Positions 1 to 64,000 of a stretch of DNA of 64,000 nucleotides are shown one piece after another (positions within the stretch are counted from its first letter, which is position 1; the number at the start of each line of letters is the position of its first letter). The notes beneath the pieces were generated by a model, which was not told where the DNA came from, ran no database searches, and saw only the letters and a list, made by a program, of their open reading frames with translations. The position numbers were made by a program, and so were the translations under genes. This DNA comes from Patescibacteria group bacterium (GTDB taxonomy: Bacteria > Patescibacteriota > Patescibacteriia > Buchananbacterales > UBA6539): positions 1,920-65,919 of the forward strand of contig JBAZMQ010000002.1 of NCBI GenBank assembly GCA_041649675.1, read 5' to 3'.

Positions 1-207
1 AAAATTTTCCATGCCGCCACCGGATAAAATATTCATTATTCCTAAAAGCTGGTTGGAAGCAAAGAAATCTTTAAGGGCGGTAGCGTCAATGCCTGGAATT
101 GGAATGTGGGCAGCAATCCGAGAGATTACCAACATTGCCAAAACAAATAAAATACTGTTTCGTAAATCTTTAATTTTCCAAATTTGAATTATTTTTTTAA
201 ACCACAT
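1..207 (-). CDS. secY: Preprotein translocase SecY, N-terminal fragment (runs off window start)
   Basis: The minus-strand translation from the ATG at 205-207 reads MWFKKIIQIWKIKDLRNSILFVLAMLVISRIAAHIPIPGID, a typical SecY N-terminus. It lies downstream of rplO, as in spc operons. Confidence 0.7.
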   Translation of the reverse strand, partial: MWFKKIIQIWKIKDLRNSILFVLAMLVISRIAAHIPIPGIDATALKDFFASNQLLGIMNILSGGGMENF

Positions 208-232
208 GTAATTTTGTCGCTTTAACAAAATT

Positions 233-736
233 TTATTTAGCTATATTTTTAATTTTCTGTTTGCCTGGTTTTGGTCTTTTCCTTCTAACAATCAGTTGGA
301 CTTTACCGCCGGCTTTAGTTATTGCCGCTTTGGCGGAATCGGAAAATGAGTTGGCCACCACCGTAAATTTTTTGGTTAAATTACCTTCACCCAAAACTTT
401 TAGTCCAGACTTGCTTGGTTTAATTAACTTTTTACTAATCAATTTTTTGGCATAAATCAATTCACCATTTTCAAATATCTCATCAAGCTGTTTGATGTTA
501 ATAATCGCCATTTTTGGTCTTAAACTTCTAAAACCACCAAGCTTTGGTTTATTTCTTAATAGATTAACCAACCCTCGGCGTTTTAAACCACTCTTACCGC
601 CAGAACGAGATCTTTGACCCTTCATACCCCGACCGCTGTAAGTACCCCGGCCAGAAGCATTACCGCGACCGACCCGTCTGGTTTTCTTTTTGGCTTTTTT
701 ATTAATGCGTAAATTGTTTAAAGTTAATTCGGCCAT
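233..736 (-). CDS. rplO: 50S ribosomal protein L15
   Basis: Contains the GRGNASGRGTYSGRGMKGQ motif. Position is after S5 in the spc operon. Confidence 0.92.
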   Translation of the reverse strand: MAELTLNNLRINKKAKKKTRRVGRGNASGRGTYSGRGMKGQRSRSGGKSGLKRRGLVNLLRNKPKLGGFRSLRPKMAIINIKQLDEIFENGELIYAKKLISKKLIKPSKSGLKVLGEGNLTKKFTVVANSFSDSAKAAITKAGGKVQLIVRRKRPKPGKQKIKNIAK

Positions 737-747
737 AAAATTTATTT

Positions 748-1323
748 TTAGCTTTTGCTCTCTAATTTTTCTTTAATAACCTCTTCGGTCTTTTTTGACT
801 CTTTCTGCTTATTAGAAACTTTTGGTTCAATCCGCTTTAATTTTCTTAAACCCTTAAGCGCAGCATTAACATTGTTAAGTTTATTTTTTGAACCTAAAGC
901 TTTAGCTACCACATTAGAAACTCCGGCTAAGTCTAAAACCACCCGAACTGCTCCACCAGCAATAATACCAGTACCTTTAGGCGCTGGTTTCAATAAAATC
1001 CGAGCCGCACCGGATTTAACCAAAACCTGATGAGGAATTGTTTCATTAATCATCGGCACAGTCACCATATTCTTTTTAGCTTTAACTAAAGCTTTATTAA
1101 CAGCTAAGGTAACATCAGCCCCCTTGGCCACGGCCGCGCCAACCTTACCTTTATGGTCACCAATGACTAAGCAAGCCCGAAATCTCATTCTTTTACCGCC
1201 AGCCATTACCCGCGTTACCCGAGAAATATCAACAATTGTTTGATCATACTCTCTTTCTTCTCGAGCATCTCTTCGGTTATTGTCTCTTGGTCTTCTTTGA
1301 TTATTTTGATTATTTGTAACCAT
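748..1323 (-). CDS. rpsE: 30S ribosomal protein S5 (with N- and C-terminal extensions)
   Basis: S5 core RVTRVMAGGKRMRFRACLVIGDHKGKVG. It is directly adjacent to L15, with no L30 gene in between. Confidence 0.92.
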   Translation of the reverse strand: MVTNNQNNQRRPRDNNRRDAREEREYDQTIVDISRVTRVMAGGKRMRFRACLVIGDHKGKVGAAVAKGADVTLAVNKALVKAKKNMVTVPMINETIPHQVLVKSGAARILLKPAPKGTGIIAGGAVRVVLDLAGVSNVVAKALGSKNKLNNVNAALKGLRKLKRIEPKVSNKQKESKKTEEVIKEKLESKS

Positions 1324-1329
1324 ATATTT

Positions 1330-1689
1330 TTAAAATTTTAATCCGCCTTTTCTGGCTCCATCTGCCACGGCCTTAACCCGGCCATGATATAAATAAGACG
1401 ATTTATCAAAAACAACTTCTTTAATTCCGGCTTTCTCTGCTTTAGCCGCAATTAATTCTCCAACCTTAGCGGCTAATTCAATTTTAGTTCCCTTAAAACC
1501 TTTAACCTCTGTGCCTTTGGCGGAAACTAAAGTTTTACTTTTTTGATCATCAATTAATTGAACGTAAATACTTTTTAGGCTGCGAAATACACTCAAGCGG
1601 GGTCTTTTGGTAGTACCAGAAATCTTGGCGCGAACGCGCCCTTTTCTTCTTTGACTTTTTAATCTTTTATTAACTTCTTTTTTTGCCAT
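1330..1689 (-). CDS. rplR: 50S ribosomal protein L18
   Basis: L18-like sequence; operon position between L6 and S5. Confidence 0.9.
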
Positions 1690-1708
1690 ATTATTTAAAA
1701 TTTAAAAA

Positions 1709-2257
1709 CTAGCTTGAACCTTTAGCCGCAGCCTTACCAACCTTGCGAACAATTACTTCTTCTAAATACTTAATACCTTTACCTTTGTAAGGTTCTGGCT
1801 TTCTTAATAATCTAATTTCAGCGGCAATTTGGCCAATCGCCTGCTTATCAATACCCGAAATTGTAATCAAATTTTTCTCAACTTTAATTTCAATGCCTTT
1901 GGGAATATCATAGGCAATCGGATGAGAATAGCCTAAATTTAAATTCAAAACATTGCCAGCCACCGCGGCCTTATAGCCAACACCATTAATCTCTAACTGG
2001 CGGGAAAAACCTTTGGTCGTACCAATAACCATATTGTTGATTAAACGCTGAAACAAGCCCCAAAGAGAATTTTGCTTTTTTTCATCTGAATTTTTAACCG
2101 ATACGATTATTTCGTTATCCTTTTTTTCAACAATAACATCAGGGTGCAAACCTTGAGTTAATTCACCTTTTGGACCCTTAACTTTAATCTGGCCAGCCTG
2201 GATGTTAACTTGTACTCCGTCAGGAATAATAATAGGTTGTTTACCAATTCTGCTCAT
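1709..2257 (-). CDS. rplF: 50S ribosomal protein L6
   Basis: N-terminus MSRIGKQPIIIPDGV; operon order. Confidence 0.92.
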   Translation of the reverse strand: MSRIGKQPIIIPDGVQVNIQAGQIKVKGPKGELTQGLHPDVIVEKKDNEIIVSVKNSDEKKQNSLWGLFQRLINNMVIGTTKGFSRQLEINGVGYKAAVAGNVLNLNLGYSHPIAYDIPKGIEIKVEKNLITISGIDKQAIGQIAAEIRLLRKPEPYKGKGIKYLEEVIVRKVGKAAAKGSS

Positions 2258-2262
2258 AATTT

Positions 2263-2658
2263 TTAATATATTTCACAAATTACTTCACCACCCAAATTTT
2301 TCTTTTTGGCTTCTTTGTTAGTCATCAAACCCTGGGGGGTAGAAATAATCGCAATGCCTAAATTATTTAAAACTATCGGCAATTTATCTTTAGGAACATA
2401 AACCCGCCGGCCTGGTTTAGAAATCCGTTTCAAGTTTTCAATTGCCGGTTCTTTGCTGTTGTACTTTAAAACAATTCTAATTTCATTAAACTTACCACCA
2501 ACACCTTCAATCTTTTCTACTTGTTTAATGTAACCATTCTGTTTTAAAATTTCGGCAATGGCTATTTTAATTTTAGAAAAAGGCAAAACTACCTCTGGCT
2601 TTCTTACAGCCAGGGCATTTCTAATTCTTGTTAACATGTCAGCGATTGGATCAGTCAT
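2263..2658 (-). CDS. rpsH: 30S ribosomal protein S8
   Basis: N-terminus [15 protein letters not shown]. Confidence 0.92.
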
Positions 2659-2740
2659 ATATTTTTAGCTTTTAGCTGTTAGCTTTTAGCTTGTAGAAAA
2701 CTTAGCTACTTCCTACCAGCTACAAGCTACCAGCTAAATA

Positions 2741-2926
2741 CTACCAACTTGATTTCCTAATTCCGGGCAGTTGACCATTGCCGGCTAATTCGCGAAAACA
2801 AATCCGACAAAGATTAAAGTCGCGAATATAGGCCCGTCTTCGGCCACAACGCCAACAGCGCCTCACTATCCTGGAGGAATATTTTGGTTTCTTCTTTGAT
2901 TTTGCAATTTGTGCTTTAGTTGCCAT
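2741..2926 (-). CDS. rpsN: 30S ribosomal protein S14 type Z (zinc-binding, 61 aa)
   Basis: CWRCGRRRAYIRDFNLCRIC zinc motif; lies between L5 and S8. Confidence 0.88.
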   Translation of the reverse strand: MATKAQIAKSKKKPKYSSRIVRRCWRCGRRRAYIRDFNLCRICFRELAGNGQLPGIRKSSW

Positions 2927-2929
2927 ATT

Positions 2930-3469
2930 TTATTTGCTAAAAGGAAAGCCTAAATACTTTAATAATTCTAAGCCCTCTTCCCTGGTCTTAGCGGTTGTTA
3001 CGACCGAAATTTGCAAACCATGAACTTTTTCAATTTCATCGGATTTAATTTCCGGAAAAGAAATATGTTCTCTAAAACCAAGATTCAAATTACCTTTTTG
3101 ATCAACATTCTTTGCGTCTAGCCCTCTAAAGTCTCTAACCCGAGGCAAGGTAACGTTAACCAATTTATCTAAAAAATCATACATTCTTTTGCCCCGCAAA
3201 GTCACCATCATCCCAACAATTAGCCCTTCTCTGATTTTAAAATTAGAAATAGACTTTTTGGCTGCAGTTTTGACTGGCCGCTGACCGGTAATCCTTAACA
3301 AGGTATTTTCCGCTACTTCGTTAAACTTGGCATCCCTTAGCCCTTGGCCAGTACCAATATTAATAACAACCTTCTCAACCCGCGGTACCGCTAAATTATT
3401 TTTATAACTAAACTTTTCCTTAAGGGCAGGAATAATTTTTTTCTGATATTGTTCTTGCAAACGACTCAT
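2930..3469 (-). CDS. rplE: 50S ribosomal protein L5
   Basis: L5-like sequence; operon order. Confidence 0.92.
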   Translation of the reverse strand: MSRLQEQYQKKIIPALKEKFSYKNNLAVPRVEKVVINIGTGQGLRDAKFNEVAENTLLRITGQRPVKTAAKKSISNFKIREGLIVGMMVTLRGKRMYDFLDKLVNVTLPRVRDFRGLDAKNVDQKGNLNLGFREHISFPEIKSDEIEKVHGLQISVVTTAKTREEGLELLKYLGFPFSK

Positions 3470-3480
3470 AATTTTATAAA

Positions 3481-3789
3481 CTAAATTATTTCCTTACATT
3501 TATTACAAATTCTTGATTTCTTTTTATTCTCCAAAAATTTATAGCCAACTTTACCAATACTACCACATTTAGGACAAATTAATGCAACATTACTGACAGC
3601 CATAGCTGCTGGAAATTGAATCCGCTGGCCTTTTTCTCCTTGCTTTTTCGGCCGCATATTTTTATACATTAAATTTATCCCTTCAACTGAAAGTTTATTT
3701 TTTTCAACAAAAATCTGCAACACTTTTCCAGTTTTACCTTTATCTTTGCCAGCTAATATTTTTACTTTATCACCTTTTTTGATCTTCAT
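3481..3789 (-). CDS. rplX: 50S ribosomal protein L24 with C-terminal CxxC...CxxC zinc-ribbon-like tail
   Basis: KOW N-terminus KGDKVKILAGKDKGKTGKV. The C-terminus CPKCGSIGKVGYKFLENKKKSRICNKCKE replaces the usual L24 tail. Confidence 0.88.
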   Translation of the reverse strand: MKIKKGDKVKILAGKDKGKTGKVLQIFVEKNKLSVEGINLMYKNMRPKKQGEKGQRIQFPAAMAVSNVALICPKCGSIGKVGYKFLENKKKSRICNKCKEII

Positions 3790-3793
3790 AAAT

Positions 3794-4165
3794 TTATAAT
3801 ACCTCGGGGGCTAAAGAAATTATTTTTGTAAAACCCTGATTTCTCAATTCACGAGCCACTGGCCCAAAGATACGGGTTCCTTTCGGCTCTTTATTCTTCT
3901 TGTCAATAATAACAGCGGCATTATCATCAAACCGGACATAAGAACCGTCTGACCGCCGAGTTTCTTTCCTGGTTCTAACCACAACCGCGTGCAAAACTTC
4001 ACCTTTTTTAACCATACTATGAGGAACAGCTTCTTTAACCGAAACCGTAATAATATCACCCACACCGGCATATCGTCTTTTATAGCCATTCAAAACCTTA
4101 ATACATTGGATCTTTTTAGCTCCAGTATTATCGGCGACTTTTAACATTGTTCGTAATTGCACCAT
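3794..4165 (-). CDS. rplN: 50S ribosomal protein L14
   Basis: N-terminus [18 protein letters not shown]. Confidence 0.92.
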
Positions 4166-4175
4166 AGGTCAAAAA

Positions 4176-4442
4176 TTATGAATTCTTCTTATTTTTAGAT
4201 AATACTCGCCAACGTTTCTCTTTACTAATCGGCCGGCATTCAATAAAAGACACAACCTCACCGACCTTATATTCATTGGCTTGATCATGAACTTTATATT
4301 TTTTTGAAACAATATAACGCTTTAGATACTTTGGATGAACTTTGGTATTTTTCACTTCAACCACAATAGTTTTGTCGTTTTTATTGGACACAACCGTACC
4401 TTCAAATTTTTTCCTGATTATTTTTTTAGAATTGTTAGTCAT
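4176..4442 (-). CDS. rpsQ: 30S ribosomal protein S17
   Basis: S17-like sequence; operon order. Confidence 0.88.
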   Translation of the reverse strand: MTNNSKKIIRKKFEGTVVSNKNDKTIVVEVKNTKVHPKYLKRYIVSKKYKVHDQANEYKVGEVVSFIECRPISKEKRWRVLSKNKKNS

Positions 4443-4447
4443 AAAAA

Positions 4448-4678
4448 TTATTTGGCTTCTTTAGTATCTTTCTTTTTGGAATTTAATAAAAATAACACTT
4501 CCGCAATTATTTTTCTGGTTTTCTTAATTTCGTGAACATTTTTCAATTGATTAGAAGCAACTTTAAACCTCAACTCACGAATTTTTTCTCTTGAGTCGCT
4601 CAAAATTTTCTGCAGTTCTTTTTCAGTTAAATTTTTTAATTCTTTATATTTCATAATTGCTAAATTATTTGACAACAA
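4448..4678 (-). CDS. rpmC: 50S ribosomal protein L29
   Basis: Small helical protein between L16 and S17. Confidence 0.85.
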
Positions 4679-5069
4679 AACTAGTTTTTACCGGTAATTT
4701 ATGAGCGGCTAATCTCATAGCTTCTTTAGCTGTTTCTTCCGGTACACCATCCATTTCAAATAAAATCCGACCTGGTTTAATAACGGCAACATAATGATCA
4801 ACCGGACCCTTGCCTGAACCCATAGTTGATTGCTCACCTTTTTGGGTCACTGGTTTGTCAGGAAAAATCCGAATCCAAACCTTACCATCTCGGCGAATAA
4901 AACGAGTAATGGCTCGGCGGGAAGCTTCAATCTGCCTGGCCGTTAACCAACAATTACCTAAAGCTTTCAGGGCGTATTTGCCGAAATTAATCTCAGTCCC
5001 GGCAGTGGCATTGCCTCTAAAAACTCCTTTATGCTGTTTTCTATGTTTTATCTTTCTTGGCGACAACAT
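4665..5069 (-). CDS. rplP: 50S ribosomal protein L16
   Basis: N-terminus [15 protein letters not shown]. Confidence 0.92.
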
Positions 5070-5071
5070 AT

Positions 5072-5761
5072 TTATTTACTATTACTTTTTTCTTTAATCT
5101 CTTTAGTATCGACTCTCTCTTTATCTTTTTTAAAAACTTGCCCTTTGTAAATCCAAACTTTTACGCCAATCGCACCATAAGTGGTTCGAGCCACTCCCCG
5201 GGAATAATCAATATCAGCTCTTAAAGTGTGCAAAGGCAAACTGCCGGAAGTTAAAGTTTCAGTTCTGGCAATTTCCGCACCATTCAAGCGACCGGAAATT
5301 ATAACTTTTATCCCTTTAGCATTAGCTTTTTCCACCTTGCCAATCGCCTGTTTCATTGCCCGGCGATAAGGAATACGTTTTTCAATATCAGCAATAATGG
5401 CTTGAACAATCAATTCGGAAACTAAGTTTGGATTACTGACTTCTTTAATGTTGATATTCAAACTACTCTTGGGATCTAAAAATTTAGCTTTGATCTTTTT
5501 CTTTAAATCTTCCACGCCTTGTCCCCCACGACCGATAATAACACCCGGTTTGGCGGAATGAATAATAACAGTTGTAACCGTAGCCGATCTTTCAATATCA
5601 ATTTGCGCTACAGCCGCATCTTTTAATTCTTTTGCCAAAAACTTTTTAATTAAAATATCCTGCCGTAAAAATTTAGAATAATCCTTGCGGGAAAACCATT
5701 TAGAATTCCAACCGTAAAGGGTACCGATACGAAATATTTTTGGATGTACTTTGTGTCCCAT
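5072..5761 (-). CDS. rpsC: 30S ribosomal protein S3
   Basis: KH domain; operon order. Confidence 0.92.
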
Positions 5762-5781
5762 AGTATATAATAATTAATTGA

Positions 5782-6387
5782 CTAACCTGTTTTACGCTGA
5801 AATACGCCCTTCAAAAAGCCCTTACTCTCTTTGCCGGAACCGGCCTTTGGACCCTTGGAAGAATTTTTATTAATATCTTTCTTTATTTCATCGGGATTGA
5901 CTACTTTAATATCTTCGGACTTATTATCTTTCTTGACTACCGCTTTCTTTTTAGCCCCGACCCGAACACCTAAAATTAAATCTAGATGGCAAGTCCGCTT
6001 ATGAATTGGCGCTGACCGACCATGAGCCCTGGGCATAAAACGTTTTAATACCGGACCGGCATTGGCCGTAATGGTTTTAATATACAAATCTTGCTTGTCT
6101 AATTGAAAATTATTTTCAGCGTTAGCAATGGCGGAATTCAAAAGCTTAATTACCGGCTTAGAAGCCGCCTTATTAACAAAACGCAAACTGTCTAAAGCTT
6201 TTAAAACTTCAAAACCGCGCAACTGATTAATCACCAGTCTTACCTTTTTGGCTGACATATGCAAATACCGGGCCGAGGCTTTAACTTCGGTCACTTCTTT
6301 TTTCTTGCTTTTGGCCGGTTTTTCTTTTTTACTGTCAACTTTAGCAACTTCGGCTTTGGCTTCTGATTTTTTAATATCTTTTTCCAT
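5782..6387 (-). CDS. rplV: 50S ribosomal protein L22 (201 aa, Lys-rich N- and C-terminal extensions)
   Basis: Core ASARYLHMSAKKVRLVINQLRG. It is roughly twice the usual L22 length. Confidence 0.9.
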   Translation of the reverse strand: MEKDIKKSEAKAEVAKVDSKKEKPAKSKKKEVTEVKASARYLHMSAKKVRLVINQLRGFEVLKALDSLRFVNKAASKPVIKLLNSAIANAENNFQLDKQDLYIKTITANAGPVLKRFMPRAHGRSAPIHKRTCHLDLILGVRVGAKKKAVVKKDNKSEDIKVVNPDEIKKDINKNSSKGPKAGSGKESKGFLKGVFQRKTG

Positions 6388-6406
6388 AAACTATATAAAT
6401 ATTAAC

Positions 6407-6751
6407 TTACTTCTTAGTCGTAGTCGCGGCGGCTTGGGCTTTTTGCCTTTCAGCTGAGGCTTTATCAGCAGCAGCTTTGGCTTCTTCTTTAGCCATTTTA
6501 CCACCGTGGCCGTGGAAGGTTCGGGTCGGAGAAAATTCACCTAAACGATGGCCAACCATATTCTCAACAATTAAAACCGGGACATGTTTTCGGCCATCAT
6601 GAACGCCGATCGTATAACCAACCATTTCCGGTGTAATTTGACAGGCTCGATCCCAAGTTTTAATTACAACCTTATCACCAATTCTAACCTTAGAAATCTT
6701 TTTTAATAATCTTTCGTTAATGTATGGACCTTTTTTTAAACTTCTAGACAT
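6407..6751 (-). CDS. rpsS: 30S ribosomal protein S19 (C-terminal Ala/Lys-rich extension)
   Basis: N-terminus [12 protein letters not shown]...GHRLGEF. Confidence 0.92.
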
Positions 6752-6767
6752 AACTTTTCAAATTAAA

Positions 6768-7613
6768 TTATTTTCTTCGTTTCTTCTTTCGTCTTTGGAT
6801 AATAAATTTATCTGAATATTTATTATTTTTTCGGGTTAACACGCCTAAAGCTTTTTTGCCCCAAGGCGTTTTTGGCGCTTTCATACCAATTGGATTATGA
6901 CCTTCACCGCCACCATGAGGGTGATCAACCGGGTTCATTACCTTACCTCTGACCGTTGGCCGAATACCTAAATGACGGTTACGACCGGCTTTACCAATCC
7001 GAATATGCATTGCATCAGGGTTAGAAACCTGGCCAATTGTTGCTAAACACTCAGCCGAAATTAATCTGACTTCAGTTGATGGCATTTTAATATTAGCCTG
7101 TCCGCCTTCAACGGCCATTAATTTGGCGGCTGAACCGGCAGTTCTAACTAGTTGGCCACCTTTGCCCGGGGCAATTTCAATTTCGTAAATCATTGAACCT
7201 AAAGGCAAATATTTCAAAGGCATCCGATTGCCGACTTTATATTCAACTTGATTCTTTGAAGAAACAACTTGGTCACCAATTTTTAAATCCACCGGAGCCA
7301 CCATATAGGCTTTTTGACCGTCCTGATATTGAATTAAAGCAATTCTTGCCCGACGGTTTGGATCATATTCAAGAGCCAAAACCGTAGCCGGTATATCAAA
7401 TTTGTATCTTTTGTAATCAATTAAACGATAATATTGTTTAGCGCCGCCACCTTGATGACGAACAGTAATTTTACCGCTAGAATTGCGGCCGCCTTTTTTC
7501 TTTTTGATTCTGATTAACTTTCTCTCTGGCGCCTTTTTAGTGATATCGGCAAAAGTATCAACCGAGGTTTTTCGGCGAGCCGGAGAAGTTGGTTTGTATA
7601 TTCTGATTGGCAT
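6768..7613 (-). CDS. rplB: 50S ribosomal protein L2
   Basis: L2-like sequence; operon order. Confidence 0.93.
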
Positions 7614-7645
7614 GTTAACTGTTAAATATTAATGGTTAATTGTTA

Positions 7646-8086
7646 TTAGACTCCTTCGTAAACTTCAATCTTATCACCTGGTTTTAAAGTTACGATGGCT
7701 TTTTTCCAATTTTTAGTTTTACCTTCAACTTGGCCATAACGAACATATTTACCCGAAAAGTTAGAAATATTAACCGCTACTGGATTAACCTTATAAATTG
7801 TCCTTATTGCCTTTTTTACTTCTACTTTATTCATTTTCGGATTGATAACAAAAACATATTTATTCAAAGCATTTAAAAAAGTGACTTTTTCTGTTACCAA
7901 AGGCTTAACCAAAACCCGATAAGCCTGAGTCGTAGTTCCCTTCAAGGCTTCCGGCTTACCCGCTGGCTTTTGGTCTTTAACAACAGACTTAACTGATTCT
8001 GATTTAACTGAAACTTTAGGCTGAGCTGCAATCTTGGTCTTTGCCTCGTCTTCTTTTTTAGTTTTGGCTTTATTAAAAATTCCCAT
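7646..8086 (-). CDS. rplW: 50S ribosomal protein L23 (N-terminal extension)
   Basis: L23 core in the C-terminal half; operon order. Confidence 0.88.
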   Translation of the reverse strand: MGIFNKAKTKKEDEAKTKIAAQPKVSVKSESVKSVVKDQKPAGKPEALKGTTTQAYRVLVKPLVTEKVTFLNALNKYVFVINPKMNKVEVKKAIRTIYKVNPVAVNISNFSGKYVRYGQVEGKTKNWKKAIVTLKPGDKIEVYEGV

Positions 8087-8091
8087 ATTGA

Positions 8092-8793
8092 TTATTTAAC
8101 AAAAGTTTTTTCAATTACGGCTAACGATTCAACCGGTAACAATAAATAATTAGCATGCAAGACATCTAAAACATTTAGACTGTCGGCTAAAATCATATCC
8201 AATCGATCAATGTTTCTGGCAGCCCGCCAAAGCTTAAGATCTTGTTTTGGTAAAACCACTAAAACTTTCTTGGCCGGTTTTTTCTTTTCTTTTGGCTTTT
8301 TATCAGAACTTTCATCTTTTTTCTTAGCAATTTTCTTTTTGTCCCGCAAATTCAAATTCTTCAGGATTTCAAAAAACTTTTTAGTTTTAACTTGTTCCAA
8401 TTCTAATTTATCTACTAAAACAATTTTTTCATTAAGCGCTTTATCCGACAAAGTCATCAAGATTGCTTTACGTTTAGCTTTCTTATTAATCTTAAGCGAA
8501 AAATTACGATCACTAGTTGGACCAAAGGTAATGCCACCACCACGCCAGAGCGGAGACCTAATTGAACCATGACGAGCACGACCAGTTCCCTTTTGTCGCC
8601 AAGGTTTTCTACCGCCACCAGCCACTTCACTTTTGTCTTTAGTATCGGCTAAAACTTGCCGCTGATTGGCTTGCAAAGTAACGACTGCCTGGGTGATTAA
8701 CTCTGGTTTAATTTTTACTTCAAAAACTGCTGGATTCAATTCCACTTCTTTAATCTTTTCACCAGTTAAGTTGTAAACAGTAGTTTTTATCAT
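8092..8793 (-). CDS. rplD: 50S ribosomal protein L4 (Lys-rich C-terminal extension)
   Basis: L4-like sequence; operon order. Confidence 0.9.
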   Translation of the reverse strand: MIKTTVYNLTGEKIKEVELNPAVFEVKIKPELITQAVVTLQANQRQVLADTKDKSEVAGGGRKPWRQKGTGRARHGSIRSPLWRGGGITFGPTSDRNFSLKINKKAKRKAILMTLSDKALNEKIVLVDKLELEQVKTKKFFEILKNLNLRDKKKIAKKKDESSDKKPKEKKKPAKKVLVVLPKQDLKLWRAARNIDRLDMILADSLNVLDVLHANYLLLPVESLAVIEKTFVK

Positions 8794-8796
8794 AAA

Positions 8797-9546
8797 TTAT
8801 TCAACTTTAGTATTTTCTTGTGGTTTATCTTTAGTTTCTTCAAATCCGGAAACGGCTTTGGCCTCAACTACTTCAGCTTTCGGTGTTAGTTCGGCCTTTT
8901 TGCTTTCGGTTTCTTTTGTTTCAACAATTACATCACCAACTCCTGAAATCAACAGTAAATAACCAATGGCTCCAGGCACTCCGCCTTTAACAAAAATTTC
9001 GTTAGTCTCGGGATTAACTTCAACTACCTCTAGATTTGTAACGGTGACTAACTCATCGCCCATGTGACCAGACATTCTTTTTCCCTTAAAAACATGTTGT
9101 GGACCACCGGCGCCACTTGAACCTGGCATTCGGTGCTGGTCTTTATGACCGTGAGTAGCCGGACTACCATGAAAACCATGGCGTTTAACCACACCCTGAA
9201 AACCTTTACCCTTAGAAGTGCCGCTGACTTTAACAATATCACCAGCAGCAAACGTTTTGGCAGTAATCAAATTGCCCACCGCTAACTTTTTTTCATCTTC
9301 AGCCTGAATTCTAAATTCTTTCAAATATCGGAAATTTCCTAAATTTTTTACATGTCCCTTGAGAGCCTTACCAATTTTCTTTTTTGAACCAAATCCTAAC
9401 TGAACGGCGGTATAACCATCGTTTTTATCAGATTTAACCTGGGTGATAACGCAGGGACCAGCCAATAACCGAGTAACGGCAATAACATCTCCGTTTTCGG
9501 CAAATTTCTGGGTCATTTCTTTTTTTTCAGCTAAGATAAACTTCAT
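8797..9546 (-). CDS. rplC: 50S ribosomal protein L3 (acidic C-terminal extension)
   Basis: L3-like sequence; operon order. Confidence 0.92.
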   Translation of the reverse strand: MKFILAEKKEMTQKFAENGDVIAVTRLLAGPCVITQVKSDKNDGYTAVQLGFGSKKKIGKALKGHVKNLGNFRYLKEFRIQAEDEKKLAVGNLITAKTFAAGDIVKVSGTSKGKGFQGVVKRHGFHGSPATHGHKDQHRMPGSSGAGGPQHVFKGKRMSGHMGDELVTVTNLEVVEVNPETNEIFVKGGVPGAIGYLLLISGVGDVIVETKETESKKAELTPKAEVVEAKAVSGFEETKDKPQENTKVE

Positions 9547-9756
9547 ATTTAATAAAAAATAAAATCTGCCTCAAAAAGCCAGATATAAAAACCCGCTGGC
9601 AAATTGTTTGGCTAATTTTTAGGAAATTTCTAATCTCCTTATTTATACTTTTGAAGCAACAAAGGTTATTTTTCTGGTTTTGGCCAGAAAAAGCTTTCTT
9701 TGTTTCCTCAAACTATAATATTTCAATTTACTGATTCTTAAAATAATTACTTAAGC

Positions 9757-10125
9757 TTAAGCCATTTTAATCTCAACGTCAACACCGGCTGGCAAATTCA
9801 GGTTAGTCAGCGAATCAACTGTTTTGGGGTTAGGGTCTAAAATGTCCAATAAACGCTTATGAATACGCATTTCGTATTGATCCCGGGCATCTTTATGAAC
9901 AAAAGATGATTTTAAGACAGTGTACTTTTTCTTTTCCGTTGGCAAAGGAATGGGACCTAAAACCTTCGCGCCAGTTCTAGCAACTGTCTCCATAATCGTT
10001 TTGGTGGACTGATCAATAATTTTATGATCGTAAGCCCGAATTTTAATTCTAATTTTCTGTTTGCTATCCTCGGCTTCTTCCGGATTAATTCGGGAAGAAA
10101 CAGGAACTTTCTTAATTGCTACCAT
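9757..10125 (-). CDS. rpsJ: 30S ribosomal protein S10
   Basis: N-terminus [18 protein letters not shown]. Confidence 0.92.
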
Positions 10126-10140
10126 GTAGTTTAAAGAACT

Positions 10141-10170
10141 TATCCCTGCCCCCTTTTTGGGGAGGCAGGG
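10141..10170 (-). terminator. Hairpin CCCTGCC...GGCAGGG between tuf and rpsJ (terminator / attenuator of tuf transcript)
   Basis: G+C-rich inverted repeat with a T/A run, in the 57-nt tuf-rpsJ spacer. Confidence 0.5.
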
Positions 10171-10182
10171 TCATTTTATTAG

Positions 10183-11373
10183 TTACTTAAGAATTTTTGC
10201 AACCACACCAGCACCAACAGTTCGACCGCCTTCGCGAATGGCGAATTTCTGTTTTTCTTCTAAAGCGATTGGTTTAATCAAAACAATCTTTAGCTTTAAA
10301 GTATCACCCGGCATCACCATTTCCGTACCTTCTGGTAAAATTACTTCACCGGTAACATCAGTTGTTCCAATATAGAATTGTGGTTTATAACCTTTAAAGA
10401 ATGGACTATGGCGTCCGCCTTCTTCCTTGGTCAAGATGTAGGTTTCGCCTTCAAATTCGGTATGTGGGGTAATGCTGCCTGGTTTAGCTAAAACCTGACC
10501 GCGTTCCACGTCTTCTTTCTTAGTACCGCGAAGCAAGATGCCAGCGTTATCACCAGCGCGACCTTCATCCAAAGACTTGTTAAACATTTCAATACCAGTG
10601 GCAACCGTCTTGGCAATTGGTCGTAAACCGACCAATTCCACTTCGTCGTTTAATTTGATGATACCTCTTTCAATTCTACCAGTAACTACGGTACCACGAC
10701 CTTCAATGGAAAAAATATCTTCAATCGGCATCAAGAAAGGTTTGTCGATTGCCCGAGCCGGTTCCGGAATATAATCATCAACGGCTTTCATCAATTCTTC
10801 CATGCACTTAGTCGCTTCAGGATCATTTGGATTCTCCAAAGCTTTTAAAGCTGAGCCGCGGACAACCGGAATTTGGTCGCCTGGAAATTTATATTTCTTC
10901 AATAAATCTCGGACTTCTTCTTCAACCAAATCAATCAATTCAGGATCTTTAACCTGATCAACTTTATTTAAGAAAACCACAATGGCTGGCACACCAACCT
11001 GATAAGCCAATAAAATATGCTCTCGGGTTTGAGGCATTGGACCATCAGTGGCAGCCACAACCAAAATTGCACCATCCATTTGAGCCGCACCTGTTACCAT
11101 GTTTTTGACATAGTCAGCATGGCCCGGACAGTCAATGTGGGCATAATGTCTTTTAGCGGTTTCGTATTCAACATGAGCGGTAGCAATTGTAATACCACGC
11201 TCTTTTTCTTCTGGAGCGTTATCAATTTGGTCAACTGATTTGTGTTGAGCGGAAAAACCTTTGGCGGCCAAATAATTCAAAATTGCCGCAGTTAAGGTAG
11301 TTTTACCATGGTCAACGTGACCAATTGTACCGATATTAAGGTGAGGCTTTGTACGTTCAAATTTCTCTGCCAT
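10183..11373 (-). CDS. tuf: Elongation factor Tu
   Basis: [22 protein letters not shown] motifs; 396 aa. Confidence 0.97.
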
Positions 11374-11497
11374 AATATTATTTTTCCTTCATAGCGATCT
11401 TTTGTGAGCCAGTTTTACGAAGGATAGTAAAACGGATCGCAATTAGTATTTATTAATTAAAATGTCTTATTTATTAATTTTAATAAAGCACTTTTGA

Positions 11498-11526
11498 GTA
11501 TATAACAATATACCTAAAGTTGTCAA
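11498..11526 (-). promoter_or_regulatory. sigma70-like promoter upstream of tuf (TTGACA ... TATATA)
   Basis: Minus strand TTGACA-N16-TATATA; -35 overlaps an 18-bp inverted repeat at 11524-11545 / 11612-11635. Confidence 0.45.
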
Positions 11527-11637
11527 CCCCGCTCCTATTTTACTGATTATTGTTCAATTTTATTGAATTTTTTTAATTCAACTCAGGAACTTTAAACTGT
11601 AGAAAAATGGATAAGTAAAATAGGAGCAGGGTCAATG

Positions 11638-12015
11638 TTAGTCAATTGGCTCAAAATAATATTTCTGTTCTGATTCCCCGGGATTTTGGCTACTTTTGGC
11701 CTGATTAAGCGTTTTTTCTTCTTGTTTTGCCACTAATTTTGGCTTGATAATTTCCGCCATTGCGCTTTCAAGAGCCTGCCAATTATTCAGTTTCTCTTCT
11801 TGGGCCGTAGCTTTCCAATTAGCCACATCCCGGTTGATCTTTTCCAGCAACTGCTCTTCAGACAAACCCACCACTTCATTCTTGCCTGAAACCAAATTCT
11901 GATAGGCTGAAAACGTAGTCACCACATAAGCCGGCTGCCCGGTTGAATCCAAAACAATACAATTATCACCGGTTTTTTTGATTAAATCAATGATTTTTTC
12001 TAAATTATTGGGCAT
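11638..12015 (-). CDS. Hypothetical 125-aa protein inserted between fusA and tuf
   Basis: ATG-initiated ORF with no recognisable domain. Not part of the canonical str operon. Confidence 0.4.
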   Translation of the reverse strand: MPNNLEKIIDLIKKTGDNCIVLDSTGQPAYVVTTFSAYQNLVSGKNEVVGLSEEQLLEKINRDVANWKATAQEEKLNNWQALESAMAEIIKPKLVAKQEEKTLNQAKSSQNPGESEQKYYFEPID

Positions 12016-12088
12016 AGTCTTTTATCTTACTCCCGTCCGGCCAAACTTGGCAAGAACGACCAATTCTGGCCTGCCCCTCCTAAAAATA

Positions 12089-14194
12089 TTATTTCTTTTT
12101 ATCTTTTCCGGTTTTGATTTGCTCGGCAACATTATTTGGCACCTCAGAATAACTATCAAATTCCATATTGTATGAAGCTCGGCCTTGAGTCATTGACCGC
12201 AGTTCAGTAGCATAACCAAACATTTCCGCTAATGGTACTTTTGCTTCAATCACTTTAATTTGACCGCGATCGCGCATTTCTTCAATTTGACCGCGCTTGG
12301 AATTCAAATTACCAATCACATCACCCATGAAATTTTCCGGAGTAATAACTTCAACTTTCATTAAAGGCTCTAAAATAACCGGATTGGCGCGCCGAATTGC
12401 TTCCTGAACTGCCATTGACCCAGCAATTTTAAAGGCCGCTTCTGAAGAGTCAACTTCATGAAATGACCCATCATAAACCGTAGCGGAAACGTCAATCACT
12501 GGATAACCAGCAATTACACCTTTATCTAAAGCTTCTTTAACGCCTTTTTGAATGGCGGGAATATATTCCCGCGGAATAAGTCCACCCTTGATATCATCAA
12601 CAAATTCAAAACCTTCACCGCGACTTCTCGGCTCAACTCTTAGCCAACAATGACCATACTGACCACGACCGCCTGATTGACGAATATATTTACCTTCAGC
12701 TTCGGCTTTGCCTTTGATTGTTTCTTTATAGGCAACCTGCGGCCGGCCAACGTTAGCTTCAACTTTAAATTCCCGCTTCATGCGGTCAACAATGACTTCC
12801 AAATGTAATTCACCCATACCGCCAATAAGAGTCTGCATCGTTTCTTCATCAGATCTAACCTTGAAAGTTGGATCTTCTTCAGCCAACTTTGATAAAGCAA
12901 TACCCATTTTTTCCTGGTCTTGCTTGGTTTTTGGTTCAATGGCGACGTAAATAACCGGTTCAGGAAATACAATTGATTCCAAAACAATCGGATGCTCAGG
13001 GTCACAAAGAGTATGACTAGTAAAAGTATTTTTTAAACCAACCGCGGCGGCAATTTCTCCAGCAAATACTTCTTTGACTTCCTCACGATTATTAGCATGC
13101 ATTCTCACAATCCGACCTAAGCGTTCTCTTTCGCCAGTCGTTGAATTCATAATATAAGAGCCGGCACCAACCGTACCCGAATAAACCCGGAAAAAACATA
13201 GTTTACCAACAAATGGATCAGCTGCAATTTTAAAAGCTAAACCGCAAAACGGTTCACTGTCATCAGCCTTACGAACTTCTTCAACTTCCGGCTGACGAGG
13301 ATTAAAACCCCTAACCGGTGGAATATCCAAAGGATTTGGCAAATAATCACAAATAGCATCTAGCAATAACTGAACGCCTTTATTTTTTAAAGCCGAGCCA
13401 ACCAAAATCGGCATGATTTCATTGGCAATAACTGCTTTACGTAATGTTTGATTCAATTCTTTTAAGCCAATGGTTTTACCTTCCAAATATTGATTCAATA
13501 AATTTTCATCGTGGGCAACAATCGCTTCAATTAACTCATGACGATATTTTGCCGCTTTCTCTTTCAAGTCAGCTGGAATTTCAGTCTCAGTATAATCTTT
13601 ACCTTGTTCATCATGATAAATCCAAGCTTTTTCAGTCAATAAATTAATTACGCCCAAAAAATTACTTTCGGCGCCAATCGGCAATTGAATCGGATAAGCA
13701 TTTTTAGTTAGCCTTTCGCGAATGCTGTCTAAGTCATTATAAAAATCCGCCCCCGTGCGGTCCATTTTATTAACAAAACCAATTAGCGGCACTTTAAATT
13801 TTTCGGCTTGATGATAAACTGTTTCTGATTGCGGTTCAACTCCGGCCACGCCATCAAAGACTACAACGCCGCCGTCCAAAACGCGAAGCGATCTTTGGAC
13901 TTCAACGGTAAAATCAATATGGCCTGGCGTATCAATCAAGTTAATCCGACATTTTTCGGCTTCATCGCCTCTAGGCGCCCAAAAACAAGTCGTCGCCGCC
14001 GAAGTGATGGTAATGCCTCGTTCTTTTTCTTGTTCCATCCAGTCCATTTCCGCTGCGCCTTCGTGGACCTCACCGATTTTATGTTTTTTTCCGGTGTAAA
14101 ATAAAATACGCTCGGATACTGTTGTTTTACCGGCGTCAATATGGGCAATAATCCCTATATTTCTGGTTTTTTCTAAAGAATATTCTCGGGGCAT
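12089..14194 (-). CDS. fusA: Elongation factor G
   Basis: AHIDAGKTT and DTPGHIDF motifs; 701 aa. Confidence 0.97.
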
Positions 14195-14282
14195 GATTTT
14201 AACAATTAACTATTAACAATTAACTATTAAAATTTAACAACTTCCCTGGATAAGTTAATTGTTAAATGTTAACGGTTAACTG

Positions 14283-14768
14283 TTACCTGATAAAGTGAGC
14301 AAAAGCCCGATTGGCTTCAGCCATCTTGTAAGTATCTTGACGTTTCTTGATTGCCGCACCTTCTTTATTGGCAGCGGCAATTAATTCATCAGCTAATTTT
14401 TCGCTCATTGGAGCGCCTTTTCTAGCTTTAGAAGCGGCAATTAACCAACGATAAGCCAGGGTTACTCGTCTTTCGCCCATTACCGGCACCGGCACTTGAT
14501 AGTTACCGCCGCCAATCCGGCGGGACTTAACTTCAACTTCCGGACCAACATTTCTCATAGCGGTATCAAAAATTTCTAACGGATCTTTTTTAGTTTTTTC
14601 TTTAATAATTTCAAAACAATTATAAACAACTTTTTGAGCGGTGGATTTTTTACCACGCCGCATCATGTGATTGATTAATTTACTAATATTAACACTGTGA
14701 TATTTTACATCGGAATAATTTTTCGTTTTGGAGTTTTTCCGCGCATATCCGGTAGTGATTCCCCCCAC
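14283..14768 (-). CDS. rpsG: 30S ribosomal protein S7
   Basis: S7-like sequence; str operon order. Confidence 0.92.
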
Positions 14769-14887
14769 TATTTCTGCGGTGGGGAAATTAAATTTTTAAT
14801 AATTAATAATATTTAGATTGCCCTGGTAGTATCTCTGGCAAAAACGGGAAAACTGCTACCGGACATAAAAATTTAAAATTTAGTTAA

Positions 14888-15316
14888 CTATTTTTTTGAT
14901 TCAGCAACATATTTAGCACCATAAAGACTGCGGCCTTGTTTTCTGGCAGTGACTCCAGACGCATCATAAACACCGCGAACAATATGATAACGAACACCTG
15001 GCAAATCTTTAACCCGGCCGCCACGTAACAAAACGACGGAGTGTTCTTGCAAATTATGGCCTTCACCAGGAATATAAGCCGTTACTTCCATGCCATTAGA
15101 CAATCTGACCCTAGCGATTTTCCGTAAAGCTGAGTTTGGTTTTTTTGGGGTGGTGGTTGTAACTTTAACACAAACTCCCCGCTTAAAACCAGCCCCTTTG
15201 GGGTTATCTTTCTTGGTTCGTCTTAAGGTATTAGCAACCAACCGCAAAGCTGGAGTTTTGCTCTTTTTTCCTTTAGATTTACGGCTTTTCTTAATTAATT
15301 GGTTGATTGTTGGCAT
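14888..15316 (-). CDS. rpsL: 30S ribosomal protein S12
   Basis: N-terminus PTINQLIKK...KSKTPALR. Confidence 0.93.
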
Positions 15317-15421
15317 AATTCTTGGTTCTTTTTCCTGAAATTAGGTCTTAAAAACCTGCCCTAAAGGCAGATAAACATAAAGCAATATTAACTAATAATT
15401 TTATAGAAGTCAAGGGCCTGG

Positions 15422-16075
15422 CTAAATACCAAAAAATCTGGCAAACAAATTAAAAATAAAATAAAGGATTGATTCAATTAATGGCATGAACAAAAATAAG
15501 ATCAAAATTGACAAAAAAAGGCCATATTGAGCCATAAATAAAGGATTGCCCAAAGGTGACTTGGCAATTAATTCAGTCACTGGCCTAAAGGTGGTTAGAA
15601 AGTTAAAACCATCAAAACCCGGCAATGGCAAAGCATTAAAAATTGCCAAAACCAAATTAATTTGGAATAGGGCGGTAAATAGAATTACCCCCAGATTATT
15701 CACTGTTATCCCTAAATACTGAGTAGTTATCTTTAAAACTAAAACAGAAAATACGGCAATAACAAAATTAGTCATAACACCAGCCAATGATACCCAGCGA
15801 AAAGCCGCCGCTCCGCCCCGTAAGCGATAAGGGTTGACTGGCACTGGTTTTGCCCAACCAAACATAAATCCGGATTGTGATATATACAAAAGCAGTGGCA
15901 CTAAAATTGAGCCGATCGGATCAATATGAACCAATGGATTAAGTGATAATCGGCCCGAAATTCTGGCTGTATCATCACCAAAATGGTTAGCTACCCAGCC
16001 ATGAGCGATCTCATGTAAAATCACCGAATAAAGAAAGGCAACAATAAAAATTAAAATACTAATTCCTTGAAGCAT
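15422..16075 (-). CDS. Peptidase M50 family (site-2-protease-like) membrane metalloprotease
   Basis: HEIAHGW zinc motif plus NALPLPGFDGF second motif; multiple TM segments. Confidence 0.7.
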   Translation of the reverse strand: MLQGISILIFIVAFLYSVILHEIAHGWVANHFGDDTARISGRLSLNPLVHIDPIGSILVPLLLYISQSGFMFGWAKPVPVNPYRLRGGAAAFRWVSLAGVMTNFVIAVFSVLVLKITTQYLGITVNNLGVILFTALFQINLVLAIFNALPLPGFDGFNFLTTFRPVTELIAKSPLGNPLFMAQYGLFLSILILFLFMPLIESILYFIFNLFARFFGI

Positions 16076-16278
16076 ATTGACATAATAGCATAAGGGCTTG
16101 ATTTTTTACAGCCGCTCTGATATACTGGCTACATTGTTAAAATTTAAACTCTAAATACAAAATCCTAAATTTTAAACAAATCTTAAGCCATAAACTACAA
16201 ACTGGTTTGAAAATTGGAATTTAGAATTTGCGATTTGTTTAGAATTTAAATATTAGAATTTATAATTTATTTACTATT

Positions 16279-16470
16279 ATGCCTAGCTGTGCTATTTGTG
16301 CTCGGTTGCCGCTCAAAGGTCATGCCGTCAGTCATTCCAACATCAAAGTAATCAAACGGCAAAAACTGAATCTGCAAACCAAAACAATTTGTGGTAAAAA
16401 ATTGAAAGTTTGTACCAGCTGTTTAAAGACTTTAGCGAAACCCGCCCTCAAAAATAAAAAAACTAAGTAA
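16279..16470 (+). CDS. rpmB: 50S ribosomal protein L28
   Basis: 63 aa with C.IC...GHAVSHSNIKVIKRQKLNLQ pattern typical of bL28; one of only two plus-strand genes. Confidence 0.75.
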   Translation: MPSCAICARLPLKGHAVSHSNIKVIKRQKLNLQTKTICGKKLKVCTSCLKTLAKPALKNKKTK

Positions 16471-16546
16471 CCTTCTGTAAGCTATCAGCTAAAAGCTATA
16501 AGCTAACTTGTTACTTAGTTTTTTTATTAAAAAATTTTTGACATAA

Positions 16547-17497
16547 TTAACGAATGACTGAAATCTCTTCACTGTTTTCCGCATGACAGGCAAAAACTTT
16601 TACTCCCCCGTTGGCCAGCTGCTGGATAGCATAATAGGAATTTTGGACTGTGCCATCCTTAGGATCCATGGGCATTTCTTTAAAATATTGATCAATTAAA
16701 GAAGTGCCCAAATCCAAACAAGCATCGCTGGTTTTTCCCGGCACACCGACTTTTATAAAATAATCGCCATTATCCCTAGTCCAACCAGCATGAGAGCCAT
16801 CTCCATTACTATCAGTCCGAAATTCCGGATAAGGTCCGGCTGGACCGCTTTCATCCATCAAAAACCTGACTGTGCCTGATCCAGTATATTTTAATAGCTG
16901 AACATAAAATGAATTGCCTAAAGTACTTTTGGCAATTGAATAAGTTTGAGTGTACCAACTGTAATTAGTCGTAGTGCCATCAGTCCGAATTTGGGCAGCA
17001 TTAACAAAATCATAATCAGTATATGACAAAGCATTACCAATTCTAACTTTAACTGGGCTATTACAATTGCCATCGCAATCCAAAACTATTGAAACCGTTA
17101 GCGAAGAAAAATCCGCTAAGCCAGAAATATCAAACCAAGAACGGACGGCATAGACATTATTGGAATAATAATTCAAAACTTCATTAGGATTATAATAAAT
17201 AATGTCGGAACTGGAACCACAGTCAGTCGTACAGCCGCTTGAGGCCGTACCAATCATTTGCAAATTCGAAGTTAAACCAGCCGGACTGCTGCCCCGATGG
17301 TCAACTTGATATTGTTTGACCGCTGAACCAATACTACTCGCCTCTAACCAGCGCCGGGCATTGCTGGTTTGAGAAAAATTTTTAACCGGGTTGGTAGCAA
17401 CAAAAACAATAACAGCCAAAATTGCAATAATTCCAACTACTATCATTAGTTCAATTAAAGTCAACCCGGAATTTTTTAAAAATTTTATTCTTTTCAT
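16547..17497 (-). CDS. Type IV prepilin-like protein with large Cys-containing C-terminal domain
   Basis: N-terminal class III signal KNSG|LTLIELMIVVGIIAIL (prepilin peptidase site + hydrophobic helix); 316 aa. Confidence 0.7.
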   Translation of the reverse strand: MKRIKFLKNSGLTLIELMIVVGIIAILAVIVFVATNPVKNFSQTSNARRWLEASSIGSAVKQYQVDHRGSSPAGLTSNLQMIGTASSGCTTDCGSSSDIIYYNPNEVLNYYSNNVYAVRSWFDISGLADFSSLTVSIVLDCDGNCNSPVKVRIGNALSYTDYDFVNAAQIRTDGTTTNYSWYTQTYSIAKSTLGNSFYVQLLKYTGSGTVRFLMDESGPAGPYPEFRTDSNGDGSHAGWTRDNGDYFIKVGVPGKTSDACLDLGTSLIDQYFKEMPMDPKDGTVQNSYYAIQQLANGGVKVFACHAENSEEISVIR

Positions 17498-17672
17498 CGG
17501 ACTGAAATTATTATTTATTTATATTGATATTGTAGTATGATGGTGTCCAGCGCATTGCTTCAAAAAGTGAATTAATTTTCCCACGACTCAATTGATTGGG
17601 CCGAAAAAACCACTGGACTCCAGCGCTTTTTCAGCAATTCATCAATCTTACTTATACTCTGCTGGCGCTGGA

Positions 17673-18026
17673 TTATGAGGGTAACTGATTTTTTTCATAT
17701 TTCTTGAAATAATAATATTGGATCAAAAATAATACCCCGATTACTGCTGGGGGTAAAACTACCGGCCAAGAAATTAGATTAAAATTTACCCAAAAAGCCA
17801 AGGCCACAGCCGCAAAAATAAAAAGCCAACCACCCCAAAACGGTTTTTTCCAAGCCAAGATTGTAATAGCCAACAAAATAAAATCAGGGATTAAATGAAT
17901 CAAAAATGCGACCAATAACCTATACCAAGAATCAGAAATGGAAAAAACATCTAGGGCAAAAAGGCCAAGAAATAAAATAAAACAAATTGCTAACCCTCGC
18001 GGGAACCAAAAAATGAATTTTTTCAT
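17673..18026 (-). CDS. Small polytopic membrane protein, hypothetical
   Basis: Three or four hydrophobic helices; no recognisable domain. Confidence 0.4.
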   Translation of the reverse strand: MKKFIFWFPRGLAICFILFLGLFALDVFSISDSWYRLLVAFLIHLIPDFILLAITILAWKKPFWGGWLFIFAAVALAFWVNFNLISWPVVLPPAVIGVLFLIQYYYFKKYEKNQLPS

Positions 18027-18120
18027 ACCAGTTTTATTTATTATTAATATTTTACCTAATTAAATTATACCAAAAATTACTAAATATAGCGATCAAGCAG
18101 CTTCTGACTAAATATTTGCT

Positions 18121-18160
18121 TACAAAAAAACAGCCCCAATTTTTTGGAGCTGTTTTTCTA
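18121..18160 (-). terminator. Intrinsic terminator downstream of 1097-aa surface protein gene
   Basis: Minus strand CAGCTCC-AAAAAATT-GGGGCTG followed by T7. Confidence 0.55.
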
Positions 18161-18170
18161 TAGAAACTGA

Positions 18171-21100
18171 TTATTGACCCATTTTTTCCAGGTAGGCTCT
18201 GGTAATTTTACCAAAGTAACCAAGAGCCGGTTTTATACCAACACTCTTTTGGAATTCCGCTAAAGCATTTCTAGTGTAGGGACCAAACCAGCCAGTTGAA
18301 CCAATTCTGCCTAGAGCTAAAGCCGCTTTGCCGGCATTATTACTGATCAAGAAATCCTGAAGTGCCTTAACGTCTTCACCGCTGCGACCAAAGAATAAAT
18401 CCCGAGTATAGTTATAAATTTGTACACCTAAAACTTGCGGATTTAATTCATTCAGCCCAGCTGGTGCGGTAATGCCAGTGCCAGTCAAATTGATTGTAGC
18501 GTAAATCATTGGTGAAGGTAATCCATATTGATTGAAGAATTTAACATAAACTACTTTTACCCCATCACCTTCAGTCAATGTCCAGGCTGGATTAGTCACA
18601 TTAGTAACATAATCTATCTGATCAGCGTCAGTAAAATCAGGAATGTTGGAAATTGATACTTTAGTTGCATCATAACCACCGAATAAACTTAGAGTCACTT
18701 CCCTGTTGTCAGTTGAGGCAGCACCATTATTAATTCTGACTGATAAACCTTCACCTGGGATGATAAAATTATGAGTCAGATAAGCCCCACCAGCACCAGT
18801 ACCACCGCCGCCGCCGCCAGCTGGTGGGGTTGGCGGAATAGAAGCAGCACTAACATTAACCGTACGGCTAACTTCCAAAGCTGGATTGCCAACTTTATCA
18901 GAAACATTGTACTTAATCGTGTAAGTTCCAACTGTAGCTGTATCAACTGTACCGGTTGTAACAATGTCTGATGTAATATCGCCGGCAATATCATCGGTTG
19001 CGGTGGCGCCGGCATCAGTATAAGTATCACCGACCGTTAAATTAACAACTGCTGATCCAGCTAAAGTAATGACCGGTGCTGTTAAATCAGGGGTGATACT
19101 AATCCAAGTGGCTGAAGCGTCAAAACCATTACCGGCATTATCCTCAATGGAAACATTTATTCCGACTGAAGCCGAAGTATCAATATCAGTGAAAATACAT
19201 TTTTGACTAATACTATCAAAGGCAGTTGGTACATTTACCCAGCCCATCCCACCGTTAATTGAATAACGGCAGCTACTGGTATTAAGGCCGGAACCGCCGG
19301 TATCAGAAACATCGGCCGAAATTGTTGACTTAGCGCCAACGTATTTAGTGCCACCAATATCATACAATGGCGTAATTACAAAATTAGAAACTACCGGTGG
19401 AATAATATCGGTTGAGACTATAATGGATCTGTTTTCAATCACAGTGCTGCCGTTGGAATCGGTTACAGTATAAGTTACATTATAAAAACCAGCTACTGTC
19501 GTATTAACCGTGGAACTATCAATGACAATACTACTGGTTAAATCGCCATCAACATCATCCAAAGCCGTAGCGCCAGCTTCAACGTAAGCATCATTTAGCA
19601 TAATGGCTTGAGGATTAGAACCAAGCAAAGTAATAACTGGTGGCAGATCTTGAACCTTAACCGTTCTGGTTACTTGAGTGGCAGCGCTGCCATTAGTATC
19701 AGTTACATCATAAGTGATTACATAAGTACCCACTACGGCTGTATTAACCGGATTAACAGTAACAATGGCTGAAGTCAAATCGCCATCAACATCATCCAAA
19801 GCCGTAGCGCCGGCATCAGTATAAGTTTGATTTCTATTAATAGTGACTGGATCAGTGCCCAAGAGCGTAATAACTGGTGGCAAATCCTGAACATTGACTA
19901 TCCGGGCAGCACTGGCCGTATTACCGCTTAAATCAGCTACTTTATAAGTTACAGTGTAAGAACCAGCTACCGCCGTATTAACCGCCGAACTATCAATGGT
20001 AATACTGCTAGTTAAATCGCCATCAACATCATCCAACGCTGTAGCGCCGGCTTCAACGTAAGGTTGGTTTCGGAGAATAGTTTGAGGATTGTCCCCGAGT
20101 AAAGTAATAACTGGAGCAGCAGCGTCGGAAACATTTACCGTCCGTAAAACCTGAACCGCATTATTACCGGCCGCATCAACTGCGTCATAAGTAATTACAT
20201 AAGAACCAACGGCGGCAGTATTAACGCTAACACCACCAATAGTTACGCTGTCAGTGCCATCAACCACATCAATGGCTGTAGCTCCGGCTTCAGTATAAGT
20301 ATCACCAACGTTTAAATTGATAACCGCAGCACCATTAAGAACAATTAATGGCGCGGTAGTATCTTGGACTGTAACAGTAAAGCTGGTTGGGGTGGCGGCA
20401 TTGCCCGCAGCATCGCTGGCATTACAGGTAACTGTGGTTACACCCAAAGGAAAGGTTGAGCCAGAGGCTGGAGCACAAGTGGCAACAAAAATGCCATCAA
20501 CTAAATCAACGGCATTAGGGGTAGTATAGCTGACATCAGTCCCACCAGCGCTGGCGGCTTCCACTAATAAATCAGAATGAGAATCAATAACTGGCACGGT
20601 AGTATCTTGGACTGTAACAGTAAAACTGGTTGGGGTTGCGGCATTGCCCGCAGCATCGCTGGCATTACAGGTAACTGTGGTTACACCCAAAGGAAAGGTT
20701 GAGCCAGAGGCTGGAACACAAGTCACCGGATCAGTGCCATCAATATCATCAGTGGCAGTTGGCGTTAAGTAAGCAACTGCGGCACCAGCAGCGCCGGTTG
20801 CTTCCACTGTCATATCGCTGGGTGTGCCAACAATAATCGGCGGTACAGTATCGGTAATAGTGTAATAAACTGTAATTTGAATATAATCAACTGATGCTGT
20901 TCTGTCTAAAAGAATACTTTGAGCATGGGCGGACAAAGCCACGCCAAAATCAGCAGCATTAATCTCTGCCGGAGTCCAAGTGGTACCCCATAAATCAGCA
21001 GCACCGCCATAGTTGGCTGATGCCATGGTAGTGGGCCAATCAGTTCCAGTCGCCTTATCATTTCCAACAATAACACCGCCTTTAAGTAAATGAAGGTCTT

Positions 21101-21464
21101 CGTCATTTATGCTATTACCAATTAAATTACTTGAGCTTTTTCTCATTATTGAGACTTGAATACCATTAATGGTTGCTCCGCTTGGAATAGCAAAACCATA
21201 ATTAGTGCTTTGTAGATACTCAGAATTGCTACCCGGTGTAAGCTCTACAGTAGCATAGCTAGTGTCATCGGCGATAACATTACCAGCATTTGTCCAAGCC
21301 TTAGTTCCAGGGCCATTGACATTGGCACCGGCTGCGGCATTATTAGGTCCGCTAGTGGCGGCTAAAGCTGGGATAGCTAAAACAAAAAAACCGCCTACCA
21401 AGCAGACCATTATTATGGCCGGCAAAGCAAGCGCTATTTGCTTTTGGCTTAGAATTTTTTTCAT
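18171..21464 (-). CDS. Large secreted surface protein: signal peptide, HYR-like repeats, DUF5011/Ig-like repeats, Gly-rich linker, C-terminal peptidoglycan-binding-like domain
   Basis: N-terminal signal/TM. Repeated CxPASGSTFPLGVTTVTCNASDAAGNAATPTSFTVTV (HYR-like). Four units of LLGxNPxTI...YxEAGATAxDDVDGDLTS (DUF5011-like). C-terminus GEDVKALQDFL...GWFGPYTRNALAEFQK (PG_binding_1-like). Confidence 0.7.
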   Translation of the reverse strand: MKKILSQKQIALALPAIIMVCLVGGFFVLAIPALAATSGPNNAAAGANVNGPGTKAWTNAGNVIADDTSYATVELTPGSNSEYLQSTNYGFAIPSGATINGIQVSIMRKSSSNLIGNSINDEDLHLLKGGVIVGNDKATGTDWPTTMASANYGGAADLWGTTWTPAEINAADFGVALSAHAQSILLDRTASVDYIQITVYYTITDTVPPIIVGTPSDMTVEATGAAGAAVAYLTPTATDDIDGTDPVTCVPASGSTFPLGVTTVTCNASDAAGNAATPTSFTVTVQDTTVPVIDSHSDLLVEAASAGGTDVSYTTPNAVDLVDGIFVATCAPASGSTFPLGVTTVTCNASDAAGNAATPTSFTVTVQDTTAPLIVLNGAAVINLNVGDTYTEAGATAIDVVDGTDSVTIGGVSVNTAAVGSYVITYDAVDAAGNNAVQVLRTVNVSDAAAPVITLLGDNPQTILRNQPYVEAGATALDDVDGDLTSSITIDSSAVNTAVAGSYTVTYKVADLSGNTASAARIVNVQDLPPVITLLGTDPVTINRNQTYTDAGATALDDVDGDLTSAIVTVNPVNTAVVGTYVITYDVTDTNGSAATQVTRTVKVQDLPPVITLLGSNPQAIMLNDAYVEAGATALDDVDGDLTSSIVIDSSTVNTTVAGFYNVTYTVTDSNGSTVIENRSIIVSTDIIPPVVSNFVITPLYDIGGTKYVGAKSTISADVSDTGGSGLNTSSCRYSINGGMGWVNVPTAFDSISQKCIFTDIDTSASVGINVSIEDNAGNGFDASATWISITPDLTAPVITLAGSAVVNLTVGDTYTDAGATATDDIAGDITSDIVTTGTVDTATVGTYTIKYNVSDKVGNPALEVSRTVNVSAASIPPTPPAGGGGGGTGAGGAYLTHNFIIPGEGLSVRINNGAASTDNREVTLSLFGGYDATKVSISNIPDFTDADQIDYVTNVTNPAWTLTEGDGVKVVYVKFFNQYGLPSPMIYATINLTGTGITAPAGLNELNPQVLGVQIYNYTRDLFFGRSGEDVKALQDFLISNNAGKAALALGRIGSTGWFGPYTRNALAEFQKSVGIKPALGYFGKITRAYLEKMGQ

Positions 21465-21789
21465 AAAATTTGATCAATTCATTAATTTTAATAAATATAT
21501 ATAATTCAATTGATTTCCGAGTCTTTAAGCTTAATGTTTTTTTAAAAAAATTGCAAGTCCTAGCCAAAAATAAACTGCTAAAATATTATAACATAGTTAA
21601 AGCCAGCATTAAATTAATTTTTTACCATAATTATCCAAAATTTATCCCCAGGTTATACAAAGACAAAAATAACCTTTCCCCTCTTTTAGCAGCCACTTTT
21701 TAATCTGCCTAAAACCTCTTAATTTTAAAAAAACAAAAACCAGTATCTAACTTATACCAGTCTCTGTTTTTATATAATCAATAAGCAAA

Positions 21790-22161
21790 TTACAAACCTA
21801 ATTTTTTTCTAATCTTATTAACCACATCCGTAACATTCCAACCCACCTTGACTAGATACTCATAGGTGTCACACTCTACCGCTTCGGCAACCTTGTTAGT
21901 ATCATTTAAGTTAGTCAAAATTATTACCTCTGCCTTTTTGCCCCATTCATCTTGCCTTAGCTTGGTTAGCATAGTCATGCCGTCCATTTTAGGCATTACT
22001 AAATCAAGCAAAATTAAATCGGGATGATAATCCAGGGCGATTTTTAAACCTTCTTGCCCGTCATTAGCTGTTAAAACCTCAACCTCATTTTGATCAAATT
22101 GCGATAATAAAGCTTTGCGCACCATTGCTTCATCATCAATAATTAATAAAATTTTTTTCAT
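21790..22161 (-). CDS. Single-domain response regulator (receiver only)
   Basis: DDE...DLILLDLVMPKMDG...K receiver motifs; 123 aa with no output domain. Confidence 0.85.
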   Translation of the reverse strand: MKKILLIIDDEAMVRKALLSQFDQNEVEVLTANDGQEGLKIALDYHPDLILLDLVMPKMDGMTMLTKLRQDEWGKKAEVIILTNLNDTNKVAEAVECDTYEYLVKVGWNVTDVVNKIRKKLGL

Positions 22162-22229
22162 AATTTTCTTTCCTCCATTAATTACTGCTAAAAAATTTAT
22201 GTATTATACAAAAAATAAAAAATTAAAAT

Positions 22230-25211
22230 TTACTTGTTCTGATGATTCTTTTTACTTTTTAACGGCAAAATAAAATAAAAGGTTGTACCTTTGTTTTGTT
22301 TTGATTCAAACCAAATTTTACCGCCATGGGCATCCACGATACTTTTGGCTATATAAAGGCCCAAACCCGTGCCGTCAGTTGATATGGTAGCAATATTATC
22401 GGCTCTAAAAAATTTCTGAAAAACTCTACCTTTTTGATGTTGAGGGATGCCAAAACCAAAATCTTTAACAAAAAATTCTACCTTATCATTCAAACACTTA
22501 AGGCCAATAATAATTTTTTTATTCTGACTAGAATATTTAATTGAATTATTTATTAAATTAGAAAAAACTTGATAAATTTTATCCTGATCAAAACTAAAAA
22601 TTAGTTTGGCCGGACAAGATTTATCTAATTCTATATTTATATTTTTTACCGGTGAATTAATTTTTTGATCTTCTATCACCTTATTTATCAAAGCAATAAT
22701 ATCCTGTCGCTGTTTTTCAATAAAAAACTTTTGGCCGGTTTCAATATGGGAAACGTCAAGCAAATCATTAACCAAACGAATCATTCGTTCATTACTATCA
22801 TAGATCTGCCGGATAAAATCAATTTGTTTTTCGGTCAATTTTCCCACCTTCTGATCAACTAATAATTGACTAAACCACTTAATACCAGTTAAGGGACCGC
22901 GCAACTGATGACTAGCTACAGAAATAAATTCCGATTTCGCTCGGTCAATTTCCCTTGCCTTACTCACATCTCTGATAATTGCCATGTCCGCCGGGCGACC
23001 TTCGTAATCAATTATAGAACTATTAGTTTCCACAAATAGAAGCTGACCGTCTTTTTTGACTATCTGAAATTCATAACGCTTAGGGGCTGGCAATCCCCTC
23101 ATGCGTCGACTGTATTGTTCGGCTACATATTTTTTGTATTTGGGGCCAATAAACTCTAGCATTGACTTATTCAAAAAATCCGCAGGGGAAAAACCAACCA
23201 TATCTTGCATTGTCTTGTTGGCAAATTTAATCAAACCGTCCTGGATCACCAAAACCCCGTCGCTGGATTGTTCAATAAAAGTACTATATTTTTCTTCTGA
23301 CTTTCTAATTGTCTCTTCCCATTGATGGTGCTCAGTAACATCTTCAATAATTGTCAAAAAGTAAAGCGGCTTATGTTCAAAGTCTTTAACTAGGGTAACA
23401 TTGATCCGACCAAAAATAACTGCTTTATCCTTTCTGACATAGCGTTTATCAGCATTGTAAACGTCAATCTCTCCTCTGAGCAATCGTTTAGTTTGTATAA
23501 CATCCCTTTGAACTTCGGCTGGATGGGTAATATCAACGAAAGTCATTTTCTTTAGCTCTGCTTCAGAATACCCCCATAATTTAACAGCGGCAAGATTAGC
23601 ACTAACAAAATAATTATCCAAACCGACTAAAACAATGGCAATCGGACTGTTTTCAAAAATGGCTCGGAAGCGGGCTTCGTTATTTATCACTTTCGTTTCT
23701 GCATCATGGCGCGCGGTGATATCACGGATATTACACTGAATAACTTCTGCGTGATCAATAAGGTAAACATTGCTAACAAATTCTACGCTAATAGGCCGGC
23801 CAGCTTTAGTCCGTAAAGGCAAATTTTCGTAATGGATATATTTCTTTCGTTTTAAAACCTCAAATGCTTTTTTAGAATTAACAATATCTTTGAATAAACC
23901 GATCTGCCATAATTTCTTTTGCAAAAATTCCTTGTGGTTATAACCTAACATCTCAATTAAATACGGGTTAACTTCCCTTATTTCCCCGGTTTTGGCGTCA
24001 AGGATCAAAATACCGTCTTTAGCCGCTTCAAACAAACGACGATATTTTTGTTCGGATAAAACCAACCCGTCTCGTGCTTTTTGATATTCGGTGATATCAC
24101 GGAAACGCCAGACTCGACCGACAATTTTATTATCAATCTTTTGGGGGACAGACAGCCTCTCAAAAACTTGACCGTCTTTAAGATTTATTTGGTCAAAAGA
24201 ACTTAAAGAAGCGTGCTGGTAAAGATAATTAACTTTAGCTAAAAATTCCTTAGGATCGGCCAGCTGGCCAACAACATAAGCCAATAATTTTTTGTCGTCT
24301 TTTAAACGAATTAGTTTATTAGGAATTTTCCACAAATCCAAAAACCGATTATTATAAAAAACGACTTGACCCTGCCGGGCAATCACTAAGATGCCCTCTG
24401 ACGAGGTTGAGGTAATGGAGTTTAGCAACGATGTTTCTTTTTTTATTTCTGCTTCGGCAATATACCTTTCAGAAATATCACGCGACAAACCCATAACGCT
24501 CTGGACTCGGCCTCCCCGATCCTTTATCGGCGTTAATTGGGTTGAAAGCCAGGTAGGTCCAGAAGGAAAAATAGATAAATTTTCAAGATACATTGATTGG
24601 CCGGTCTTAAAAACCTTATTCAAATTTTTCTTTTGACGACTAGCAGTGTTTGACGGAAATAAATTTTTAATATTCTTACCAACCAGCTCTGACGGGTTGG
24701 CTTTGAATTGCTTAGCACCAAATTTATTAACATAAATCACCGTGCCGGTTTTGTCGACAACGTAAATATTATCTTGAGCAAGTTCGGATAGGGTTTTGTA
24801 ATGCAATTCAGCGGCAGTTTGTTGACTAAGATCCCGAAAAAGACCCAGTAAATAGATTTTATCATCTAACTTTATCCTACTGACATTTAGAGAAATTGGT
24901 TTTATTTTTTTATTCCGTGTCATAATTTCGGTTTCAATCGTACCTTTAAGTTTATTTTTTACTAAACACCGAAAAAGATTCATTATTTTTTTGGTTTGAC
25001 TGGCAGGGTGAAGCTGACGGATCGATAATTTTAAAAATTCCTTTTTCGAGTACCCAAAAAAACGACTGGCGGTTTGATTAATATCGGCCACTCGGCCAGA
25101 TAAATCAACCAATACAGCTGAATCAGCAATGTTTTCAAATAAAATCTGATATTTTTTACCATATTTTAATAATGGCTGTTTACCAATATTTTTTGTATTT
25201 TTCCCCTCCAT
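22230..25211 (-). CDS. Cytoplasmic multi-PAS sensor histidine kinase
   Basis: Several PAS-like repeats. H-box SHQLRGPL; HATPase_c with GTGLGLYIAKSIVDAHGG; no TM segments. Confidence 0.85.
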   Translation of the reverse strand: MEGKNTKNIGKQPLLKYGKKYQILFENIADSAVLVDLSGRVADINQTASRFFGYSKKEFLKLSIRQLHPASQTKKIMNLFRCLVKNKLKGTIETEIMTRNKKIKPISLNVSRIKLDDKIYLLGLFRDLSQQTAAELHYKTLSELAQDNIYVVDKTGTVIYVNKFGAKQFKANPSELVGKNIKNLFPSNTASRQKKNLNKVFKTGQSMYLENLSIFPSGPTWLSTQLTPIKDRGGRVQSVMGLSRDISERYIAEAEIKKETSLLNSITSTSSEGILVIARQGQVVFYNNRFLDLWKIPNKLIRLKDDKKLLAYVVGQLADPKEFLAKVNYLYQHASLSSFDQINLKDGQVFERLSVPQKIDNKIVGRVWRFRDITEYQKARDGLVLSEQKYRRLFEAAKDGILILDAKTGEIREVNPYLIEMLGYNHKEFLQKKLWQIGLFKDIVNSKKAFEVLKRKKYIHYENLPLRTKAGRPISVEFVSNVYLIDHAEVIQCNIRDITARHDAETKVINNEARFRAIFENSPIAIVLVGLDNYFVSANLAAVKLWGYSEAELKKMTFVDITHPAEVQRDVIQTKRLLRGEIDVYNADKRYVRKDKAVIFGRINVTLVKDFEHKPLYFLTIIEDVTEHHQWEETIRKSEEKYSTFIEQSSDGVLVIQDGLIKFANKTMQDMVGFSPADFLNKSMLEFIGPKYKKYVAEQYSRRMRGLPAPKRYEFQIVKKDGQLLFVETNSSIIDYEGRPADMAIIRDVSKAREIDRAKSEFISVASHQLRGPLTGIKWFSQLLVDQKVGKLTEKQIDFIRQIYDSNERMIRLVNDLLDVSHIETGQKFFIEKQRQDIIALINKVIEDQKINSPVKNINIELDKSCPAKLIFSFDQDKIYQVFSNLINNSIKYSSQNKKIIIGLKCLNDKVEFFVKDFGFGIPQHQKGRVFQKFFRADNIATISTDGTGLGLYIAKSIVDAHGGKIWFESKQNKGTTFYFILPLKSKKNHQNK

Positions 25212-25218
25212 AAAATTA

Positions 25219-28200
25219 TTATATTACCTTAACGGCTACTGGTTTTCTAATTCGATAAAGCCAAAAGGTGGTTAGCAACAAAACAATTAAAGTTGCTAAT
25301 GTAGTTTGCCAATTCAAATATTTAAAAATCATTGCCCAAACATTTCTTTTAACCACGAAGCTGCTAATGGCACTTGGCTGGCTCTTGACCTTAGCATTGG
25401 TGTTGACAGCAACCGCAAAAATAGTGTGTTGGCCAGGTGCCAATTCTACTGCGGATTGCGAATGATTAATTCGCCAGACACCATTACTGTCAGTACGTGT
25501 ACGATAGATTAAAGCCTGATCAGAATGGACGTACACAATAACATCTTGATTGGGCAAAGCGGTACCGGTAAAACTAAAAACGTCATTTGCCGCTGAAACA
25601 CTGACGCCAGCTACTTTTGGTACCGGAATACCTGGTAATTCTACTGCCTCAATATTTTCACGCACAAGCGAAGATGGCAAAACCGGTGTTGGGGTGGATG
25701 CGGGTGCGGTTTGAGGAACCGTTAATGCCGGGCGTGGAGTAATTTTAGCCAAAACCAAATTTATCTGAGGACTAATATTTCCAGCGGCATCAGTAGCAGT
25801 AAAGGTAAAAGTGTGTGATCCGTCTTTTAAGGCAAAACTATTAGGTAAGCCAAAACGCCAACTACCATTTGAGTCAGCCGTTACAGTAAATTTATTTTTA
25901 TTGTCCAAAACTATTTCCACTTGGAAAAACGGCTCTGATACACCAACTAACACTGGCACAGCCGTAGTAATGCTACTGTTATTTTGGGGACTCAGAACTA
26001 TTGGTGCTAGCGGAACAGAAGTAATAATATTTAAACTAACCGGGTCAGACGACTCACTGGTATTATTGGAAAAATCCACTGCCTTAACCGTTAAAATATG
26101 TTCACCAACAGTAAAAATGAAAACTTGGCTAAATTCCCCATCATTATTGGCCACGCTGTTAAATCGTTTCACTAAAACATTATTATCATACAAATCCACG
26201 CGCGCACCAGGCTCGGCTAAACCAGAAATTAAGACTTCGGTATATTTGGTTGGGCTGAGTGGTTGGGTCAGAATTGGTTTACTGGGAGCGATAATATCAG
26301 GGGGCACCGCCGCACCACCGCCGATAATTGGCAAACTAACTGGCACCGGCGCTGGTTCAATAGGTGTAGTTGATTCAGTGAATACCGCTTTTAAAGTATG
26401 GGTTGCATTCATAGATAAAATCAACGGATTAATACTACCGCTAGCTAATCCGTCCAAAATCCAATGATCAAATAGCCAACTAGCAAAAGCAGTCGCCGTT
26501 ATTTGTACATTCGTTCCTTGATTGTAGGTATGAGTACCAACTGCCGGATCAACTGAGCCGGATCCTTCAGGAGCTTCTATCTCCAAAGGAAAAGTCACTA
26601 AAATAGGCGCGGTAAAAACATTTAAATCAGCCACTGTTGTCTCGTTGCCATAATCATCTACTGCCCAAATTTTTACAAAATAATCAGCAGTTAAATTAAT
26701 ACCGGTAATAACCGTAGAAACGGCATTAGCATTACTTAACAATGCATCCTGATCTACACTCCATTTTGCGGCCGTACCTAAACGGTTAATCACATCATTT
26801 TGCACCGCCCCATGCCATAATTCATAATGTTTAAAATGGGCATCAGTTACACCAGCTGACCAATCCAAAGTAACCGAATCATTAGTGTTGGCAAATTTGT
26901 TTAAAGATAATAATCCTAACGGCGATGCGGTATCAACCGAAAAATCTGCAGATTCATAATAGGGGCTAACAGTGCCGGTGCTATCAATACCGCTTAACCG
27001 AACGCGCATATTAGCTCTTTCTTCGTTGTTAAAATCCGCCGCCGCATCCCAAGTAACGGTTCGGTTATTGCCAGCCAAAACACCGACTCCCACCGCTCCG
27101 GACAAAGTAGTTGTCGCTACATCCCAAGTAATTCCCCCATCAGCCGAAATATCTAAGCTAATGTCAGCCGCCTTATTCAAATCGTAATTTATTGTCACAG
27201 TTTTGGCCAAAGAGTTTTGCTCGGCAGTAATATTAACAATAGACAGTACTTTGGAATTAATGGCAAAATCAGAAGATGCCGAGAAACTACCTAAATTTCC
27301 AAAATAATCAAGAGCTTGAATGCGCACTTGCATCGTTGATAATTCCTGATTCGGAAAATCAGTCGCCACGTTCCAAGCAAATGATTTGGCACCGGTAGTA
27401 ATACCACTGCCAATATCACCACTAGCGGTAGTTGTCGCTACATCCCAAGTCGCACCGCTGTCAGAAGAAATTTCAAACATAACAGCAGAAGAACTTAAAT
27501 CAGATAAATTATAATTAACTGTTACCAATGCCGACCCGCTGGACTGGAAAGCAATAACATCGCTCACTACCGGTTTTTTAGTATCAATTACAAACTCATT
27601 AGATTCAACTCCGGTCCCCTCATTACCATAGCTATCAGTGGCAACAATTTTTACCTTCATAGTATTCTTTTCTTCATCAGGCAAATCAGCGCCAACATTC
27701 CAAGTAATACTGCGGCCAACGCCAGCCGTAACACCATTACCAACATTGCCGCTCACGCTTGGAGCGGAAACACTATAAGTCGCGCCGCTGTTGTCGGAAA
27801 CTGAAAGTACAACAACATTATTGGCACCGGCGCCATCGGCTAAATCATAAGTAATTACAACGCTATTTGTTAAAGGAGTCTGCCCAACTTGCAAATTGGA
27901 AATCAGTGGACCAGCGGTATTCACAATAAAAGCCGAGGAAACAGCAATATTACTGTTAGTAACAGAGTCATTTGATTGTAAACGCACGTAAACTGATGAA
28001 TCCTCAACACCCGGCAAATCGGCTCCCACATCCCAAGTAAAAACTAAACTGGCGCCGCCATTAGAAAATGCTAAAGCAGCTACGCCATCACCACCCTTTC
28101 CGAGTTTTTCAGTCATGATTTGCCAATCTGTACCATTAGTAGAATATTCATATTTGACCAGATTATTAGGTTGATTCCGATAATCAACCCCCGTATAATT

Positions 28201-31095
28201 AATCGTTACGTACTTTGTGCCGTTGGTAGTCTGGGCGGCAGAATTAATGGTAATACTTGGTGATTGATAATCAGATGAAGCACTGCTGCTGAATTCGCTT
28301 TCACTTGTAGCCGCGTAGTTAGTATCACTGGTATTCCTTGATTTGACTTGAAAAATATATTGATTAAGCGGTTGAGACAAACCGGTCACTACTACCGTAC
28401 CCACGGGTTGCCAATACGGGCTATCATTAAGAGTGCCATTACCTTGCACATATTTACCTTGAGTACTTTCAAAAAGTACATACTCTAAACCATCGGCTTC
28501 TTCCGGATGCTTATCAATTGTCACGCTTAAAGAAGTTTCTGCCGGCTCGCCAACAGTTGGCGCTGGCGGCGTATACGGCTTAACATATTTGTAAGATACA
28601 GTTGGTGATAAATTTTCATTAACCGTTAAATGACCAAAATCATCAGTATGTTCTATCTTTACTGCCGAAATATAATCATTACCTCTGAGAGTCAAGTCAA
28701 GTGGCACACTCAGATCGGAAGGAGTAGCCGTATCAGTATCCCCTAGCCCGGCCGAACCATAACTCCCGCCGTTAATGGCTACATAAAAATTGTTAGTGTT
28801 GGGGTTATTTTCGGTAAAACTGCCGCCCACCAACACTGCCGTAGCGCCAGCGTTGGGCTGAGCTAATAAATCAGCTTGCGTAGCAACTATCGGCGCTTTG
28901 TTATCTAAACTAAAATTAACTGAACTGCTATATTCGCTTTGATTTTGATATTTATCTTTAGCTCGGATTTTTACTCTCATGCCATTCTCTTCATGATTAG
29001 AAAAATCCACATCGGAATGCCAAGTAATTGTTTTGCCATTGCCACTTGTCACTGAAACACCAATGTCCCCTACAACCGAAGCAGTTAGTACGTCCCAAGT
29101 GGCTCCTCCGTCAGCCGAAATTTGTAATTCCACCAAAATGTTATCCGCCGTATTATCAAATAAATCATAACTAATTTGCACATCAGCACTGCCGGGAGTT
29201 TGCCCGGCCGTTAAATTGGAAACTGCAGGTAAAGCATAATCTAAGGTAAGCGCCGTAGAAGTTGTATAACCGCTATCAGCTATACCATCACTAGCCCGTA
29301 AACGGACATAAACATTACTAGCATAAACATTACCAAGATCAGTTTTAGCATCCCATACAAACGCATGAGCCGTACCGCCGGCCGAGCTGCTTAGCCCTGT
29401 TACCCCGCTGTGAGCCGGATCACTGGCCGCTGTCATAAACGCCTGTTCGCCATTAAATTCACCAGTCAAAGAATATTCATAATTTACTAAACTGCACGGA
29501 TCATTATTACTGTCTTGTAAATTATAATTTATCTGGACATAACCGGAAGAAGTATTTTGTGTCGCACTTAAATTTTGCACGATAGGTACAAAATTTTGAG
29601 TGTAGCCAATAGCCACATTATCTAAAATAACCTGCTGCGAACTACTACCAGCTAAAAACGCTTTCCATTTTATTTTGCCCGTACTGACGGGGAATGAAGT
29701 GATGTTAGCATTAATTACAGAAGCAATATTTGAGTCAGTGGAAGTGGCAGCATTCGCCCAGACCAAACCGTTCCAATATTGCCAAGTTACGCCATCGTCA
29801 GCGGAAAGCTGATAATAAATTTGTCCACCATTTTTAGTTGCAATTTCGGTAAATGAATTCCAACCAGTAACACCGGTAGGAGCAAGAGCACTAACAGGAA
29901 AAATGGCTGGCCAATCTGTTGGATAAACCGGCACGGTATTCCAAGTACAACCGCCTTGTGCAGCACAGGTTGGCGAGCTAATAAAAGTATTACAAGCCGT
30001 AGCCGTACCCGAGCAGGAATTTGATTTAGACCAATTTAAAGACACATTATCCCAACCAACAGTATTATTCTTATTGGGAGGATTACCGGCAGTTTTAATA
30101 CGTCTGGCGACTAATTTTATATAATAAGGGCCGGCAACGGTTAATTTAGAAGCGACATTTATGTTAGAAACAGTAGCCCAAGCGGTAGTGCCAGAAATTG
30201 TTTGAGACCAAACCTCATCACCAATAACCGGCGCACCGGAAAAATTATCTACAAAAACATAAATAATATAGCTGGTTAAAAATGTACCCTCATAACTTTT
30301 GATACTCCAATCAAAACTAATTGTCGCTGTCTGAGGATTGGCCGCGGTGGTGGTAAAACTTTGTTGCCAATAGCCAGAGGCCGCACCAGCGGCATTAACA
30401 CGGCTAAGCGCAATACTCTTATAATTTGTCGGGTTACCGCCGGTAGTTGGGCTACTGCCGCTAGCCCTAGCTCCATCCTCCCAGTCAGCATAGGTGCCCC
30501 AGGTAGTTGACCAAGCAGGAGAAGAGCCTGACGCCGCTCCGCCCCAGGTACAACCAGCCTGCGCCGCACAAGTTGGCGAAGTAACAAAAGTGTTACAAAC
30601 TGTCGCTGTGCCACTGCAAGAGCCACCCGTACCCTGATCTTTTAACTTTGCCACCCCGCTAGTGACTTCAATTTTACTGCTATCATAGCTGTAATCAGTC
30701 GGCGTGCTAAAAGTCCAATCTTGAGTAGCGGCCAAAAGTGGCTGCACCCCAAGTAAATAAAGGGAAACAATGCCAATAAACAAAGCCTTAAATAAAAAAA
30801 TCCCCCCGGCCGTAAAAAAAGTGGTCAAACTGATTTTTCTTCTCACTATGTAGCTTTGGAATTGGGGTTTATCTTTGATTGCTTTAGGAAAAATAAAACC
30901 TTCTTCTTGGACTTTTGCCGGCGGTACCAAAATATAGATTGGCAAAGACACAATAATAAATCCTAATTCTGAAACGATTAATAAAGCCGCATAAGGTATA
31001 GCAATCAACCAATTATTGGCCAAAACTATCTTTTGTTTTAAGGTAAAAGTATAGCCAGAGAAACGAAAAAATAAATTTAACCAGTTAGCTGACAT
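25219..31095 (-). CDS. Giant (~1958 aa) membrane-anchored surface protein; likely start MSANWLNL at 31095 (ORF track extends to a TTG at 31158)
   Basis: N-terminal TM pair. Duplicated Cys module CSGTATxCNTFxSSPTCAAQxGCTW. Many ~100-aa repeats ending VYVRLxxxD. C-terminal Ig-like domains and a C-terminal TM anchor. Confidence 0.7.
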   Translation of the reverse strand: MSANWLNLFFRFSGYTFTLKQKIVLANNWLIAIPYAALLIVSELGFIIVSLPIYILVPPAKVQEEGFIFPKAIKDKPQFQSYIVRRKISLTTFFTAGGIFLFKALFIGIVSLYLLGVQPLLAATQDWTFSTPTDYSYDSSKIEVTSGVAKLKDQGTGGSCSGTATVCNTFVTSPTCAAQAGCTWGGAASGSSPAWSTTWGTYADWEDGARASGSSPTTGGNPTNYKSIALSRVNAAGAASGYWQQSFTTTAANPQTATISFDWSIKSYEGTFLTSYIIYVFVDNFSGAPVIGDEVWSQTISGTTAWATVSNINVASKLTVAGPYYIKLVARRIKTAGNPPNKNNTVGWDNVSLNWSKSNSCSGTATACNTFISSPTCAAQGGCTWNTVPVYPTDWPAIFPVSALAPTGVTGWNSFTEIATKNGGQIYYQLSADDGVTWQYWNGLVWANAATSTDSNIASVINANITSFPVSTGKIKWKAFLAGSSSQQVILDNVAIGYTQNFVPIVQNLSATQNTSSGYVQINYNLQDSNNDPCSLVNYEYSLTGEFNGEQAFMTAASDPAHSGVTGLSSSAGGTAHAFVWDAKTDLGNVYASNVYVRLRASDGIADSGYTTSTALTLDYALPAVSNLTAGQTPGSADVQISYDLFDNTADNILVELQISADGGATWDVLTASVVGDIGVSVTSGNGKTITWHSDVDFSNHEENGMRVKIRAKDKYQNQSEYSSSVNFSLDNKAPIVATQADLLAQPNAGATAVLVGGSFTENNPNTNNFYVAINGGSYGSAGLGDTDTATPSDLSVPLDLTLRGNDYISAVKIEHTDDFGHLTVNENLSPTVSYKYVKPYTPPAPTVGEPAETSLSVTIDKHPEEADGLEYVLFESTQGKYVQGNGTLNDSPYWQPVGTVVVTGLSQPLNQYIFQVKSRNTSDTNYAATSESEFSSSASSDYQSPSITINSAAQTTNGTKYVTINYTGVDYRNQPNNLVKYEYSTNGTDWQIMTEKLGKGGDGVAALAFSNGGASLVFTWDVGADLPGVEDSSVYVRLQSNDSVTNSNIAVSSAFIVNTAGPLISNLQVGQTPLTNSVVITYDLADGAGANNVVVLSVSDNSGATYSVSAPSVSGNVGNGVTAGVGRSITWNVGADLPDEEKNTMKVKIVATDSYGNEGTGVESNEFVIDTKKPVVSDVIAFQSSGSALVTVNYNLSDLSSSAVMFEISSDSGATWDVATTTASGDIGSGITTGAKSFAWNVATDFPNQELSTMQVRIQALDYFGNLGSFSASSDFAINSKVLSIVNITAEQNSLAKTVTINYDLNKAADISLDISADGGITWDVATTTLSGAVGVGVLAGNNRTVTWDAAADFNNEERANMRVRLSGIDSTGTVSPYYESADFSVDTASPLGLLSLNKFANTNDSVTLDWSAGVTDAHFKHYELWHGAVQNDVINRLGTAAKWSVDQDALLSNANAVSTVITGINLTADYFVKIWAVDDYGNETTVADLNVFTAPILVTFPLEIEAPEGSGSVDPAVGTHTYNQGTNVQITATAFASWLFDHWILDGLASGSINPLILSMNATHTLKAVFTESTTPIEPAPVPVSLPIIGGGAAVPPDIIAPSKPILTQPLSPTKYTEVLISGLAEPGARVDLYDNNVLVKRFNSVANNDGEFSQVFIFTVGEHILTVKAVDFSNNTSESSDPVSLNIITSVPLAPIVLSPQNNSSITTAVPVLVGVSEPFFQVEIVLDNKNKFTVTADSNGSWRFGLPNSFALKDGSHTFTFTATDAAGNISPQINLVLAKITPRPALTVPQTAPASTPTPVLPSSLVRENIEAVELPGIPVPKVAGVSVSAANDVFSFTGTALPNQDVIVYVHSDQALIYRTRTDSNGVWRINHSQSAVELAPGQHTIFAVAVNTNAKVKSQPSAISSFVVKRNVWAMIFKYLNWQTTLATLIVLLLTTFWLYRIRKPVAVKVI

Positions 31096-31100
31096 ATAGT

Positions 31101-31922
31101 TTAGATTACTAAAAATATTAAAAATACTCCAAAGAAAATAATAATTACCACTGCCCAATTGGCCAAAGAATCAATATTTTTTATTAAGTAGTCAAACCAA
31201 GAAGAAGTAACTTTAAAAAATTGTTCCGGTGCGGGCTCACTTCTAACACCTAATTTTGGGTCATAACCAAAAATTACAACCGAATGATTGCCCTCACTTA
31301 ATTTAAAATTATTCTGTTGATGGTTAACTTGCCAATCACCGTTCTTGTCAACGTCAGCGGTATAAATCGCCGTGGAAATATCAGACAACAATAAAACAAC
31401 CTGAGAATTAGGTTGTCCTTTACCTAAAAAAATATAATCTCCTCCCTTAACTTTCCGGACTTCAAAAAGTCCAGGCTTTAGCATTGTGCTAACAACACGG
31501 GCAGTTTGAATACCAGTTTCAGCCGCCACCAAATTTTTGCTTAAAATATCAACCGGTTGCAAATCCGAAACCGAATAAAGCTGTAATGGTCCATAGACTA
31601 CTGGAAAAAATAAAATTAATAATAATTTAACTGCCCAAATCAAAGCAATCACTCCGACTCCAGATACCGTCAAAATTCGGCGTAAATTATAATCAAAATT
31701 AACCTTGGCATAGCTGCCTTTCTCAGTAAAATAAGCAACAACTTTCTCCGGTTTCAGGGTCAAATAAAGAGGCAAAGAAACAAACCCCAAAGCTATCTCC
31801 AAAGCAATTAAAGCAATGACATTAGTTATTGCCGCTAGCCCAATTTGCCCAATAACGAGCTGCTTTCGGCTATAGACACGGTTAGTCAAAAGCAAAACCA
31901 AGTTTAGCCATTTATTTTTCAT
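31101..31922 (-). CDS. Membrane protein paralogous to the N-terminal domain and C-terminal Ig-like domain of the giant protein
   Basis: MKNKWLNL... versus MSANWLNL... N-termini. The Ig-like segment DKNGDWQVNHQQ resembles the giant protein's C-terminal DSNGVWRINHSQ. C-terminal TM. Confidence 0.6.
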   Translation of the reverse strand: MKNKWLNLVLLLTNRVYSRKQLVIGQIGLAAITNVIALIALEIALGFVSLPLYLTLKPEKVVAYFTEKGSYAKVNFDYNLRRILTVSGVGVIALIWAVKLLLILFFPVVYGPLQLYSVSDLQPVDILSKNLVAAETGIQTARVVSTMLKPGLFEVRKVKGGDYIFLGKGQPNSQVVLLLSDISTAIYTADVDKNGDWQVNHQQNNFKLSEGNHSVVIFGYDPKLGVRSEPAPEQFFKVTSSWFDYLIKNIDSLANWAVVIIIFFGVFLIFLVI

Positions 31923-31968
31923 TTGATTTTAATTAAAAATTATAAAATCAAAATGCCAATAAGTTATA

Positions 31969-32352
31969 TCAAATTTTTAATGTTTTAGCAATTATGTCTC
32001 TTAATTTCACTAAATCAGTATTGGATTTAACAAAATAATCAAGAGCGCCCAACCCTTTGGCTTTGGCAATATTATCAGAATCACCTAGGTTTGATAAAAC
32101 AATGACCGGAATACTTTTAAGAGCAGGATTGGCTTTAATATACTTTAAAAAATCAAAACCATTCATCTTGGGCAACAACAGATCCAAAAGGATAATGTCT
32201 GGTTTTATTCTTTCAGCCATTTTAAGGGCAGTATCACCGTCCGAAGCAGTAGCGATTGTATAATCACTCTTATGAAAAGCTAAATATAGAGCCCGAAGTA
32301 ACACTTCATCATCTTCGACAATCAATATGATTATTTTTTTGGTTGCCGTCAT
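31969..32352 (-). CDS. Single-domain response regulator (receiver only)
   Basis: Receiver motifs EDD...DIILLDLLLPKMNG; 127 aa. Confidence 0.85.
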   Translation of the reverse strand: MTATKKIIILIVEDDEVLLRALYLAFHKSDYTIATASDGDTALKMAERIKPDIILLDLLLPKMNGFDFLKYIKANPALKSIPVIVLSNLGDSDNIAKAKGLGALDYFVKSNTDLVKLRDIIAKTLKI

Positions 32353-32353
32353 G

Positions 32354-32755
32354 CTATTGCTTTAATTTATCTTTAACATACTGAACAATAACATCCATTT
32401 TAGTATTGGCTTTTAAAAAATATTGATCAGCTCCTAAAGCCCTAACCGACTTGATATCGCTGGCCTGATCTAAATTAGAAATAACGGCAACTGGTATATT
32501 TTTGGTTTTTGCTTCTTCTTTAAGTTGTTTAAGCACTGTAAAACCATCAATACCGGGCAAAACCAAATCCAATAAAATAATATTGGGTAAAAATCGGACC
32601 GCTTCGTCTAAAACTTTTGAACCATCACCAACTACCGAAACTTCAAATTTTGTCACTTTTAACCTTTCAGCCAAAACTCTTGCCAACATTGCATCATCTT
32701 CCACGACCAAAACTTTATTAGCCACCTTTTTTTTGTTAAATAAACCTTTTAACAT
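32354..32755 (-). CDS. Single-domain response regulator (receiver only)
   Basis: Receiver motifs EDD...NIILLDLVLPGIDG; 133 aa; 1-nt gap to the next receiver gene. Confidence 0.85.
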   Translation of the reverse strand: MLKGLFNKKKVANKVLVVEDDAMLARVLAERLKVTKFEVSVVGDGSKVLDEAVRFLPNIILLDLVLPGIDGFTVLKQLKEEAKTKNIPVAVISNLDQASDIKSVRALGADQYFLKANTKMDVIVQYVKDKLKQ

Positions 32756-33039
32756 AAATTTATTACATTTTATCTAAAGATCTTATATCTTAATCTACCA
32801 ATAATTAGATTTTACAATTATATCATAATTTAGCAAAAAAACACAAAAACAGAAATAAAATAAAAATTGCTGGTTTAAGGCATTTTTTTTAGTAATAATG
32901 ACAAAATTTGCCTTAAATAAGTAACATTTATATTATACCACAAAAAAACACCTTTTAAAAAGATGTTTTAGTCGTCCCCCCATCTTTGCTTAGAATACAG
33001 CTAGCAAAAACACACCAATCCCTTTAGAGAATTCAGTCG

Positions 33040-33125
33040 GGCCGGCGGGATTTGTTCCGATGTAAAATCGGAATCCCGACTTCACGTCGGGAAACTCCCG
33101 CCTTCGCTGTGCGCTACGGCGGGCA
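33040..33125. repeat. Cluster of three G+C-rich hairpins immediately 3' of tRNA-Pro
   Basis: Hairpins: TTCCGATGTAAAATCGGAA, CCCGAC-TTCAC-GTCGGG, CCCGCC-N15-GGCGGG. Related cores occur at 50360 and in the hairpins at 33262 and 63676. Confidence 0.6.
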
Positions 33126-33148
33126 AGCCTGCACTATAATAAAAAATT

Positions 33149-33224
33149 TGGTCGGGGTAGTGGGATTTGAACCCACGGCCTCACGCACCCCATGCGTGCA
33201 CGCTACCAACTGCGCTATACCCCG
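33149..33224 (-). tRNA. tRNA-Pro (anticodon GGG)
   Basis: Manual fold of 76 nt: 7-bp acceptor stem with C1:G72 and A73 (the bacterial tRNA-Pro identity); D arm GCGC/GCGT; anticodon loop AT-GGG-GT; T arm GTGGG-TTCAAAT-CCCAC; CCA encoded. Confidence 0.8.
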
Positions 33225-33261
33225 ACCAAATTTTCTAAGATTTTTTATAGTACACCTTTAC

Positions 33262-33298
33262 CCGCCAAAGCTTTAGCGGAGCGAGAGCGTAGGCGGGC
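33262..33298. repeat. G+C-rich hairpin CCCGCC...AGCGAGAGCGTAGGCGGG (same family as 63676)
   Basis: Shares AGCGAGAGCGTAGGCGGG with the hairpin at 63676-63716; sits 5' of tRNA-Pro. Confidence 0.55.
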
Positions 33299-33607
33299 CC
33301 GTATATTCTATCTTATCGTTAAAAAAACAAACCTGCAAGATCTCAGGTTTCCAGAAAAATTACGGAACTTCACAAGACTGGTCAAAGGTTTTGGCTTAAG
33401 TTCAGCCGGCCGTGTCAGTAATCCGGGCGGGAAAGACATAAAAGAAATACATCTTATCGCCCAATTAACTGCTTTTGACCTTTTTGGGCTCGCAGATTAT
33501 AGCTTAAAGCTAAAATCAATTTAGATACCCTACTAAAATAGTTTGTCCCAAAACTTTAACCATCGGTGAAGTTCATTTTTATTTTAACATTTAACCAATT
33601 TTTGGTC

Positions 33608-33640
33608 AAAAAAAGAAGCCCAAAAGGAAACCTTTTGGGC
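33608..33640 (-). terminator. Intrinsic terminator after the DAHP synthase gene
   Basis: GCCCAAAAGG-AAA-CCTTTTGGGC flanked by A/T runs (bidirectional design). Confidence 0.7.
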
Positions 33641-33672
33641 TGATTAAAAACGACTGAATCAAAGATCAAGAT

Positions 33673-34794
33673 CTAGGCCTGTTGGCCTCTGTGAGCATTG
33701 TGCTCAGTAATCATGGTAATCAGTTCCGGCACTCGCTCAAGCGGGATTGCCTGATCCTTGTCGCACAAAGCCTCTGCCGGCTTAACGTGAGTTTCAACCA
33801 TGACCACGTCGGGCGAATGCTTTAAGCCGTTCTGTAAATCCTCAAAGACCAGGTCTACCCGACCGGCCATATGAGAAGGGTCAAGACAAACCGGTGCCCA
33901 AGAACGACTGTGCAGCTCGTTGATCCAGGAAAAATTCGGATAGAACCGATGCGGATCATGAGTGTCGACCTTTCTTAAACCGCGAACACAAAAGATGATC
34001 TTTTGGTTGCCCGAAGGAGCACTCTTCTCGGGATCCAATCTCCCATCCTCGTCCCAAAACATCGGACCGTACAAAACCCACCCGGCCAAATCCATGAGTT
34101 CGTCAATTCGCGTCATCGTGAGGCCATGCTTGATCATAACGACAAACTCTTTCTGAAGACCAAGAGCCTCCAGCAAGCAATAGTTCTGGGTTCGGGCTCC
34201 AACCCAAAGGACTATGTCGCCTCTGTAGCTTGTACGATCACGGCACCGGCGGACAATTTCGATATCCGGACTTTCCATCACCTCCATCCAAACTGATCTC
34301 ACGTCATTGGCCGCTGCCGCCCGTAAAAAGTTTTCCAAGCCGGCCTCACCAAAACCCCGAAAACCTTCGGCCTTAGAACGCGGCTTTTTCCAGCCACCCC
34401 GAAGATCTTGGACTCCCAATTTGACCAAACCTTGAACTGTTAAACCAATGTGCTTATCAATGGCACATTGACCGGCAACCAAACGACACGGCTGGCCGGG
34501 ACCAATTAATGACCCACCAACCTCAATGAGATGATGATCACCGCCATTACGCAAGGGACTGACCTGAGACGGCGAAACCCGCAGCACCCGTTCCACGCCA
34601 TCCATCTGGAAAACGTGTTCGGGAATACTGTTGGCCTGCGCCTTACCATCTTTGAGATGGATTAAAACGGCGATAAAATGGACACCAGCCTCAGCTTGAA
34701 CTTGTGGACTAAGGCCGTAGAGAATAGCCTTTTGAACAATGGCTTCGACCCGCGAATCAGTTGCCTGAACGCCGGTAATCATTTGGATAATCAT
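33673..34794 (-). CDS. 3-deoxy-7-phosphoheptulonate (DAHP) synthase, type I-beta with N-terminal regulatory domain
   Basis: RGGWKKPRS...F.G.G, LDPSHMAGR, VMVETH motifs. ~90-aa N-terminal extension before the TIM barrel. RBS GGAGGAAG. Confidence 0.75.
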   Translation of the reverse strand: MIIQMITGVQATDSRVEAIVQKAILYGLSPQVQAEAGVHFIAVLIHLKDGKAQANSIPEHVFQMDGVERVLRVSPSQVSPLRNGGDHHLIEVGGSLIGPGQPCRLVAGQCAIDKHIGLTVQGLVKLGVQDLRGGWKKPRSKAEGFRGFGEAGLENFLRAAAANDVRSVWMEVMESPDIEIVRRCRDRTSYRGDIVLWVGARTQNYCLLEALGLQKEFVVMIKHGLTMTRIDELMDLAGWVLYGPMFWDEDGRLDPEKSAPSGNQKIIFCVRGLRKVDTHDPHRFYPNFSWINELHSRSWAPVCLDPSHMAGRVDLVFEDLQNGLKHSPDVVMVETHVKPAEALCDKDQAIPLERVPELITMITEHNAHRGQQA

Positions 34795-34843
34795 GATACT
34801 CTTCCTCCATTACTTCGTTTCTGCCTTTTGTTTATTCTTCGCA

Positions 34844-36052
34844 CTAGTCCCTGTTCCGAATAATCGGGTAGGAACCAATCACAACAACATTAATCGCAAT
34901 CTTCTTTAGCGCCCAAATCGCTAAGCGTAGCCGCCGACTTTTTTTAATGTGTCCGGCCGCATCGATAAAGAAGACATAGTCACCGAGTTGCTTCTTGGCT
35001 GTCCAAGAAACAATCATTCCCAGGTTCACACCTAAAAGCCAAAAGGGCAATAGCGACCACATCAAACCGCCCGGCTTGTTTGGCGCTTTGAAAAAAATCG
35101 TGGTTTGATCATTACCATTGGGTTTAGGTGCATCTGCACCCAGAATTAAAAACCGTGTGACATTTGTACTGGCTGGCAAATCACCGATATCGGCTAGAAT
35201 GACTTCAAGTCTATCATACTCAGTTGCGGCTTCAGGTGAAGCAATGGCCGCAAGATCATTTTGATCAGATTCGGCAACCATTTTAGCCGCTGCCGCCGTA
35301 CTGGGTGCGTCAATAATTTCCCACTCAGGATGTTGAGCCAAAATTCTTTCGCACTGCCCGCGAGGCTGATGGTGAGTAACTACCGACTTGATATCTTCTA
35401 AGCACGCGCCGGCTTTGCCAAGCAACATGTGCTTAATTGGAATTTCAACTTGGCAAACAATTCGCAATCGTAAATTAGTCGCGGCATTGACAACAAAGAA
35501 ATTCACAGTCGGATAGACAAAAGCGCCGGCGGCATTTTCAAACGGTGCCACAATCATCTCGATTAAACCTTGACCAAAGGCTTCAAGCAATTCCGGAATC
35601 GATGTGTATAGCACCAATTCATAATCATTCGGCTCCAGACCTTTGTAAGCGAAATAGCGCCTAGCGGCACTAACTGAAAAGGTACCAGCCGGCCCTAAGC
35701 AACCAAGCTTTATTTTTTGCGTTTGCATTACTGTTTCTCCCGTAAATTCCTGTTTTGACTTATCGTCAACCGAAGGTAATGGTACTTCCGGCCTTAACTT
35801 ACAAACAATTCCTAAGACCACCTGGCCCCAAAAATCAAAGGGACACTCCCCTTTGCCGCGTGGATGAACATAGACGCAACCGACGTCAACGCAACCGCCC
35901 TTCAACCGAGACTTACTTCGTAACTGACAGTGAGTCAGGTAAGGTACCAAGCCAATCCATACAAATTCAATCACTTGTACGGTTTGACGAGGACAGACTA
36001 TCTCTTGCGTCGAGCCAGGCCTTATTTCGTCAATACTGACTACTCTTGCCAT
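34844..36052 (-). CDS. pheA: Prephenate dehydratase (PDT + ACT). The PDT domain begins at MQTQKIKLGCLGP (start 35728); the ORF is open for a further 108 Cys-rich codons upstream to an ATG at 36052
   Basis: PDT motifs LGPAGTFS and ACT-like C-terminus. A tiny uORF (MRFITT) with a strong SD ends 13 nt before 36052; GGGAG lies 9 nt before 35728. Start is uncertain. Confidence 0.75.
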   Translation of the reverse strand: MARVVSIDEIRPGSTQEIVCPRQTVQVIEFVWIGLVPYLTHCQLRSKSRLKGGCVDVGCVYVHPRGKGECPFDFWGQVVLGIVCKLRPEVPLPSVDDKSKQEFTGETVMQTQKIKLGCLGPAGTFSVSAARRYFAYKGLEPNDYELVLYTSIPELLEAFGQGLIEMIVAPFENAAGAFVYPTVNFFVVNAATNLRLRIVCQVEIPIKHMLLGKAGACLEDIKSVVTHHQPRGQCERILAQHPEWEIIDAPSTAAAAKMVAESDQNDLAAIASPEAATEYDRLEVILADIGDLPASTNVTRFLILGADAPKPNGNDQTTIFFKAPNKPGGLMWSLLPFWLLGVNLGMIVSWTAKKQLGDYVFFIDAAGHIKKSRRLRLAIWALKKIAINVVVIGSYPIIRNRD

Positions 36053-36154
36053 AACCGTATCCTTTTTTAAGTTGTAATGAACCTCATGAGCAATCCTCCT
36101 TACTACCCAATTTCTAACCCCAAAATAATCAGGGACAAATATTGAGTAATAAAC

Positions 36155-36185
36155 AAAAAAACTGACCCTTAATTGGTAATCAGTT
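36155..36185 (-). terminator. Attenuator terminator of the aromatic leader (ACUGAUU-loop-GGUCAGU + U7)
   Basis: Stem plus U7 ~50 nt after the leader-peptide stop. Its 5' arm can instead pair with GUCAGUUGG at the leader's end (antiterminator). Confidence 0.6.
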
Positions 36186-36240
36186 GATTGCTTGTTTTGA
36201 GTTTTTTGCCCTATTTTTTTGCTATACCCAAACCAACTGA

Positions 36241-36300
36241 CTACCGGTCAGTAAAATAGAAACCGAAATAATACCAGTTGTTGGTTTGCAATCTTGTCAT
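36241..36300 (-). CDS. Leader peptide MTRLQTNNWYYFGFYFTDR (aromatic-rich) for pheA-DAHPS
   Basis: 7 of 8 consecutive codons are Trp/Tyr/Phe. The stop codon sits in the loop of hairpin ACUGAC-CGGUA-GUCAGU (36236-36252). Confidence 0.65.
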   Translation of the reverse strand: MTRLQTNNWYYFGFYFTDR

Positions 36301-36311
36301 AGGATATTTGT

Positions 36312-36340
36312 AGATTAACGTAATTCTTCAAATTTGTCAA
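36312..36340 (-). promoter_or_regulatory. Promoter TTGACA-N17-TAATCT driving the aromatic leader (near-leaderless)
   Basis: Same architecture as the other four modules: -35 TTGACA, -10 TAAnnT-like, ~10 nt to the ATG. Confidence 0.5.
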
Positions 36341-36349
36341 ATATCCAAT

Positions 36350-36383
36350 AAAAAGAAGCCCTAAATCATTTGACTTAGGGCTT
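36350..36383 (-). terminator. Intrinsic terminator after proB
   Basis: AAGCCCTAA-N-TTAGGGCTT + T run; abuts the -35 of the next module. Confidence 0.65.
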
Positions 36384-37127
36384 TTGGGCTAGAAAAGTGG
36401 TTCCGGGAGTACGGCCAGGGCCAAGGATCTTAGTGATGACATTTGGCTTACTGCCTTTGGCCAGATGAACGGTAATACCGGCCCTGGTAGCTTTTTCAGC
36501 GGCGATAAGCTTACTACCCATACCATTACGGTTAGAAACTTTCACACCTTCCACGCCGGCTAAGGCCTTGATGGCATCGTCAATTACCGGAACAATCGAA
36601 ATTACTTTGAGCTTACGGTTCTGAAGTCCATCAACGTCGGAAAGTAAAATCAACTTACTGGCGCCAATACCAATGGCAACAATCGCGGCCAAAGCATCGT
36701 TATCTCCCTGATGCTCCATCGCCTTAATTTCCAAAGCGGAAACCGAATCATTCTCGTTAAGAACCGGAACAATTCCGATTTCCAGTTCCCGCCGAATTAA
36801 AGCAATTGTCTTTGGGTGTTTGAAGTCTTGATGTGTCCCCTGTATCTGACTGGCAATCAACCCCCGTTTGCGAAAAGCTTCAATCCAATAAGCCATCAGC
36901 TTTGGTTGGCCAACAGATGCTGCCACCTGTTTATCAATGATTTTTTCTCCGCCCGCGACACCATTACCACAGGCAACCGCGCCTGAAGTCACAATAACGG
37001 GCCAATAGCCTTGCTGACGCAAACTGGCAATCTGTCTGGCTAACGCCCTCAAAATTCTCCTTTTGATCTTGCCGTTTTCGTCCACCAACACATTGGTTCC
37101 AATTTTAATGACCACTATCTTTTCCAA
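36375..37127 (-). CDS. proB: Glutamate 5-kinase (no PUA domain); probable TTG start at 37127 after GGAGGA
   Basis: IVPVLNENDSVSALEIKAMEHQGDNDALAAIVAIGIGASKLILLSDVDGL matches the ProB core. The ORF-track extension to 37208 runs through the attenuator terminator. Confidence 0.75.
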   Translation of the reverse strand: MEKIVVIKIGTNVLVDENGKIKRRILRALARQIASLRQQGYWPVIVTSGAVACGNGVAGGEKIIDKQVAASVGQPKLMAYWIEAFRKRGLIASQIQGTHQDFKHPKTIALIRRELEIGIVPVLNENDSVSALEIKAMEHQGDNDALAAIVAIGIGASKLILLSDVDGLQNRKLKVISIVPVIDDAIKALAGVEGVKVSNRNGMGSKLIAAEKATRAGITVHLAKGSKPNVITKILGPGRTPGTTFLAQKP

Positions 37128-37156
37128 AAGAGCATCCTCCTTTCGTTTGGTTAAAC

Positions 37157-37181
37157 AAAAAACAGCCCGGAAGTTGGGGCT
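37157..37181 (-). terminator. Attenuator terminator of the proline leader (AGCCC-loop-GGGCU + U6)
   Basis: The loop and 5' arm CCCCAACUUCC are perfectly complementary (11 nt) to GGAAGUUGGGG at 37212-37221, just after the leader stop (antiterminator). Confidence 0.6.
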
Positions 37182-37220
37182 ATTCTCTATCTTTTTATTA
37201 CAGCGCAAAAACCCAACTTC

Positions 37221-37271
37221 CTAAGGCAAAGTTGGTGGGACTGGTAAAGTTGAGTTAAAGCGTTTGTTCAT
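37221..37271 (-). CDS. Leader peptide MNKRFNSTLPVPPTLP (Pro-rich) for proB
   Basis: 4 Pro in the last 8 codons; the ATG is 6 nt after the -10. Confidence 0.6.
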   Translation of the reverse strand: MNKRFNSTLPVPPTLP

Positions 37272-37277
37272 ATCAAT

Positions 37278-37305
37278 ATCTTAGCAGATTTAAAAAATTT
37301 GTCAA
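37278..37305 (-). promoter_or_regulatory. Promoter TTGACA-N16-TAAGAT for the proline leader
   Basis: Sequence match; the -35 directly abuts the upstream terminator. Confidence 0.5.
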
Positions 37306-37335
37306 AAAGAAAAGGATTAAGCAAAGCTTAATCCT
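37306..37335 (-). terminator. Intrinsic terminator after leuA-like gene 1
   Basis: AGGATTAAGC-AAA-GCTTAATCCT + U-rich run. Confidence 0.65.
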
Positions 37336-37360
37336 TAAAATACAAAGAACACGAACAATC

Positions 37361-38929
37361 TTACTCGGCTTTAACCGTTGGGATCGGCGCATGCGCCAAA
37401 TGGTTTAGAGCGGCTACCATGGCCTGAACGCAAGCCTCAATAATGTCAGTATTAGCACCGCGACCAAAAGCAACCTGGCCATCATGAGCGATTTTGATCA
37501 TCGCCAACCCCAAAGCTTCCACGCCACCAGTGCTTTTACCAACATCAAAGTCTTCCAAAACAACTTCACCGGGCCAGAGATCACCGCGGACTAATGCTGT
37601 CTTAACCGCCTGCCAAACCGATGAGACTGGTCCGTTACCGCTACCACTGGCTTCATATTCAAAACCGTTTCTGCCTAGTAGCACTGTTACCGACCGTACA
37701 TTATCCAACCGATGATACTGGACTCGCTTGACTGTCAACAAATGCTGACTCTGAGCCGATGTGGCCACACAAGCTTCCTGCATCAACATATGTAAGTCAG
37801 CATTGTGAACTAAGGCCTTGGTTTCGGCCAACTGCAGAAAAAGCCGGTAAACTTCGTTTAACAAGTCGCCTTCAGCCTGATAACCAAGTTGATCCAAACG
37901 AGTCTGCAAGCCTTTGCGACCGGAACTGGTGCTAAGCGGAAAAGACTCACCAACCCAACCAACGCTTTGAGGCGGCATGATCTCGTAGGTATTGGCATGC
38001 TTGATCATACCATCCTGGTGAATACCCGAAGAATGGGCAAAAACGTTGCCACCAACCACCGGGGTTGTGGGTGGAATCGGCCGTTTAATAATGGCTGCCA
38101 ACAAGCGTGCCGCTGGCCCAAACTGGGTGCTGTCAATTGGACAATCCAACCGATAATACTCAGCCTGGAGCTGCAACGCCTTTACGAATGGCTCAAAACC
38201 AGTATTACCCGCTCGTTCACCAATACCGCAAATCGTGGTCTCGGCTTGCCGGGCACCATTCATGACCGCTGCCAACGAATTGGCAACAGCTAACGCTAAA
38301 TCATTATGGCAGTGACAAGATAGGATAATCCTCTTTTCTACCACTTCACGTAGCGCTGCGATTTGGGCAAACATCGAACCATACTGTTGAGGTTGAGCAA
38401 ACCCAACGGTATCAGGCAAGTTGATTATACCGGCGCCAGCCTCAATTACTGCTAAAACGATTTCCTTCAAGAAACCAATATCACTGCGGCTGGCGTCTTC
38501 AGCGGAAAACTGCACCTGACCAACATGGGCAAAGCTGCAGGCAAACTTGACCGCCTCAACTGCCCTAGTGATTACCTCGGCCGGCTTCATCTTCAGCTTG
38601 AATTCCATATGCTGCGGACTGGTAGCAATGAAGGTGTGGATGCGACCCGGCTGAATAGCATTCTGCAGCGCTTCAGCCGCACGCGCAATATCTTTTTCAT
38701 TGGCCCGGGCTAATGCTGAAATGCGAGCGCCCTGAACCTGGCCAGCCGCCAGACGCACAGCAGCAAAATCAACGTCCGAAGCAATCGGAAACCCGGCTTC
38801 AATAGTGCAAACTCCCATCTTGGCGAGTTGTATTGCCAAAGTGAGCCGGTCTTCGGCTGACTGGCTGCAACCCGGTGATTGGGCTCCATCTCTACAAGTC
38901 GTATCATGAATCTCAATAACCTTAACCAT
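37361..38929 (-). CDS. leuA: 2-isopropylmalate synthase (LeuA family, with C-terminal regulatory/dimerisation domain)
   Basis: N-terminus TTCRDGAQSPG; HxH metal site SCHCHNDLALAVANSLAAV; LeuA_dimer-like C-terminus; RBS AAGGAG. Confidence 0.8.
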   Translation of the reverse strand: MVKVIEIHDTTCRDGAQSPGCSQSAEDRLTLAIQLAKMGVCTIEAGFPIASDVDFAAVRLAAGQVQGARISALARANEKDIARAAEALQNAIQPGRIHTFIATSPQHMEFKLKMKPAEVITRAVEAVKFACSFAHVGQVQFSAEDASRSDIGFLKEIVLAVIEAGAGIINLPDTVGFAQPQQYGSMFAQIAALREVVEKRIILSCHCHNDLALAVANSLAAVMNGARQAETTICGIGERAGNTGFEPFVKALQLQAEYYRLDCPIDSTQFGPAARLLAAIIKRPIPPTTPVVGGNVFAHSSGIHQDGMIKHANTYEIMPPQSVGWVGESFPLSTSSGRKGLQTRLDQLGYQAEGDLLNEVYRLFLQLAETKALVHNADLHMLMQEACVATSAQSQHLLTVKRVQYHRLDNVRSVTVLLGRNGFEYEASGSGNGPVSSVWQAVKTALVRGDLWPGEVVLEDFDVGKSTGGVEALGLAMIKIAHDGQVAFGRGANTDIIEACVQAMVAALNHLAHAPIPTVKAE

Positions 38930-39043
38930 GGCGTTTACTCCTTAATGTTTCTGCCTTTTACCTCTGCCAACCGTGGCAAAAGTTTTCTTAACTAACCTAA
39001 ATTGGAAAGGACATGTCTATCCCACAAACAGCGCGAGATAAAC

Positions 39044-39068
39044 AAAAAAGCCTTCCTGAGTGGAAGAC
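39044..39068 (-). terminator. Attenuator terminator of the leucine leader (GUCUUCC-ACUCA-GGAAGGC + U6)
   Basis: Its 5' arm CUUCCAC is complementary to GGGUGGAAGG (39113-39122) inside the leader-ORF tail (antiterminator). Confidence 0.6.
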
Positions 39069-39097
39069 TGACTGGTATTTATCTAATGCTATTTTAG

Positions 39098-39184
39098 CTA
39101 GACACTAGTAAACCTTCCACCCTGGGGCTGGCTTAACAACAACAAACCTAGCAAGAGATTAGATTGGGGAAGGTTATATTTCAT
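39098..39184 (-). CDS. Leader peptide MKYNLPQSNLLLGLLLLSQPQGGRFTSV (Leu-rich) for leuA
   Basis: 7 Leu in 8 consecutive codons. The start of the ORF (ACCUUCCCC) can pair with GGGUGGAAGGU (1:2 pairing). Confidence 0.65.
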   Translation of the reverse strand: MKYNLPQSNLLLGLLLLSQPQGGRFTSV

Positions 39185-39194
39185 AGATAATAAT

Positions 39195-39223
39195 AACTTA
39201 CACTACCGGTTTAATTTTGTCAA
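39195..39223 (-). promoter_or_regulatory. Promoter TTGACA-N17-TAAGTT for the leucine leader
   Basis: Sequence match; 10 nt to the ATG. Confidence 0.5.
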
Positions 39224-39240
39224 TAATTATAGCTATTTAG

Positions 39241-39276
39241 AAAAAACCTATAGCTTCGCTTGGGCAAAGCTATAGG
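39241..39276 (-). terminator. Intrinsic terminator after the 90-aa gene
   Basis: CCTATAGCTT-N10-AAGCTATAGG + U6. Confidence 0.65.
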
Positions 39277-39305
39277 TTAGCAATTAAGGTACAATTCCTC
39301 TTTGG

Positions 39306-39578
39306 TTAGGCTAGGCCGTAGGACTCTAACACCATCTGCCGGTTAATCATCGATGGACCAACAACCGAACCGGTAAAAATCAAAACCTCTGGTCCTTGCA
39401 ATAAGGCCACAACGCGGCAAGAACCGCCAACGCCTCGGTTAAACTCAAGACAATGCTGGTCAGTAGAGCCGTTAACCCTTAACCCACCGCCTGGCCTAAC
39501 TTCAATTCTGACTCCTTCATAGATAGTAGAACTGCCCGGCCCTACCGGCACTCGTTTGGTTGGTAATGGCTTTTCCAT
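39306..39578 (-). CDS. Hypothetical 90-aa Gly-rich protein under the Val-rich leader
   Basis: Strong RBS AAGGAG; no recognisable domain; high G+C like its neighbours. Confidence 0.5.
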   Translation of the reverse strand: MEKPLPTKRVPVGPGSSTIYEGVRIEVRPGGGLRVNGSTDQHCLEFNRGVGGSCRVVALLQGPEVLIFTGSVVGPSMINRQMVLESYGLA

Positions 39579-39626
39579 AGTAATACTCCTTAGTTTGTTC
39601 TGCCTTGTTAATTTGCGGAAATAAAC

Positions 39627-39650
39627 AAAAAACTAGTCCTTTTAGACTAG
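39627..39650 (-). terminator. Attenuator terminator of the valine leader (CUAGUC-UAAAAG-GACUAG + U6)
   Basis: Regions 1-4 are CUAGUC/GACUAG/CUAGUC/GACUAG. The 1:2 hairpin (39694-39710) lies within the leader-ORF tail. Confidence 0.6.
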
Positions 39651-39677
39651 CTGGCTGTTTTGCTTTCTTGCTACTGC

Positions 39678-39755
39678 TTAAATACCAAACCACCTAGTCT
39701 TATGACTAGTTACGACTACGACAACGCTCAAGATTTGGCAAGCAATAGATTTCAT
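39678..39755 (-). CDS. Leader peptide MKSIACQILSVVVVVTSHKTRWFGI (Val-rich)
   Basis: Five consecutive Val codons (GTT GTC GTA GTC GTA). Confidence 0.6.
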   Translation of the reverse strand: MKSIACQILSVVVVVTSHKTRWFGI

Positions 39756-39761
39756 AAACTC

Positions 39762-39791
39762 AGCTTAGCAAATTCCAAAAAGACTTGTCAA
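39762..39791 (-). promoter_or_regulatory. Promoter TTGACA-N18-TAAGCT for the valine leader
   Basis: Sequence match; 6 nt to the ATG. Confidence 0.45.
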
Positions 39792-39837
39792 ATATTAGCA
39801 ATTCGTATGTGCGTATTCGTAACGCTATTTGCATACT

Positions 39838-39873
39838 AAAAAAAGACCGACTACTGAGAAACTCAATAGTCGG
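39838..39873 (-). terminator. Intrinsic terminator after LeuA/CimA-like gene 2
   Basis: GACCGACTA-N-TAGTCGGT + U6. Confidence 0.65.
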
Positions 39874-39890
39874 TTTGAAATCAAAGGACA

Positions 39891-41438
39891 TTACTGGTGG
39901 TGGTTTTGGTTGCAGATGTTAATGGCTGCTTCAGCCGCATAAATTGCCGCCATCACCTGGTCAGTATCCAAGCCAACGGTTTGGAATTCGCCCTCACCAT
40001 TTGGCCCTTTCCAGCGGATATTGGCTTGCACAATAGCCGCATAAGTTCCGCCAGGCGGAATCTTGAGATCGTAGTCAATTAGCTTGGGTACTGAAATCTT
40101 ATGCTGCTTGGCCCACTTGACCAAGGCGTTCATAAAAGCATCAAATCCGCCATCACCATGAGCGGAAATCTCATATTGCCGCTTATAATAAACGATAGTA
40201 GCTGCAGCGGTTGCCCGGCGACCAATCGTTGACTGGGTCGTGGCATGCTCGACTCGAAAAACAATCACGTCAGGCCGATTCAAGACTTCAGCAATAATGT
40301 AAGGCAGGTCAGCAATGGTTACCGGCTTACCTTCATCGCCCAGTTTGGTGACTCTAGTAGAGACAGCATTGATTTCTTCGTCATTCAGAGTCAGGCCAAA
40401 ACGGGCAGCGTTACTGCGAATACTAGCCTTACCGGAAAGTTTGCCAAGAGAATGCTCAACTCTAATGCCTAAACGGCCAGCCGTCAGACATGGATGAACA
40501 TAGAGCCCGGCCTTAAGATCACCATCAACATGGACACCGGCGGTGGTAACGAAAACATTGCCAGCGATTGGTTTGCTCGGCGACACTCGTCGACCAGACA
40601 TCATGGCAACCACTTGGCTAGCCGGGCGAAGGTGAGCTTCTTGCACTCCGGTGCAAAAACCGCGCAGATGATCGGTAATACCCACTACCACCTCATCCAA
40701 AGCCGCGTTGCCGGCTCTTTCGCCTAAGCCATTAACGGTTAAGTGAACACCAGAGATAGCCCCAGTTTTAACCGCCGCCAACGAATTGGCAACAGCCAAA
40801 CCGTAGTCATTGTGACCGTGAAAGTCATAGCGAAGCTTAGGCTGCCAGCGACTAGTTTGAGTGATAAAGTCAGCAACCTGCCAAGGACTTAAAACGCCCA
40901 TGGTGTCACAAAGCATTGCTCGGCTAATCGGCAACTTAGCCAATCCGGCCAAAAGTTTTTTAACATACTGAGGCGAATTAAGCATGCCTTGAGACCAATC
41001 CTCCAGATACACATTAACCATCAAGCCGTGAGAAATAGCATACTTAACCGTTATTTCAATGTCTGCCAGATGCTGCTCTAAACTCTTGCGTAACTGGCCT
41101 TCGCAGTGCTTAAGCGAACCTTTGCACAGCAAGTTCATCACTTTGCCGCCACCACTCCTGATCCAGTCAACCGACTTTTTGCCGTCAACAAAACCAAGCA
41201 CTTCAATTCGATCGGCAAAGCCATGTTTGGTGGCCCACTCCATAACCGTAGCCAGCATCTGCTTTTCACCTTCAGAAACCAAAGCCGATGTCACTTCAAT
41301 ACGATCAACCATTAGTTGGGTTAAGGCATTGATGACATAAGCCAATTTCTGCTTGGGCCGAAAACTGACACCCGGCGTTTGTTCTCCATCACGCAAAGTG
41401 ACGTCAGCAACTTCAATTTGTTTCTCTTTCCTTGACAT
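39891..41438 (-). CDS. LeuA-family synthase paralog, likely (R)-citramalate synthase CimA (isoleucine branch) given its Ile-rich leader
   Basis: N-terminus DVTLRDGEQTPG; HGHNDYGLAVANSLAAV; LeuA-type C-terminal domain. The CimA-versus-IPMS assignment is inferred from the leader. Confidence 0.7.
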   Translation of the reverse strand: MSRKEKQIEVADVTLRDGEQTPGVSFRPKQKLAYVINALTQLMVDRIEVTSALVSEGEKQMLATVMEWATKHGFADRIEVLGFVDGKKSVDWIRSGGGKVMNLLCKGSLKHCEGQLRKSLEQHLADIEITVKYAISHGLMVNVYLEDWSQGMLNSPQYVKKLLAGLAKLPISRAMLCDTMGVLSPWQVADFITQTSRWQPKLRYDFHGHNDYGLAVANSLAAVKTGAISGVHLTVNGLGERAGNAALDEVVVGITDHLRGFCTGVQEAHLRPASQVVAMMSGRRVSPSKPIAGNVFVTTAGVHVDGDLKAGLYVHPCLTAGRLGIRVEHSLGKLSGKASIRSNAARFGLTLNDEEINAVSTRVTKLGDEGKPVTIADLPYIIAEVLNRPDVIVFRVEHATTQSTIGRRATAAATIVYYKRQYEISAHGDGGFDAFMNALVKWAKQHKISVPKLIDYDLKIPPGGTYAAIVQANIRWKGPNGEGEFQTVGLDTDQVMAAIYAAEAAINICNQNHHQ

Positions 41439-41545
41439 AGACTGCTATCCTCCATGACGCCCTAGCGTCTTGTTTCTGCCTTTTTCCAAATCAATGAATT
41501 GCTAAAGAGCGTCTTACTAAAACTACTGGTTCAAGCAAGACAATC

Positions 41546-41574
41546 AAAAAAGCCTTCCGAGTGGAAGGCTTTTT
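41546..41574 (-). terminator. Attenuator terminator of the isoleucine leader (GCCUUCC-ACUC-GGAAGGC + U6)
   Basis: Perfect 7-bp stem. The antiterminator partner GGGUGGAAGC is at 41608-41617, and the 5' end of the leader ORF CUUUCCACC gives 1:2 pairing. Confidence 0.65.
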
Positions 41575-41592
41575 GTATCGTCTAACTTGATG

Positions 41593-41673
41593 TTATCTCA
41601 TAAGAAAGCTTCCACCCTGAGGCTGGCTAATAATGATAATGCTGATAATAATGTTTTTTCTGGTGGAAAGCAT
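41593..41673 (-). CDS. Leader peptide MLSTRKNIIISIIIISQPQGGSFLMR (Ile-rich)
   Basis: 7 Ile in 8 consecutive codons. The tail SQPQGG is shared with the Leu leader. Confidence 0.65.
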   Translation of the reverse strand: MLSTRKNIIISIIIISQPQGGSFLMR

Positions 41674-41687
41674 AATTGTATTTTTCT

Positions 41688-41716
41688 ATCTTAAAGGATT
41701 ACCCAAAAAAAGTCAA
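41688..41716 (-). promoter_or_regulatory. Promoter TTGACT-N17-TAAGAT for the isoleucine leader
   Basis: Sequence match; ~14 nt to the ATG. Confidence 0.5.
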
Positions 41717-41942
41717 GCCAAACAAAAGATTTATCTATCTTTAACAAAAATTAACCTCCAAGCTATATTTGCGCTGCCCAGGCAAAAACATAGCCTAAAA
41801 TTGAGAGGGTTAACATAATAGCAAAAATGGATAAACCCAAAAACGTACCGGCTTCAGTCAAACTTTTTAACCGCGGCTTTGGCTTACAGCGATAATTGTG
41901 GCTTAAATATGGCATTAATAAAAAAAATAAAAACCCAATTAA

Positions 41943-42119
41943 TTAGCTGATATGATCATCAACGAATTTAATCAGGTCTTTTTCTAAAACACGATAAGTT
42001 TTGTGGCCAATTTTGGCTGCTCGTAATTTTTTCGAACTAACCCAACGGTAAACCGTCTTTTGGCTTACCTTCATAATCTTGGCGACTTCCTCAAGCGTTA
42101 AAATTCCGTAATTAGACAC
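41943..42119 (-). CDS. Small excisionase-family helix-turn-helix DNA-binding protein (58 aa, GTG start)
   Basis: LTLEEVAKIMKVSQKTVYRWVSSKKLRAAKIGHKTYRVLEKDLIKFVDD matches the excisionase/MerR-type HTH pattern. Not in the ORF track because it is under 60 aa. Confidence 0.55.
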   Translation of the reverse strand: MSNYGILTLEEVAKIMKVSQKTVYRWVSSKKLRAAKIGHKTYRVLEKDLIKFVDDHIS

Positions 42120-42321
42120 AAAAATAAATTTGGTGACCTAATGGTCAACTTATTTAAATTGTACAAGATTGTGTCCACCATTGTCAAGCATAAGTAAACT
42201 ATAATAGCAATATAATATACTATTGTCCTGCATTGTCCAATACCAAAATATTCAAAATAACTAAAAAATGGCTTTTTAAGGCCATTTTTTAAAAATATAC
42301 TAAATTTTAATTCCCTACCTT

Positions 42322-42921
42322 TTAGGACTCAAACATCACGTCTTCATCAGTCCTTTTGTAGTTATCCACAATATCATTTTTCTTAAACCAAAGCTGCTCC
42401 TCATACTTAGCTTCTTCAGGGTTACCGGAAGCATGCACGATATTTCTGACCGCTCGTTTTTTAGTATTAGCCAAAGCCGGCGAATCAATTGAATAATCTC
42501 CCCGAATGGTCCCTGGCGTAGCAAAAACTGGCAAAGTATTTCCGGCAATTGACCGAACATTATCAATTGCATGAACACCTTCCAAAAGAATGGCAATAAC
42601 CGGGCCGGAAGTAATAAAATCAATATTCCATTTGTTTACCATCTGGCCAATTTCTTCAGCTGACATCTTACCAAAATCTTCTCCCGGATCCATACCGTAT
42701 TTTTCATAAGTCTGCAAAGTTTTTTCCCCAATCCCTTTTAGCAATTCCTTTCGCGAATCGGGATAATGTTTATTGGCTAAATCTTTATCAGCCCAAACCA
42801 TTTTTAAACCTAAGATCTTTAAACCCATTTTTTCAAAACGGGTAATAACCTCCCCTATCAAACCACGTTTAACACCGTCAGGTTTGACTAGGACTACTGT
42901 TCTTTCTTTTCTTAATTCCAT
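42322..42921 (-). CDS. ndk: Nucleoside diphosphate kinase (long form with insertion); start at MELRKE
   Basis: VVLVKPDGV; NIVHASGNPEEA (active-site His). The ORF-track start at 42975 would overlap the upstream receiver gene. Confidence 0.7.
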   Translation of the reverse strand: MELRKERTVVLVKPDGVKRGLIGEVITRFEKMGLKILGLKMVWADKDLANKHYPDSRKELLKGIGEKTLQTYEKYGMDPGEDFGKMSAEEIGQMVNKWNIDFITSGPVIAILLEGVHAIDNVRSIAGNTLPVFATPGTIRGDYSIDSPALANTKKRAVRNIVHASGNPEEAKYEEQLWFKKNDIVDNYKRTDEDVMFES

Positions 42922-42943
42922 AAATTTATTTTTAACCTGTCTG

Positions 42944-43324
42944 CTAGGCAGGCAGGAATGATTTAATTTTTTCAACCACCTGACTTGGCGTCATTGAAGC
43001 TTTTACTATGTAATCAGTTGCACCCAAACTTTGACCTTTTTCAATATCTGCCTTTTGGCCTAAGTTAGACAACAACAGAACCGGAATGTCTTTAGTTTTT
43101 GCATCTTTTTTTAACTCAATCAAAACGGCAAAGCCATCCATTTTCGGCATCATGATATCCAAGAGGATCATGCTTGGTGATTCCTTTTGAGCCAGATCTA
43201 AACCACTGAGTCCATCCTCAGCATTAATGATGTTGTAACCCGAATCTTTAAATTTCAAAGTGTACATTTCAAGAAGTGATTTGTCGTCTTCAATAAGTAA
43301 AATTTTGTATTTTGTATTTTCCAT
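42944..43324 (-). CDS. Single-domain response regulator (receiver only)
   Basis: EDD...MILLDIMMPKMDG...K motifs; 126 aa. Confidence 0.85.
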   Translation of the reverse strand: MENTKYKILLIEDDKSLLEMYTLKFKDSGYNIINAEDGLSGLDLAQKESPSMILLDIMMPKMDGFAVLIELKKDAKTKDIPVLLLSNLGQKADIEKGQSLGATDYIVKASMTPSQVVEKIKSFLPA

Positions 43325-43375
43325 ATAAAAACATTATAGCAAAATATCAAATATTTTTCAAGTGAAATAATATTT

Positions 43376-44230
43376 TTAGCGCCAAAATTTTTGACCATCG
43401 GAATGAATTATTATGTCACCAGCGGCAAAAGTGCTTAACCAAGAGATTTTTAACTGTTCCAGGCGCTGTAGAACTTGCGGACTCGGATGGCCAAATTTAT
43501 TAACCCCAAAAGAAATTATTGCCAAGTCTGGCTTAGCTTTGATTAAAAAATTTTGGCTTGAGCAAGTATTGCTGCCATGATGTCCAAGCTTTAAAACATC
43601 GGTTGAAATTGGTATTTTACTAGCCAATAAGTAATCCTCTATCTTAATTGGTGCATCCCCCGTAAATAACGAGGAAAAATGATTATAATTTAATTTTACA
43701 ACAATCGATGAATCGTTTTTTTCTTTAAAATTTTTGCCAGCCAGTGATTGCTGCGGATAAAGAATTGATAAACTAACCTCCTGACCCAAATTTATTCCCT
43801 TAACATCACCAGCGACCAAAACCGACAAATTTTTATCTTTAATCGTTTGCCAAAAACTTTTATAAACAGCAGAGTCATCAGAAATTTTAGTCAACAAAAT
43901 ATTTTTAACTTGGTAGCGTTTTAAAACTTCAATCAAACCGACCAAATGATCACTGTCGGGATGAGTTAAAATTACTAAATCAATTGTTCGGTCGTAAAAA
44001 GGCAAATATTTTCCTAATTTATACAAAACTAAATTATTCACTCCCCCATCAATTAAAATATTGTAACGGTTTGGGGTTTTGATAAAAATACTGTCACCCT
44101 GGCCGACATCAAAAAAATAAATCTGTAAATTAGCCGGTTGAAGTTGAAAAAATAAAACTGCGGCGGTCAAAAGTAAAACAATGGTTAAGGTGGCATAAAA
44201 GCTTAAAATAATTTTCTTGGATTTTTTCAT
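43376..44230 (-). CDS. ComEC C-terminal metallo-beta-lactamase-domain protein with N-terminal TM anchor (ATG start 44230; TTG-extended ORF reaches 44281)
   Basis: DVGQGDS, HPDSDH, GHHGS MBL motifs. Confidence 0.7.
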   Translation of the reverse strand: MKKSKKIILSFYATLTIVLLLTAAVLFFQLQPANLQIYFFDVGQGDSIFIKTPNRYNILIDGGVNNLVLYKLGKYLPFYDRTIDLVILTHPDSDHLVGLIEVLKRYQVKNILLTKISDDSAVYKSFWQTIKDKNLSVLVAGDVKGINLGQEVSLSILYPQQSLAGKNFKEKNDSSIVVKLNYNHFSSLFTGDAPIKIEDYLLASKIPISTDVLKLGHHGSNTCSSQNFLIKAKPDLAIISFGVNKFGHPSPQVLQRLEQLKISWLSTFAAGDIIIHSDGQKFWR

Positions 44231-44237
44231 ACTTAAA

Positions 44238-45641
44238 TCAGAAATTAAGAGCAGCCAAAGGCAAGCTGCTAAAAAAAGCAATTGTTTTTATTAAATAAGT
44301 CATTATTAACCAAACTGGCCAAAAGAAATATAACGAGGCAAAAGGAAATAAAAAACTAAGCATTAATGAACCAAAACCAATTATGGTTAAAGGCAATATC
44401 ATTGGCACCACTAATAAATTAACTATTGGGCCACTCAAAGACAGGCGGCCAAAATTAAAAACAATTACTGGCATCGTTGCCACTTGCGCTGCTAAAGTCA
44501 TGGCTAAAGCTTCAGTTAAGCCAAAGCGTGAAGGCAGCTTGGCCAGTTTAGCCTCAAAAAAAGGATAAAAATAAATCAACCCAATAACGGCTAAAAAAGA
44601 AAGCTGAAAACCAACATCATCGCGTAAAATTTTTGGACTTAAAAAAATCATTACCGAAGCCGAAAGCAGTAAAGCGTTGGTTGAACGATTCAATCGGCCA
44701 ACATAAATTGCTAACATTGAAATCCAGCCCATAATCGCTGCCCGAACAGCTGAAGCCGGAAAACCAATCATAGTAATAAAAAAAATTAAAATCAAAGTGA
44801 TTAACCAAAATGATTTTTTTCTAGAAATATAGCAAGCTAAACACACTTCCAATAAAATTGCCGAGATGATGGTAATGTTCATACCTGAAATGGCAACCAA
44901 ATGGCTGGTACCGGTAGTTGAAAAATTATCAGATACTTCCTGAGGAATGCCGCCGCGCGAACCAAAGTTCATGGCAAAAAATAAACTGGCCTGCGGTTCG
45001 GGTAAATTCGCATTAACAATTTGCAAGACTTCATTTTTAAAAACAAAAATTTGCTGCAAGAAATAATTACCCTGACTTGATTTAATTAAACTAACTTTGG
45101 GATAAGAACAAATAACATAAATATCATCTTTAGCTAAAAAGCGATCATAAGCAAAACCGGAAAAAGGTTCAGGCTTTTTTAGTAGACAAGAAACCGAAAG
45201 TAAATCACCGTATTGATACTGCGGATATAAACTAACATTAAGTAAAACTTTACCACTCACAGGAAACGGTCGACCATTGACTATTAACTGCTTGGCTTGC
45301 ACGATTAACTTTATTTTATCAATTCGCACGTCGGGTTCTTTAATAACCAAACCTTCAAAGCTAACTTTTTGATTATTATAAAACCAAATTTTTGTTTCTG
45401 AACTTACAGGCAGACTTAATTGATATCGCAATATACCTAAAGCCAAAAATATTATACCGAGGCAAAAGTAACGCCAAGTCGGTTTTGACCAAAACGATGC
45501 CACTAAAACCAAACTAAATAAGATAATTAAAAAAACAAAAAAATAATCAACCAAAACAAAGGACGCCAGGCCAATGCCAGCAATAAATAATAGCAGAAAA
45601 TAGCGAAAAATTTTAGATTTGGTGGATAACATATTTGACAA
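44238..45641 (-). CDS. ComEC/Rec2 N-terminal part (DUF4131 + competence channel domain), ends 7 nt before the MBL-domain gene in another frame
   Basis: Polytopic; OB-like N-terminal region; ComEC-type TM core. Confidence 0.65.
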   Translation of the reverse strand: MSNMLSTKSKIFRYFLLLFIAGIGLASFVLVDYFFVFLIILFSLVLVASFWSKPTWRYFCLGIIFLALGILRYQLSLPVSSETKIWFYNNQKVSFEGLVIKEPDVRIDKIKLIVQAKQLIVNGRPFPVSGKVLLNVSLYPQYQYGDLLSVSCLLKKPEPFSGFAYDRFLAKDDIYVICSYPKVSLIKSSQGNYFLQQIFVFKNEVLQIVNANLPEPQASLFFAMNFGSRGGIPQEVSDNFSTTGTSHLVAISGMNITIISAILLEVCLACYISRKKSFWLITLILIFFITMIGFPASAVRAAIMGWISMLAIYVGRLNRSTNALLLSASVMIFLSPKILRDDVGFQLSFLAVIGLIYFYPFFEAKLAKLPSRFGLTEALAMTLAAQVATMPVIVFNFGRLSLSGPIVNLLVVPMILPLTIIGFGSLMLSFLFPFASLYFFWPVWLIMTYLIKTIAFFSSLPLAALNF

Positions 45642-45708
45642 ATAGATTAAAAAAGAGGGTAATGAAATTAGGAATTATCACGGTGTTTCCGTAGAAAGGA
45701 GGCGAGCC

Positions 45709-46038
45709 ATGCCTTCCACCATTGCTTCAGAAAGAATTAGCCTTGCTGAATACCTGCAAATGCAAAAGGAAGAAGTTTACAGCGATCTGAATCGTTTAGG
45801 CGCTTGCCAAGAATTTGGTCCAAATCCAACCGATAATCAACTGTGGCAGCACTATATCCACTCTCGCCGAGCCGAAGAAATGGCTGGCATTCACAGCGAT
45901 CTCAATATTCTCGGTTCCAGCGAAGTTATTGGTTGCGATGTTATGTCTTTGTCCTTTGAGCTGCGTGAAGCCGTTCTGACGGCCACCTATCAATTCTGGC
46001 AAATCATCTGCGCCAACCAAGCGGCTAAAAACAATTAG
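45709..46038 (+). CDS. Hypothetical 109-aa protein (plus strand, own RBS AGGAGG and terminator)
   Basis: ATG 8 nt after AGGAGG. Hairpin + T7 at 46040-46075. G+C higher than the neighbours. No recognisable domain. Confidence 0.5.
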   Translation: MPSTIASERISLAEYLQMQKEEVYSDLNRLGACQEFGPNPTDNQLWQHYIHSRRAEEMAGIHSDLNILGSSEVIGCDVMSLSFELREAVLTATYQFWQIICANQAAKNN

Positions 46039-46164
46039 CGCCCGAGGACTCTCTAATTTGAGCCCTCATTTTTTTAAAAAAACAAAAACGCCCAAACCGG
46101 GCGCTATGTTGATTGTGTGTTGATTTATCTTGCCTATCTTGCTAAAAACTTATCTTGTGCCTTG

Positions 46165-47424
46165 TTACGTCCCAATCTCCCAGCTAGCCAAATATTTCTT
46201 CTGCTCTGCGGTTAAAGTATCAATACCCACTGCCATTGATTTCATTTTTGTCTTGGCAATCCAATTCTCAATTTCGGTTGGAATATAATAAACTTTATTC
46301 TGCATTTTTTTATAATTTTTAACCACGTATTCAGTGGCTAAAGCTTGGGTAGCAAAACTCATATCCATCACTGAAGCCGGATGACCTTCGGCCGCAGCTA
46401 AATTAATCAGTCTCCCCTCGCCCAACAAATAAATTCGGCGGTTATTTTTCAAAGTATACTCGTCAACAAAATTTCTGACATTCTTAGTTAATTTTTTAGC
46501 CAATTTTTTTAGAGCAATAATATCAATTTCAACGTCAAAATGTCCGGAGTTACAAACCACGGCACCATCTTTCATTTTCTTAAAATGCTCAGCGCGCAAA
46601 ACATGAATATCACCGGTCAGAGTACAAAATAAATCACCAATGGCTGCCGCTTTGGCCATGGGCATAACCCGAAAACCATCCATCACCGCCTCAATGGCTT
46701 TGATCGGATCAACTTCAGTCACAATCACGTTAGCGCCCATACCACGGGCTCGCATGGAAAAACCCTTGCCACACCAACCATAACCAGCTACCACCACATT
46801 TTTACCGGCTAACAAAATATCGGTCGCCCGAATAATACCATCCAAAGTTGATTGGCCAGTGCCGTAACGATTATCAAACATATTCTTAGTCTTGGCATCA
46901 TTGACCGCAATAATCGGTACTAACAACTTACCTTCTTTTTCCAAAGCTTTTAAACGAATCACACCAGTAGTGGTTTCTTCCATTGAACCTTTGACCTTAA
47001 AAGCCTGATCTTTATATTTGGTATGAAGTAATGATAATAAATCAGCGCCATCATCCATGGTAATTTCCGGCTGATGTTTGATCGCGGCAACTAAATTACT
47101 ATAATAACTTTTTTTATCTTCGCCGCACTTGGCAAACACTTTAATCCCATAATTTTTAACTAAAGCGGCTGCCACATCGTCTTGAGTCGAAAGCGGATTA
47201 GAAGCACAAAGCAAAACATCAGCCCCGCCAGCCTTTAAAGTCCGAACCAAGTTAGCGGTTTCGCAAGTAACATGCAAGCAGCAAGAAATTTTTAAACCTT
47301 TCAAAGTTTTAGCTTTAGCAAATCGTTTTTTAATTTCACCCAAAACCGGCATATCGCGCTCAGCCCATTCAATTCTTTTTTTACCCTCGGCCGCTAATTT
47401 GATATTTTTGACGTCGTATTTCAT
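46165..47424 (-). CDS. ahcY: Adenosylhomocysteinase
   Basis: [12 protein letters not shown]-terminal motif; NAD Rossmann [12 protein letters not shown]; 419 aa. Confidence 0.9.
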
Positions 47425-47458
47425 TATTTTTTTAATTAATCTTAACTAAAATATTCTA

Positions 47459-48508
47459 TCATTTATTTAATTTTCTGACAATCCCCTGATTCGCATCCAC
47501 TTCCACTAAGTCACCATCTTTAAAAACTTGAGTGGCAATTTTGGTACCAATAACGCATGGTATCTTTAATTCCCTAGATATTATAGCGGCGTGACAAGCG
47601 ATTCCGCCTTCATCAGTGACTATTGCCTTTACCTTACCTAAAAAAGGAAAAAACCGAACTGAAGTCATTGGCGTTATAATTACTTTGTTTTTAACATTTT
47701 CCAAATCATCTAAGCTAAAAACTTTTTTAATACGACCTTTCGCCATGCCCCGATAAGCCACTTTACCCTGGATGATTGATGTAGCCTGATTTTCTAATTT
47801 TATCTCTTTCTTCTCCTGCATCACCGCTTTCTTACTGGAAAAAATTTGCACTCGGTTTTTGCCAACCAAGATAAGACAATGCCTATTTCTTTCTTGAAGA
47901 ATTTTATTATTTGTTTTCACTTTCTTTTCTGAAAAAAGGCTTAGCAGTTCGTTGGGAAAAGCGGCAAACAATAATTTAGCCTTAATATTTTTCCTTTGGC
48001 CAATTTCTTTAAAAAGTAACGGCAAAAATTGATCTTGAATCTGCTCATAATAAGCTGTACCTCTTAATTTTCTAAGTTTATTTTTTGTTTCCTTAGATAG
48101 GTCTGATTCTTTAAAGACCATGCCATAATATTTGGGTATGGTAAACAAAGGAAAATAATCAAGATAAACTGCCAAAAAACTTTTAAATAAATTTAGAAGC
48201 TCTAAGTCGGTCAAAGAGCTCATTTTTTTAATTTTCAAAAAAATTTTTAATTTCTTATTTTGCCGGTCTAATTTGCTTAGAATGATTAAAAATTTAGCTT
48301 TTTTATTTTTTAAAAAATTTAGAAAAAACTCATACTCTTTGGTATCCCTATAAGAATATACTATTCCTTTTTTGTAGATCAACAAAAAATTTTTAAAACT
48401 AAAACCAATCTGCTTATTAAAAAATTTAGTATAACCTAAAAGAATACAATAAGCGGTAAACAAATCAATTTTTCTCTCCGTAAATTTTGTCCATCTCTTA
48501 TCTTTCAT
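47459..48508 (-). CDS. Protein with C-terminal PEP-utilising-enzyme mobile domain
   Basis: C-terminus VTDEGGIACHAAIISRELKIPCVIG (phospho-His swivel domain); N-terminal region unknown. Confidence 0.55.
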   Translation of the reverse strand: MKDKRWTKFTERKIDLFTAYCILLGYTKFFNKQIGFSFKNFLLIYKKGIVYSYRDTKEYEFFLNFLKNKKAKFLIILSKLDRQNKKLKIFLKIKKMSSLTDLELLNLFKSFLAVYLDYFPLFTIPKYYGMVFKESDLSKETKNKLRKLRGTAYYEQIQDQFLPLLFKEIGQRKNIKAKLLFAAFPNELLSLFSEKKVKTNNKILQERNRHCLILVGKNRVQIFSSKKAVMQEKKEIKLENQATSIIQGKVAYRGMAKGRIKKVFSLDDLENVKNKVIITPMTSVRFFPFLGKVKAIVTDEGGIACHAAIISRELKIPCVIGTKIATQVFKDGDLVEVDANQGIVRKLNK

Positions 48509-49292
48509 ATCTTCCTACTAATTTTCTAAGTTTGCTTAAGTCAATATCGTATTCTTTGTCTCGCAAAATCAAAGTGGCCTTCACCTCGTTATCAACTTTC
48601 TCTAGGTTCAAAGAGAAACCTTCGGTTTCCTTAATCGGGCCACCAATTTTTTCTATAAAACTGTCGCCTAAAGCATCTTTGTCGGTTTCAACATTTTCAC
48701 CAATACTATAATACAAGAAAGGATGCATCATTACGTCATGACTCACTATAGTTTTTGGAATTTTACTGACCCTGGCTTTTTGCTGTGAATTGTTTAATTG
48801 ATCCACTAGACCTAAAATGACTACTGAATAATGAGCTGCTGCTTCCTGAGGCGATATCGTCTCCTCAAAAGGTTTTTTATCTTTAAAATCTAAATACCAC
48901 TGTTCAGCCGCCGCCTTTCCTTTCTCTCTCATAATTTCACGATACTGATTTAAAAATCTCCCCTCGTCTCCACCCCAAAAATCATCAGCCCCAAGATGCC
49001 GGCTCTGAATTATTCTACCTTTACCTAAACCTAAAACTTCATCGCCTTCTTGCCAAATTGTTTCTTGCATTTTTTGGGCCGTATCGTCAGTCCTTATCAC
49101 TTCGCTAACGTAACAATCGCCCGGATTATAAGGTGGCTTCAATAAAGTTACTGCTTTTGCTTTTTTCTCTCCATTTTCTGTTAAAGGATTAATATTTTCT
49201 CTATCCCTTTCACTATGACGACGACAATCAATAGTATAAGCAGTAACTAATTGCTCATTTTGCTCAGGAGAATAAAATATTTCTTTTTCCAT
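48498..49292 (-). CDS. Hypothetical protein, possible histidine-phosphatase fold
   Basis: RRHSERD (RHG-like) near the N-terminus and SHD later; weak. Confidence 0.35.
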   Translation of the reverse strand: MEKEIFYSPEQNEQLVTAYTIDCRRHSERDRENINPLTENGEKKAKAVTLLKPPYNPGDCYVSEVIRTDDTAQKMQETIWQEGDEVLGLGKGRIIQSRHLGADDFWGGDEGRFLNQYREIMREKGKAAAEQWYLDFKDKKPFEETISPQEAAAHYSVVILGLVDQLNNSQQKARVSKIPKTIVSHDVMMHPFLYYSIGENVETDKDALGDSFIEKIGGPIKETEGFSLNLEKVDNEVKATLILRDKEYDIDLSKLRKLVGRYER

Positions 49293-49314
49293 AATAATAC
49301 AACAATATTTCTAT

Positions 49315-50289
49315 TTAAAGTTTTTCTTGAAAATTTTGCCAATACCTTTTCTCCAATTCTTTCCTGGCAAATTTATGCGTCTGGGTGCCATACTTCTCCA
49401 CGGTGTAAACCGAAACTAGGCCAGCTAACCGACCAACTTTAGGCAATGGCCAGTTATTCAACAAACCATGAATCAAACCAGCGCGATAAGCATCGCCCGC
49501 CCCGGTCGGGTCGGAAGTGTTGCGTGGCTTAGCTGACGGTATGCGCAACATCCTGAGGCCGCTTGAGGCGGCCAAAGGATCTCTGTATTGGATAATTGAT
49601 CCCTTTGCCCCCAAGGTAGTAACTAAAATTTGAGTTCGCTTAACTAAATCACCATTTTGCCAACCGGTCTTTTTAGAAATTAAATTGATTTCGTAATCAT
49701 TGCCAATTAAAACTTTACTGCCTAAAATCGCTTGCTTAAGCTGGTTGCCGGAAAGCGAAGTAGTTTGTTGGCCCGGATCAAAAATATAAGCAATCTTTTT
49801 TTGTTTAAAAAGTTTTGGCAATTTAATCATATCAACGGGATTTTGCGGCGAAACAATGGCCAAGTCGGCTTTGGGATTTAAGCTTTGGGATTTAAGCTTT
49901 TGAGTGACTGGCGTATTGATCGCGCCCGGATAAAAGCCAGAGATTTGATTATCGGCCTGATCGGTAATAATATAGGCCGAAGCGGTGTGTTGATTAGGTA
50001 TTATTTTAATTTGGCTTAAATCAATTTTGTTTTTCTTAAGCCAAGCCTCGTATAAAATAAAATCCTTAGACCCAACGTGGGCTAAAATTGTCGGTCTTTG
50101 ACCAAGCAAGGAAAGATTATAAGCAATGTTGCCAGCCGTGCCGCCAAAACTTTCCTTTAAGTCCTGAACTAAAAAAGAAACATTCAAAATATGCAGTTTA
50201 TCCGGCAAAATCTGATCCTTAAAATAACCGGGGAAATCCATGATCCGGTCATAAGCAACCGAACCGGTGACTAAAATTTTTTGATTCAT
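49315..50289 (-). CDS. PfkB-family sugar/nucleoside kinase (adenosine-kinase-like given context)
   Basis: C-terminal DPTGAGDAYRAG PfkB signature; GG dipeptide motif near the N-terminus. Confidence 0.7.
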   Translation of the reverse strand: MNQKILVTGSVAYDRIMDFPGYFKDQILPDKLHILNVSFLVQDLKESFGGTAGNIAYNLSLLGQRPTILAHVGSKDFILYEAWLKKNKIDLSQIKIIPNQHTASAYIITDQADNQISGFYPGAINTPVTQKLKSQSLNPKADLAIVSPQNPVDMIKLPKLFKQKKIAYIFDPGQQTTSLSGNQLKQAILGSKVLIGNDYEINLISKKTGWQNGDLVKRTQILVTTLGAKGSIIQYRDPLAASSGLRMLRIPSAKPRNTSDPTGAGDAYRAGLIHGLLNNWPLPKVGRLAGLVSVYTVEKYGTQTHKFARKELEKRYWQNFQEKL

Positions 50290-50313
50290 AATTTTAGGTT
50301 TTTTTGTTTTTAT

Positions 50314-50389
50314 CCCCTCACCCCCAGCCCCTCTCCCCGCTTGAAGCGGGGAGAGGGTGTCCCGATGTTAAATCGGGACGGGTGAGGGG
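50314..50389. repeat. G+C-rich nested-palindrome element (outer CCCCTCACCC/GGGTGAGGGG enclosing two hairpins)
   Basis: Inner hairpins CCCTCTCCCCGC-TTGAAG-GCGGGGAGAGGG and TCCCGATGTTAAATCGGGA. A second copy with the same architecture is at 54336-54432. Confidence 0.75.
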
Positions 50390-50405
50390 TCCAAAAAATT
50401 AAATA

Positions 50406-51248
50406 TTAACTTAAGTCACTATCTTTATTACCTGGTAAAAATTCCTTTTGTTTATATAAATAACTTAGTTCATCTTCATTGGCATATTTCAAAATCGTTG
50501 TTTTCCAAAAATCATAAGGAAAATAACCGGCGTCAAATTTTATTGAATCTTTACTGTGCGGTTTTGATTTTTCAGCGATTGATTTATAATCAATTATTTC
50601 AAGGGGCTGAAAAATTGGATGGTTTTGTTTAATTAATTTTTCGGCACTCGGATAACGGCTGGCAAAATCGGAAAATAATTTAGTGTAAGATTCAAAGGGA
50701 TTTGGCAAACGCCCGTATTCACTATCAACATTTTCAAACAAGGTATGATTACCGCCAAACGCTTCGTGCAAAGCTTCGCCAAAGGCATCAAATTTGTCAG
50801 CGAATTTTACCAACTGAGCCTCTGCACCTTTGAGATCTAAAAAATCGGAAAGCAGCTTTTGGTAGTTATAATCAGCAATCATTTCAGGAAATAACTCAGC
50901 CACTTTGGCAATCGCTAATCGCTCTCTTTGGTTTAACTCAATTTTTTGCTCGGCCGAAAGCTTTTGTTTATGACCAAATTCAAAATCACCCATAATAATT
51001 TCGTGATCATCGTGAACCAAAGCCATAATTTTGGCCTTGTTGCGATCTAGTGAATCACCAAAGGCCGCTTGAGCATACGGCAATAGTTCGCTTACCAACC
51101 AACAAACTTTTTTTGAATGGATTAATAAATCCGGCCGATAAAAAACAATTTGATAACTATCAAACCGCGTAATTTTTTGCAGCTGTTCTTGTCGATTTTT
51201 GAAATCAGAAAACAAAAAATCTAAATTTATATCACCGTCAGCCGTCAT
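50406..51248 (-). CDS. HD-domain phosphohydrolase (YfbR-like 5'-deoxynucleotidase family, putative)
   Basis: ALVHDDHEIIMGD (H..HD..E..GD) motif. Confidence 0.5.
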   Translation of the reverse strand: MTADGDINLDFLFSDFKNRQEQLQKITRFDSYQIVFYRPDLLIHSKKVCWLVSELLPYAQAAFGDSLDRNKAKIMALVHDDHEIIMGDFEFGHKQKLSAEQKIELNQRERLAIAKVAELFPEMIADYNYQKLLSDFLDLKGAEAQLVKFADKFDAFGEALHEAFGGNHTLFENVDSEYGRLPNPFESYTKLFSDFASRYPSAEKLIKQNHPIFQPLEIIDYKSIAEKSKPHSKDSIKFDAGYFPYDFWKTTILKYANEDELSYLYKQKEFLPGNKDSDLS

Positions 51249-51279
51249 AAATATTATTCAATTGATTACTTTTAGTAAA

Positions 51280-52053
51280 TTAACCTTTGCCGATCTTGGA
51301 AATAGTTTCAATCAAAACTCTCTTTACATTATTTACATTTTTTTCAAATATCTCTAAAATTTCTTCCCAAGTCACTGGCTTTTCATCTTTTTTCCAACAA
51401 TCATAATCAGTTGACATAGCAATGGCCGCATAAGGAATACCGGCTTCATTAGCCAAAATCGCCTCGGGGGCAATACTCATATTAATTATATCACCGCCCC
51501 AGCTACGAAACATGTGTGATTCGGCTCGGGTGGAAAATCTAGGACCCTCAATTGTAACAACAGTCCCCTTGTCGTGATGGGCAATATTCAGCTTCTTGCA
51601 AGATTCAATTAATAATTTTCTTAAATCTTTGGAAAACGGATCAGCCATGGGTGTATGTTTGGCATTACCAGCCCCGCCGGGAAATTCTTCAAAAAAAGTC
51701 ACAGCCCGATGCCGAGTAAAATCAATAAACTGGTCTGGAATTACTACGTGACCCCTGTTAATCTCTTGCCTTAAGCTACCACAGGCCGTAGTTGCGATAA
51801 TATAATTGCAACCCTGATCTTTTAAGGCTTGAATATTGGCCCGAAAATTAACGGCCGTTGGCGGAATTTTGTGTTCTTTGCCGTGCCGGGCAATAATACA
51901 AACATCAATACCGTTTAACTTGCCACAAGTCAAAAGTGAAGTTGGCTTACCAAAGGGAGTATCAATTTCCAAATCTTTAAAATCACTTAAAAGTTTTGGA
52001 TCATCTAGACCCGAACCGCCGATGATACCGATTTTTATTGCTTGATTTGACAT
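51280..52053 (-). CDS. mtnP: S-methyl-5'-thioadenosine phosphorylase (PNP/MTAP family)
   Basis: IGIIGGSGL, TPFGKPT, IARHGKEH, ATTACGSL; closely follows the MTAP pattern. Confidence 0.8.
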   Translation of the reverse strand: MSNQAIKIGIIGGSGLDDPKLLSDFKDLEIDTPFGKPTSLLTCGKLNGIDVCIIARHGKEHKIPPTAVNFRANIQALKDQGCNYIIATTACGSLRQEINRGHVVIPDQFIDFTRHRAVTFFEEFPGGAGNAKHTPMADPFSKDLRKLLIESCKKLNIAHHDKGTVVTIEGPRFSTRAESHMFRSWGGDIINMSIAPEAILANEAGIPYAAIAMSTDYDCWKKDEKPVTWEEILEIFEKNVNNVKRVLIETISKIGKG

Positions 52054-52057
52054 ATTT

Positions 52058-52140
52058 TAGAATTAGGAATATTGAATTATGAATTAGGAATAGTTTACCT
52101 TAATTCATGATTCTTAATTCATGATTCAATATTTTCGTTA
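52058..52140. repeat. Long A+T-rich imperfect palindrome (~35-bp arms) between apt and mtnP
   Basis: GAATTAGGAATATTGAATTATGAATTAGGAATA faces its reverse complement AATATTGAATCATGAATTAAGAATCATGAATTAAGG. Confidence 0.55.
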
Positions 52141-52667
52141 TCATAATCTATTAAAAAATGTACTGGATAATTCAACTCTGCCAATTTCTTAAGTCCGGGT
52201 AGAAACGACAAATTAATAATTACATCAATACCCACAATTTCTCCACCCATTTGTTTGACTAAATCAACGGTGGCCAATATCGTTCCACCAGTAGCTAATA
52301 AATCATCAATGATAATTACTTTTTCACCGGGTTTAATCGTATCTTGGTGCATTTCAATCGTATCAGGCTCATATTCTTTTTCATAACTTGCCTGCTTGGT
52401 CGCATAAGGTAATTTTCCTTTTTTACGAACCACTGATAAACCAGCGCCCAATTTATAAGCCACAACCGAAGCCAATAGAAAACCTCTGGCATCAATACCA
52501 ACCACCTTTTCAATCCCCTTGCCTTCGTAGGGCTGGCACAATTCATCAATAATTTTTTTGAATGCCTCCTTGTCTTCAAAAAGCGTTGTTATGTCAAAAA
52601 ATAAAATTCCGGGTTTGGGAAAATTGGGCACTTTGCGAATTTTTGAGTCCAAATATGCACGATCCAT
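52119..52667 (-). CDS. apt: Adenine phosphoribosyltransferase
   Basis: FPKPGILFFDIT; PRPP motif VIIIDDLLATGGT. Confidence 0.9.
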   Translation of the reverse strand: MDRAYLDSKIRKVPNFPKPGILFFDITTLFEDKEAFKKIIDELCQPYEGKGIEKVVGIDARGFLLASVVAYKLGAGLSVVRKKGKLPYATKQASYEKEYEPDTIEMHQDTIKPGEKVIIIDDLLATGGTILATVDLVKQMGGEIVGIDVIINLSFLPGLKKLAELNYPVHFLIDYDNENIES

Positions 52668-52845
52668 AACCTTAAATTAAGCTTTAAATTATAACTTAAT
52701 TGTAGCCAAAAAAACCAATAAAAACAAGGCGAGAATTTTAACTTCGCCTTGTTAAATCTTATTAATTTTATAACCTGCCAATCTACTTCCTACCTTTCTG
52801 CTACCCTGGTATTAACAGTCATGATAAAGTAAAAAATCAGCCGGC

Positions 52846-54171
52846 CTATAAATCTAAGTACCTTTTCAATTCCCTTGGCGTGACTTCAGTTTTCTGTTCA
52901 TCAATTTCTATGTTTTTAGCATCAATGAATCTATCTAAAGTATGTTTAGTAATTGAATTGATGATTATTTCATCTTTATTTAATTCATCAATCGCTTCTT
53001 GAAGCGAGCCTGGCAGGCTAGATATTTTTAACTCTTGCTTTCTGGTGCTGTCTAAATGATAGATATCTTCTTCAACTGCCTTAGACAACGGGATGTTATT
53101 TTCAATTCCGTCTAAACCGGCCTCTAAAATGGCGGCAAAAGCCAAATAAGGATTACACGACGGATCAGGCGATCGAAGTTCAACTCTGGTGGATTGCTCA
53201 CGGCCGGGCGTAAACCGCGGGATTCGGATAAGGGCCGAACGATTCATTTGGGCCCAGCAAATATTAACCGGGGCTTCATAACCCGGAATCAATCTTTTGA
53301 ACGAATTGGTAGTTGGGTTGGTTAAGGCCGTAAAACTTCGGCTATGTTTGAGTAATCCAGCAATAAACTGATAGGCAATCTTTGACAACTTGTAACCATT
53401 ATTATCTTCGTAAAACAAATTATTACCTTTTTGGTCAAATAAGCTTAAGTGAACATGCATACCTGATCCATTAATGCCGGCAAATGGTTTTGGCATAAAG
53501 GTCGCATTAACACCATAGCTTTGCGCAATCGCCTTGATAGTAGTTTTCAAAGTAATAATATTGTCAGCAGTATTTAAGGCATCAGCATAACGAAAATCTA
53601 TTTCATGCTGACCAACGGCTACCTCATGATGTCCAGCTTCAATTTTTATGTTTAACTCAGATGAAGCCTTTATTACATCTTCCCTAATTTTTGAAGCAAC
53701 ATCAAAAGGCGAGAAATCAAAATAGCCACCGTAATCATGAGGTACCGGAGCTAAATTACTGTCTTTCTGCAAAAGAAAAAATTCTAGTTCAGCGCCAACA
53801 TTTAAAACATACCCTTTTTCTTCTGCCTTTTTCATGGCTTGGCGTAAAATGTAACGCGGGTCGCCGCTAAAGGGTTTTAAATCCGGCCCATAGACATCAC
53901 AGATAATTCTCGCCGCCTTATTATCTTTTGTACTCCAAGGTAAAGTGCAATAAGTTTTTGCATCCGGCATTAGCAGCTGATCACTCTCGGCGATTCTAGC
54001 AAATCCTTCAATTGACGAACCATCAAACCAGATCCCTTTTTCCAAAGCCCCGGGCAACTGCTCGGTCGGAATAACGACATCTTTGGGTACGCCCAAAATA
54101 TCGGTAAACTGCAAATGAATGTACTTAACATTGTCTTTTTCTACTTTTTCTAAAAGTGTTTCTTTGCTCAT
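52846..54171 (-). CDS. glnA: Glutamine synthetase type I; start at MSKETLLEKV (54171); ORF track over-extends to 54276 through the promoter
   Basis: GS beta-grasp and catalytic domains; FDGSSIEGF and other GS-I motifs. Confidence 0.9.
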   Translation of the reverse strand: MSKETLLEKVEKDNVKYIHLQFTDILGVPKDVVIPTEQLPGALEKGIWFDGSSIEGFARIAESDQLLMPDAKTYCTLPWSTKDNKAARIICDVYGPDLKPFSGDPRYILRQAMKKAEEKGYVLNVGAELEFFLLQKDSNLAPVPHDYGGYFDFSPFDVASKIREDVIKASSELNIKIEAGHHEVAVGQHEIDFRYADALNTADNIITLKTTIKAIAQSYGVNATFMPKPFAGINGSGMHVHLSLFDQKGNNLFYEDNNGYKLSKIAYQFIAGLLKHSRSFTALTNPTTNSFKRLIPGYEAPVNICWAQMNRSALIRIPRFTPGREQSTRVELRSPDPSCNPYLAFAAILEAGLDGIENNIPLSKAVEEDIYHLDSTRKQELKISSLPGSLQEAIDELNKDEIIINSITKHTLDRFIDAKNIEIDEQKTEVTPRELKRYLDL

Positions 54172-54216
54172 AGTTAATTGTTTCCGCCATAGGCGGAAAT
54201 TGTTAATTGTTAAACT

Positions 54217-54274
54217 AAAAAAAGGCGTCAAATTAGAGGACGTCTTCGTCAAACTTCTGACACGCCGTTGTGTC
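54217..54274 (-). promoter_or_regulatory. glnA 5' leader: hexaloop hairpin GACAC-AACGGC-GUGUC overlapping a candidate terminator GGCGU...ACGCC + U7
   Basis: The loop has A1/G4 as in ANTAR-bound hairpins. The hairpin's 3' arm doubles as the 5' arm of the terminator. A GAF-ANTAR gene is immediately upstream. Confidence 0.45.
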
Positions 54275-54280
54275 ATCTAT

Positions 54281-54307
54281 ATATTAGCATAACTGGAAAA
54301 TTTTGCA
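54281..54307 (-). promoter_or_regulatory. glnA promoter TTGCAA-N16-(TGc)TAATAT
   Basis: Extended -10 TGnTAATAT and -35 TTGCAA on the minus strand. Confidence 0.5.
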
Positions 54308-54335
54308 AGGTTGAGATGTGGATATCTTAACCAAA

Positions 54336-54432
54336 ACCCCTCACCCACTCAGTAAAACTTAAGTCCCTCTCCCCGCTTGAGGCGGGGAGAGGGTGGTCGC
54401 CTCGAGCTTGTCGAGAGGCGACCGGGTGAGGG
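54336..54432. repeat. Second copy of the G+C-rich nested-palindrome element. On the minus strand it ends GGGTGAGGGGTTTTGGTT and so also acts as the terminator after the ANTAR gene
   Basis: Outer IR CCCCTCACCC/GGGTGAGGGG. Inner hairpins CCCTCTCCCCGC-TTGAGG-GCGGGGAGAGGG and GGTCGCCTC...GAGGCGACC. Confidence 0.75.
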
Positions 54433-54435
54433 GCC

Positions 54436-55140
54436 CTACTTGATCACTTCTTGGGCTAAAATAATCGCCTCAGCCACTTCTTTTAGCGACCGACGCTTAT
54501 CCATACTTTTTTTAACTAAAAGCCGATGAGCCTCCTCTTCAGTCAAACCGCCGTTTTTCATCAAAATCGCCTTGGCCTTGTTAATCAATTTTTGGGTCTC
54601 CAAAGCTTCTTTTAAAACATTAGTTTCGGAAATCAATCTTGAGACTTCCAAAATTCCGCCGATTTGTTTAGCAATGGTTTCTAAAAAGCTGATTTCTTTT
54701 TTCTGATATTTTTTGGATTTTTTGTGCTGAACGTTAATGACGCCAATCACGCTGTTTTTAAAAATAATGGGTACGGATAAAAAACCTTCAAATTTATCTT
54801 CGGGTAAACTGGAAAACAATTTGAACCGCTTATCTTCATAAGCTTTGCTAAAAATTGCTACTGATTTTTTGGTTTCCGCTACCCAGCCGGTAATACCTTC
54901 ACCAACTTTCATTTTAATCTTAGCTAAATTGGAATGATGCGGATTTTGTGAGGCTTTTAAAATTACTTCATCGCCAGAAATTAAATAAATAAAACAAGAA
55001 TCAGCTTTGGTGATTTTACCAATAATTTTTGCAATATTATTCAAAATTTCTTTCAAATCAAAACCGTTGCCGATGGTATCAATAATCTCCTGCAAAATCG
55101 CTAAATTGTTTTTTACGTCTGAATTTTGATCCTTAGACAT
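54436..55140 (-). CDS. GAF-ANTAR RNA-binding antitermination regulator
   Basis: N-terminal GAF-like domain. C-terminus EALETQKLINKAKAILMKNGGLTEEEAHRLLVKKSMDKRRSLKEVAEAII is an ANTAR motif. Confidence 0.75.
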   Translation of the reverse strand: MSKDQNSDVKNNLAILQEIIDTIGNGFDLKEILNNIAKIIGKITKADSCFIYLISGDEVILKASQNPHHSNLAKIKMKVGEGITGWVAETKKSVAIFSKAYEDKRFKLFSSLPEDKFEGFLSVPIIFKNSVIGVINVQHKKSKKYQKKEISFLETIAKQIGGILEVSRLISETNVLKEALETQKLINKAKAILMKNGGLTEEEAHRLLVKKSMDKRRSLKEVAEAIILAQEVIK

Positions 55141-55143
55141 ATC

Positions 55144-55662
55144 CTATTTTACTTTATTATATTGTTCAATCGCTTCATCGATAATTTTTATATCCTTAAT
55201 TATTTTACTGGCTGGCTGCTGCTGATACCCCTTAATCCAGACGACGGCTTGACTGATATCATTAACAATGCAATCTGAGGTTGAATAAATAAACGGATTA
55301 ACCCAATCTTTTATCAATTCACCCTCAAAAATAACATTTGATTTCCTATGGTGCGAATTTTTGGGTAAAACCACGACCACCGGCCTGGAAAAATACTTGG
55401 CAATTAATATTTCCTGTGCGGTTCCTACTCCTAATTTCTCTTCAGCATAAACTACCACCAAATCGGAATTCTTGATTATATCTGAATCATGGCCAAAAGT
55501 TATAAATGGCCTTGTCTCGTCCAGCCATTGATCGCCGTAAAAAAATTCGGCATTCTTAATCTTAGCCAATTCAGTTTTATACTTGACTTTCCAATCCTGC
55601 CAATTTTTTCTAGCCTTATCACCTTTTGGGATAGGGCCAATTAGACAAATCTTGAAAGACAT
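55144..55662 (-). CDS. Nucleoside 2-deoxyribosyltransferase-like protein (putative)
   Basis: ICLIGPI N-terminus and GVGTAQEILIA (resembles the DSGTAFEIGYA catalytic region); weak. Confidence 0.35.
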   Translation of the reverse strand: MSFKICLIGPIPKGDKARKNWQDWKVKYKTELAKIKNAEFFYGDQWLDETRPFITFGHDSDIIKNSDLVVVYAEEKLGVGTAQEILIAKYFSRPVVVVLPKNSHHRKSNVIFEGELIKDWVNPFIYSTSDCIVNDISQAVVWIKGYQQQPASKIIKDIKIIDEAIEQYNKVK

Positions 55663-55720
55663 ATTTAATTACTGTTTACTATCAACCATAAACTACAAAC
55701 TATTTACTATAAGCTAACAG

Positions 55721-56638
55721 CTAAAAGCTCTTAAACCACGCCACCGTTTCTTTAATTCCCTCTTCTAGTTTCACTTGTGGCTGCCAACCCAACTCGGTTT
55801 TAACTTTGCTGTAATCCAAACAACTTCTTTGCTGCTCGCCGGGTTTGGCCGGTCCGTGAGTGATTTCAATGTTATCTTTGATATTATTTTTAATTAATTC
55901 AGCCAGCTGATTAACATCAGTTTCAACACTGGTACCAATGTTATAAGTATCAATCTTGGCCGATTCCAAGGCCAACATATTAGCCAAAACCACATCACCA
56001 ACATATACGTAATCCCGCGTTTGCTTACCATCTCCCCAAATTGTTGGCGACTTTTTCTTCAATAGCTGGTCGCAAAAAATCGCTACCACACCAGCTTCAC
56101 CTTTGGCATTTTGGCGCGGACCATAAACATTGGCATAGCGCAAGATAACATAAGGTAAGCCAAAAATTTGATGATAATAATACAAATATTTCTCAATTGC
56201 TAGCTTGGCAATCCCGTAGGGTGAGATTGGTTTTTCCAAATAAGTTTCGGGCGTGGGAATCGTTTCGGCTTCGCCATAAATCGCGCCACCAGTTGAAGAA
56301 AAAATTATTTTTTTTACCCCAAAATTTTTACAATTTTCTAAAAGATTAATTGAACCTAAAATGTTTTGTTCAGCGTCCCAAACCGGATCAGCGACTGACT
56401 TTCTGACATCAATTTGCGCCGCTAGGTGAAAAACTATTTCGGGTTTTTGTTCATTAAAAATATCAGCCAATTTTTTATCGGTTAAATCAAGCTTAAAAAA
56501 TTTGGCTTTTGGGTTTAAATTATTCTTGTTGCCAGTTGATAGATTATCAACGACCAAGACTTCGTGATCTTTGGCAATCAAAGCGTCAACTATATGGCTG
56601 CCGATAAAACCTGCGCCGCCGGTGACTAGAGTTTTCAT
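55721..56638 (-). CDS. NAD-dependent epimerase/dehydratase (UDP-glucose 4-epimerase-like)
   Basis: [10 protein letters not shown] Rossmann; YxxxK SDR pattern. Confidence 0.8.
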   Translation of the reverse strand: MKTLVTGGAGFIGSHIVDALIAKDHEVLVVDNLSTGNKNNLNPKAKFFKLDLTDKKLADIFNEQKPEIVFHLAAQIDVRKSVADPVWDAEQNILGSINLLENCKNFGVKKIIFSSTGGAIYGEAETIPTPETYLEKPISPYGIAKLAIEKYLYYYHQIFGLPYVILRYANVYGPRQNAKGEAGVVAIFCDQLLKKKSPTIWGDGKQTRDYVYVGDVVLANMLALESAKIDTYNIGTSVETDVNQLAELIKNNIKDNIEITHGPAKPGEQQRSCLDYSKVKTELGWQPQVKLEEGIKETVAWFKSF

Positions 56639-56715
56639 ATTTTAGCTTCTTAGCTTATTAGCTTCTTAGCTTATTAGGGAACTAAAAAGCTAAAAAGCTA
56701 CCACCTAAAAAGCGG

Positions 56716-57654
56716 CTACAAAACTTTTCTAAAATATTCTATCGTCTTTCCCAGCCCTTCTTGCAGCTGCACTGTCGGCTCCCAGCCCAACTTCTCTTTT
56801 GCCAAACTGATATCCGGCTTTCTCTGCTTTGGATCATCTTGTGGTAATTCTTTATAAATAATTTTATTTTTACTACCAGCCAAACTAATTACCATTTCTG
56901 CCAATTGTTTAATCGTAAATTCACCCGGATTACCTAAATTAACCGGTCCGGTCCAACCGTCAGACTCCATCATGGTGTATAAGCCCAAAACTAAATCGGA
57001 AACAAAACAAAACGACCGGGTTTGGCTACCATCACCATAAATTGTAATATCCTGGCCCTTTAAAGCTTGAACGATAAAATTAGACACTACTCGGCCATCA
57101 TCCCAAGACATATTCGGACCGTAAGTGTTAAAAATACGAGCGACTTTAACTGGAATCTTATCTTGCCGATGATAATCAAAAAATAAAGTTTCAGCGCAGC
57201 GCTTGCCTTCATCATAACAAGCCCGCGGGCCGATTGGATTAACATTACCATTATAACTTTCGGGCTGAGGGTGAACATTGGGATCACCATAAACTTCAGA
57301 AGTTGAGGCTTGTAAAACCTTTATACCGCCACCAAGTTCTTTGGAAAGCTCCAAACAATTAATCGCTCCCAAAACATTGGTTTTGACCGTTTCCACCGGC
57401 GTTCTCTGATAGTGCACGGGTGAAGCCGGGCAGGCGAGGTTGTAAATTTGATCAACGGCAACATTAAAAGGTTTGGTCACGTCATGCTCCAAAAGTTCAA
57501 AATTAAGATTATTCAATAAGCCCTCAATATTACGTTTTTGACCAGTAAAAAAATTATCCAGACAGACAACCTGGTTTCCTTTAGCTATTAAGAATTGACA
57601 GAGATGCGAACCAATAAACCCCGCACCACCAGTGACTAGAATTTTCATAATCAA
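56716..57654 (-). CDS. UDP-glucuronate decarboxylase (UDP-xylose synthase)-like SDR
   Basis: [16 protein letters not shown]...[13 protein letters not shown]...STSEVYGDP closely follows the UXS pattern. Confidence 0.75.
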
Positions 57655-57693
57655 TAGAAATCAGAGAGCAGATGTTAGAAATCAGACCAAAAC

Positions 57694-58819
57694 CTATCGC
57701 TGATTTCTATTCTCTGTTTTCTGTTCTCTGTTTATGTATTTTAAATACGATTTAACGAATTCGTCAAGCCCCCCGTCTAAAACCGAATCCGGATCAGTAG
57801 TCTCAAAGTCAGTCCGATGGTCTTTAACTAGCTTGTAGGGCTGTAAGACGTATGAACGAATTTGATTGCCCCATTCAGCGGACAACACCTCTCCCCTAAT
57901 TTCAGCCAGCTCCTTGCCCTTAGCGGCCTCCAATAGCTTCACCAACTTAGCTTGCAATAGCTTCATGGCAATCTTTTTGTTCTGAACCTGTGAACGCTCA
58001 CTTTGTGATTTAACCACTACCCCGCTTGGCAAATGAGTAATCCTTACAGCCGAATCAGTGGTATTAACACTTTGACCGCCGTGGCCGCCGGAACGAAAAA
58101 CATCAATTTTTAAATCTTCAGACTTAATTGCTAACTCTTCGGCATCGGCCAAAACCGGCATTACTTCAACCAAGGCAAAAGAGGTGTGACGCATTTTTTC
58201 CGCGTCAAAGGGCGAAATTCTTACCAAACGATGAACCCCGGCTTCTGATTTCAAATTACCATAAGCGTAATAACCAGAAATTTCTGCTGTCACGCTTTTA
58301 ATACCGGCTTCCTGGCCCTTGGTTTCATCAACAATTTTTACCGAAAAATTTTTATTTTCACAAAAGCGTAAATACATGCGCAAAAGCATTTGCGCCCAAT
58401 CTTGAGCTTCGGTGCCACCAGTACCAGCATGAATGGATAAAATCGCATCATGGCTGTCGTACTTAGCAGAAAACAAAACAAAAAACTCTAATTTTTCAAA
58501 AGTTTTAGTTAAATTATCAACTTCCTTGGTCAATTCTTTTTCTAGCGTTACCTCATTTTCTTTTTGGGCTTCTTTAGCCAATTCTAAGTTGTCATCAATT
58601 CTTTTGGTAATACTTTCCCATTGTTCAACCACCGACTTTAAATTTTCGCACTTCTGGCTGACCGTCTTGGCTTGCTGTTGATTTTGCCAAAAATCTGGCT
58701 GGTTGATTTCTGATTCTAATTTTTTGATTTCACGTTTCAGACCAGCCAGGTCAAAGTAACCTCCGAACGGCTGCCACTTTAGTTTTCAGCTCACTTAAAT
58801 TTTGAATAATTTCTTTCAT
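57694..58819 (-). CDS. prfB: Peptide chain release factor 2 with programmed +1 frameshift (frame 0 from 58819 to CUU at ~58754, then +1 frame to 57694)
   Basis: Frame-0 MKEIIQNLSELKTKVAAVRRLL then UGA. Site CGG AGG UUA CUU UGA C (SD-like GGAGG + CUU UGA C). Downstream frame has the SPF and GGQ motifs. Confidence 0.85.
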
Positions 58820-58849
58820 CTTGTTAATTCAAATATAAACTATAATATT

Positions 58850-59248
58850 TTAGCGACTAACACACCCAGAGCTACGATCAAAGGTCATGGCTGTACCAGC
58901 ATTATCACAAAGACAAAAATTGCCTAATTGATTACGGTACCACTGCCCGCCAGTATTTTGGCACAAACCTTTTTGCTGAGTAAGTGAAGCAGCAGTTTGA
59001 CGTGAAACCCGGTGGCAACTCTTAAAAACCATTTCTTTACAGTCTATACAGGCCGGCTGATAAATTCCTTCACAAAAATCATTCAAAAAACACTCCTTCT
59101 CGTCCAAAATATTACCACAAATGGCCAAACTGGCTGAATAATGATTAACCAAAGCATCAACTTGCTGGCGGTAAAGAACTGCAAAAGTAACTCCAATCAT
59201 AGCAACAATGACAAAGATGGAAAAAATAATAATGGTTCTTTTTGACAT
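58850..59248 (-). CDS. Small secreted/anchored Cys-rich protein (12 Cys), hypothetical
   Basis: N-terminal TM/signal, then multiple CxxC-spaced cysteines. Confidence 0.45.
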   Translation of the reverse strand: MSKRTIIIFSIFVIVAMIGVTFAVLYRQQVDALVNHYSASLAICGNILDEKECFLNDFCEGIYQPACIDCKEMVFKSCHRVSRQTAASLTQQKGLCQNTGGQWYRNQLGNFCLCDNAGTAMTFDRSSGCVSR

Positions 59249-59273
59249 ATTATTAAAATTATTAACTAACGTT

Positions 59274-59597
59274 TCAAAATTGATACAAAAATCTTTTTAA
59301 ATTTATTTTGTTTCCAGATTCAATTTCAATCCCCTCTTTTTTTAAAAGTGATAACTTCTTTTTGCTCCCCGCGACATAACCCCCGACTTGGCCGCTTGAT
59401 TTAACTACGCGATGACAAGGAATTTTTACCAGACAGGTATTCTTATTTAAGGCATTGCCAACCGCCCTGGCCGCCTTGGGTCGATTTAAAACTTCGGCCA
59501 ACAATTTATAAGTTACAACCTTACCTTGAGGAATTAATTTTACCTTATTTAATACCTGATTTTGAAAAGACTCTAATTTTTTAGCTTTGATCGGCAT
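59274..59597 (-). CDS. ogt: Methylated-DNA-protein-cysteine methyltransferase (MGMT DNA-binding domain only); start MPIKAKK
   Basis: IPCHRVV active-site motif. The ORF-track start at 59681 overlaps the upstream gene. Confidence 0.75.
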   Translation of the reverse strand: MPIKAKKLESFQNQVLNKVKLIPQGKVVTYKLLAEVLNRPKAARAVGNALNKNTCLVKIPCHRVVKSSGQVGGYVAGSKKKLSLLKKEGIEIESGNKINLKRFLYQF

Positions 59598-59598
59598 A

Positions 59599-59901
59599 CT
59601 ACCTTTTAAGTTGCTGTTGCAGTTGTTCAAGACTATTGATACCGGCTGACTGCGAACCCAAAAGCTGCTGATACGAATCAATTGTCTGTTTTAATAAGGG
59701 CGGCAAAAAATAAATTCCCAAAATTGTTGGCACGACAATAATTAAAATTTTTACTACTGTCCAAACTCGTTGCCAGGCAATCCAGCGCCGCAAAGCCAAA
59801 ACTGCCTCCTTAGTCTCTAAAGAAACTTTTAAATTTTGCTGCAAAAGCTGCTCTAGCTCATCAATTCTTGGTTGGTTGGACTGATTATTTTCTTCTGCCA
59901 T
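59599..59901 (-). CDS. Hypothetical coiled-coil protein with one TM helix
   Basis: Gln/Leu-rich ends, central hydrophobic helix. Confidence 0.35.
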   Translation of the reverse strand: MAEENNQSNQPRIDELEQLLQQNLKVSLETKEAVLALRRWIAWQRVWTVVKILIIVVPTILGIYFLPPLLKQTIDSYQQLLGSQSAGINSLEQLQQQLKR

Positions 59902-60002
59902 ATTAATTTTTCATTCCTTGTACTCTAATAATTATACAATATTTTACCAAATTTAGCCAAACAAAAAAGAACTTAAATTTAAGTCCTCTTTTGTTTATAA
60001 AT

Positions 60003-60542
60003 TCATTGATTGATTATAGTTTTTACAGCTATCTGTCGTCTAGTGGCTAAAAATAAAACCGCTTCATATGCGCCAAACAAGGCTCCGGTGTAAACTAAAT
60101 CGCTTAGCAAAGTGGCCCTAAAAAACGGCAAAGCCGCAATAAAACAATGACTCAAGCCGGCTAAATTTTTGGCATACCAAGGAGAAAATTGCCAAACCGC
60201 TAAGTTAGTAACGGCAAAAAACAAAACTGAGGCAAAAACACTGGCGGCAAATATTGTCTCAAAACTCTTATATTTTTTCAACTGGCTGGCCAAAAGACCA
60301 ATTATCAAATAACTGCCATAGACTGCTGCCATTAACGGCCAAGAATAAAAACCAATAAAAAAATCGCCAATTAGCATTGTCAGAGCCAAAACTGGCAAAA
60401 CATACTTTCGACCCAAATAAAACCCAGCAAACAAAGAAATGGCCGCAATCGGCGCAAAATTGCCAACGTGAGGCAATAACCGGCAAACAATTCCCAAAGC
60501 CACCAAAAAAATAGCGGCAATAATTTTAGTTCTTGTGTCCAT
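60003..60542 (-). CDS. ECF-transporter S-component-like membrane protein (candidate cobalamin permease)
   Basis: ~180 aa, 5-6 TM helices, typical S-component size. In the riboswitch-controlled locus. Confidence 0.45.
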   Translation of the reverse strand: MDTRTKIIAAIFLVALGIVCRLLPHVGNFAPIAAISLFAGFYLGRKYVLPVLALTMLIGDFFIGFYSWPLMAAVYGSYLIIGLLASQLKKYKSFETIFAASVFASVLFFAVTNLAVWQFSPWYAKNLAGLSHCFIAALPFFRATLLSDLVYTGALFGAYEAVLFLATRRQIAVKTIINQ

Positions 60543-60549
60543 ATAATTT

Positions 60550-61011
60550 TTAATGCTTTATTAAATTAAATTGGTTAGAAACATATTTCCACTCAACAAT
60601 ATCACCGTTCTTTAAACTATAATTGCTGGCCCCGGTTTCAGCGTAGATGTTGTCAACCCAATAATGCCAAAACTGGTTGGTCTTGTCGCTATTGGTATAT
60701 TTGTTGATTGATTCAACCAAGACTCCTAATTCCTTGCCATAATCTTTGGTTTTAAATTCTAAGTTACTGTCCGTTGTCACCTTCTTTAGTAAATCTAAAA
60801 CCGTTGCCTGGTTGGTCAAAGCCACATTGTTAAAAGTTTGCACCTGGCCATCGCCAAAATCAAGCATTAAATTAACCTTGATCTCCTGCTCTAATTGAGC
60901 TTGATTAACCGACGGTAAATTGATTGGCGGTGTCCAAAGGCCTTTTTGGCCGACATAAACCCCACCACAAAAAATCGCAGCTAAAATGATGATTTTGATT
61001 AATAATTTCAT
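60550..61011 (-). CDS. Secreted DUF4430-like (transcobalamin beta-domain-like) protein
   Basis: Signal peptide; ATVLDLLKK...GVLVESINKY...FWHYWVDN...GASNYSLKNGDIVEWKY fits the DUF4430 pattern. Confidence 0.5.
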   Translation of the reverse strand: MKLLIKIIILAAIFCGGVYVGQKGLWTPPINLPSVNQAQLEQEIKVNLMLDFGDGQVQTFNNVALTNQATVLDLLKKVTTDSNLEFKTKDYGKELGVLVESINKYTNSDKTNQFWHYWVDNIYAETGASNYSLKNGDIVEWKYVSNQFNLIKH

Positions 61012-61536
61012 TTAAACTTTGGGGTTATTTTTTAAATCCTTAATTTTTCTATTCTTTAATAATTTTACTCCAAAAATAGCAACCAGACAAGCTACAACTA
61101 ATACTCCAACCAAGTACCAAATCCACCAACCACAGCTAACAATTGTGATTGGAATTTTTACGCCCGAAGCAGCAGCCAATCCCGCGTTAGCCAAAGGGTG
61201 GGCCACCACTGAAATATTAGTATTAAATCGGCCTGGATTTTTTAGATTAACTTTTACTTTAACAATTTGGCTGCCATCGGGCTCAAGCCGAAAATCAGTT
61301 GGTTCCAATTTGAGCTCTCGCTGCAAGCCGTCAGGATAAATCTCATAGCGAGCGGGCTCTTGGGAAATATTGACCACTAAAAATTCGCTTATCACTTCCC
61401 GGCCAGTAATGGCTAAGATATTAATTTCTTTAGGTTTTACGCCAACGCCAATAGCTTGAGCTTGGTTGGCTAAAAATAGACAGACTAAAGTCATTGTTAC
61501 CCAACCAAGCTTTTTAATGGGATTATATCTTACCAT
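61012..61536 (-). CDS. Signal-peptide protein with Ig-like domain and C-terminal TM anchor, hypothetical
   Basis: N-terminal signal peptide; C-terminal TM segment WWIWYLVGVLVVACLVAIFGV. Confidence 0.4.
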   Translation of the reverse strand: MVRYNPIKKLGWVTMTLVCLFLANQAQAIGVGVKPKEINILAITGREVISEFLVVNISQEPARYEIYPDGLQRELKLEPTDFRLEPDGSQIVKVKVNLKNPGRFNTNISVVAHPLANAGLAAASGVKIPITIVSCGWWIWYLVGVLVVACLVAIFGVKLLKNRKIKDLKNNPKV

Positions 61537-61542
61537 AAATGA

Positions 61543-63366
61543 TTATTGCGCTTGGGCCCAAAAAATTAATTCACCAGTCTTAATCCCCGAACCAATGTAA
61601 TTACTAGGAATGGTTAAGCTGACAGTCTCGGCTTGATTAGTCAGGCTGGCCAAATCCAAGCTATAGCTTGACCAAATTTTACTACCAACCTGCAAACCAG
61701 AAAGAAATACTGAATCACCGCTGACCGATGAGGTAATCTTTAGATTAACCGTTCCGGCATTATTTAAAGTTACAGTCTGGCTAGCTGATTTGCCTGGCTG
61801 TAATTTACCGAAGCTAAGCTGACTGGGAGTAACTTCAAATATAATTGAATCACCGGCAATTTGGCCACGGCCGCCCTGATCAACTTCCACCTGCAGACCG
61901 ATATTTTGTGAAACTCCGCTGCCAACTGCCACGACCTGCTGGTTACTGCGAATATAATTAGATTTTTGCGCATACAAAGTATAATAGCCATCCGGTAAAG
62001 TTAAGGTAATCTGGCCTTGGGCATCAGTCTGATACTCCTGGTCTGCACCAAAAACTGTTGCTTGAGCCAATGGCTGCCAGCCTTGGTTATAATACTCAAC
62101 TGTTGCCGTTACGGTCTGGCCGGATTCCGGTTGATTATCATTAACAGTAATTCTTGTTGCTCGGTCAAAATCAGGATAAGCTGGTGAGCTGGTATCCGGG
62201 TCATAATAAATCAAAATTTCATCACCAATTTTTAGCTGGTACTGTTCCAGGCCATCATTGGTTGTTTGGTTGTTAATCAAATACATCCAATAAGCCGGAT
62301 TATTATTGCCAATCCCGGCGATTGAATCAAGAAAAAATGTCCCCCAGTCGCGATTACCAGTGAAAGTATAGTTACAAACACTTTGACCAGACACTAATAA
62401 ATCATAAGCCGTAGCCCCACTGGAAAAATATTTATCACAAATCGCACCCTGGGGGCCTTCAATCCTCAATAAATAATCACCGGTTTCAGTTTGCTGATTT
62501 TCTTGACCACTGCCCGAAAAATGGCTTAAAGGCAAAGTCTTTTCTGACAAAGCAATAACTGCGTCTTGCGTGGCCATTAAATTAGCAGTCTTGTTTGCCG
62601 CGGTTCGGCCAAACGAACCATCATTATTTTTTAATGACTGAATATAAGCAATCGGATTGTTTCCACCTTTCTGCCATAAAGCTGGGCTTTGACCGACTTT
62701 TCTAATGGCCCAAACCACCCAGCTGGTAGAATCAACATCGGATTCATTACCCGCAGCCCAACCCCAGCCGCCATCACCATTTTGAGCTAAGGCCAAATAA
62801 GCCAAAGCTTTGCTAATCGCGGCATTATCAGAACTGACTCCAGCTTCAATTAACGAAATAGTAATTATAGCTGTACTATTAGTATCGCTGATAACACCAA
62901 CATTATAACCCCAGCCACCATCAGTATTTTGTTTGGTTAATAAATAACTCTTGGTTTGAGAAATCTCTTGACTGCTAGCGGCTAAACCCGCGGCTGATAA
63001 TCCTAGAATGCCGAAGCTGTCATCCATTAACATTTGAGCATCACCAATTTGACCATCGGCGTAAAAATTCTTAAGTTGGCTGACGTAATCAACATTACCA
63101 AAAGTGTAAGGATTTTGGTTCAAAGCGGTTACGGCCAAAATGGTTTTAGCGTAATCCAGTGGCGTATTATTGCTGGATTTCAAATGGTTGCTAGCAATAT
63201 CACTAGCCGAAGCGGCAGCCAAAGCCATAGTTACCCAAGGCGTTTGGCCAGAGGCCTTTAAATAAGTGACTGAATCTGAACTGACGTCGGCAGCCACTAG
63301 CACTGGCTGAATTAAAATCGCCAGACTGCAAGCCACCAACAAAAAAGTTTTGATTTTGCTTTTCAT
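61543..63366 (-). CDS. Secreted protein: prenyltransferase/squalene-oxidase-type alpha-toroid repeats + DUF4430-like domain + CarboxypepD_reg-like domain (transcobalamin/intrinsic-factor-like architecture); ATG at 63366 (track uses TTG 63372)
   Basis: QxxDGGWG repeats (KQNTDGGWGY, AQNGDGGWGW, LKNNDGSFGR). Later GATAYDLL...GTFFLDSIAGI...YWMYLIN...YQLKIGDEILIYY is DUF4430-like. Confidence 0.55.
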   Translation of the reverse strand: MKSKIKTFLLVACSLAILIQPVLVAADVSSDSVTYLKASGQTPWVTMALAAASASDIASNHLKSSNNTPLDYAKTILAVTALNQNPYTFGNVDYVSQLKNFYADGQIGDAQMLMDDSFGILGLSAAGLAASSQEISQTKSYLLTKQNTDGGWGYNVGVISDTNSTAIITISLIEAGVSSDNAAISKALAYLALAQNGDGGWGWAAGNESDVDSTSWVVWAIRKVGQSPALWQKGGNNPIAYIQSLKNNDGSFGRTAANKTANLMATQDAVIALSEKTLPLSHFSGSGQENQQTETGDYLLRIEGPQGAICDKYFSSGATAYDLLVSGQSVCNYTFTGNRDWGTFFLDSIAGIGNNNPAYWMYLINNQTTNDGLEQYQLKIGDEILIYYDPDTSSPAYPDFDRATRITVNDNQPESGQTVTATVEYYNQGWQPLAQATVFGADQEYQTDAQGQITLTLPDGYYTLYAQKSNYIRSNQQVVAVGSGVSQNIGLQVEVDQGGRGQIAGDSIIFEVTPSQLSFGKLQPGKSASQTVTLNNAGTVNLKITSSVSGDSVFLSGLQVGSKIWSSYSLDLASLTNQAETVSLTIPSNYIGSGIKTGELIFWAQAQ

Positions 63367-63600
63367 AAACAAAAATCTCCCTTTTCGAGGGAGCGGTTAG
63401 ATCATCCATTTTAAAAACGGACGGCCACCGACTCTTAATCTCGAAGAGTTTAGTGAATTAATTAAGCTTTGATTTTAGCGACCTGACTTAGTTGAGTGCA
63501 GCATCACCCCTCGATAACTCGGGGTAATTTTTCGTTGCACTCAAAATCACAGTTGCGGACCAGTGGAGGGTTTACACCTCACTTCGTAAAACTAAAGCTT
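63367..63600 (-). promoter_or_regulatory. Cobalamin riboswitch (candidate) with terminator/RBS-sequestering hairpin CUCCCU-CGAAA-AGGGAG + U5 just before the start codon
   Basis: Core GAAGUGAGGUGUAAACCCUCCACUGGUCCGCAACUGUGA (revcomp of 63547-63585) follows the B12-element consensus ...GGUGnAAAnCC...GCnGnCCCGCnACUGUnA. Confidence 0.55.
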
Positions 63601-63675
63601 TTTGTCAACGCTATCGTATAGGCTAATTAGAATATTAGAACTTTTTAATTACCCATATCGCAATAGCACTTCATC

Positions 63676-63716
63676 CCGACCGCCGAAGCTCGAGCATAGC
63701 GAGAGCGTAGGCGGGT
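63676..63716. repeat. G+C-rich hairpin CCCGACCGCC...AGCGAGAGCGTAGGCGGG (same family as 33262)
   Basis: Shares an 18-nt core with 33262-33298. Sits between the adenosyltransferase stop and the riboswitch. Confidence 0.55.
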
Positions 63717-63843
63717 TAAGGTAATACCATTTTAAACCTCTAAATTTTTACTGTCAAACTTTTCTGTGGATAAAAACAGAAAATGGAAATCAGTGATCAG
63801 AAATCAGGCGCATAGCCAATGACTGATGACTGTTCTCTAGTTT

Positions 63844-64000
63844 CTAGTCCTCTATCCCCCTTCTGGCCACCAACCCCTGCTGATATGGGTGCTTAATTTC
63901 TTTCATTTCCGTCACATAATCAGCCAATTTAATTATTTCTGATGCTGCCTTGCGGCCAGTCAAAACTAATTCCACTGACTTAGGTTTGTTTTTGATCAAC
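63844..64000 (-). CDS. ATP:cob(I)alamin adenosyltransferase (CobA/BtuR/CobO family), C-terminal fragment running off the window
   Basis: VLTGRKAASEIIKLADYVTEMKEIKHPYQQGLVARRGIED matches the family's C-terminus (TGRG...LAD.VTEM.E.KHP...G..A..GI). Confidence 0.6.
   Translation of the reverse strand, partial: LIKNKPKSVELVLTGRKAASEIIKLADYVTEMKEIKHPYQQGLVARRGIED

Follow-up and report, generated by a model that had tools for sequence, protein, structure and literature searches.

A tandem array of five predicted leader-peptide transcription attenuators in a Patescibacteria (CPR) bacterium

Organization of the array

Between 33.6 and 41.7 kb of the window (the whole 64,000-nucleotide stretch of DNA analyzed), the minus strand of a tiny, uncultured Patescibacteria/CPR bacterium carries an array of five independent units, devoted to Ile, Val, Leu, Pro and the aromatic amino acids (Phe/Tyr/Trp, here Aro). 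Each comprises a promoter, an open reading frame of 16-28 codons in which a codon run is embedded and which lacks an SD sequence, an antiterminator/terminator pair, and then a gene (Table 1). All five units put forward in the original prediction are present where it placed them, and the CPR-type genome that it suspected is confirmed by the source organism as NCBI names it, 'Patescibacteria group bacterium'.

Table 1. Features of the five units, in order of decreasing window coordinate
Unit	Feature	Coordinates	Strand	Remarks
Ile	Promoter	41688..41716	-	-35 TTGACT, 17 nt, -10 TAAGAT
Ile	Leader ORF MLSTRKNIIISIIIISQPQGGSFLMR	41593..41673 (stop included)	-	Ile run 41652-41629; no SD
Ile	Antiterminator 5' strand, segment 2 GGGTGGAAGCTTT	41605..41617	-	
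Ile	Attenuator terminator AAAAAGCCTTCCACTCGGAAGGC + U6	41546..41574	-	
Ile	CimA-type (R)-citramalate synthase	39891..41438	-	515 aa; LeuA_dimer regulatory domain
Ile	Strong terminator closing unit	39874-39846	-	
Val	Promoter	39762..39791	-	-35 TTGACA, 18 nt, -10 TAAGCT
Val	Leader ORF MKSIACQILSVVVVVTSHKTRWFGI	39678..39755 (stop included)	-	Run 39725-39711
Val	Segments 1/2 ACTAGTCATAAGACTAGGTGGTTTG	39686..39710	-	Alternative partner, terminator 5' arm
Val	Attenuator terminator AGCTAGTCTAAAAGGACTAG + U6	39627..39652	-	
Val	90-aa protein	39306..39578	-	
Val	Strong terminator closing unit	39278-39245	-	
Leu	Promoter	39195..39223	-	-35 TTGACA, 17 nt, -10 TAAGTT
Leu	Leader ORF MKYNLPQSNLLLGLLLLSQPQGGRFTSV	39098..39184 (stop included)	-	Run 39157-39134
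Leu	Antiterminator 5' strand GGGTGGAAGGTTT	39110..39122	-	
Leu	Attenuator terminator AGTCTTCCACTCAGGAAGGC + U6	39044..39069	-	
Leu	2-isopropylmalate synthase LeuA	37361..38929	-	522 aa
Leu	Strong terminator closing unit	37336-37312	-	
Pro	Promoter	37278..37305	-	-35 TTGACA, 16 nt, -10 TAAGAT
Pro	Leader ORF MNKRFNSTLPVPPTLP	37221..37271 (stop included)	-	P-x-P-P 37244-37233
Pro	Antiterminator 5' strand GGAAGTTGGG	37212..37221	-	
Pro	Attenuator terminator AGCCC-CAACTTCC-GGGCT + G U6	37157..37181	-	+ strand palindrome
Pro	Glutamate 5-kinase ProB	36375..37127	-	Kinase domain alone
Pro	Strong terminator closing unit	36383-36356	-	
Aro	Promoter	36312..36340	-	-35 TTGACA, 17 nt, -10 TAATCT
Aro	Leader ORF MTRLQTNNWYYFGFYFTDR	36241..36300 (stop included)	-	Run 36276-36253
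Aro	Antiterminator 5' strand GTCAGTTGGTTTG	36229..36241	-	Partner CAATCAACTGA (36190-36180)
Aro	Attenuator terminator ACTGATT/GGTCAGT + U7	36155..36185	-	Weak stem, ~-4.6 kcal/mol
Aro	402-aa ORF, Cys-rich domain fused to prephenate dehydratase (PDT)	34844..36052	-	
Aro	DAHP synthase, type I-beta	33673..34794	-	N-terminal regulatory-type extension; co-transcribed with 402-aa ORF
Aro	Terminator closing unit and array	33617..33641	-	

The promoters share the form TTGAC(A/T), 16-18 nt, TAnnnT; the spacer is that of the original TTGACA-N16-18-TAAG(A/C/T)T motif, but the motif itself was too narrow at the -35 and, in the Aro unit, at the -10. As anticipated, leader ATGs lie 6-14 nt past the -10 without an SD; every structural gene has one. 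The Val ATG, 6 nt past the -10, is therefore effectively leaderless, and a conserved ATATCCT lies upstream of the Aro ATG. From ATG to U-tract the leaders span ~110-145 nt, with U-tracts ending at 41546, 39627, 39044, 37157 and 36155, the 3' ends that had been predicted. The arrangement is more than chance: the window has 453 small ORFs (12-40 aa), and 7 of 8 residues from a single class are reached by none of them but the Ile, Leu and Aro leaders. A repeat finder independently picks up the resemblance among four of the attenuator terminators, as well as a block of 24 nt common to the Ile and Leu leaders.

Of amino-acid pathways the five units contain branch-point enzymes only, and the codon run corresponds to the pathway of the downstream enzyme in all four units with an identifiable gene (Ile, Leu, Pro, aromatic). 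The two LeuA-like synthases were correctly called: that after the Ile run, predicted as LeuA/CimA-type, is CimA-type with a LeuA_dimer domain, and that after the Leu run scores above the NCBIfam equivalog cut-off for LeuA. The gene called proB does encode glutamate 5-kinase, albeit starting at a TTG (37127) and with no PUA domain. The predicted pheA plus DAHP synthase pair holds for both PDT and DAHP synthase, except that the 'pheA' is a fusion lacking a chorismate-mutase domain; its N-terminal ~108 aa form a Cys-rich domain with homologues among free-standing 70-94-aa proteins in two related contigs (L084, L088). The 90-aa protein after the Val run, listed as unknown, is still of no assigned function, but it belongs to a family of ~17 proteins, each ~90 aa, and has a confident AF2 model, all-beta with a C-terminal helix, for which no significant fold match was found.

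Conservation of the leaders in related Patescibacteria

The five leaders occur in unchanged order in other Patescibacteria contigs (L083/L084, L088, L171), with CimA identities of 53-62% to the relatives measured (L083, L088). L085, L087, L173, L174 and L175 contribute further leaders of the Ile, Leu, Pro and Aro classes. Orthologues were found for every leader: those of Ile in L083, L088, L171, L085 (two) and L087, those of Pro in L083, L088, L171, L173 and L174, and others for Val, Leu and Aro. Over 30 leaders, promoter geometry is kept by class (for Ile it is identical in L083, L088 and L171), an SD is absent from 29, and the -10 and the ATG are 6 nt apart in every Pro (6/6) and Val leader and 11 nt apart in six of the seven Aro leaders. 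In the Ile leaders of L085 and L087 the architecture is retained although the stem sequences are unrelated.

Within the runs, pairwise codon differences are mostly synonymous (synonymous vs nonsynonymous: Ile 16 vs 3, Leu 28 vs 3, Pro 11 vs 3), including CTN<->TTR switches in the Leu run. The P-x-P-P motif, found in six array-type Pro leaders, is invariant in the 4 genomes compared. The comparison with related genomes proposed alongside the original prediction thus came out in its favor, all five leaders being in frame elsewhere with mainly synonymous change in the runs.

These relatives also bear on where the array came from. It might be a recent genomic island inserted at tRNA-Pro from a non-CPR donor, in which case the attenuators would be donor biology and may not work in the CPR host. 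Consistent with this, GC3 within the block is 0.43-0.53 (array 0.48), compared with 0.33 +/- 0.04 in the other 51 ORFs; a tRNA-Pro(GGG) lies ~400 nt downstream of the array-closing terminator and an HTH_17 excisionase-like ORF directly upstream of the array; and no relative of the block LeuA in 185,579 reference genomes exceeds 44% identity. However, neither an integrase nor an att-like direct repeat was found, the array, its leaders and an ncRNA just downstream are common to several Patescibacteria contigs whose upstream neighbors differ, and the GC3 offset is repeated in each of those contigs. The nearest relatives of CimA and ProB are moreover CPR, and the promoters share their TTGACA/TAnnnT form with neighboring host genes. 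We therefore regard a recent foreign origin as improbable.

Alternative folding and ribosome position

Each leader can form mutually exclusive structures. Segment 2 of the Ile leader has two alternative partners, the terminator 5' arm and segment 1, GCTTTCCACC (41671-41662). The corresponding Leu strand falls within the 24-nt block, which is 92% identical to that of the Ile leader; in both leaders the codons for a shared SQPxGG block constitute the antiterminator strand. In the Pro leader, the partner of GGAAGTTGGG is either CCCAACTTCC (37178-37169) or segment 1, CCAACTT (37235-37229). The perfect match claimed for this unit is real, at 10 nt rather than 11 (GGAAGUUGGG:CCCAACUUCC, 37221-37212 with 37178-37169), the 11th position being a U/C mismatch.

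We simulated folding with a 28-nt ribosome footprint set at each codon and computed the probability of the terminator. Over 22 leaders this probability is ~0 as long as the A-site has not moved past the run, and within one to three further codons it climbs to 0.7-1.0; the switch holds in 6 of 7 further leaders, that of L172 being ambiguous. In the five window leaders its size is 0.47-0.95, equalled by 0-1 of 100 dinucleotide shuffles per leader, and in every case the end of the run coincides exactly with the modelled switch point. RNAalifold consensus structures correspond to the antiterminator for Pro (14 pairs, 3 compensatory), Val (22, 3) and Leu (34, 5), and to a 1:2 hairpin plus terminator for Aro. 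Two features count against the attenuator reading. With no ribosome, the equilibrium model takes most leaders to the antiterminator, not the terminator, a departure from the classical 'superattenuation' state if the 1:2 hairpins do not win kinetically. In addition, the terminator stem of the window's Aro leader is weak, at about -4.6 kcal/mol.

Alternatively, the small ORFs might encode functional hydrophobic or aromatic micro-proteins (membrane peptides or toxins, for example), with the hairpins as their own terminators and the enzymes as separate genes. The Ile, Leu and Val runs do look like short transmembrane segments, and every hairpin with its U-tract is a bona fide terminator-like site. 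Yet none of the five units contains a promoter-like element between attenuator terminator and structural gene, the C-terminal parts of the peptides are under RNA-level constraint (the SQPxGG block), the run fits the enzyme in 4/4 cases, the Pro leader is not hydrophobic, and the position-dependent switch would be left unexplained; we consider micro-proteins very improbable.

T-boxes control amino-acid genes in many Gram-positive bacteria, and terminator/antiterminator pairs occur in both T-box and leader-peptide mechanisms, so the leaders might instead be ribosome-independent riboswitches or T-boxes that bind an amino acid or uncharged tRNA, with incidental small ORFs. Like the T-boxes of Firmicutes, the leaders would sense charging of a specific tRNA through such a switch before amino-acid genes, but T-box sequence and structure are absent, and sensing here would proceed by translation of the leader ORF. 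Rfam searches of the window returned no riboswitch or T-box; within the block there was none even among hits at E<=10, and 8 related loci likewise gave none that reached gathering score, as the attenuator proposal had anticipated. Given also the shortness of the leaders, ORFs kept in frame with synonymous run variation, and the exact coincidence of run end and switch, this alternative is scarcely credible.

Conservation, folding, compensatory changes, run-pathway match and the Rfam result together support the central claim of the original prediction, that these are ribosome-stalling attenuators each tuned to another amino acid. Very probably the array consists of five independent transcription units, each under a classical ribosome-mediated leader-peptide transcription attenuator. 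From the sigma-70-type promoters, transcription would begin at the leader ATG or a few nt upstream; a leader mRNA so begun would have no 5' UTR, or only a very short one lacking an SD. The leader would be translated while RNA polymerase makes the downstream hairpins. When cognate aminoacyl-tRNA (Ile, Val, Leu, Pro, or Phe/Tyr/Trp) is scarce, the ribosome should stall on the run, leaving the segment just 3' of it free to pair with the terminator 5' arm as antiterminator, and polymerase would enter the gene. With tRNA charged, the ribosome would reach the stop codon and mask this segment, so that the terminator hairpin with its U6-7 could form and end transcription. Such amino-acid-dependent readthrough would control committed or branch-point, allosterically regulated enzymes (CimA-type, LeuA, glutamate 5-kinase, prephenate dehydratase plus DAHP synthase) and also conserved proteins without assigned function, among them the 90-aa protein of the Val unit. 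If the organism cannot complete the pathways, induction would not restore the amino acid.

Comparison with known attenuators

The mechanism is classical; it has not been reported before in Patescibacteria/CPR. Enterobacterial attenuators (trpL, leuL, ilvL/ivbL, pheL, thrL, hisL) likewise have a short ORF with a cognate codon run, a mutually exclusive antiterminator/terminator, a U-tract and control of the first pathway enzyme(s), and their 1:2 / 2:3 / 3:4 logic is recognizable here, as in Ile leader segments GCTTTCCACC / GGGTGGAAGC / GCCTTCCAC / GGAAGGC. They differ in that here the SD is absent with the start so close to the -10, each attenuator precedes one committed-step gene instead of an entire operon, five are lined up as cassettes in a CPR host, and there are Ile-only/CimA and Pro/proB specificities. 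Nor do the leaders belong, by sequence or by structure, to the corresponding Rfam families (Leu_leader, Phe_leader, Thr_leader and others), the only matches being sub-threshold ones to Phe_leader and Thr_leader (best 34.8 and 23.4 bits, gathering 55).

Among Actinobacteria, Corynebacterium glutamicum has leader peptides at trpE, leuA, ilvB and aroF (PMC3890552). There too, leaders precede single committed-step genes (leuA, aroF = DAHP synthase, ilvB), that of DAHP synthase is aromatic-rich, and leaderless translation is common (PMC3890552). It belongs to another phylum with no sequence relationship, however, and its units are scattered rather than arrayed; we found no description of Pro or CimA leader units in Corynebacterium (PMC3890552).

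The proline unit

The Pro leader stands directly upstream of glutamate 5-kinase in five genomes. Several points weigh against the attenuator reading of this unit: the leader has only 4 Pro within its last 8 codons, a PP motif among them; in a relative (L175) proB is present without the leader; and in two others (L088, L171) the attenuator precedes a low-scoring tRNA-like gene in place of proB. The claim that a proline-sensing leader has no precedent is too broad: in Salmonella, the proline-codon leader ORFs mgtP (mgtCBR) and mgtL (mgtA) sense the charging of tRNA-Pro (PMC3641672). It stands in a narrower form, in that we found no earlier case on a proline-biosynthesis gene, proB included, in the literature library searched. 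The Salmonella leaders resemble the Pro unit in being short ORFs whose clustered Pro codons lie at the base of an alternative stem, where low prolyl-tRNA-Pro stalls the ribosome and favors the read-through structure (PMC3641672).

A PP motif can slow the ribosome regardless of proline supply, so this unit alone might sense elongation capacity at Pro-Pro (EF-P status) instead of, or besides, proline. The di-proline lies inside the invariant P-x-P-P, the proline-codon ORFs of mgtP work via ribosome stalling at Pro codons (PMC3641672), and the L088/L171 leader controls the tRNA-like gene, not proB. Against this, in five genomes the leader is directly 5' of the committed, proline-inhibited step, and the remaining four array units are plainly amino-acid specific; we consider EF-P sensing unlikely and favor proline supply as the signal. 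Whereas mgtP has an SD and a long multi-signal leader on Mg2+-transport/virulence genes, and is set apart from most attenuators, which use an intrinsic terminator (PMC3641672), the Pro element here is minimal and leaderless, and the proline-biosynthesis gene proB is preceded by a terminator made of a canonical hairpin + U6. Unlike mgtP, it would amount to direct end-product feedback.

Anatomy of the array

The sequence between 33.0 and 42.5 kb resolves into five minus-strand transcription units that have one common layout, each beginning after the strong terminator of the previous unit: a promoter (-35 TTGAC(A/T), 16-18 nt spacer, -10 TAnnnT); a leader ATG 6-14 nt past the -10 element without a Shine-Dalgarno (SD) sequence; a leader ORF of 16-28 codons; a hairpin followed by U6-7; and then a structural gene with its own SD. 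The units are called Ile, Val, Leu, Pro and Aro (aromatic) after the residue runs of their leaders (IIISIIII, VVVVV, LLLGLLLL, PVPPTLP and WYYFGFYF, respectively). The original prediction read them as leader-peptide transcription attenuators, each for a different amino acid, and anatomy, conservation and folding, all computational, support both their reality and that interpretation. Every attenuator terminator ends exactly where predicted (see table), whereas the complementarity in the Pro unit extends over 10 nt (GGAAGUUGGG:CCCAACUUCC) rather than the claimed 11, and the -10 sequence TAAG(A/C/T)T attributed to every unit does not describe the Aro unit, which has TAATCT. The Aro attenuator stem is weak. 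The 64-kb window has 453 ATG-initiated ORFs of 12-40 codons, and a single residue class accounts for 7 of 8 residues in just three of them, the Ile, Leu and Aro leaders; the same scan found no leader-like unit outside the array. The Ile and Leu leaders have a common 24-nt block (92% identical, AGCCAGCCYCAGGGTGGAAGSTTT) and near-identical terminators, differing mainly in the codon run; this likeness parallels the paralogy of the citramalate synthase (CimA) and 2-isopropylmalate synthase (LeuA) that follow them, and the common chassis amounts to a natural 'run-swap' experiment.

Coordinates of array features and associated elements
Feature	Contig	Position	Strand	Remarks
Ile leader	window	41673-41593	minus	MLSTRKNIIISIIIISQPQGGSFLMR; ORF including stop; attenuator U-tract end 41546; orthologues e.g. 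MTSTSRNIIIGIIIISQPEGGSLSTL, MKKTFTNNIIIGIIIISQPMGGSFLSS, MNSTTIIIISIIISQPWGGSFRG
CimA-type (R)-citramalate synthase	window	39891-41438	minus	best model Leptospira CimA, full length; LeuA_dimer regulatory domain
Val leader	window	39755-39678	minus	MKSIACQILSVVVVVTSHKTRWFGI; ORF including stop; attenuator U-tract end 39627; orthologues e.g. MKSIATKTVVVNVVVLVTKTR, MKSTALNVLVNVVVLVSD, MKAIAILILVVVTVLV
90-aa protein	window	39306-39578	minus	Val unit; no Pfam or NCBIfam match
Leu leader	window	39184-39098	minus	MKYNLPQSNLLLGLLLLSQPQGGRFTSV; ORF including stop; attenuator U-tract end 39044; orthologues e.g. ...SSLLLLALLLLQPTGGRFTRA, ...NGLLLGLLLLSQPVGGRFTSV, MNKLSTKNLLLGLLLLQPLGGKFTRA
LeuA	window	37361-38929	minus	above NCBIfam equivalog cut-off
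Pro leader	window	37271-37221	minus	MNKRFNSTLPVPPTLP; ORF including stop; attenuator U-tract end 37157; orthologues e.g. MFKRNNPTLPVPPSLP, MSKYWNSILPVPPTSV, MYKHFNSTYPRPPYLL...
Glutamate 5-kinase (ProB)	window	36375-37127	minus	kinase domain only
Aro leader	window	36300-36241	minus	MTRLQTNNWYYFGFYFTDR; ORF including stop; attenuator U-tract end 36155; orthologues e.g. MQTIRVNNWFFNFYFFTGR, MKAHILSNSFFGFYFTNPVG, MTNQHANNYFSFYFFTDLAG
SD and mini-ORF	window	36060-36090	minus	AAGGAGG; MRFITT*
402-aa ORF	window	34844-36052	minus	residues ~115-400 prephenate dehydratase (PDT)
Cys-rich domain or protein	window	35728-36052	minus	
	L084	9621-9905		
	L088	6436-6648		
DAHP synthase (DAHPS), type I-beta	window	33673-34794	minus	N-terminal extension
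AAGGCAGAA(A)C motif	window	41482, 39606, 38957, 34827	minus	starts
Structured ncRNA	window	33321-33574	minus	promoter 33609-33581
	L083	~13052-13322		
	L088	~8790-9040		
	L171	start ~16220		
tRNA-like gene	L088	6086-6156		
	L171	13129-13239		
	L083	3704-3784		
TM + zinc-ribbon ORF	L083	4850-5047		
	L088	4170-4316		
	L171	11022-11171		
	L174	~637-720		
Inverted repeats	L171	~9680-9790, 10700-10830, 12810-12900, 13250-13350		
Candidate leaders	L085	4648-4710, 6316-6426, 9246-9326		SWWNSS; TLLVLVLLFVV; second Ile leader
Array genes, elevated GC3	window	33673-41438		
	L083	1794-12942		
	L088	1015-8696		
tRNA-Pro(GGG)	window	33149-33224		
HTH_17 ORF	window	41943-42119	minus	58 aa
AdoCbl (B12) riboswitch	window	63422-63613	minus	56.2 bits
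609-aa ORF	window	61543-63372		

Promoter geometry is class-specific and conserved across the 30 leaders compared. The distance from -10 to ATG is 6 nt in 6/6 Pro and 4/4 Val leaders, 11 nt in 6/7 Aro leaders, which also conserve ATATCCT before the ATG, and 6-15 nt in Leu and Ile leaders. SD-like motifs are absent from 29 of the 30 and present at all 7 structural-gene starts. From this spacing and the missing SD we infer that the leaders are probably translated from leaderless or near-leaderless mRNAs. Leader peptides have been described upstream of trpE, leuA, ilvB and aroF in Corynebacterium glutamicum (PMC3890552).

Two further elements precede structural genes. A strong SD (AAGGAGG) with a 6-codon mini-ORF (MRFITT*) separates the Aro attenuator from the start of the 402-aa ORF and may serve translational coupling or re-initiation. 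Four copies of the motif AAGGCAGAA(A)C are present in the block, 25-45 nt upstream of the start codons of CimA, the 90-aa gene, LeuA and DAHPS, with one further copy in the rest of the 64 kb; it could be a protein-binding or processing site, and is not conserved in the arrays of the related contigs L083 or L088.

Conservation in other Patescibacteria

Conservation in relatives, assessed by sequence comparison, is the strongest evidence for the attenuators. CimA relatives at 53-62% identity lie on L083/L084 and L088/L089, which are Patescibacteria contigs, and contig L171 carries a fourth array. All have one gene order in common: Ile leader-CimA, Val leader-small uncharacterised proteins, Leu leader-LeuA, Pro leader, Aro leader-uncharacterised/PDT/DAHPS. 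Orthologous leaders, with ORF and run in frame, occur in up to 8 further contigs (examples in table). Pairwise codon differences within the runs are predominantly synonymous (16 synonymous vs 3 non-synonymous for Ile, 28 vs 3 for Leu including CTN/TTR switches, and 11 vs 3 for Pro), a count that is valid for these three classes, the hand alignment of the Val and Aro runs being too crude. Such an excess indicates selection on the encoded residue, not on RNA sequence.

Leaders also occur in other settings. On L085, a contig of a 'Parcubacteria group' MAG, leaders of several kinds are present: two for Ile, one aromatic (TFFFSYYFFWF), one possibly for Trp (SWWNSS) and one of Leu/Val type. On contig L087 an Ile leader precedes CimA. 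Three of the L085 candidates (SWWNSS, TLLVLVLLFVV and the second Ile leader) lie upstream of small Cys-rich uncharacterised proteins, not enzymes. A ProB search returned a tight clade of about 10 short kinases, and four of its loci were examined for leaders: L173 (MIKRNSSTLPQPPVLE) and L174 (MAKRFNSISPVPPTLP) have the same Pro leader as the array; L172, outside an array, has a Pro-rich leader of another kind (…TPNPVSPSPV…) and a terminator; and L175 has no Pro leader at proB and an Aro leader controlling chorismate mutase. P-x-P-P is present in six array-type Pro leaders. Scanning a genome collection with LeuA recovered no orthologous array, and the relatives found, all from unrelated phyla, were at most 44% identical, with ordinary Leu leaders at three of these loci (L003, L143, L157); a metagenome scan with the CimA alignment recovered relatives of at most 54% identity and no further arrays.

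Four relatives carry, between the Leu attenuator and LeuA, a tiny ORF (48-65 aa) encoding a transmembrane segment and a zinc ribbon (CxxC...CxxC), which is absent from the window. On L171, the stretches that separate the terminator upstream of each unit from the following promoter contain long imperfect inverted repeats of AGGAAAGTAGGAGAGTAG-like words.

Folding of the leader RNAs

Each leader was folded from 5 nt before the ATG to the terminator 3' arm with 28 nt held single-stranded around each A-site codon, and the mean pairing probability of the terminator stem, P(terminator), was the read-out. With the A-site on or before the run, P(terminator) was ~0 in 22 leaders and in 6 of 7 leaders of a second set (the ambiguous one being that of L172); in the same 28 leaders it rose to 0.7-1.0 one to three codons past the run and stayed high through the stop codon. 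The transition is sharp in the array-type Pro leaders, where P(terminator) is 0 on the P-x-P-P codons and 0.9 or higher from the following codon onwards. In the five window leaders, moving the ribosome from mid-run to the stop codon raised P(terminator) by 0.47-0.95; when the upstream part of each leader was dinucleotide-shuffled, 0-1 of 100 versions equalled this switch. Alternative-structure folding, proposed as a check on the original prediction, thus has the terminator following ribosome position; in silico, ribosome position on the leader selects either the antiterminator, which uses the terminator 5' arm, or the terminator.

The RNAalifold consensus is the antiterminator for Pro (double changes preserve 3 of its 14 pairs), Val (3 of 22) and Leu (5 of 34), and the 1:2 hairpin plus terminator for Aro; the mixed Ile alignment has 12 pairs, of which 5 are compensatory, and the Ile versions of L085 and L087 have the same design with unrelated stem sequences. 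Unlike in classical attenuators, the antiterminator is the preferred equilibrium fold of most leaders when no ribosome is present, so that in a leader that is not being translated termination would rely on the 1:2 hairpin forming kinetically. Such hairpins are present (Ile, GCTTTCCACC with GGGTGGAAGC; Pro, CCAACTT with AAGTTGG). We consider very unlikely the reading of the small ORFs as independent micro-proteins, which leaves unaccounted for the match between runs and enzymes, the RNA-level constraint on peptide tails and the position-dependent switch.

Comparison with known leader systems

At gathering score, Rfam searches of the array and eight related loci assigned no riboswitch, T-box or leader family, and no T-box matched at E<=10 in 33000-42500 or at gathering score in the whole window. 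The E<=10 search returned only sub-threshold echoes, Phe_leader on the Ile unit (34.8/55 bits) and Thr_leader on the Pro unit (23.4/55 bits). A riboswitch or T-box reading is rejected on these searches; the Infernal comparison that could have overturned the attenuators gave them no riboswitch class, and the ORFs stay in frame in homologues. The array elements are predicted to work in the same way as the enterobacterial leaders (Leu_leader, Phe_leader, Thr_leader, His_leader, Trp_leader, leu/phe leader) without being members of those families.

That a proline-sensing leader is without precedent, as originally stated, is too strong: the proline-codon leader ORFs mgtP and mgtL control Mg2+-transport and virulence genes (PMC3641672). 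Like them, the array Pro leader has clustered Pro codons placed so that stalling is predicted to select the read-through fold; unlike these SD-led ORFs within long Mg2+-transporter/virulence leaders, it has no SD and lies upstream of proB, and its sequence is unrelated to those described in PMC3641672. The Pro unit might sense Pro-Pro elongation (EF-P status) rather than, or besides, proline supply, a reading we consider unlikely. The unit adds a proline-codon leader predicted to gate proB through a canonical intrinsic terminator. In the literature searched we found no leader-peptide attenuator on a proline-biosynthesis gene, no Ile-only leader on a citramalate synthase and no paper linking CPR/Patescibacteria with leader peptides or attenuation.

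As predicted from sequence and folding, the mechanism is textbook attenuation in an unexpected lineage, with a new Pro/proB specificity and uncharacterised cargo. What is not textbook is the CPR host, the Pro leader on proB, the Ile-only leader on citramalate synthase, the arrangement in cassettes, in which each committed-step gene has an attenuator of its own, and the 24-nt block common to Ile and Leu. Classical ribosome-mediated attenuation is at least strongly conserved in the candidate phyla radiation, where it probably operates.

Controlled genes

The run fits the pathway of the controlled gene in four of five units (Ile-CimA, Leu-LeuA, Pro-ProB, Phe/Tyr/Trp-PDT+DAHPS), the Val cargo being an uncharacterised protein outside these matches. 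Judged by the encoded domains, the Ile, Leu, Pro and aromatic runs each precede a committed or branch-point enzyme of the matching pathway, steps that are normally feedback-inhibited. The 402-aa ORF, labelled pheA in the original prediction, has no chorismate-mutase domain, and its first ~108 residues form a Cys-rich domain. It represents a family (70-94 aa) placed under aromatic leaders, whose members are free-standing in related loci; in the window the domain is fused in frame to PDT. Two more uncharacterised families occur in Aro and Val units, one of ~150 aa and one of ~110 aa with an RRRxRL..LRH.C.PF motif. Pfam searches with nine other leader-controlled proteins and the window Cys-rich N-terminal domain gave only one NUDIX and two weak PDT-like matches.

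A word-index search with the 90-aa protein matched itself alone, and an exhaustive HMMER search gathered its family, about 17 members each of ~90 aa; further matches in giant Sushi-repeat and similar proteins were judged compositional. Its AF2 model is confident (pLDDT 93) and has no significant structural neighbour in the PDB, and the protein may be a new small fold. Because the codon run reports the amino acid to which each unit answers, it offers a functional handle on uncharacterised proteins, assigning the 90-aa family to Val and both the Cys-rich and the ~150-aa proteins to the aromatic amino acids.

The enzymes within the arrays are branch-point only (CimA, LeuA, ProB, DAHPS, PDT and chorismate mutase), and Parcubacteria have been described as largely without amino-acid biosynthesis (PMC4508563). 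This enzyme set raises a testable question, the extent of amino-acid synthesis by these symbionts. In a reading to which we give little credence, CPR symbionts otherwise without complete amino-acid pathways would use the array, distinct in composition and possibly exchangeable, as a 'starvation-sensing cassette array' that serves to complement or manipulate host metabolism rather than for ordinary autonomous biosynthesis. If so, a leaderless leader peptide would let each cassette gauge how far one tRNA species is charged and switch on only a committed or feedback-controlled step, small proteins (the 90-aa beta-protein family, Cys-rich) or even tRNA-like RNAs, and the codon runs would be built-in amino-acid labels on uncharacterised CPR proteins.

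RNAs associated with the arrays

A structured ncRNA of about 220-250 nt lies directly downstream of the array in every array genome. In the window it has its own promoter (TTGACC-17-TAAAAT) and terminator. From three sequences RNAalifold predicts 72 pairs, of which 13 show compensatory double changes, and a long closing helix (GAACTTCAC.../...GTGAAGTTC). Rfam has no match to the ncRNA, also at the relaxed threshold of E<=10.

Inside the arrays, some attenuator terminators are followed directly by low-scoring tRNA-like genes (35.6-38.8 bits with the Rfam tRNA model). Two of these genes come after the Pro attenuator, in genomes without proB at that place, and one ('His(gtg)', 84 nt) after a Val attenuator; this placement suggests a leader-peptide attenuator controlling a tRNA-like RNA. 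The L088 gene is 'SeC(tca)' according to ARAGORN. UGA recoding, considered because of this tRNA(UCA)-like gene, was rejected for the window, where the 57 ORFs end in TAA (37), TAG (14) or TGA (6) and the long ones remain intact when read with the standard genetic code (code 11).

Composition and genomic context

The array is flanked by genes typical of CPR (ComEC, NDK, response regulators, an HTH_17 ORF and a giant surface protein), and the 90-aa and CimA proteins are recorded from an NCBI MAG ('Patescibacteria group bacterium'), ENA and Logan assemblies, in agreement with the CPR-type genome originally proposed. Mean GC3 of the six block genes is 0.478 vs 0.334 +/- 0.038 (maximum 0.435) for the other 51 ORFs of the window. 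The same offset, uncharacterised genes included, is found in the L083 and L088 arrays, such that array GC3 exceeds that of flanking genes by about 0.10-0.15 in three genomes; an ABC-transporter pair inserted in L083 has GC3 of 0.40 and 0.49, below the surrounding array genes. Candidate causes are cassette transfer, ancient foreign origin or special codon selection. Deviant composition and tRNA gene adjacency are features of genomic islands: tRNA-Pro(GGG) lies about 400 nt downstream of the array-closing terminator, with the ncRNA between. No integrase is among the called genes of the window, and no att-like or tRNA-derived direct repeats surround the array. The HTH_17 ORF directly upstream of the array is excisionase-like and has a near-consensus promoter (TTGACA-18-TACAAT). 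Elsewhere in the window, an AdoCbl riboswitch at Rfam gathering score lies upstream of the 609-aa ORF.

Follow-up and report, generated by a model that had tools for sequence, protein, structure and literature searches.

Most bacteria keep leuA, proB and trpE in operons together with later steps of the same pathways. In Corynebacterium glutamicum, the 5' UTRs of trpE, leuA, ilvB and aroF encode small leader peptides (PMC3890552). The 64-kb stretch of DNA analysed here (the window) belongs to a metagenome-assembled genome with locus tags WC508_ (its proteins include MFA5021662.1, MFA5021665.1 and MFA5021666.1), and it contains five transcription units on the minus strand at 33.1–42.1 kb (Table 1). 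All five follow one plan, in which a promoter is followed by a leader ORF that lacks a Shine-Dalgarno sequence and is rich in one amino acid, then by a terminator/antiterminator and the cargo. The Ile leader precedes CimA, the Val leader a 90-aa protein, the Leu leader LeuA and the Pro leader glutamate 5-kinase (ProB), and a Phe/Tyr/Trp leader precedes two cargo genes, prephenate dehydratase (PDT) and DAHP synthase. With moderate confidence, we interpret this as a modular locus for amino-acid starvation in a Patescibacteria lineage, possibly exchanged among relatives, in which five independent ribosome-mediated transcription attenuators would serve as valves on committed steps.

Leader ORFs and attenuators

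Table 1. Features of the locus in window coordinates, from its upstream edge to its downstream boundary.
Feature	Position	Strand	Details
HTH_17 small DNA-binding protein	41943..42119	-	Pfam HTH_17 1.9e-15; upstream edge of locus
50-aa ORF with hydrophobic segment	41763..41915	-	Called gene in L001; similar peptide in L092
Ile attenuator	41546..41716	-	Promoter 41716-41688; leader 41673-41593, 7 Ile codons, MLSTRKNIIISIIIISQPQGGSFLMR; terminator 41574-41547
(R)-citramalate synthase, CimA, Leptospira type	39891..41438	-	Pfam; C-terminal regulatory domain
Val attenuator	39627..39791	-	Promoter about 39791-39762; leader 39755-39678 (VVVVV), MKSIACQILSVVVVVTSHKTRWFGI; terminator 39652-39631
90-aa protein, no assigned function	39306..39578	-	Cargo of Val attenuator
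Leu attenuator	39044..39223	-	Promoter about 39223-39195; leader 39184-39098, 7 Leu codons, MKYNLPQSNLLLGLLLLSQPQGGRFTSV; terminator 39069-39049
2-isopropylmalate synthase, LeuA	37361..38929	-	Pfam; LeuA_dimer regulatory domain
Pro attenuator	37157..37305	-	Promoter 37305-37278; leader 37271-37221 (PVPPTLP), MNKRFNSTLPVPPTLP; antiterminator/terminator, T-run end at 37157
Glutamate 5-kinase, ProB	36375..37127	-	Pfam AA_kinase; amino-acid-kinase domain only
Aromatic attenuator	36155..36340	-	Promoter about 36340-36311; leader 36300-36241 (WYYFGFYF), MTRLQTNNWYYFGFYFTDR; terminator about 36185-36155
Prephenate dehydratase (PDT) with ACT fold	34844..36052	-	Pfam PDT; residues about 112-400
DAHP synthase, type I-beta	33673..34794	-	Pfam; N-terminal regulatory-type extra domain
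Structured RNA, ~210 nt	33576-33360 within 33329..33609	-	Own promoter 33609-33581, terminator 33350-33329
tRNA-Pro(GGG)	33149..33224	-	Downstream boundary of locus; conserved

The aromatic, Leu and Ile leaders are alone in the whole 64-kb window in reaching seven same-class residues in eight; a shuffle control (20 shuffles) gave 0–3 ORFs at ≥6/8, a threshold that differs from the 7/8 of the window count. Terminator-like sites are also in excess (24 found vs 11.7 ± 2.9 expected), and the strong minus-strand sites are positioned after leaders and after genes. The Ile and Leu units have antiterminator and terminator sequence in common (D7/D9). As the leader ORFs begin 6–14 nt after the -10 box, they are probably leaderless. 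When the units were folded with a ribosome footprint covering the first regulatory codons, the antiterminator supplanted the terminator in 5/5 units; shifting the footprint to the stop codon brought the terminator back.

These predicted structures are consistent with classical attenuation. A sigma-70-type promoter would yield a transcript opening with a short ORF packed with one amino acid's codons. With the cognate charged tRNA plentiful, the ribosome would reach the stop codon, and the terminator hairpin and its U-tract would stop transcription. A ribosome stalled on the regulatory codons would leave an upstream segment free to base-pair with the terminator's 5' arm as the antiterminator, and RNA polymerase would read on into the cargo gene. 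The enzymes would then work within the cytoplasm of the bacterium itself, as valves that starvation induces to open the committed step, with the later steps presumably encoded elsewhere in the genome.

Leader-cargo pairs recur across Patescibacteria contigs

Contig L066 has the same module order, with homologous Ile, Val, Leu, Pro and aromatic leaders; the Pro leader is near-identical (MFKRNNPTLPVPPSLP) and again lies ahead of ProB. Its cargo includes CimA (62% identical), a homolog of the 90-aa ORF, ProB (53%) and DAHP synthase (62%), as well as a LeuA that is non-orthologous to the window's (28%), and it is without PDT. L092 is syntenic (ComEC-MBL-RR-NDK-HTH_17 ... tRNA-Pro) and carries Ile, Val, Leu and aromatic leaders, without CimA or ProB. 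Further homologs of the Ile leader stand ahead of solitary CimA genes in L069 and L071, and a Leu leader occurs in L080. Of 16 metagenome loci with members of the same DAHP synthase clade, at least 12 have an aromatic leader ahead of the gene, as do L066, L074 and L075. LeuA adjoins the aromatic unit in L080, L081 and L092. In the window and its relatives, Val, Tyr and some Ile leaders are followed by small proteins without assigned function, not by enzymes. Downstream of the units, tRNA-Pro(GGG) is also found in L069, L071, L081 and L092. The ~210-nt RNA motif, for which an Rfam search returned no family, occurs at 6 distinct loci, always just downstream of this DAHP synthase, and 25 of its 66 pairs have compensatory changes (RNAalifold).

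Solitary DAHP synthase or CimA genes are found in otherwise typical Patescibacteria neighbourhoods, one of them in a Ca. Jacksonbacteria genome and one on a 1.03-Mb contig (ERZ26692762 ctg84335). Relatives show some amino-acid metabolism: judging from Pfam domains, one contig has a SerA-like dehydrogenase and a SerC-like class-V aminotransferase close to CimA, and in L093, TrpE/TrpG-type genes adjoin DAHP synthase, without trpDCFBA alongside. Genes for ABC-2-type transporters occur within or close to the L066 and L069 loci. The first-pass annotation had reported no downstream pathway genes in the window, and this was confirmed by annotating every ORF of ≥100 aa: aroB-K, leuBCD, ilv, proA, proC and trpDCFBA were all absent from the 64 kb. 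Likewise, no downstream pathway gene was seen in L066, L069, L071, L075 or L076, for which all genes were annotated (L080–L093 were annotated in part only).

One explanation, which we consider unlikely, is that the bacterium is without the later steps and that starvation for one amino acid turns on nothing but the step under feedback limitation in its host or neighbours. Intermediates or enzymes would be exchanged, the host or community pathway would be pushed past feedback, and the symbiont would harvest the end product; the small unassigned proteins and the ABC exporter of related loci could belong to this traffic. Such gateway-only complementation would account for the later-step genes not seen, for the solitary genes, for the L093 arrangement and for a cargo that is consistently the regulated committed step, even by way of a non-orthologous enzyme (LeuA of L066). 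It would also suit the PDT, which has lost its feedback signature (see below) and may be insensitive to end product. Patescibacteria are episymbionts with poor biosynthesis and reportedly lack most amino-acid biosynthesis. However, glutamyl 5-phosphate is, by established chemistry, too unstable for exchange, and CimA, LeuA and DAHP synthase keep regulatory domains that a deregulating agent would not need. The N-termini, read by eye from the translations, show no evident signal peptide or secretion feature, and the absence of later steps rests on partial genomes. In addition, the substrates of PDT and LeuA are pathway intermediates (prephenate and 2-ketoisovalerate, respectively), which an auxotroph would not have; this argues that the upstream steps exist in the same cytoplasm.

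Against the starvation-inducible valves that we favor, we counted the later-step genes not seen in the window or the fully annotated loci; modules that come and go between relatives, which is odd for valves of essential, complete pathways; a PDT that lacks the ACT-domain signature and departs from its homologs at several invariant positions; leaders that drive small proteins without assigned function; the operons that join leuA, proB and trpE to later steps in most bacteria; and the usual description of Patescibacteria as short of most amino-acid biosynthesis.

State of the cargo enzymes

Matches to Pfam, NCBIfam and PDB bear out the five enzymes of the first-pass annotation and their positions, all on the minus strand. 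Its count of five cargo genes missed a sixth, the 90-aa ORF behind the Val leader, and not all of the enzymes are pathway-entry steps as it had proposed, as PDT and LeuA are branch-point enzymes, not entries from central metabolism. The pairing of each enzyme with a matching leader holds for CimA, LeuA, ProB and PDT; DAHP synthase is without a leader of its own and is co-transcribed with PDT behind the aromatic one. Feedback regulation, also claimed, stands at the level of domain presence. Overall, the cargo in four of the five units is a flux-controlling, regulatory-domain-bearing enzyme of the leader's amino-acid pathway.

DAHP synthase, LeuA, CimA and ProB all have intact catalytic residues. 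CimA matches NF042433 over its full length (548 bits) and 3ble from PDB (323 bits), and its regulatory domain aligns with 3f6g. LeuA scores 545 bits against the NCBIfam equivalog NF002086, above the cut-off of 532, and 340 bits against 3rmj, so from their sequences both look like ordinary active enzymes. ProB, which starts with the TTG at 37127 rather than at 37208, lacks the PUA domain and falls below the cut-off of TIGR01027 (179.8 vs 186 bits), with about 128 bits to E. coli glutamate 5-kinase (2j5t/2w21); the counterparts of E. coli D107 and E143 are kept. DAHP synthase keeps the Cys, His, Glu and Asp ligands and KPRS in alignment with 1rzm/4grs. It belongs to a distinct Patescibacteria-associated clade (17 hits at E ≤ 1e-30, these being representatives of 50%-identity clusters) in which C110, K137, R139, H308, E334 and D345 are invariant, the metal ligands (Cys, His, Glu, Asp) and KPR motif being so down to 37% identity.

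PDT is the exception. It scores 194.8 bits against NF008865 (cut-off 219) and differs from 119/119 homologs at E176G, G177A, D184N, E201Q and R350W/P351T, the last converting the ACT-domain ESRP motif, a regulatory signature, to VSWT. The six changes counted at otherwise invariant positions touch both the catalytic and ACT parts, and argue for some functional drift. Related Patescibacteria PDTs have lost the motif or the entire ACT domain; the PDT-like proteins of L069 and L078 lack this domain, with TRF changed to TTF. The window PDT also has a 108-aa N-terminal extension (35729-36052) with no fold assigned (AF2 pLDDT about 40 for residues 1-103, >90 for 112-400).

The 90-aa protein has no Pfam or NCBIfam hit. 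Among 5.8 billion proteins, it has no relative beyond a 98-aa ORF behind the L066 Val leader (38% identical, E 2e-12). Its AF2 model is all-beta (pLDDT 65), and a fold search with it gave no match.

The first-pass annotation left two options, pathway genes located elsewhere or enzymes co-opted for another role. Could some or all of these enzymes have given up bulk synthesis to become amino-acid sensors or buffers, or makers of signalling metabolites, their dosage tuned by attenuation? The departures of PDT and its L069 and L078 relatives, its orphan extension, the small unassigned proteins under the same type of switch and the scores of DAHP synthase, PDT and ProB below NCBIfam equivalog cut-offs would all fit, but we think this improbable. 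Catalytic residues are invariant over deep divergence in the DAHP synthase clade, LeuA and CimA give strong alignments with characterised enzymes, and PDT itself retains TRF, E-N and S-T-A in a confidently predicted PDT fold. Moreover, an enzyme induced when its cognate amino acid runs short suits a role in supply rather than in sensing: switching on an enzyme of the same pathway makes sense only if its activity raises that amino acid's supply.

Origin of the locus

The first-pass annotation called the locus an island. It is compositionally distinct (GC3 of 0.43–0.53 vs 0.27–0.41 for flanking genes), but its position is conserved in L092, where a sequence homologous to the HTH_17 gene lies at the same place, with NDK on one side and the Ile leader on the other, and the modules of the locus are found again across Patescibacteria. 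Taken together, these comparisons argue that the locus is a feature of the lineage, not a unique foreign insertion. Its proteins are 53–62% identical to those of L066 vs 27–45% to the syntenic L092 island, which, with the raised GC3, suggests exchange among related Patescibacteria. The 50-aa ORF matched no family in a Pfam search. We give very little weight to a recently acquired foreign island or assembly chimera without an adapted role, possibly cargo of a mobile element or phage: the composition, the kinship to L066 and the ends of the locus (a tRNA gene and an excisionase-like HTH_17 gene) point that way, but identical junctions occur in two differently assembled contigs, neither integrase nor flanking direct repeats were found at the locus, its leaders are conserved, its promoters resemble others within the window, its ORFs are all intact, the DAHP synthase clade has no relative in IMG/VR, and the HTH_17 gene, small ORF and tRNA-Pro(GGG) also flank the homologous L092 locus, so the site is ancestral.

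In the starvation-valve interpretation, a bacterium with a tiny genome carries five predicted shortage switches, of which four would turn on only the flux-controlling enzyme or enzymes of a pathway and the fifth one small protein, and relatives generally thought incapable of amino-acid synthesis share this design. The arrangement is similar to that of Corynebacterium glutamicum, with its leaders before trpE, leuA, ilvB and aroF.

Cargo genes and their predicted attenuators

Every ORF of at least 100 aa in the window was annotated. The minus strand carries nearly all of the genes, and the stretch at 33.6–41.5 kb stands out with 46–50% G+C, compared with ~36–40% across the 64-kb window. The first-pass annotation had placed five biosynthetic enzymes here, and Pfam, NCBIfam and PDB comparisons bore all of them out: DAHP synthase, prephenate dehydratase (PDT), an amino-acid kinase scoring as glutamate 5-kinase (ProB), LeuA and a Leptospira-type citramalate synthase (CimA) with its regulatory domain. 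A second, independently assembled ENA contig also carries this locus between the same flanks. The absence of downstream genes, also claimed at first pass, held as well, with no later step of aromatic, branched-chain or proline synthesis among the annotated ORFs. The other products include ribosomal proteins, EF-Tu, EF-G, pilin-like and giant surface proteins, a PAS histidine kinase, response regulators, NDK, ComEC, SAH hydrolase, purine-salvage enzymes, glutamine synthetase, a GAF-ANTAR regulator, sugar epimerases, a release factor and a cobalamin-riboswitch-controlled operon. In that operon (60003-63372), which encodes DUF4430, prenyltransferase/cyclase-like and DUF6580 proteins and probably serves cobalamin acquisition, an AdoCbl riboswitch comes first (63422-63613, minus strand). 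Glutamine synthetase adjoins the GAF-ANTAR RNA-binding regulator (52846-55140, minus strand), which suggests antitermination control of nitrogen assimilation in this genome.

Coordinates and sequences of features in the window and in related loci (L numbers; PDT, prephenate dehydratase)
Contig	Feature	Position	Strand	Sequence	Cargo or basis
Window	DAHP synthase	33673-34794	-		Pfam, NCBIfam, PDB
Window	PDT	34844-36052	-		Pfam, NCBIfam, PDB
Window	Kinase scoring as ProB	36375-37127	-		Pfam, NCBIfam, PDB
Window	LeuA	37361-38929	-		Above NCBIfam equivalog cut-off
Window	orf90 (90 aa)	39306-39578	-		Behind Val leader
Window	CimA	39891-41438	-		Pfam, NCBIfam, PDB
Window	Ile leader	41673-41593	-	MLSTRKNIIISIIIISQPQGGSFLMR	CimA
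Window	Val leader	39755-39678	-	MKSIACQILSVVVVVTSHKTRWFGI	orf90
Window	Leu leader	39184-39098	-	MKYNLPQSNLLLGLLLLSQPQGGRFTSV	LeuA
Window	Pro leader	37271-37221	-	MNKRFNSTLPVPPTLP	ProB
Window	Aromatic leader	36300-36241	-	MTRLQTNNWYYFGFYFTDR	PDT, then DAHP synthase
L066	Ile leader			MTSTSRNIIIGIIIISQPEGGSLSTL	CimA
L066	Val leader				98-aa protein (3834-4130), 38% identical to orf90, E 2e-12
L066	Leu leader				LeuA of a different type, 28% identity
L066	Pro leader			MFKRNNPTLPVPPSLP	ProB
L066	Aromatic leader			MQTIRVNNWFFNFYFFTGR	Three small ORFs, then DAHP synthase
L066	154-aa family	11306-11770
L080	154-aa family	9381-9980
L081	154-aa family	1561-2148
L083	154-aa family	9426-9983
L092	154-aa family	8640-9098
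Window	Structured RNA	33329-33609	-
L066	Structured RNA	13052-13270
L079	Structured RNA	from 1783
L081	Structured RNA	3476-3692
L089	Structured RNA	1356-1569
L092	Structured RNA	11262-11478
Window	tRNA-Pro(GGG)	33149-33224
L069	tRNA-Pro(GGG)	12242-12312
L071	tRNA-Pro(GGG)	2610-2683
L081	tRNA-Pro(GGG)	4063-4139
L092	tRNA-Pro(GGG)	11844-11919

Each enzyme had been said to have its own leader peptide. This is so for CimA, LeuA, ProB and PDT and fails for DAHP synthase, which follows PDT after a gap of 49 nt that contains no terminator. A promoter resembling TTGAC(A)-N16-17-TAAGAT precedes each leader ORF, which starts 6–14 nt past the -10 box, and Shine-Dalgarno sequences, strong at the cargo genes, are absent at the leaders. 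The missing Shine-Dalgarno sites and the short distance to the promoter suggest that the leader ORFs are translated leaderless or nearly so. In the whole window, 7/8 same-class residues were reached only by the aromatic, Leu and Ile leaders; in a control of 20 shuffles, 0–3 ORFs reached at least 6/8. The Val and Pro leaders are weaker on this measure, yet both are kept in L066, a related locus on a 272-kb contig.

A hairpin and U-tract follow each of the five leaders, with predicted termination at 41547 (Ile), 39631 (Val), 39049 (Leu), 37157 (Pro) and 36155 (aromatic), and a strong terminator ends each cargo gene. An independent scan returned 24 terminator-like sites (11.7 ± 2.9 expected), recovering three leader terminators and all of the gene-end terminators; its strong minus-strand hits lie behind the leaders and the genes. 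Under constrained minimum-energy folding, a footprint on the first regulatory codons allowed an upstream segment to pair with the 5′ arm of the terminator (5/5 units), and a ribosome footprint at the stop codon allowed the terminator to form (5/5 units). The Ile and Leu units have antiterminator and terminator sequence in common. As modelled, the five units are of classical attenuator design, and the pairing of leader with cargo is conserved in L066, L069, L071, L074, L075 and L080-L093. The reading that these predicted attenuators would tie expression of committed-step enzymes and small proteins to a shortage of Ile, Val, Leu, Pro or aromatic amino acids is well supported. No leader, T-box or 6S family was matched in an Rfam search, and a T-box-like motif in L093 was apparent only and proved unsupported. 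Separately, a motif, AAGGCAGAAA/C, sits 20–35 nt before the start codons of DAHP synthase, LeuA, orf90 and CimA (minus strand; 34818-34827, 38948-38957, 39597-39606 and 41473-41482). These four are the island's only copies among nine matches in the whole window, and by eye none was evident in the regions of L066 and L092 that correspond to these.

Small proteins are recurrent cargo. The orf90 product has no known domain; its all-beta model (AF2 single-sequence pLDDT 65) gave nothing below E = 0.1 in a Foldseek comparison with the PDB, and the one relative detected is the 98-aa ORF that follows the L066 Val leader. The L092 Val leader has as its cargo a 112-aa ORF unrelated to orf90. Elsewhere, a Tyr-rich leader (..SAYYYAYK..) precedes a 69-aa ORF (L074, ~3500-4004), a second Ile leader precedes a 108-aa ORF (L069, 9246-9760), and an Ile leader precedes a 68-aa ORF in the place where CimA would be expected (L092, 4942-5350). 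Five loci encode, behind the aromatic leader and ahead of DAHP synthase, a protein of ~150–200 aa; this group is here called the 154-aa family, and the two members scanned (L066 and L083) matched nothing in Pfam. It is missing from the window, where PDT instead carries a 108-aa N-extension. This extension weakly resembles a 94-aa ORF of L067, has no relatives in a protein search and no confident predicted fold, and shows no similarity to orf90.

Recurrence and origin of the locus

Searches with PDT and orf90 in 5.8 billion proteins gave no relative exceeding 37% identity and suggested a singleton island, a view overturned by searches with CimA and DAHP synthase. CimA has relatives at 50–62% identity labelled Patescibacteria or Parcubacteria. 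The DAHP synthase clade comprises 17 hits at E ≤ 1e-30, each representing a 50%-identity cluster, and a clear gap in score sets them off from canonical enzymes; its named members are from Patescibacteria and Ca. Jacksonbacteria, and one member lies on a 1.03-Mb contig. L066 has the Ile, Val, Leu, Pro and aromatic units in the order of the window, and its LeuA is a non-orthologous replacement. L092 is syntenic with the window (ComEC-MBL-response regulator-NDK-HTH_17-small ORF ... tRNA-Pro(GGG)) and carries between these flanks Ile, Val, Leu and aromatic leaders together with LeuA, a 154-aa-family protein, PDT and DAHP synthase. An Ile leader stands before a solitary CimA in L069 and L071, and an aromatic-rich leader lies upstream in at least 12 of the 16 JGI metagenome loci retrieved with the clade alignment of DAHP synthase. 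LeuA adjoins the aromatic unit in L080, L081 and L092, and PDT precedes DAHP synthase in L078 and L092. In L093, the aromatic leader and DAHP synthase are immediately preceded by TrpE/TrpG-type genes (Chorismate_bind + GATase; 7416-9517), which have no trpDCFBA close by and no clear Trp leader upstream of them; this anthranilate-synthase type is a further committed step at such a locus. Two further observations concern neighbouring genes. First, ABC-2-type transporter pairs (ATPase + permease) are found inside the L066 locus (8695-10252) and near the CimA unit of L069 (14645-16467). Second, a tRNA-His-like sequence (Rfam tRNA, 37 bits; ARAGORN anticodon GTG) lies between the Val terminator and the 98-aa ORF of L066 (3703-3786).

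Six distinct loci share a conserved, structured ~210-nt RNA directly downstream of DAHP synthase, equipped with a promoter and a terminator of its own. RNAalifold gives it 66 pairs, 25 of them with compensatory changes, and a shape resembling 6S RNA (a long closing helix, a large internal bubble and apical stems); no Rfam family matches it. In five independent loci a DAHP synthase or CimA unit is closely followed by a tRNA-Pro(GGG) gene on the same strand, a recurrence that marks it as a conserved boundary or hotspot. The window copy is flanked by GC-rich imperfect palindromes and by a 20-nt inverted repeat that extends the acceptor stem.

The island has two traits of a genomic island, deviant composition and an adjoining tRNA gene; no integrase was found among the called genes, and no att-type direct repeats at its ends. 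GC3 is 0.43–0.53 in the six island genes, including orf90, versus 0.27–0.41 in flanking genes. In L092, island and flanks share the same high GC3, and in L066 the island genes exceed the embedded ABC transporter in GC3. Island proteins of the window are 53–62% identical to those of L066 versus 27–45% to those of syntenic L092, and the flanking proteins are 45–74% identical to L092. An empty site was not found; the sole syntenic relative found, L092, has a homologous locus there. We infer that the locus is ancestral at the NDK...tRNA-Pro site and that recombination with a relative of higher GC put the present copy in its place in the window. Phage cargo was considered and dropped, as a scan of IMG/VR returned no relatives of the DAHP synthase clade and the window has no phage genes.

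Condition of the enzymes and what the locus may do

The window DAHP synthase shows the DAHP_synth_1 barrel and falls below curated cut-offs (NF006421, 145.8 vs 335; TIGR01361, 120 vs 268). Its alignment to the Thermotoga maritima-type enzyme (type I-beta, with an N-terminal ferredoxin-like regulatory domain; PDB 1rzm, 3pg9) covers the barrel and some of the N-terminal domain at ~30% identity with a ~20-residue insertion, and the Cys/His/Glu/Asp metal site and KPR(S/T) are kept. Its clade stands apart from canonical enzymes by a clear gap in score, and within this clade the metal ligands C110, H308, E334 and D345 and the KPR motif are invariant down to 37% identity and the N-terminal domain also has conserved positions. 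LeuA scores above its cut-off (NF002086, 545 vs 532), has HMGL, HCS_D2 and LeuA_dimer domains and aligns to Neisseria IPMS (3rmj) at 340 bits, with RDGAQ replacing RDGEQ; HxH/D and GERAGN motifs are present in both the LeuA and CimA alignments. CimA scores best with NF042433 (548 bits along its entire length, below a narrow cut-off of 950). Its alignment to Leptospira interrogans citramalate synthase (3ble, 323 bits; 3f6g/3f6h) is strong and full-length and includes the Ile-binding regulatory domain; unlike the Leptospira enzyme, it has an Ile leader peptide in front. Six of the nine residues that we take to form the Leptospira Ile pocket are identical, and the presumed pocket positions that differ are Y430F, T464Y and P493T. 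ProB scores 179.8 on TIGR01027 (cut-off 186), lacks a PUA domain and keeps KxG, SGA and DND in alignment with E. coli G5K. It also retains residues equivalent to D107 and E143 of the E. coli enzyme, known feedback-resistance positions, with a 4-residue insertion nearby.

PDT has a confidently predicted PDT + ACT fold (AF2 pLDDT >90) and keeps T299-R300-F301 (TRF), E172-N173 (E-N) and S251-T252-A253 (S-T-A). It differs from 119/119 homologs at E176G, G177A, D184N, E201Q, R350W and P351T, the last two of which, at positions invariant in all 119, turn the ACT signature ESRP into VSWT and would predict an enzyme insensitive to Phe. In these changes PDT is the exception among the five enzymes. L092 PDT has HSIP at the ESRP position, and L069 and L078 have PDT forms lacking the ACT domain. 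The closest matches of the window PDT reach at most 36% identity in a GTDB genome scan, and the closest from outside Patescibacteria, P0002, lies in an ordinary sporulating Firmicute gene context.

The reading we place first, with confidence evenly divided for and against, is that starvation opens the attenuators of committed steps whose remaining pathway steps run in the same cell. In favour of it, the switches have supply-type logic, catalysis is under selection, regulatory domains are retained, PDT and LeuA need pathway intermediates and glutamyl phosphate is unstable, and there is a Corynebacterium precedent in the leaders before trpE, leuA, ilvB and aroF. Weighing against such in-cell pathways, later steps are absent from every inspected neighbourhood (none in the fully annotated contexts L066, L069, L071, L075 and L076; L080-L093 annotated in part only), the modules are accessory and come and go, and auxotrophy is general in the phylum, Patescibacteria (Candidate Phyla Radiation) being regarded as host-dependent amino-acid auxotrophs. 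If the bacteria are indeed unable to complete these pathways, the locus might serve gateway-only complementation or the manipulation of a host, a possibility we regard as rather unlikely. The leaders, as tRNA-charging sensors, would then induce, separately for each amino acid, only the feedback-limited gateway enzyme and small effectors, which has a similarly low standing. Equally doubtful is the outcome, in which a host or consortium pathway would be driven past its feedback control and its product harvested, a starvation-triggered and amino-acid-specific metabolic manipulation; the need of PDT and LeuA for intermediates and the instability of glutamyl phosphate favour pathways inside the cell. 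Co-option of the enzymes for non-biosynthetic roles is improbable. An inert foreign island or artefact, deviant in composition as the locus is, is very improbable beside the second assembly with the same junctions and the conserved leaders.

On sequence and comparative evidence, at least one Patescibacteria lineage would have ribosome-stalling sensing wired to the committed steps of Ile, Leu, Pro and aromatic synthesis. If the pathways are complete, these organisms would be more self-sufficient than assumed and the locus a compact natural case of committed-step switching; if they are incomplete, it would represent an unrecognised route for symbiont manipulation of shared metabolism. Either way, the leaders could serve as ready-made reporters of the amino acids that limit these uncultivated cells, and they point to a part in the amino-acid economy for the orf90 family (Val), the 154-aa family (aromatic) and the Tyr- and Ile-controlled ORFs of relatives.

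Comparison with known systems

The attenuation mechanism itself is of a known kind. Enterobacterial attenuators (trpL, pheL-pheA, leuL-leuABCD, ilvL, thrL, hisL) have a leader ORF with runs of regulatory codons, alternative 1:2, 2:3 and 3:4 hairpins and an intrinsic terminator. The window units share the regulatory-codon leader ORF, the alternative hairpins (predicted here) and the intrinsic terminator. In enterobacteria, however, the leaders carry Shine-Dalgarno sites and a whole operon is mostly under their control, whereas those of the window start 6–14 nt after the -10 box and control 1–2 genes each. Published accounts cover pheL (PMC3082878) and the general attenuation mechanism (PMC1183508).

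In Corynebacterium glutamicum, short leader peptides lie 5′ of trpE, leuA, ilvB and aroF, the last being a DAHP synthase gene, and are thought to act via transcription attenuation by amino-acid level (PMC3890552). There, as in the window, the switch is placed on the committed step. C. glutamicum is a prototroph with complete pathways and scattered units, whereas the units here are packed in one 8-kb Patescibacterium locus that adds Pro-ProB and Ile-CimA pairs and a Val-controlled 90-aa protein, with no later steps in view. A literature search found no earlier description of such a locus, the relevant papers being those on Corynebacterium and Actinobacteria attenuators only. Several features appear new: the occurrence of attenuators in Patescibacteria, leader ORFs that are predicted to be leaderless, the pairing of Pro with ProB and of Ile with CimA, a single locus next to tRNA-Pro(GGG) that gathers committed steps from unrelated pathways, and small cargo proteins without known function.

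Buchnera, which keeps full pathways, carries amplified trpEG and leuABCD plasmids, and through this higher gene dosage it overproduces amino acids that benefit its host. Both are small-genome symbionts with a feedback-limited committed step as the lever on flux; in the window, in contrast, control would be transcriptional and starvation-induced, presumably for the bacterium's own benefit.

What the first reader, a model, noticed from the sequence alone, without database searches (positions are those of the whole stretch)
39044..41716. Leu and Ile attenuators are paralogous copies retargeted by swapping the codon run
The two leaders share the tail SQPQGG(R/S)F. They share the antiterminator segment CAGGGUGGAAG. 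Their terminators are near-identical, GCCUUCC-ACUC(A)-GGAAGGC. Both also have a 1:2 pairing between the very 5' end of the ORF and GGGUGGAAG. Only the run differs: CTC TTG CTA GGT TTG TTG TTG TTA versus ATT ATT ATC AGC ATT ATC ATT ATT. The downstream enzymes are paralogous LeuA-family synthases. This looks like duplication of a whole sensor-enzyme unit followed by re-specification of the sensed amino acid.
Basis: seen in the sequence. Interest (0 to 1): 0.6.

Follow-up and report, generated by a model that had tools for sequence, protein, structure and literature searches.

The report
Codon-swapped Leu/Ile attenuator family in Patescibacteria
Two short sensor RNAs ahead of a leucine-pathway and an isoleucine-pathway enzyme in a tiny uncultured bacterium are related copies differing mainly in which amino-acid codons they carry; they belong to an undescribed family and to a row of five such sensors.

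Summary
On the minus strand, two leader ORFs (MKYNLPQSNLLLGLLLLSQPQGGRFTSV*, MLSTRKNIIISIIIISQPQGGSFLMR*) share CCAGCC-N4-GGTGGAAG and a CTTCCAC…GGAAGGC-U6 terminator. Both fold into 1:2, 2:3 and 3:4 alternatives typical of ribosome-mediated attenuation.

They belong to one family. I found about 30 copies, in Patescibacteria (CPR) MAGs and unlabelled metagenome contigs, falling into a conserved Ile class and a conserved Leu class. A covariance model built only from foreign Ile leaders finds the window's Leu leader (E 3e-6) and nine other Leu-class leaders. One Ile leader carries a Leu-class spacer. The shared "SQPxGG" tail is imposed by the RNA, because that segment is complementary to the whole terminator.

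The "whole sensor-enzyme unit duplicated" reading fails. The two synthases are 27% identical. Each leader is closer to its counterparts in other contigs than to its neighbour. The same leaders precede non-orthologous synthases or unrelated small proteins elsewhere. The Ile-controlled enzyme is a Leptospira-type citramalate synthase (pocket L81/L104/Y144). The Leu-controlled one is an isopropylmalate synthase.

The pair is part of a GC-rich island with five tandem attenuators: Ile, Val, Leu, Pro and aromatic. No Rfam family or paper describes them. This is a new member of a known kind, in an unusual host.

The parts
41688..41716 (-). Sigma-70-like promoter of the Ile unit (TTGACT-17-TAAGAT), ending 14 nt before the leader ATG. 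No Shine-Dalgarno sequence is visible.
   Evidence: consensus scan only; sequence.
41593..41673 (-). Ile leader ORF MLSTRKNIIISIIIISQPQGGSFLMR*. The Ile codon run is at 41629-41652.
   Evidence: Same-class ORFs occur in other contigs.
41662..41671 (-). Region 1 of the Ile attenuator (GCUUUCCACC, codons 1-4). It pairs with region 2.
   Evidence: the 1:2 helix covaries.
41605..41626 (-). Region 2, the antiterminator strand of the Ile attenuator (CCAGCCUCAGGGUGGAAGCUUU). It is translated as QPQGGSF.
41546..41569 (-). Intrinsic terminator of the Ile attenuator (GCCUUCC-ACUC-GGAAGGC-U6).
39891..41438 (-). Citramalate-synthase-like gene (515 aa, Leptospira CimA type) with a LeuA allosteric domain.
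   Evidence: best family NF042433, 548 bits, below its 950 cutoff; L81/L104/Y144 and catalytic residues retained.
39678..39755 (-). Val leader ORF MKSIACQILSVVVVVTSHKTRWFGI*. Its own TTGACA/TAAGCT promoter is at 39762-39791. A 1:2-type hairpin is at 39694-39709.
   Evidence: (z = -3.7). The class also occurs in L003, L097, L105, L110 and L118.
39627..39650 (-). Terminator of the Val attenuator (CUAGUC-UAAAAG-GACUAG-U6).
39306..39578 (-). 90-aa ORF of unknown function controlled by the Val leader.
   Evidence: no family; only 6 clusters in the database; the three that carry a source name are Patescibacteria; pLDDT 88.8, beta-rich; no significant structural match.
39195..39223 (-). Promoter-like site of the Leu unit (TTGACA-17-TAAGTT), ending 10 nt before the leader ATG.
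   Evidence: Read. Not listed by the scan.
39098..39184 (-). Leu leader ORF MKYNLPQSNLLLGLLLLSQPQGGRFTSV*. The Leu run is at 39134-39157 and region 1 (AACCUUCCCC) at 39166-39175.
39104..39131 (-). Region 2, the antiterminator strand of the Leu attenuator (CCAGCCCCAGGGUGGAAGGUUUACUAGU).
39044..39068 (-). Intrinsic terminator of the Leu attenuator (GUCUUCC-ACUCA-GGAAGGC-U6).
37361..38929 (-). 2-isopropylmalate synthase (522 aa, bacterial leuA type).
   Evidence: (NF002086, 545 bits, above its 532 cutoff).
37221..37271 (-). Pro leader ORF MNKRFNSTLPVPPTLP*, probably leaderless. Region 1 is at 37229-37239, region 2 at 37212-37221 and the terminator at 37157-37181.
   Evidence: (z = -3.2). Conserved in L003 (MFKRNNPTLPVPPSLP*).
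36375..37127 (-). Glutamate-5-kinase-like gene (kinase domain only, TTG start).
   Evidence: (TIGR01027, 179 bits, just below its 186 cutoff).
36241..36300 (-). Aromatic leader ORF MTRLQTNNWYYFGFYFTDR*. The terminator is at 36155-36184.
   Evidence: (z = -2.5). Identical peptide in L110; the class also occurs in L003, L103 and L095.
34844..36052 (-). 402-aa ORF. It combines a Cys-rich 108-aa N-terminal part, homologous to a separate 114-aa ORF in L110, with prephenate dehydratase (probable internal ATG at 35728).
33673..34794 (-). Divergent DAHP-synthase-like gene, followed by a terminator at 33617-33641.
   Evidence: (146 bits, cutoff 335).
33149..33224 (-). tRNA-Pro(GGG) bordering the GC-rich island.
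   Evidence: GC is 0.466 in the island against 0.37-0.39 in the flanks.

Best explanation
The Leu and Ile leaders are two members of one family of ribosome-mediated (leader-peptide) transcription attenuators. The family has not been described, and every named source that carries it is Patescibacteria.

Anatomy. Each unit has its own promoter and a very short 5' UTR without a Shine-Dalgarno sequence. It carries a 26-28-codon ORF and three competing RNA pairings:
- Region 1 is ORF codons 2-5.
- Region 2 is CCAGCC-N3-GGGUGGAAG plus its 3' flank.
- The terminator (regions 3 and 4) is CUUCCAC...GGAAGGC-U6.
- The eight-codon run (LLLGLLLL or IIISIIII) lies in the loop between regions 1 and 2.

Proposed mechanism (inferred, not shown):
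- Without translation, 1:2 forms and the terminator stops transcription.
- With plentiful charged tRNA, the ribosome runs to the stop codon, which always ends 23 nt after the start of the region-2 core. It occludes region 2, so the terminator forms.
- When tRNA-Leu or tRNA-Ile charging is low, the ribosome stalls in the run. It holds region 1 apart from region 2, and region 2 pairs across the whole terminator. Transcription then reads into leuA or cimA.

Evolution. The two classes descend from a common leader, or have exchanged modules, and differ in the sensed codon run. That split is old and family-wide. It is not a duplication of leader plus enzyme in this genome. The leaders behave as portable cassettes placed in front of non-orthologous effectors.

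Context. In this genome the pair belongs to an array of five such sensors (Ile, Val, Leu, Pro, aromatic) on a GC-rich island.
For: Anatomy and significance:
- All 22 aligned leaders plus 7 variants show a 1:2 helix, a 2:3 duplex (-25 to -36 kcal/mol) and a weaker terminator (-8 to -14 kcal/mol in 28 of 29; -21.8 for the Uhrbacteria L011 variant).

Covariation:
- On the model-derived alignment of 34 matches, the 1:2 helix plus terminator is 92.2% paired, against 79.9% in shuffles.
- 24 of 27 pairs show changes on both sides. The covariation score is 0.442 against 0.220 (0 of 500 shuffles reach it), and slid controls reach at most 0.134.
- Positions just 3' of GGUGGAAG show C-G, U-A, G-C and A-U with region 1.
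- Cognate region 1:region 2 duplexes average -15.4 kcal/mol against -12.8 +/- 0.37 for permuted partners (0 of 10000).
- Region 2 stays complementary to terminators of different sequence, as in L110 and L108 (GUCCGCC..GGCGGAC) and in Uhrbacteria.

One family:
- The Ile-only model R1, built without window sequences, scores the window Ile leader at 131 bits and the window Leu leader at 38.5 bits (E 3e-6). It finds nine other Leu-class leaders at E <= 5.5e-5.
- Hybrids and a shared insertion link the classes.

Specificity matches the cargo:
- Ile leaders precede citramalate-synthase-type proteins of two clades. Leu leaders precede IPMS of three clades.
- The window CimA keeps L81/L104/Y144 and its catalytic residues.

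Not a whole-unit duplication.

Host: the window's 90-aa ORF is an NCBI protein of a 'Patescibacteria group bacterium'. The same contig is present in an ENA assembly. The closest CimA loci are Patescibacteria MAGs.
Against: - No experiment has been done. Promoters, transcription starts and translation of the SD-less leader ORFs are inferred from consensus only.
- The core of the 2:3 antiterminator is almost invariant. The formal test shows complementarity (82.5% paired against at most 55% when slid) but no covariation above shuffles.
- Most family members were collected with a pattern that fixes CCAGCC, GGTGGAAG and CTTCCAC. Conservation of those blocks is therefore partly ascertainment.
- Alignment A8 is fitted to the model's structure. 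Relatedness of the sequences inflates the shuffle statistics.
- Between the two classes, similarity is confined to mutually complementary structural blocks (spacer identity 36-38%). Convergence on one terminator/antiterminator design cannot be fully excluded.
- The ribosome-footprint geometry is an argument, not a measurement.
Confidence: 0.8

Rival explanations
1. One reading: one leader-plus-synthase unit was duplicated as a block in this lineage, and the copy was re-specified from Leu to Ile or the reverse.
For: - The two units lie 2.5 kb apart on the same strand.
- They share leader blocks and also a 17-nt motif upstream of the ribosome-binding site.
- Both enzymes are LeuA-family.
Against: - The enzymes are 27% identical and belong to different named clades.
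- Each leader has closer same-class relatives in other contigs: 96% and 79%, against 65% between the two.
- Both classes already co-occur in at least 10 other contigs.
- The same leaders precede other synthase clades or non-enzymes.
Confidence: 0.03
2. Convergence. The Leu and Ile leaders are unrelated attenuators that arrived independently at the same terminator/antiterminator motif, for example because that hairpin suits the host RNA polymerase.
For: - Between-class similarity is limited to the self-complementary set GGUGGAAG / CUUCCAC / GGAAGG plus CCAGCC.
- The spacers are at chance-level identity.
Against: - The two classes have the same ORF length.
- The interruption falls at the same place in the run (position 4 of 8).
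- The reading frame over region 2 is the same.
- The distance from region 2 to the stop codon is the same, 23 nt.
- An Ile-only covariance model hits Leu leaders full-length.
- L117 is a hybrid, and an identical 22-nt insertion occurs in an Ile and a Leu leader.
- The Val, Pro and aromatic leaders of the same island use different hairpin sequences. The host therefore does not impose this motif.
Confidence: 0.1
3. Recent exchange within the genome. Part of the similarity of the two window leaders comes from gene conversion between them. This would act on top of old common ancestry and is not exclusive of the best explanation.
For: - Leu_window differs from its near-identical counterpart Leu_L110 at only 6 positions in the 3' part.
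- Three of those positions match Ile_window: the CAG codon, and U instead of G in the U-tract. These states are rare in both classes.
- The Leu leader of L003 likewise has an Ile-type U-tract and downstream GAUUGU.
Against: - Only three sites support it.
- Selection for pairing could produce the same states.
- L078 and L110 show no such sharing within the genome.
Confidence: 0.15
4. These are not attenuators. The short ORFs are untranslated or encode small hydrophobic peptides, and the hairpins are ordinary terminators of upstream genes or targets of a protein or tRNA (T-box-like) regulator.
For: - There is no Shine-Dalgarno sequence before the leader ORFs.
- No Rfam leader family reaches its threshold.
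Against: - Each upstream gene has its own separate terminator, followed by a promoter.
- The codon runs match the pathway of the downstream gene in five units and across many contigs.
- ORF frame, length and stop position are conserved.
- Covariation supports 1:2 and 3:4.
- There is no T-box or other riboswitch hit.
Confidence: 0.03

Closest known systems
Classical enterobacterial leader-peptide attenuators (leu, ilvGMEDA/ilvBN, thr, his, pheA, trp; Rfam Leu_leader, Thr_leader, Phe_leader and others). The mechanism is as summarised in PMC1183508.
   Same: - A short ORF carries a run of codons for the amino acid made by the downstream genes.
- The RNA has mutually exclusive 1:2, 2:3 and 3:4 pairings.
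- An intrinsic terminator precedes the structural gene.
- The default state is OFF, and read-through happens when the ribosome stalls.
   Different: - No sequence or structure match. The best Rfam hit is Phe_leader at 34.8 bits against a gathering score of 55.
- Region 1 lies at the extreme 5' end of the ORF, so the regulatory codons sit in the loop of the 1:2 helix rather than inside region 1.
- The 5' UTR is very short or absent and has no Shine-Dalgarno sequence.
- Each sensor controls a single first-step gene rather than a pathway operon.
- The host is a Patescibacteria MAG.
Leu/phe leader motif of Lactococcus lactis (RF01743; listed in Weinberg et al. 2010, PMC2864571). That it carries Leu or Phe codon runs is from my own knowledge of the Rfam entry.
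   Same: One RNA scaffold is used with different codon runs for different amino acids.
   Different: - It comes from a different lineage and has a different sequence. There is no hit in the Rfam scans.
- Here the pair is Leu/Ile. It is documented with a hybrid, and the cargo enzymes are non-orthologous.
Attenuators and leader peptides predicted outside Proteobacteria by comparative genomics (Actinobacteria: trp, ilvB, LEU element; Seliverstov et al. 2005, PMC1262725). Also the leucine-rich attenuator peptide of the S. aureus ilv-leu operon (PMC5794164; title and abstract only).
   Same: Comparative-genomics evidence for amino-acid-specific leader peptides with terminators upstream of branched-chain amino-acid genes.
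   Different: - Actinobacterial leuA uses a pseudoknot 'LEU element', not a Leu-codon leader (abstract).
- None of these reports concerns Patescibacteria.
- None describes an array of five specificities.
Leptospira interrogans citramalate synthase (LiCMS, PDB 3BLE; regulatory domain 3F6G).
   Same: - The window's Ile-controlled enzyme aligns over residues 1-319 at E 2.5e-95.
- It keeps R16, D17, E146, H207 and H209, and the pocket residues L81/L104/Y144.
- Its C-terminal domain matches the LiCMS regulatory domain (E 5.6e-21).
   Different: - It scores 548 bits against NCBIfam's 950-bit cutoff for the CimA equivalog, so it is a distant relative.
- The role of the three pocket residues is recalled from Ma et al. 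2008, and that paper could not be read here.
- No leuBCD was identified among the neighbouring genes that were family-scanned.

Membership tests
Ribosome-mediated (leader-peptide) transcription attenuator | A short translatable ORF lies between the promoter and the structural gene. | tested here: inconclusive
   ORFs of 26 and 28 codons with ATG starts are conserved in frame and length across about 30 loci. No Shine-Dalgarno sequence is visible, and the promoters end 7-15 nt before the ATG. Translation is therefore inferred, possibly from leaderless mRNAs.
Ribosome-mediated (leader-peptide) transcription attenuator | The ORF carries a run of codons for the amino acid whose pathway is controlled. 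| tested here: met
   The Leu leader has 7 Leu in 8 codons before an IPMS, and the Ile leader has 7 Ile in 8 codons before a citramalate synthase. The same pairing holds in other contigs even with non-orthologous enzymes.
Ribosome-mediated (leader-peptide) transcription attenuator | An intrinsic terminator lies between the leader ORF and the gene. | tested here: met
   GC-rich hairpins followed by U6 at 41546-41569 and 39044-39068. The terminator helix covaries (helix 4: 10 of 12 pairs change on both sides).
Ribosome-mediated (leader-peptide) transcription attenuator | An antiterminator (2:3) is mutually exclusive with the terminator, and an anti-antiterminator (1:2) is mutually exclusive with that. 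| tested here: met
   1:2 is supported by covariation. 2:3 is supported by conserved complementarity (82.5% paired against at most 55% when slid) and by energy (-25 to -36 kcal/mol). It has no covariation because its core is invariant.
Ribosome-mediated (leader-peptide) transcription attenuator | Read-through responds to the charging level of the cognate tRNA. | not testable with these tools
   This needs a reporter or an in vitro coupled transcription-translation assay.
Rfam leader families (Leu_leader, Phe_leader, Thr_leader, His_leader, Trp_leader, leu-phe_leader) | A covariance-model score at or above the family's gathering threshold. | tested here: not met
   No leader family passes at gathering level. 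In the permissive scan the best hits are Phe_leader at 34.8 bits (threshold 55) on the Ile leader and Thr_leader at 23.4 bits (threshold 55) on the Pro leader.
Citramalate synthase, Leptospira CimA type (NCBIfam NF042433) | An equivalog score above the cutoff. | tested here: not met
   548 bits against a 950-bit cutoff. It is nevertheless the best family by a wide margin, the next being 252 bits.
Citramalate synthase, Leptospira CimA type (NCBIfam NF042433) | The pyruvate-specific pocket (L81, L104, Y144 of LiCMS) and the catalytic and metal-binding residues. | tested here: met
   L81/L104/Y144, R16, D17, E146, H207 and H209 are all conserved. The window's LeuA has A/F/S at the pocket positions, like Neisseria IPMS.
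2-isopropylmalate synthase (NCBIfam NF002086, bacterial LeuA) | An equivalog score above the cutoff, with HMGL-like, HCS_D2 and LeuA_dimer domains. | tested here: met
   545 bits, above the 532 cutoff, and all three Pfam domains are present. It has an unusual TTCRDGAQ in place of TTLRDGEQ.

The most novel reading that the evidence does not exclude
The island may be a starvation regulon of a reduced, host-dependent bacterium, not a set of biosynthetic operons.

What is observed:
- Five tRNA-charging sensors (Ile, Val, Leu, Pro, aromatic) each switch on an orphan committed-step enzyme of a kind that is classically feedback-regulated: citramalate synthase, IPMS, glutamate 5-kinase, and prephenate dehydratase with DAHP synthase.
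- In related contigs the same sensors control stand-alone LeuA allosteric domains, unknown small proteins such as the 90-aa ORF, and genes lying just upstream of ABC-2 transporters.
- None of the family-scanned neighbouring genes in any locus inspected belongs to the rest of these pathways.

The reading:
- The products would not complete a pathway in the cell itself.
- They would instead supply committed intermediates to the host, or otherwise manipulate it, so that the host overproduces the amino acid the symbiont lacks.
- The leaders would act as portable cassettes behind which effectors are exchanged.
Probability: 0.12. Interest if true: 0.9.

Novelty: new member of a known kind. Interest (0 to 1): 0.6.

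Why it matters
- Leader-peptide attenuation is a textbook mechanism. I found no record of it in Patescibacteria/CPR in the Rfam scans or in the full-text searches. Few regulatory RNAs are known in that group.
- This family gives a clean natural example of a regulatory cassette whose ligand specificity is set by a replaceable codon run. Both classes are conserved side by side, a natural hybrid exists, and the cargo genes have been swapped. The proposed retargeting can be tested directly by exchanging eight codons.
- It gives functional labels for free. An Ile leader marks a citramalate synthase and a Leu leader marks an IPMS, across five LeuA-family clades.
- It raises a real biological question. 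Why would a bacterium of a group generally held to lack amino-acid biosynthesis (my own knowledge of the CPR literature) carry five starvation sensors in front of first-step enzymes only?

Tried and rejected
- **Rfam, gathering and permissive scans.** No leader family matched. The only hits were sub-threshold Phe_leader and Thr_leader.
- **Literature searches.** Nothing was found on attenuators or IPMS/CimA in CPR. Ma et al. 2008 on LiCMS specificity is not held, so the residue roles rest on memory.
- **Are the small proteins after Ile leaders in L078, L093, L109 and L118 stand-alone LeuA allosteric domains?** Pfam found nothing, jackhmmer did not link them, and hhalign gave probability 0.7% and E 0.083. 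The idea is not supported. L091 does carry two stand-alone LeuA_dimer proteins after its Ile leader, and L050 carries one after a Leu-type leader.
- **Formal covariation test of the antiterminator core.** It was uninformative because the core hardly varies.
- **Viral contigs scan with the leader pattern.** The single hit is a chance match inside high-GC coding sequence.
- **Is the aromatic-rich mini-ORF at 33402-33452 a decayed copy of the aromatic leader?** No alignable similarity was found.
- **Direct repeats or att-like sites flanking the island.** None convincing was found.
- **Do non-CPR relatives of this CimA carry the same leader?** No. Only a Victivallales locus (L005) has an Ile-run leader, and it has an unrelated sequence.

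Full report
**Checking the observation**

Everything lies on the minus strand.
- The Leu leader ORF (39184..39098) reads MKYNLPQSNLLLGLLLLSQPQGGRFTSV*.
- The Ile leader ORF (41673..41593) reads MLSTRKNIIISIIIISQPQGGSFLMR*.
- CAGGGTGGAAG occurs in the 64 kb window only at these two places.
- The repeat finder independently reports three shared blocks. One covers region 2 (24 nt, 92%). One covers the terminators (24 nt, 88%). One lies just upstream of the two synthase ribosome-binding sites (17 nt, 94%).
- The local alignment score of the two leaders is 62, against 15.7 +/- 2.4 in 2000 shuffles.

The 5' arm of the Leu terminator is GUCUUCC, not GCCUUCC. Also, more than the codon run differs. The N-terminal codons and the roughly 45-nt spacer are unrelated, with 36% identity in the spacer.

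**What surrounds the pair**

The pair sits in an island of about 8.1 kb (33617-41716) with GC 0.466, against 0.37-0.39 in the flanks. The island is bordered by tRNA-Pro(GGG) on one side and a small HTH_17 gene on the other.

Reading the intergenic regions and a mechanical leader finder show five tandem units. Each has a gene-end terminator, a TTGACA-type promoter-like site, a short ORF rich in one amino acid, alternative hairpins and a U-tract terminator (z-scores -2.2 to -4.1).

| Sensor | Leader run | Controlled gene(s) |
|---|---|---|
| Ile | IIISIIII | citramalate-synthase-like gene |
| Val | SVVVVV | 90-aa ORF of unknown function (inside the finding's coordinates) |
| Leu | LLLGLLLL | leuA |
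| Pro | LPVPPTLP | glutamate-5-kinase-like gene |
| Aromatic | WYYFGFYF | Cys-rich domain fused to prephenate dehydratase, then a DAHP-synthase-like gene |

None of the ten called genes between the PfkB kinase gene and the island, nor the four after it, is a later-step enzyme of these pathways.

The host is a Patescibacteria MAG. The 90-aa ORF is an NCBI protein of a 'Patescibacteria group bacterium'. The same contig, with both junctions of the island, exists in an ENA assembly.

**Relatives of the leaders**

A genome scan with the CimA protein found its closest relatives in Patescibacteria MAGs (L003 62%, L048 51%, Uhrbacteria 45-46%). All of them carry an Ile-run leader upstream. L003 has the same island order, with Ile, Val, Leu, Pro and aromatic leaders.

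A metagenome scan for CCAGCC-N4-GGTGGAAG-N30-60-CTTCCAC returned 52 loci, and about half of them are true leaders. They fall into two conserved classes.
- The Ile class reads MT[SF]..IIIxIII(I)SQPxGGSLSxx*. Its spacer contains AAGnnAGACGAU, and UUUUUUGAUUGUC follows the terminator.
- The Leu class reads MKSF..QS LLLxLLL(L)(S)QPxGGRFT[SR]V*. Its spacer is UUUACUAGUGUnUAGCUAAA...UUAGAUAAAUACCAGUCAG, and CUGUUUUGUUUA follows the terminator.

Both classes occur together in at least ten other contigs.

**Structure**

Every one of 22 aligned leaders and 7 variants shows three alternatives.
- A 1:2 helix forms between ORF codons 2-5 and GGGUGGAAG plus its 3' flank. The codon run lies in the loop.
- A long 2:3 duplex forms, in which CCAGCC-N3-GGGUGGAAG and its flank pair across the whole terminator hairpin. 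Its energy is -25 to -36 kcal/mol.
- The terminator itself is much weaker, at -8 to -14 kcal/mol in 28 of the 29. The exception is the Uhrbacteria L011 variant at -21.8, against -36.1 for its 2:3 duplex.

This explains the shared peptide tail. SQPxGG is simply the translation of the strand that is complementary to the terminator.

Covariation evidence:
- The first two positions after GGUGGAAG pair with region 1 as C-G, U-A, G-C or A-U in different leaders.
- Cognate region-1/region-2 duplexes are 2.6 kcal/mol better than permuted ones (0 of 10000 permutations).
- On the model-derived alignment, the 1:2 helix plus terminator is 92.2% paired. 24 of 27 pairs show double changes, and the covariation score is 0.442 against 0.220 in shuffles and at most 0.134 when slid.
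- Terminators of different sequence (L110, L108, Uhrbacteria) remain complementary to region 2.

There are caveats. That alignment is fitted to the model, and the sequences are related. The invariant antiterminator core shows complementarity (82.5% against at most 55% when slid) but no covariation.

**Mechanism (inferred)**

- Without translation, 1:2 and then 3:4 form, and transcription stops.
- A ribosome that runs to the stop codon occludes region 2, and termination follows. The stop codon always ends 23 nt after the start of the region-2 core.
- A ribosome stalled in the run sits in the loop of 1:2 and keeps region 1 away. It leaves the region-2 core free, since the core lies at least 12 nt beyond the last run codon. 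Region 2 then captures the terminator, and transcription reads into the synthase gene.

The promoters end 7-15 nt before each ATG and no Shine-Dalgarno sequence is present. Translation is therefore probably from very short or leaderless 5' ends. This step is the least certain.

**Are the two leaders related?**

Yes, most likely.
- A covariance model built from nine Ile leaders of other contigs, with no window sequence and no Leu leader, finds the window's Ile leader at 131 bits. It finds the window's Leu leader full-length at 38.5 bits (E 3e-6 in the window) and nine other Leu-class leaders at E <= 5.5e-5.
- The Val leader is the next hit but is not significant (E 0.41).
- Both classes share ORF length, the interruption at position 4 of the run, the reading frame over region 2 and the stop position.
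- The L117 Ile leader has a Leu-class spacer, 67% identical to Leu_window against 38% to Ile_window.
- An Ile leader (L091) and a Leu leader (L003) share an identical 22-nt insertion.

Convergence is a weak rival. The Val, Pro and aromatic leaders of the same island use unrelated hairpins, so the host does not impose this motif.

**Was a whole unit duplicated?**

No.
- The two synthases are 27% identical.
- One is a bacterial LeuA that passes NCBIfam's equivalog cutoff. The other is closest to Leptospira CimA.
- Each window leader is nearer to same-class leaders elsewhere (Leu 96% to L110, Ile 79% to L078) than to its neighbour (65%).
- Ile leaders precede two non-orthologous citramalate-synthase clades, the Leptospira type and the TIGR00977 type. 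Leu leaders precede three IPMS clades: leuA_bact, leuA_yeast/PRK03739 and LeuA2.
- In other contigs the same leaders precede stand-alone LeuA allosteric domains or small proteins without any family.
- In the closest island (L110), the four shared leaders are 84-92% identical in nucleotides. CimA, LeuA and DAHP synthase are only 24-27% identical in protein, PheA is 38% and the 90-aa ORF is 57%.

The leaders therefore behave as cassettes behind which the cargo has been exchanged. Three of the six differences between Leu_window and Leu_L110 match Ile_window. This hints at some exchange within the genome, but the evidence is thin.

Aligned to LiCMS (3BLE), the Ile-controlled enzyme keeps R16, D17, E146, H207 and H209, and also L81/L104/Y144. 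The Leu-controlled enzyme has A/F/S at those three positions, like Neisseria IPMS (3RMJ). The TIGR00977-type enzymes behind Ile leaders have T/F/D.

That L81/L104/Y144 form the pyruvate methyl pocket is recalled from Ma et al. 2008. The paper could not be read here.

**Comparison with what is known**

The mechanism is classical leader-peptide attenuation (PMC1183508). The precedent for one scaffold carrying different codon runs is the Lactococcus Leu/phe leader (RF01743, listed in PMC2864571). Surveys outside Proteobacteria exist, for example for Actinobacteria (PMC1262725).

None of the Rfam leader families reaches threshold on these leaders. No paper in the library links attenuators or these synthases to Patescibacteria. 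The element is therefore a new family of a known kind.

What is unusual is the host, the array of five specificities, the ribosome-in-the-loop layout, the SD-less starts, and cargo that consists of first-step enzymes or unknown small proteins only.

**Open points**

- Whether the genome encodes the rest of the pathways could not be checked with these tools.
- The function of the Val-controlled 90-aa protein remains unknown. It has only six clusters among 5.8 billion, a confident beta-rich model and no structural match.

Noticed in passing
window 39306-39755 (-): A Val-codon leader (MKSIACQILSVVVVVTSHKTRWFGI*), with its own promoter and terminator, controls a 90-aa ORF. The ORF has no Pfam or NCBIfam family. 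It has only 6 clusters in the 5.8-billion-protein database, and the three that carry a source name are Patescibacteria. Its AF2 model is confident (pLDDT 88.8) and it has no PDB fold match. The ORF follows the Val-class leader in L003, L105, L110 and L118 as well.
   Followed up: yes
window 33673-37305 (-): There are two more attenuator units. A Pro leader (MNKRFNSTLPVPPTLP*, apparently leaderless) precedes a glutamate-5-kinase-like gene. An aromatic leader (MTRLQTNNWYYFGFYFTDR*) precedes prephenate dehydratase and a DAHP-synthase-like gene. The Pro and aromatic leaders are conserved in L003, and the aromatic leader also in L110.
   Followed up: partly
window 38946-38956, 39595-39605, 41471-41481, 34816-34826 (-); L110, four sites: The motif AAGGCAGAA(A/C) lies 3-20 nt upstream of the Shine-Dalgarno sequence of island genes. 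In the window these are cimA, the 90-aa ORF, leuA and the DAHP synthase gene. Four island genes of L110 have it too, but more distant islands do not. Its function is unknown; it could be a translational enhancer, a processing site or a binding site.
   Followed up: partly
window 33149-42116: The five-attenuator region is a GC-rich island (0.466 against about 0.37-0.39 in the flanks). It lies between tRNA-Pro(GGG) and a small HTH_17 (excisionase-like) gene. No integrase and no convincing flanking direct repeats were found.
   Followed up: partly
window 37361-38929, 33673-34794, 36375-37127, 34844-35728 (-): The island's enzymes are divergent. LeuA has TTCRDGAQ instead of the usual TTLRDGEQ. The DAHP synthase scores 146 bits (cutoff 335), ProB 179 (cutoff 186) and PheA 195 (cutoff 219). 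L110's DAHP synthase is canonical at 423 bits.
   Followed up: no
window 35729-36052 (-); L110 3220-3564 (-): The first 108 residues of the 402-aa 'PheA' ORF form a Cys-rich module (CP..Q...CGGC.Y..PR.KGECPF). It is homologous (34%, E 2e-13) to a separate 114-aa ORF that follows the aromatic leader in L110. It has no family assignment.
   Followed up: partly
L091 2726-4131; L050 14474-15238; L086 586-1263: Stand-alone LeuA allosteric (LeuA_dimer) domain proteins, without a catalytic domain, lie directly behind an Ile leader in L091 and a Leu-type leader in L050. L086 carries a similar stand-alone protein upstream of its Leu leader. In L078, L093/L103, L109 and L118 the Ile leader instead precedes a 130-157-aa protein family with no detectable homology.
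   Followed up: partly
L117 10236-10374 (-); L091 2503-2659 and L003 4625-4797: There are natural chimeras. The L117 Ile leader carries a Leu-class spacer. The L091 Ile leader and the L003 Leu leader share an identical 22-nt insertion (UUCGACUGCGCUCAGUGCAGGC, read as ..STALSAG..).
   Followed up: partly
L078, L105, L120 (downstream of Leu leaders); L003 8695-10252; L048 14603-16425: ABC-2-type transporter gene pairs (ATPase plus permease) recur inside or next to these islands. In three contigs they follow a small protein directly behind the Leu leader.
   Followed up: no
L077, L084, L107, L113, L127, L128: There is a variant Ile-type leader (MVHFFTNSIMSIIISQP*) whose stop codon comes immediately after CCAGCC. 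Its terminator is CUUCCACAGGCUGG-U6. It is present in six contigs in front of an uncharacterised 248-aa ORF.
   Followed up: no
window 63422-63613 (-): An AdoCbl (cobalamin) riboswitch lies above the Rfam gathering score (56.2 bits), upstream of a 609-aa ORF.
   Followed up: no
window 33402-33452 (-): An aromatic-rich mini-ORF (MYFFYVFPARITDTAG*), followed by a terminator-like hairpin, lies between the island and tRNA-Pro. It does not align with the aromatic leader, so it may be a chance ORF.
   Followed up: yes
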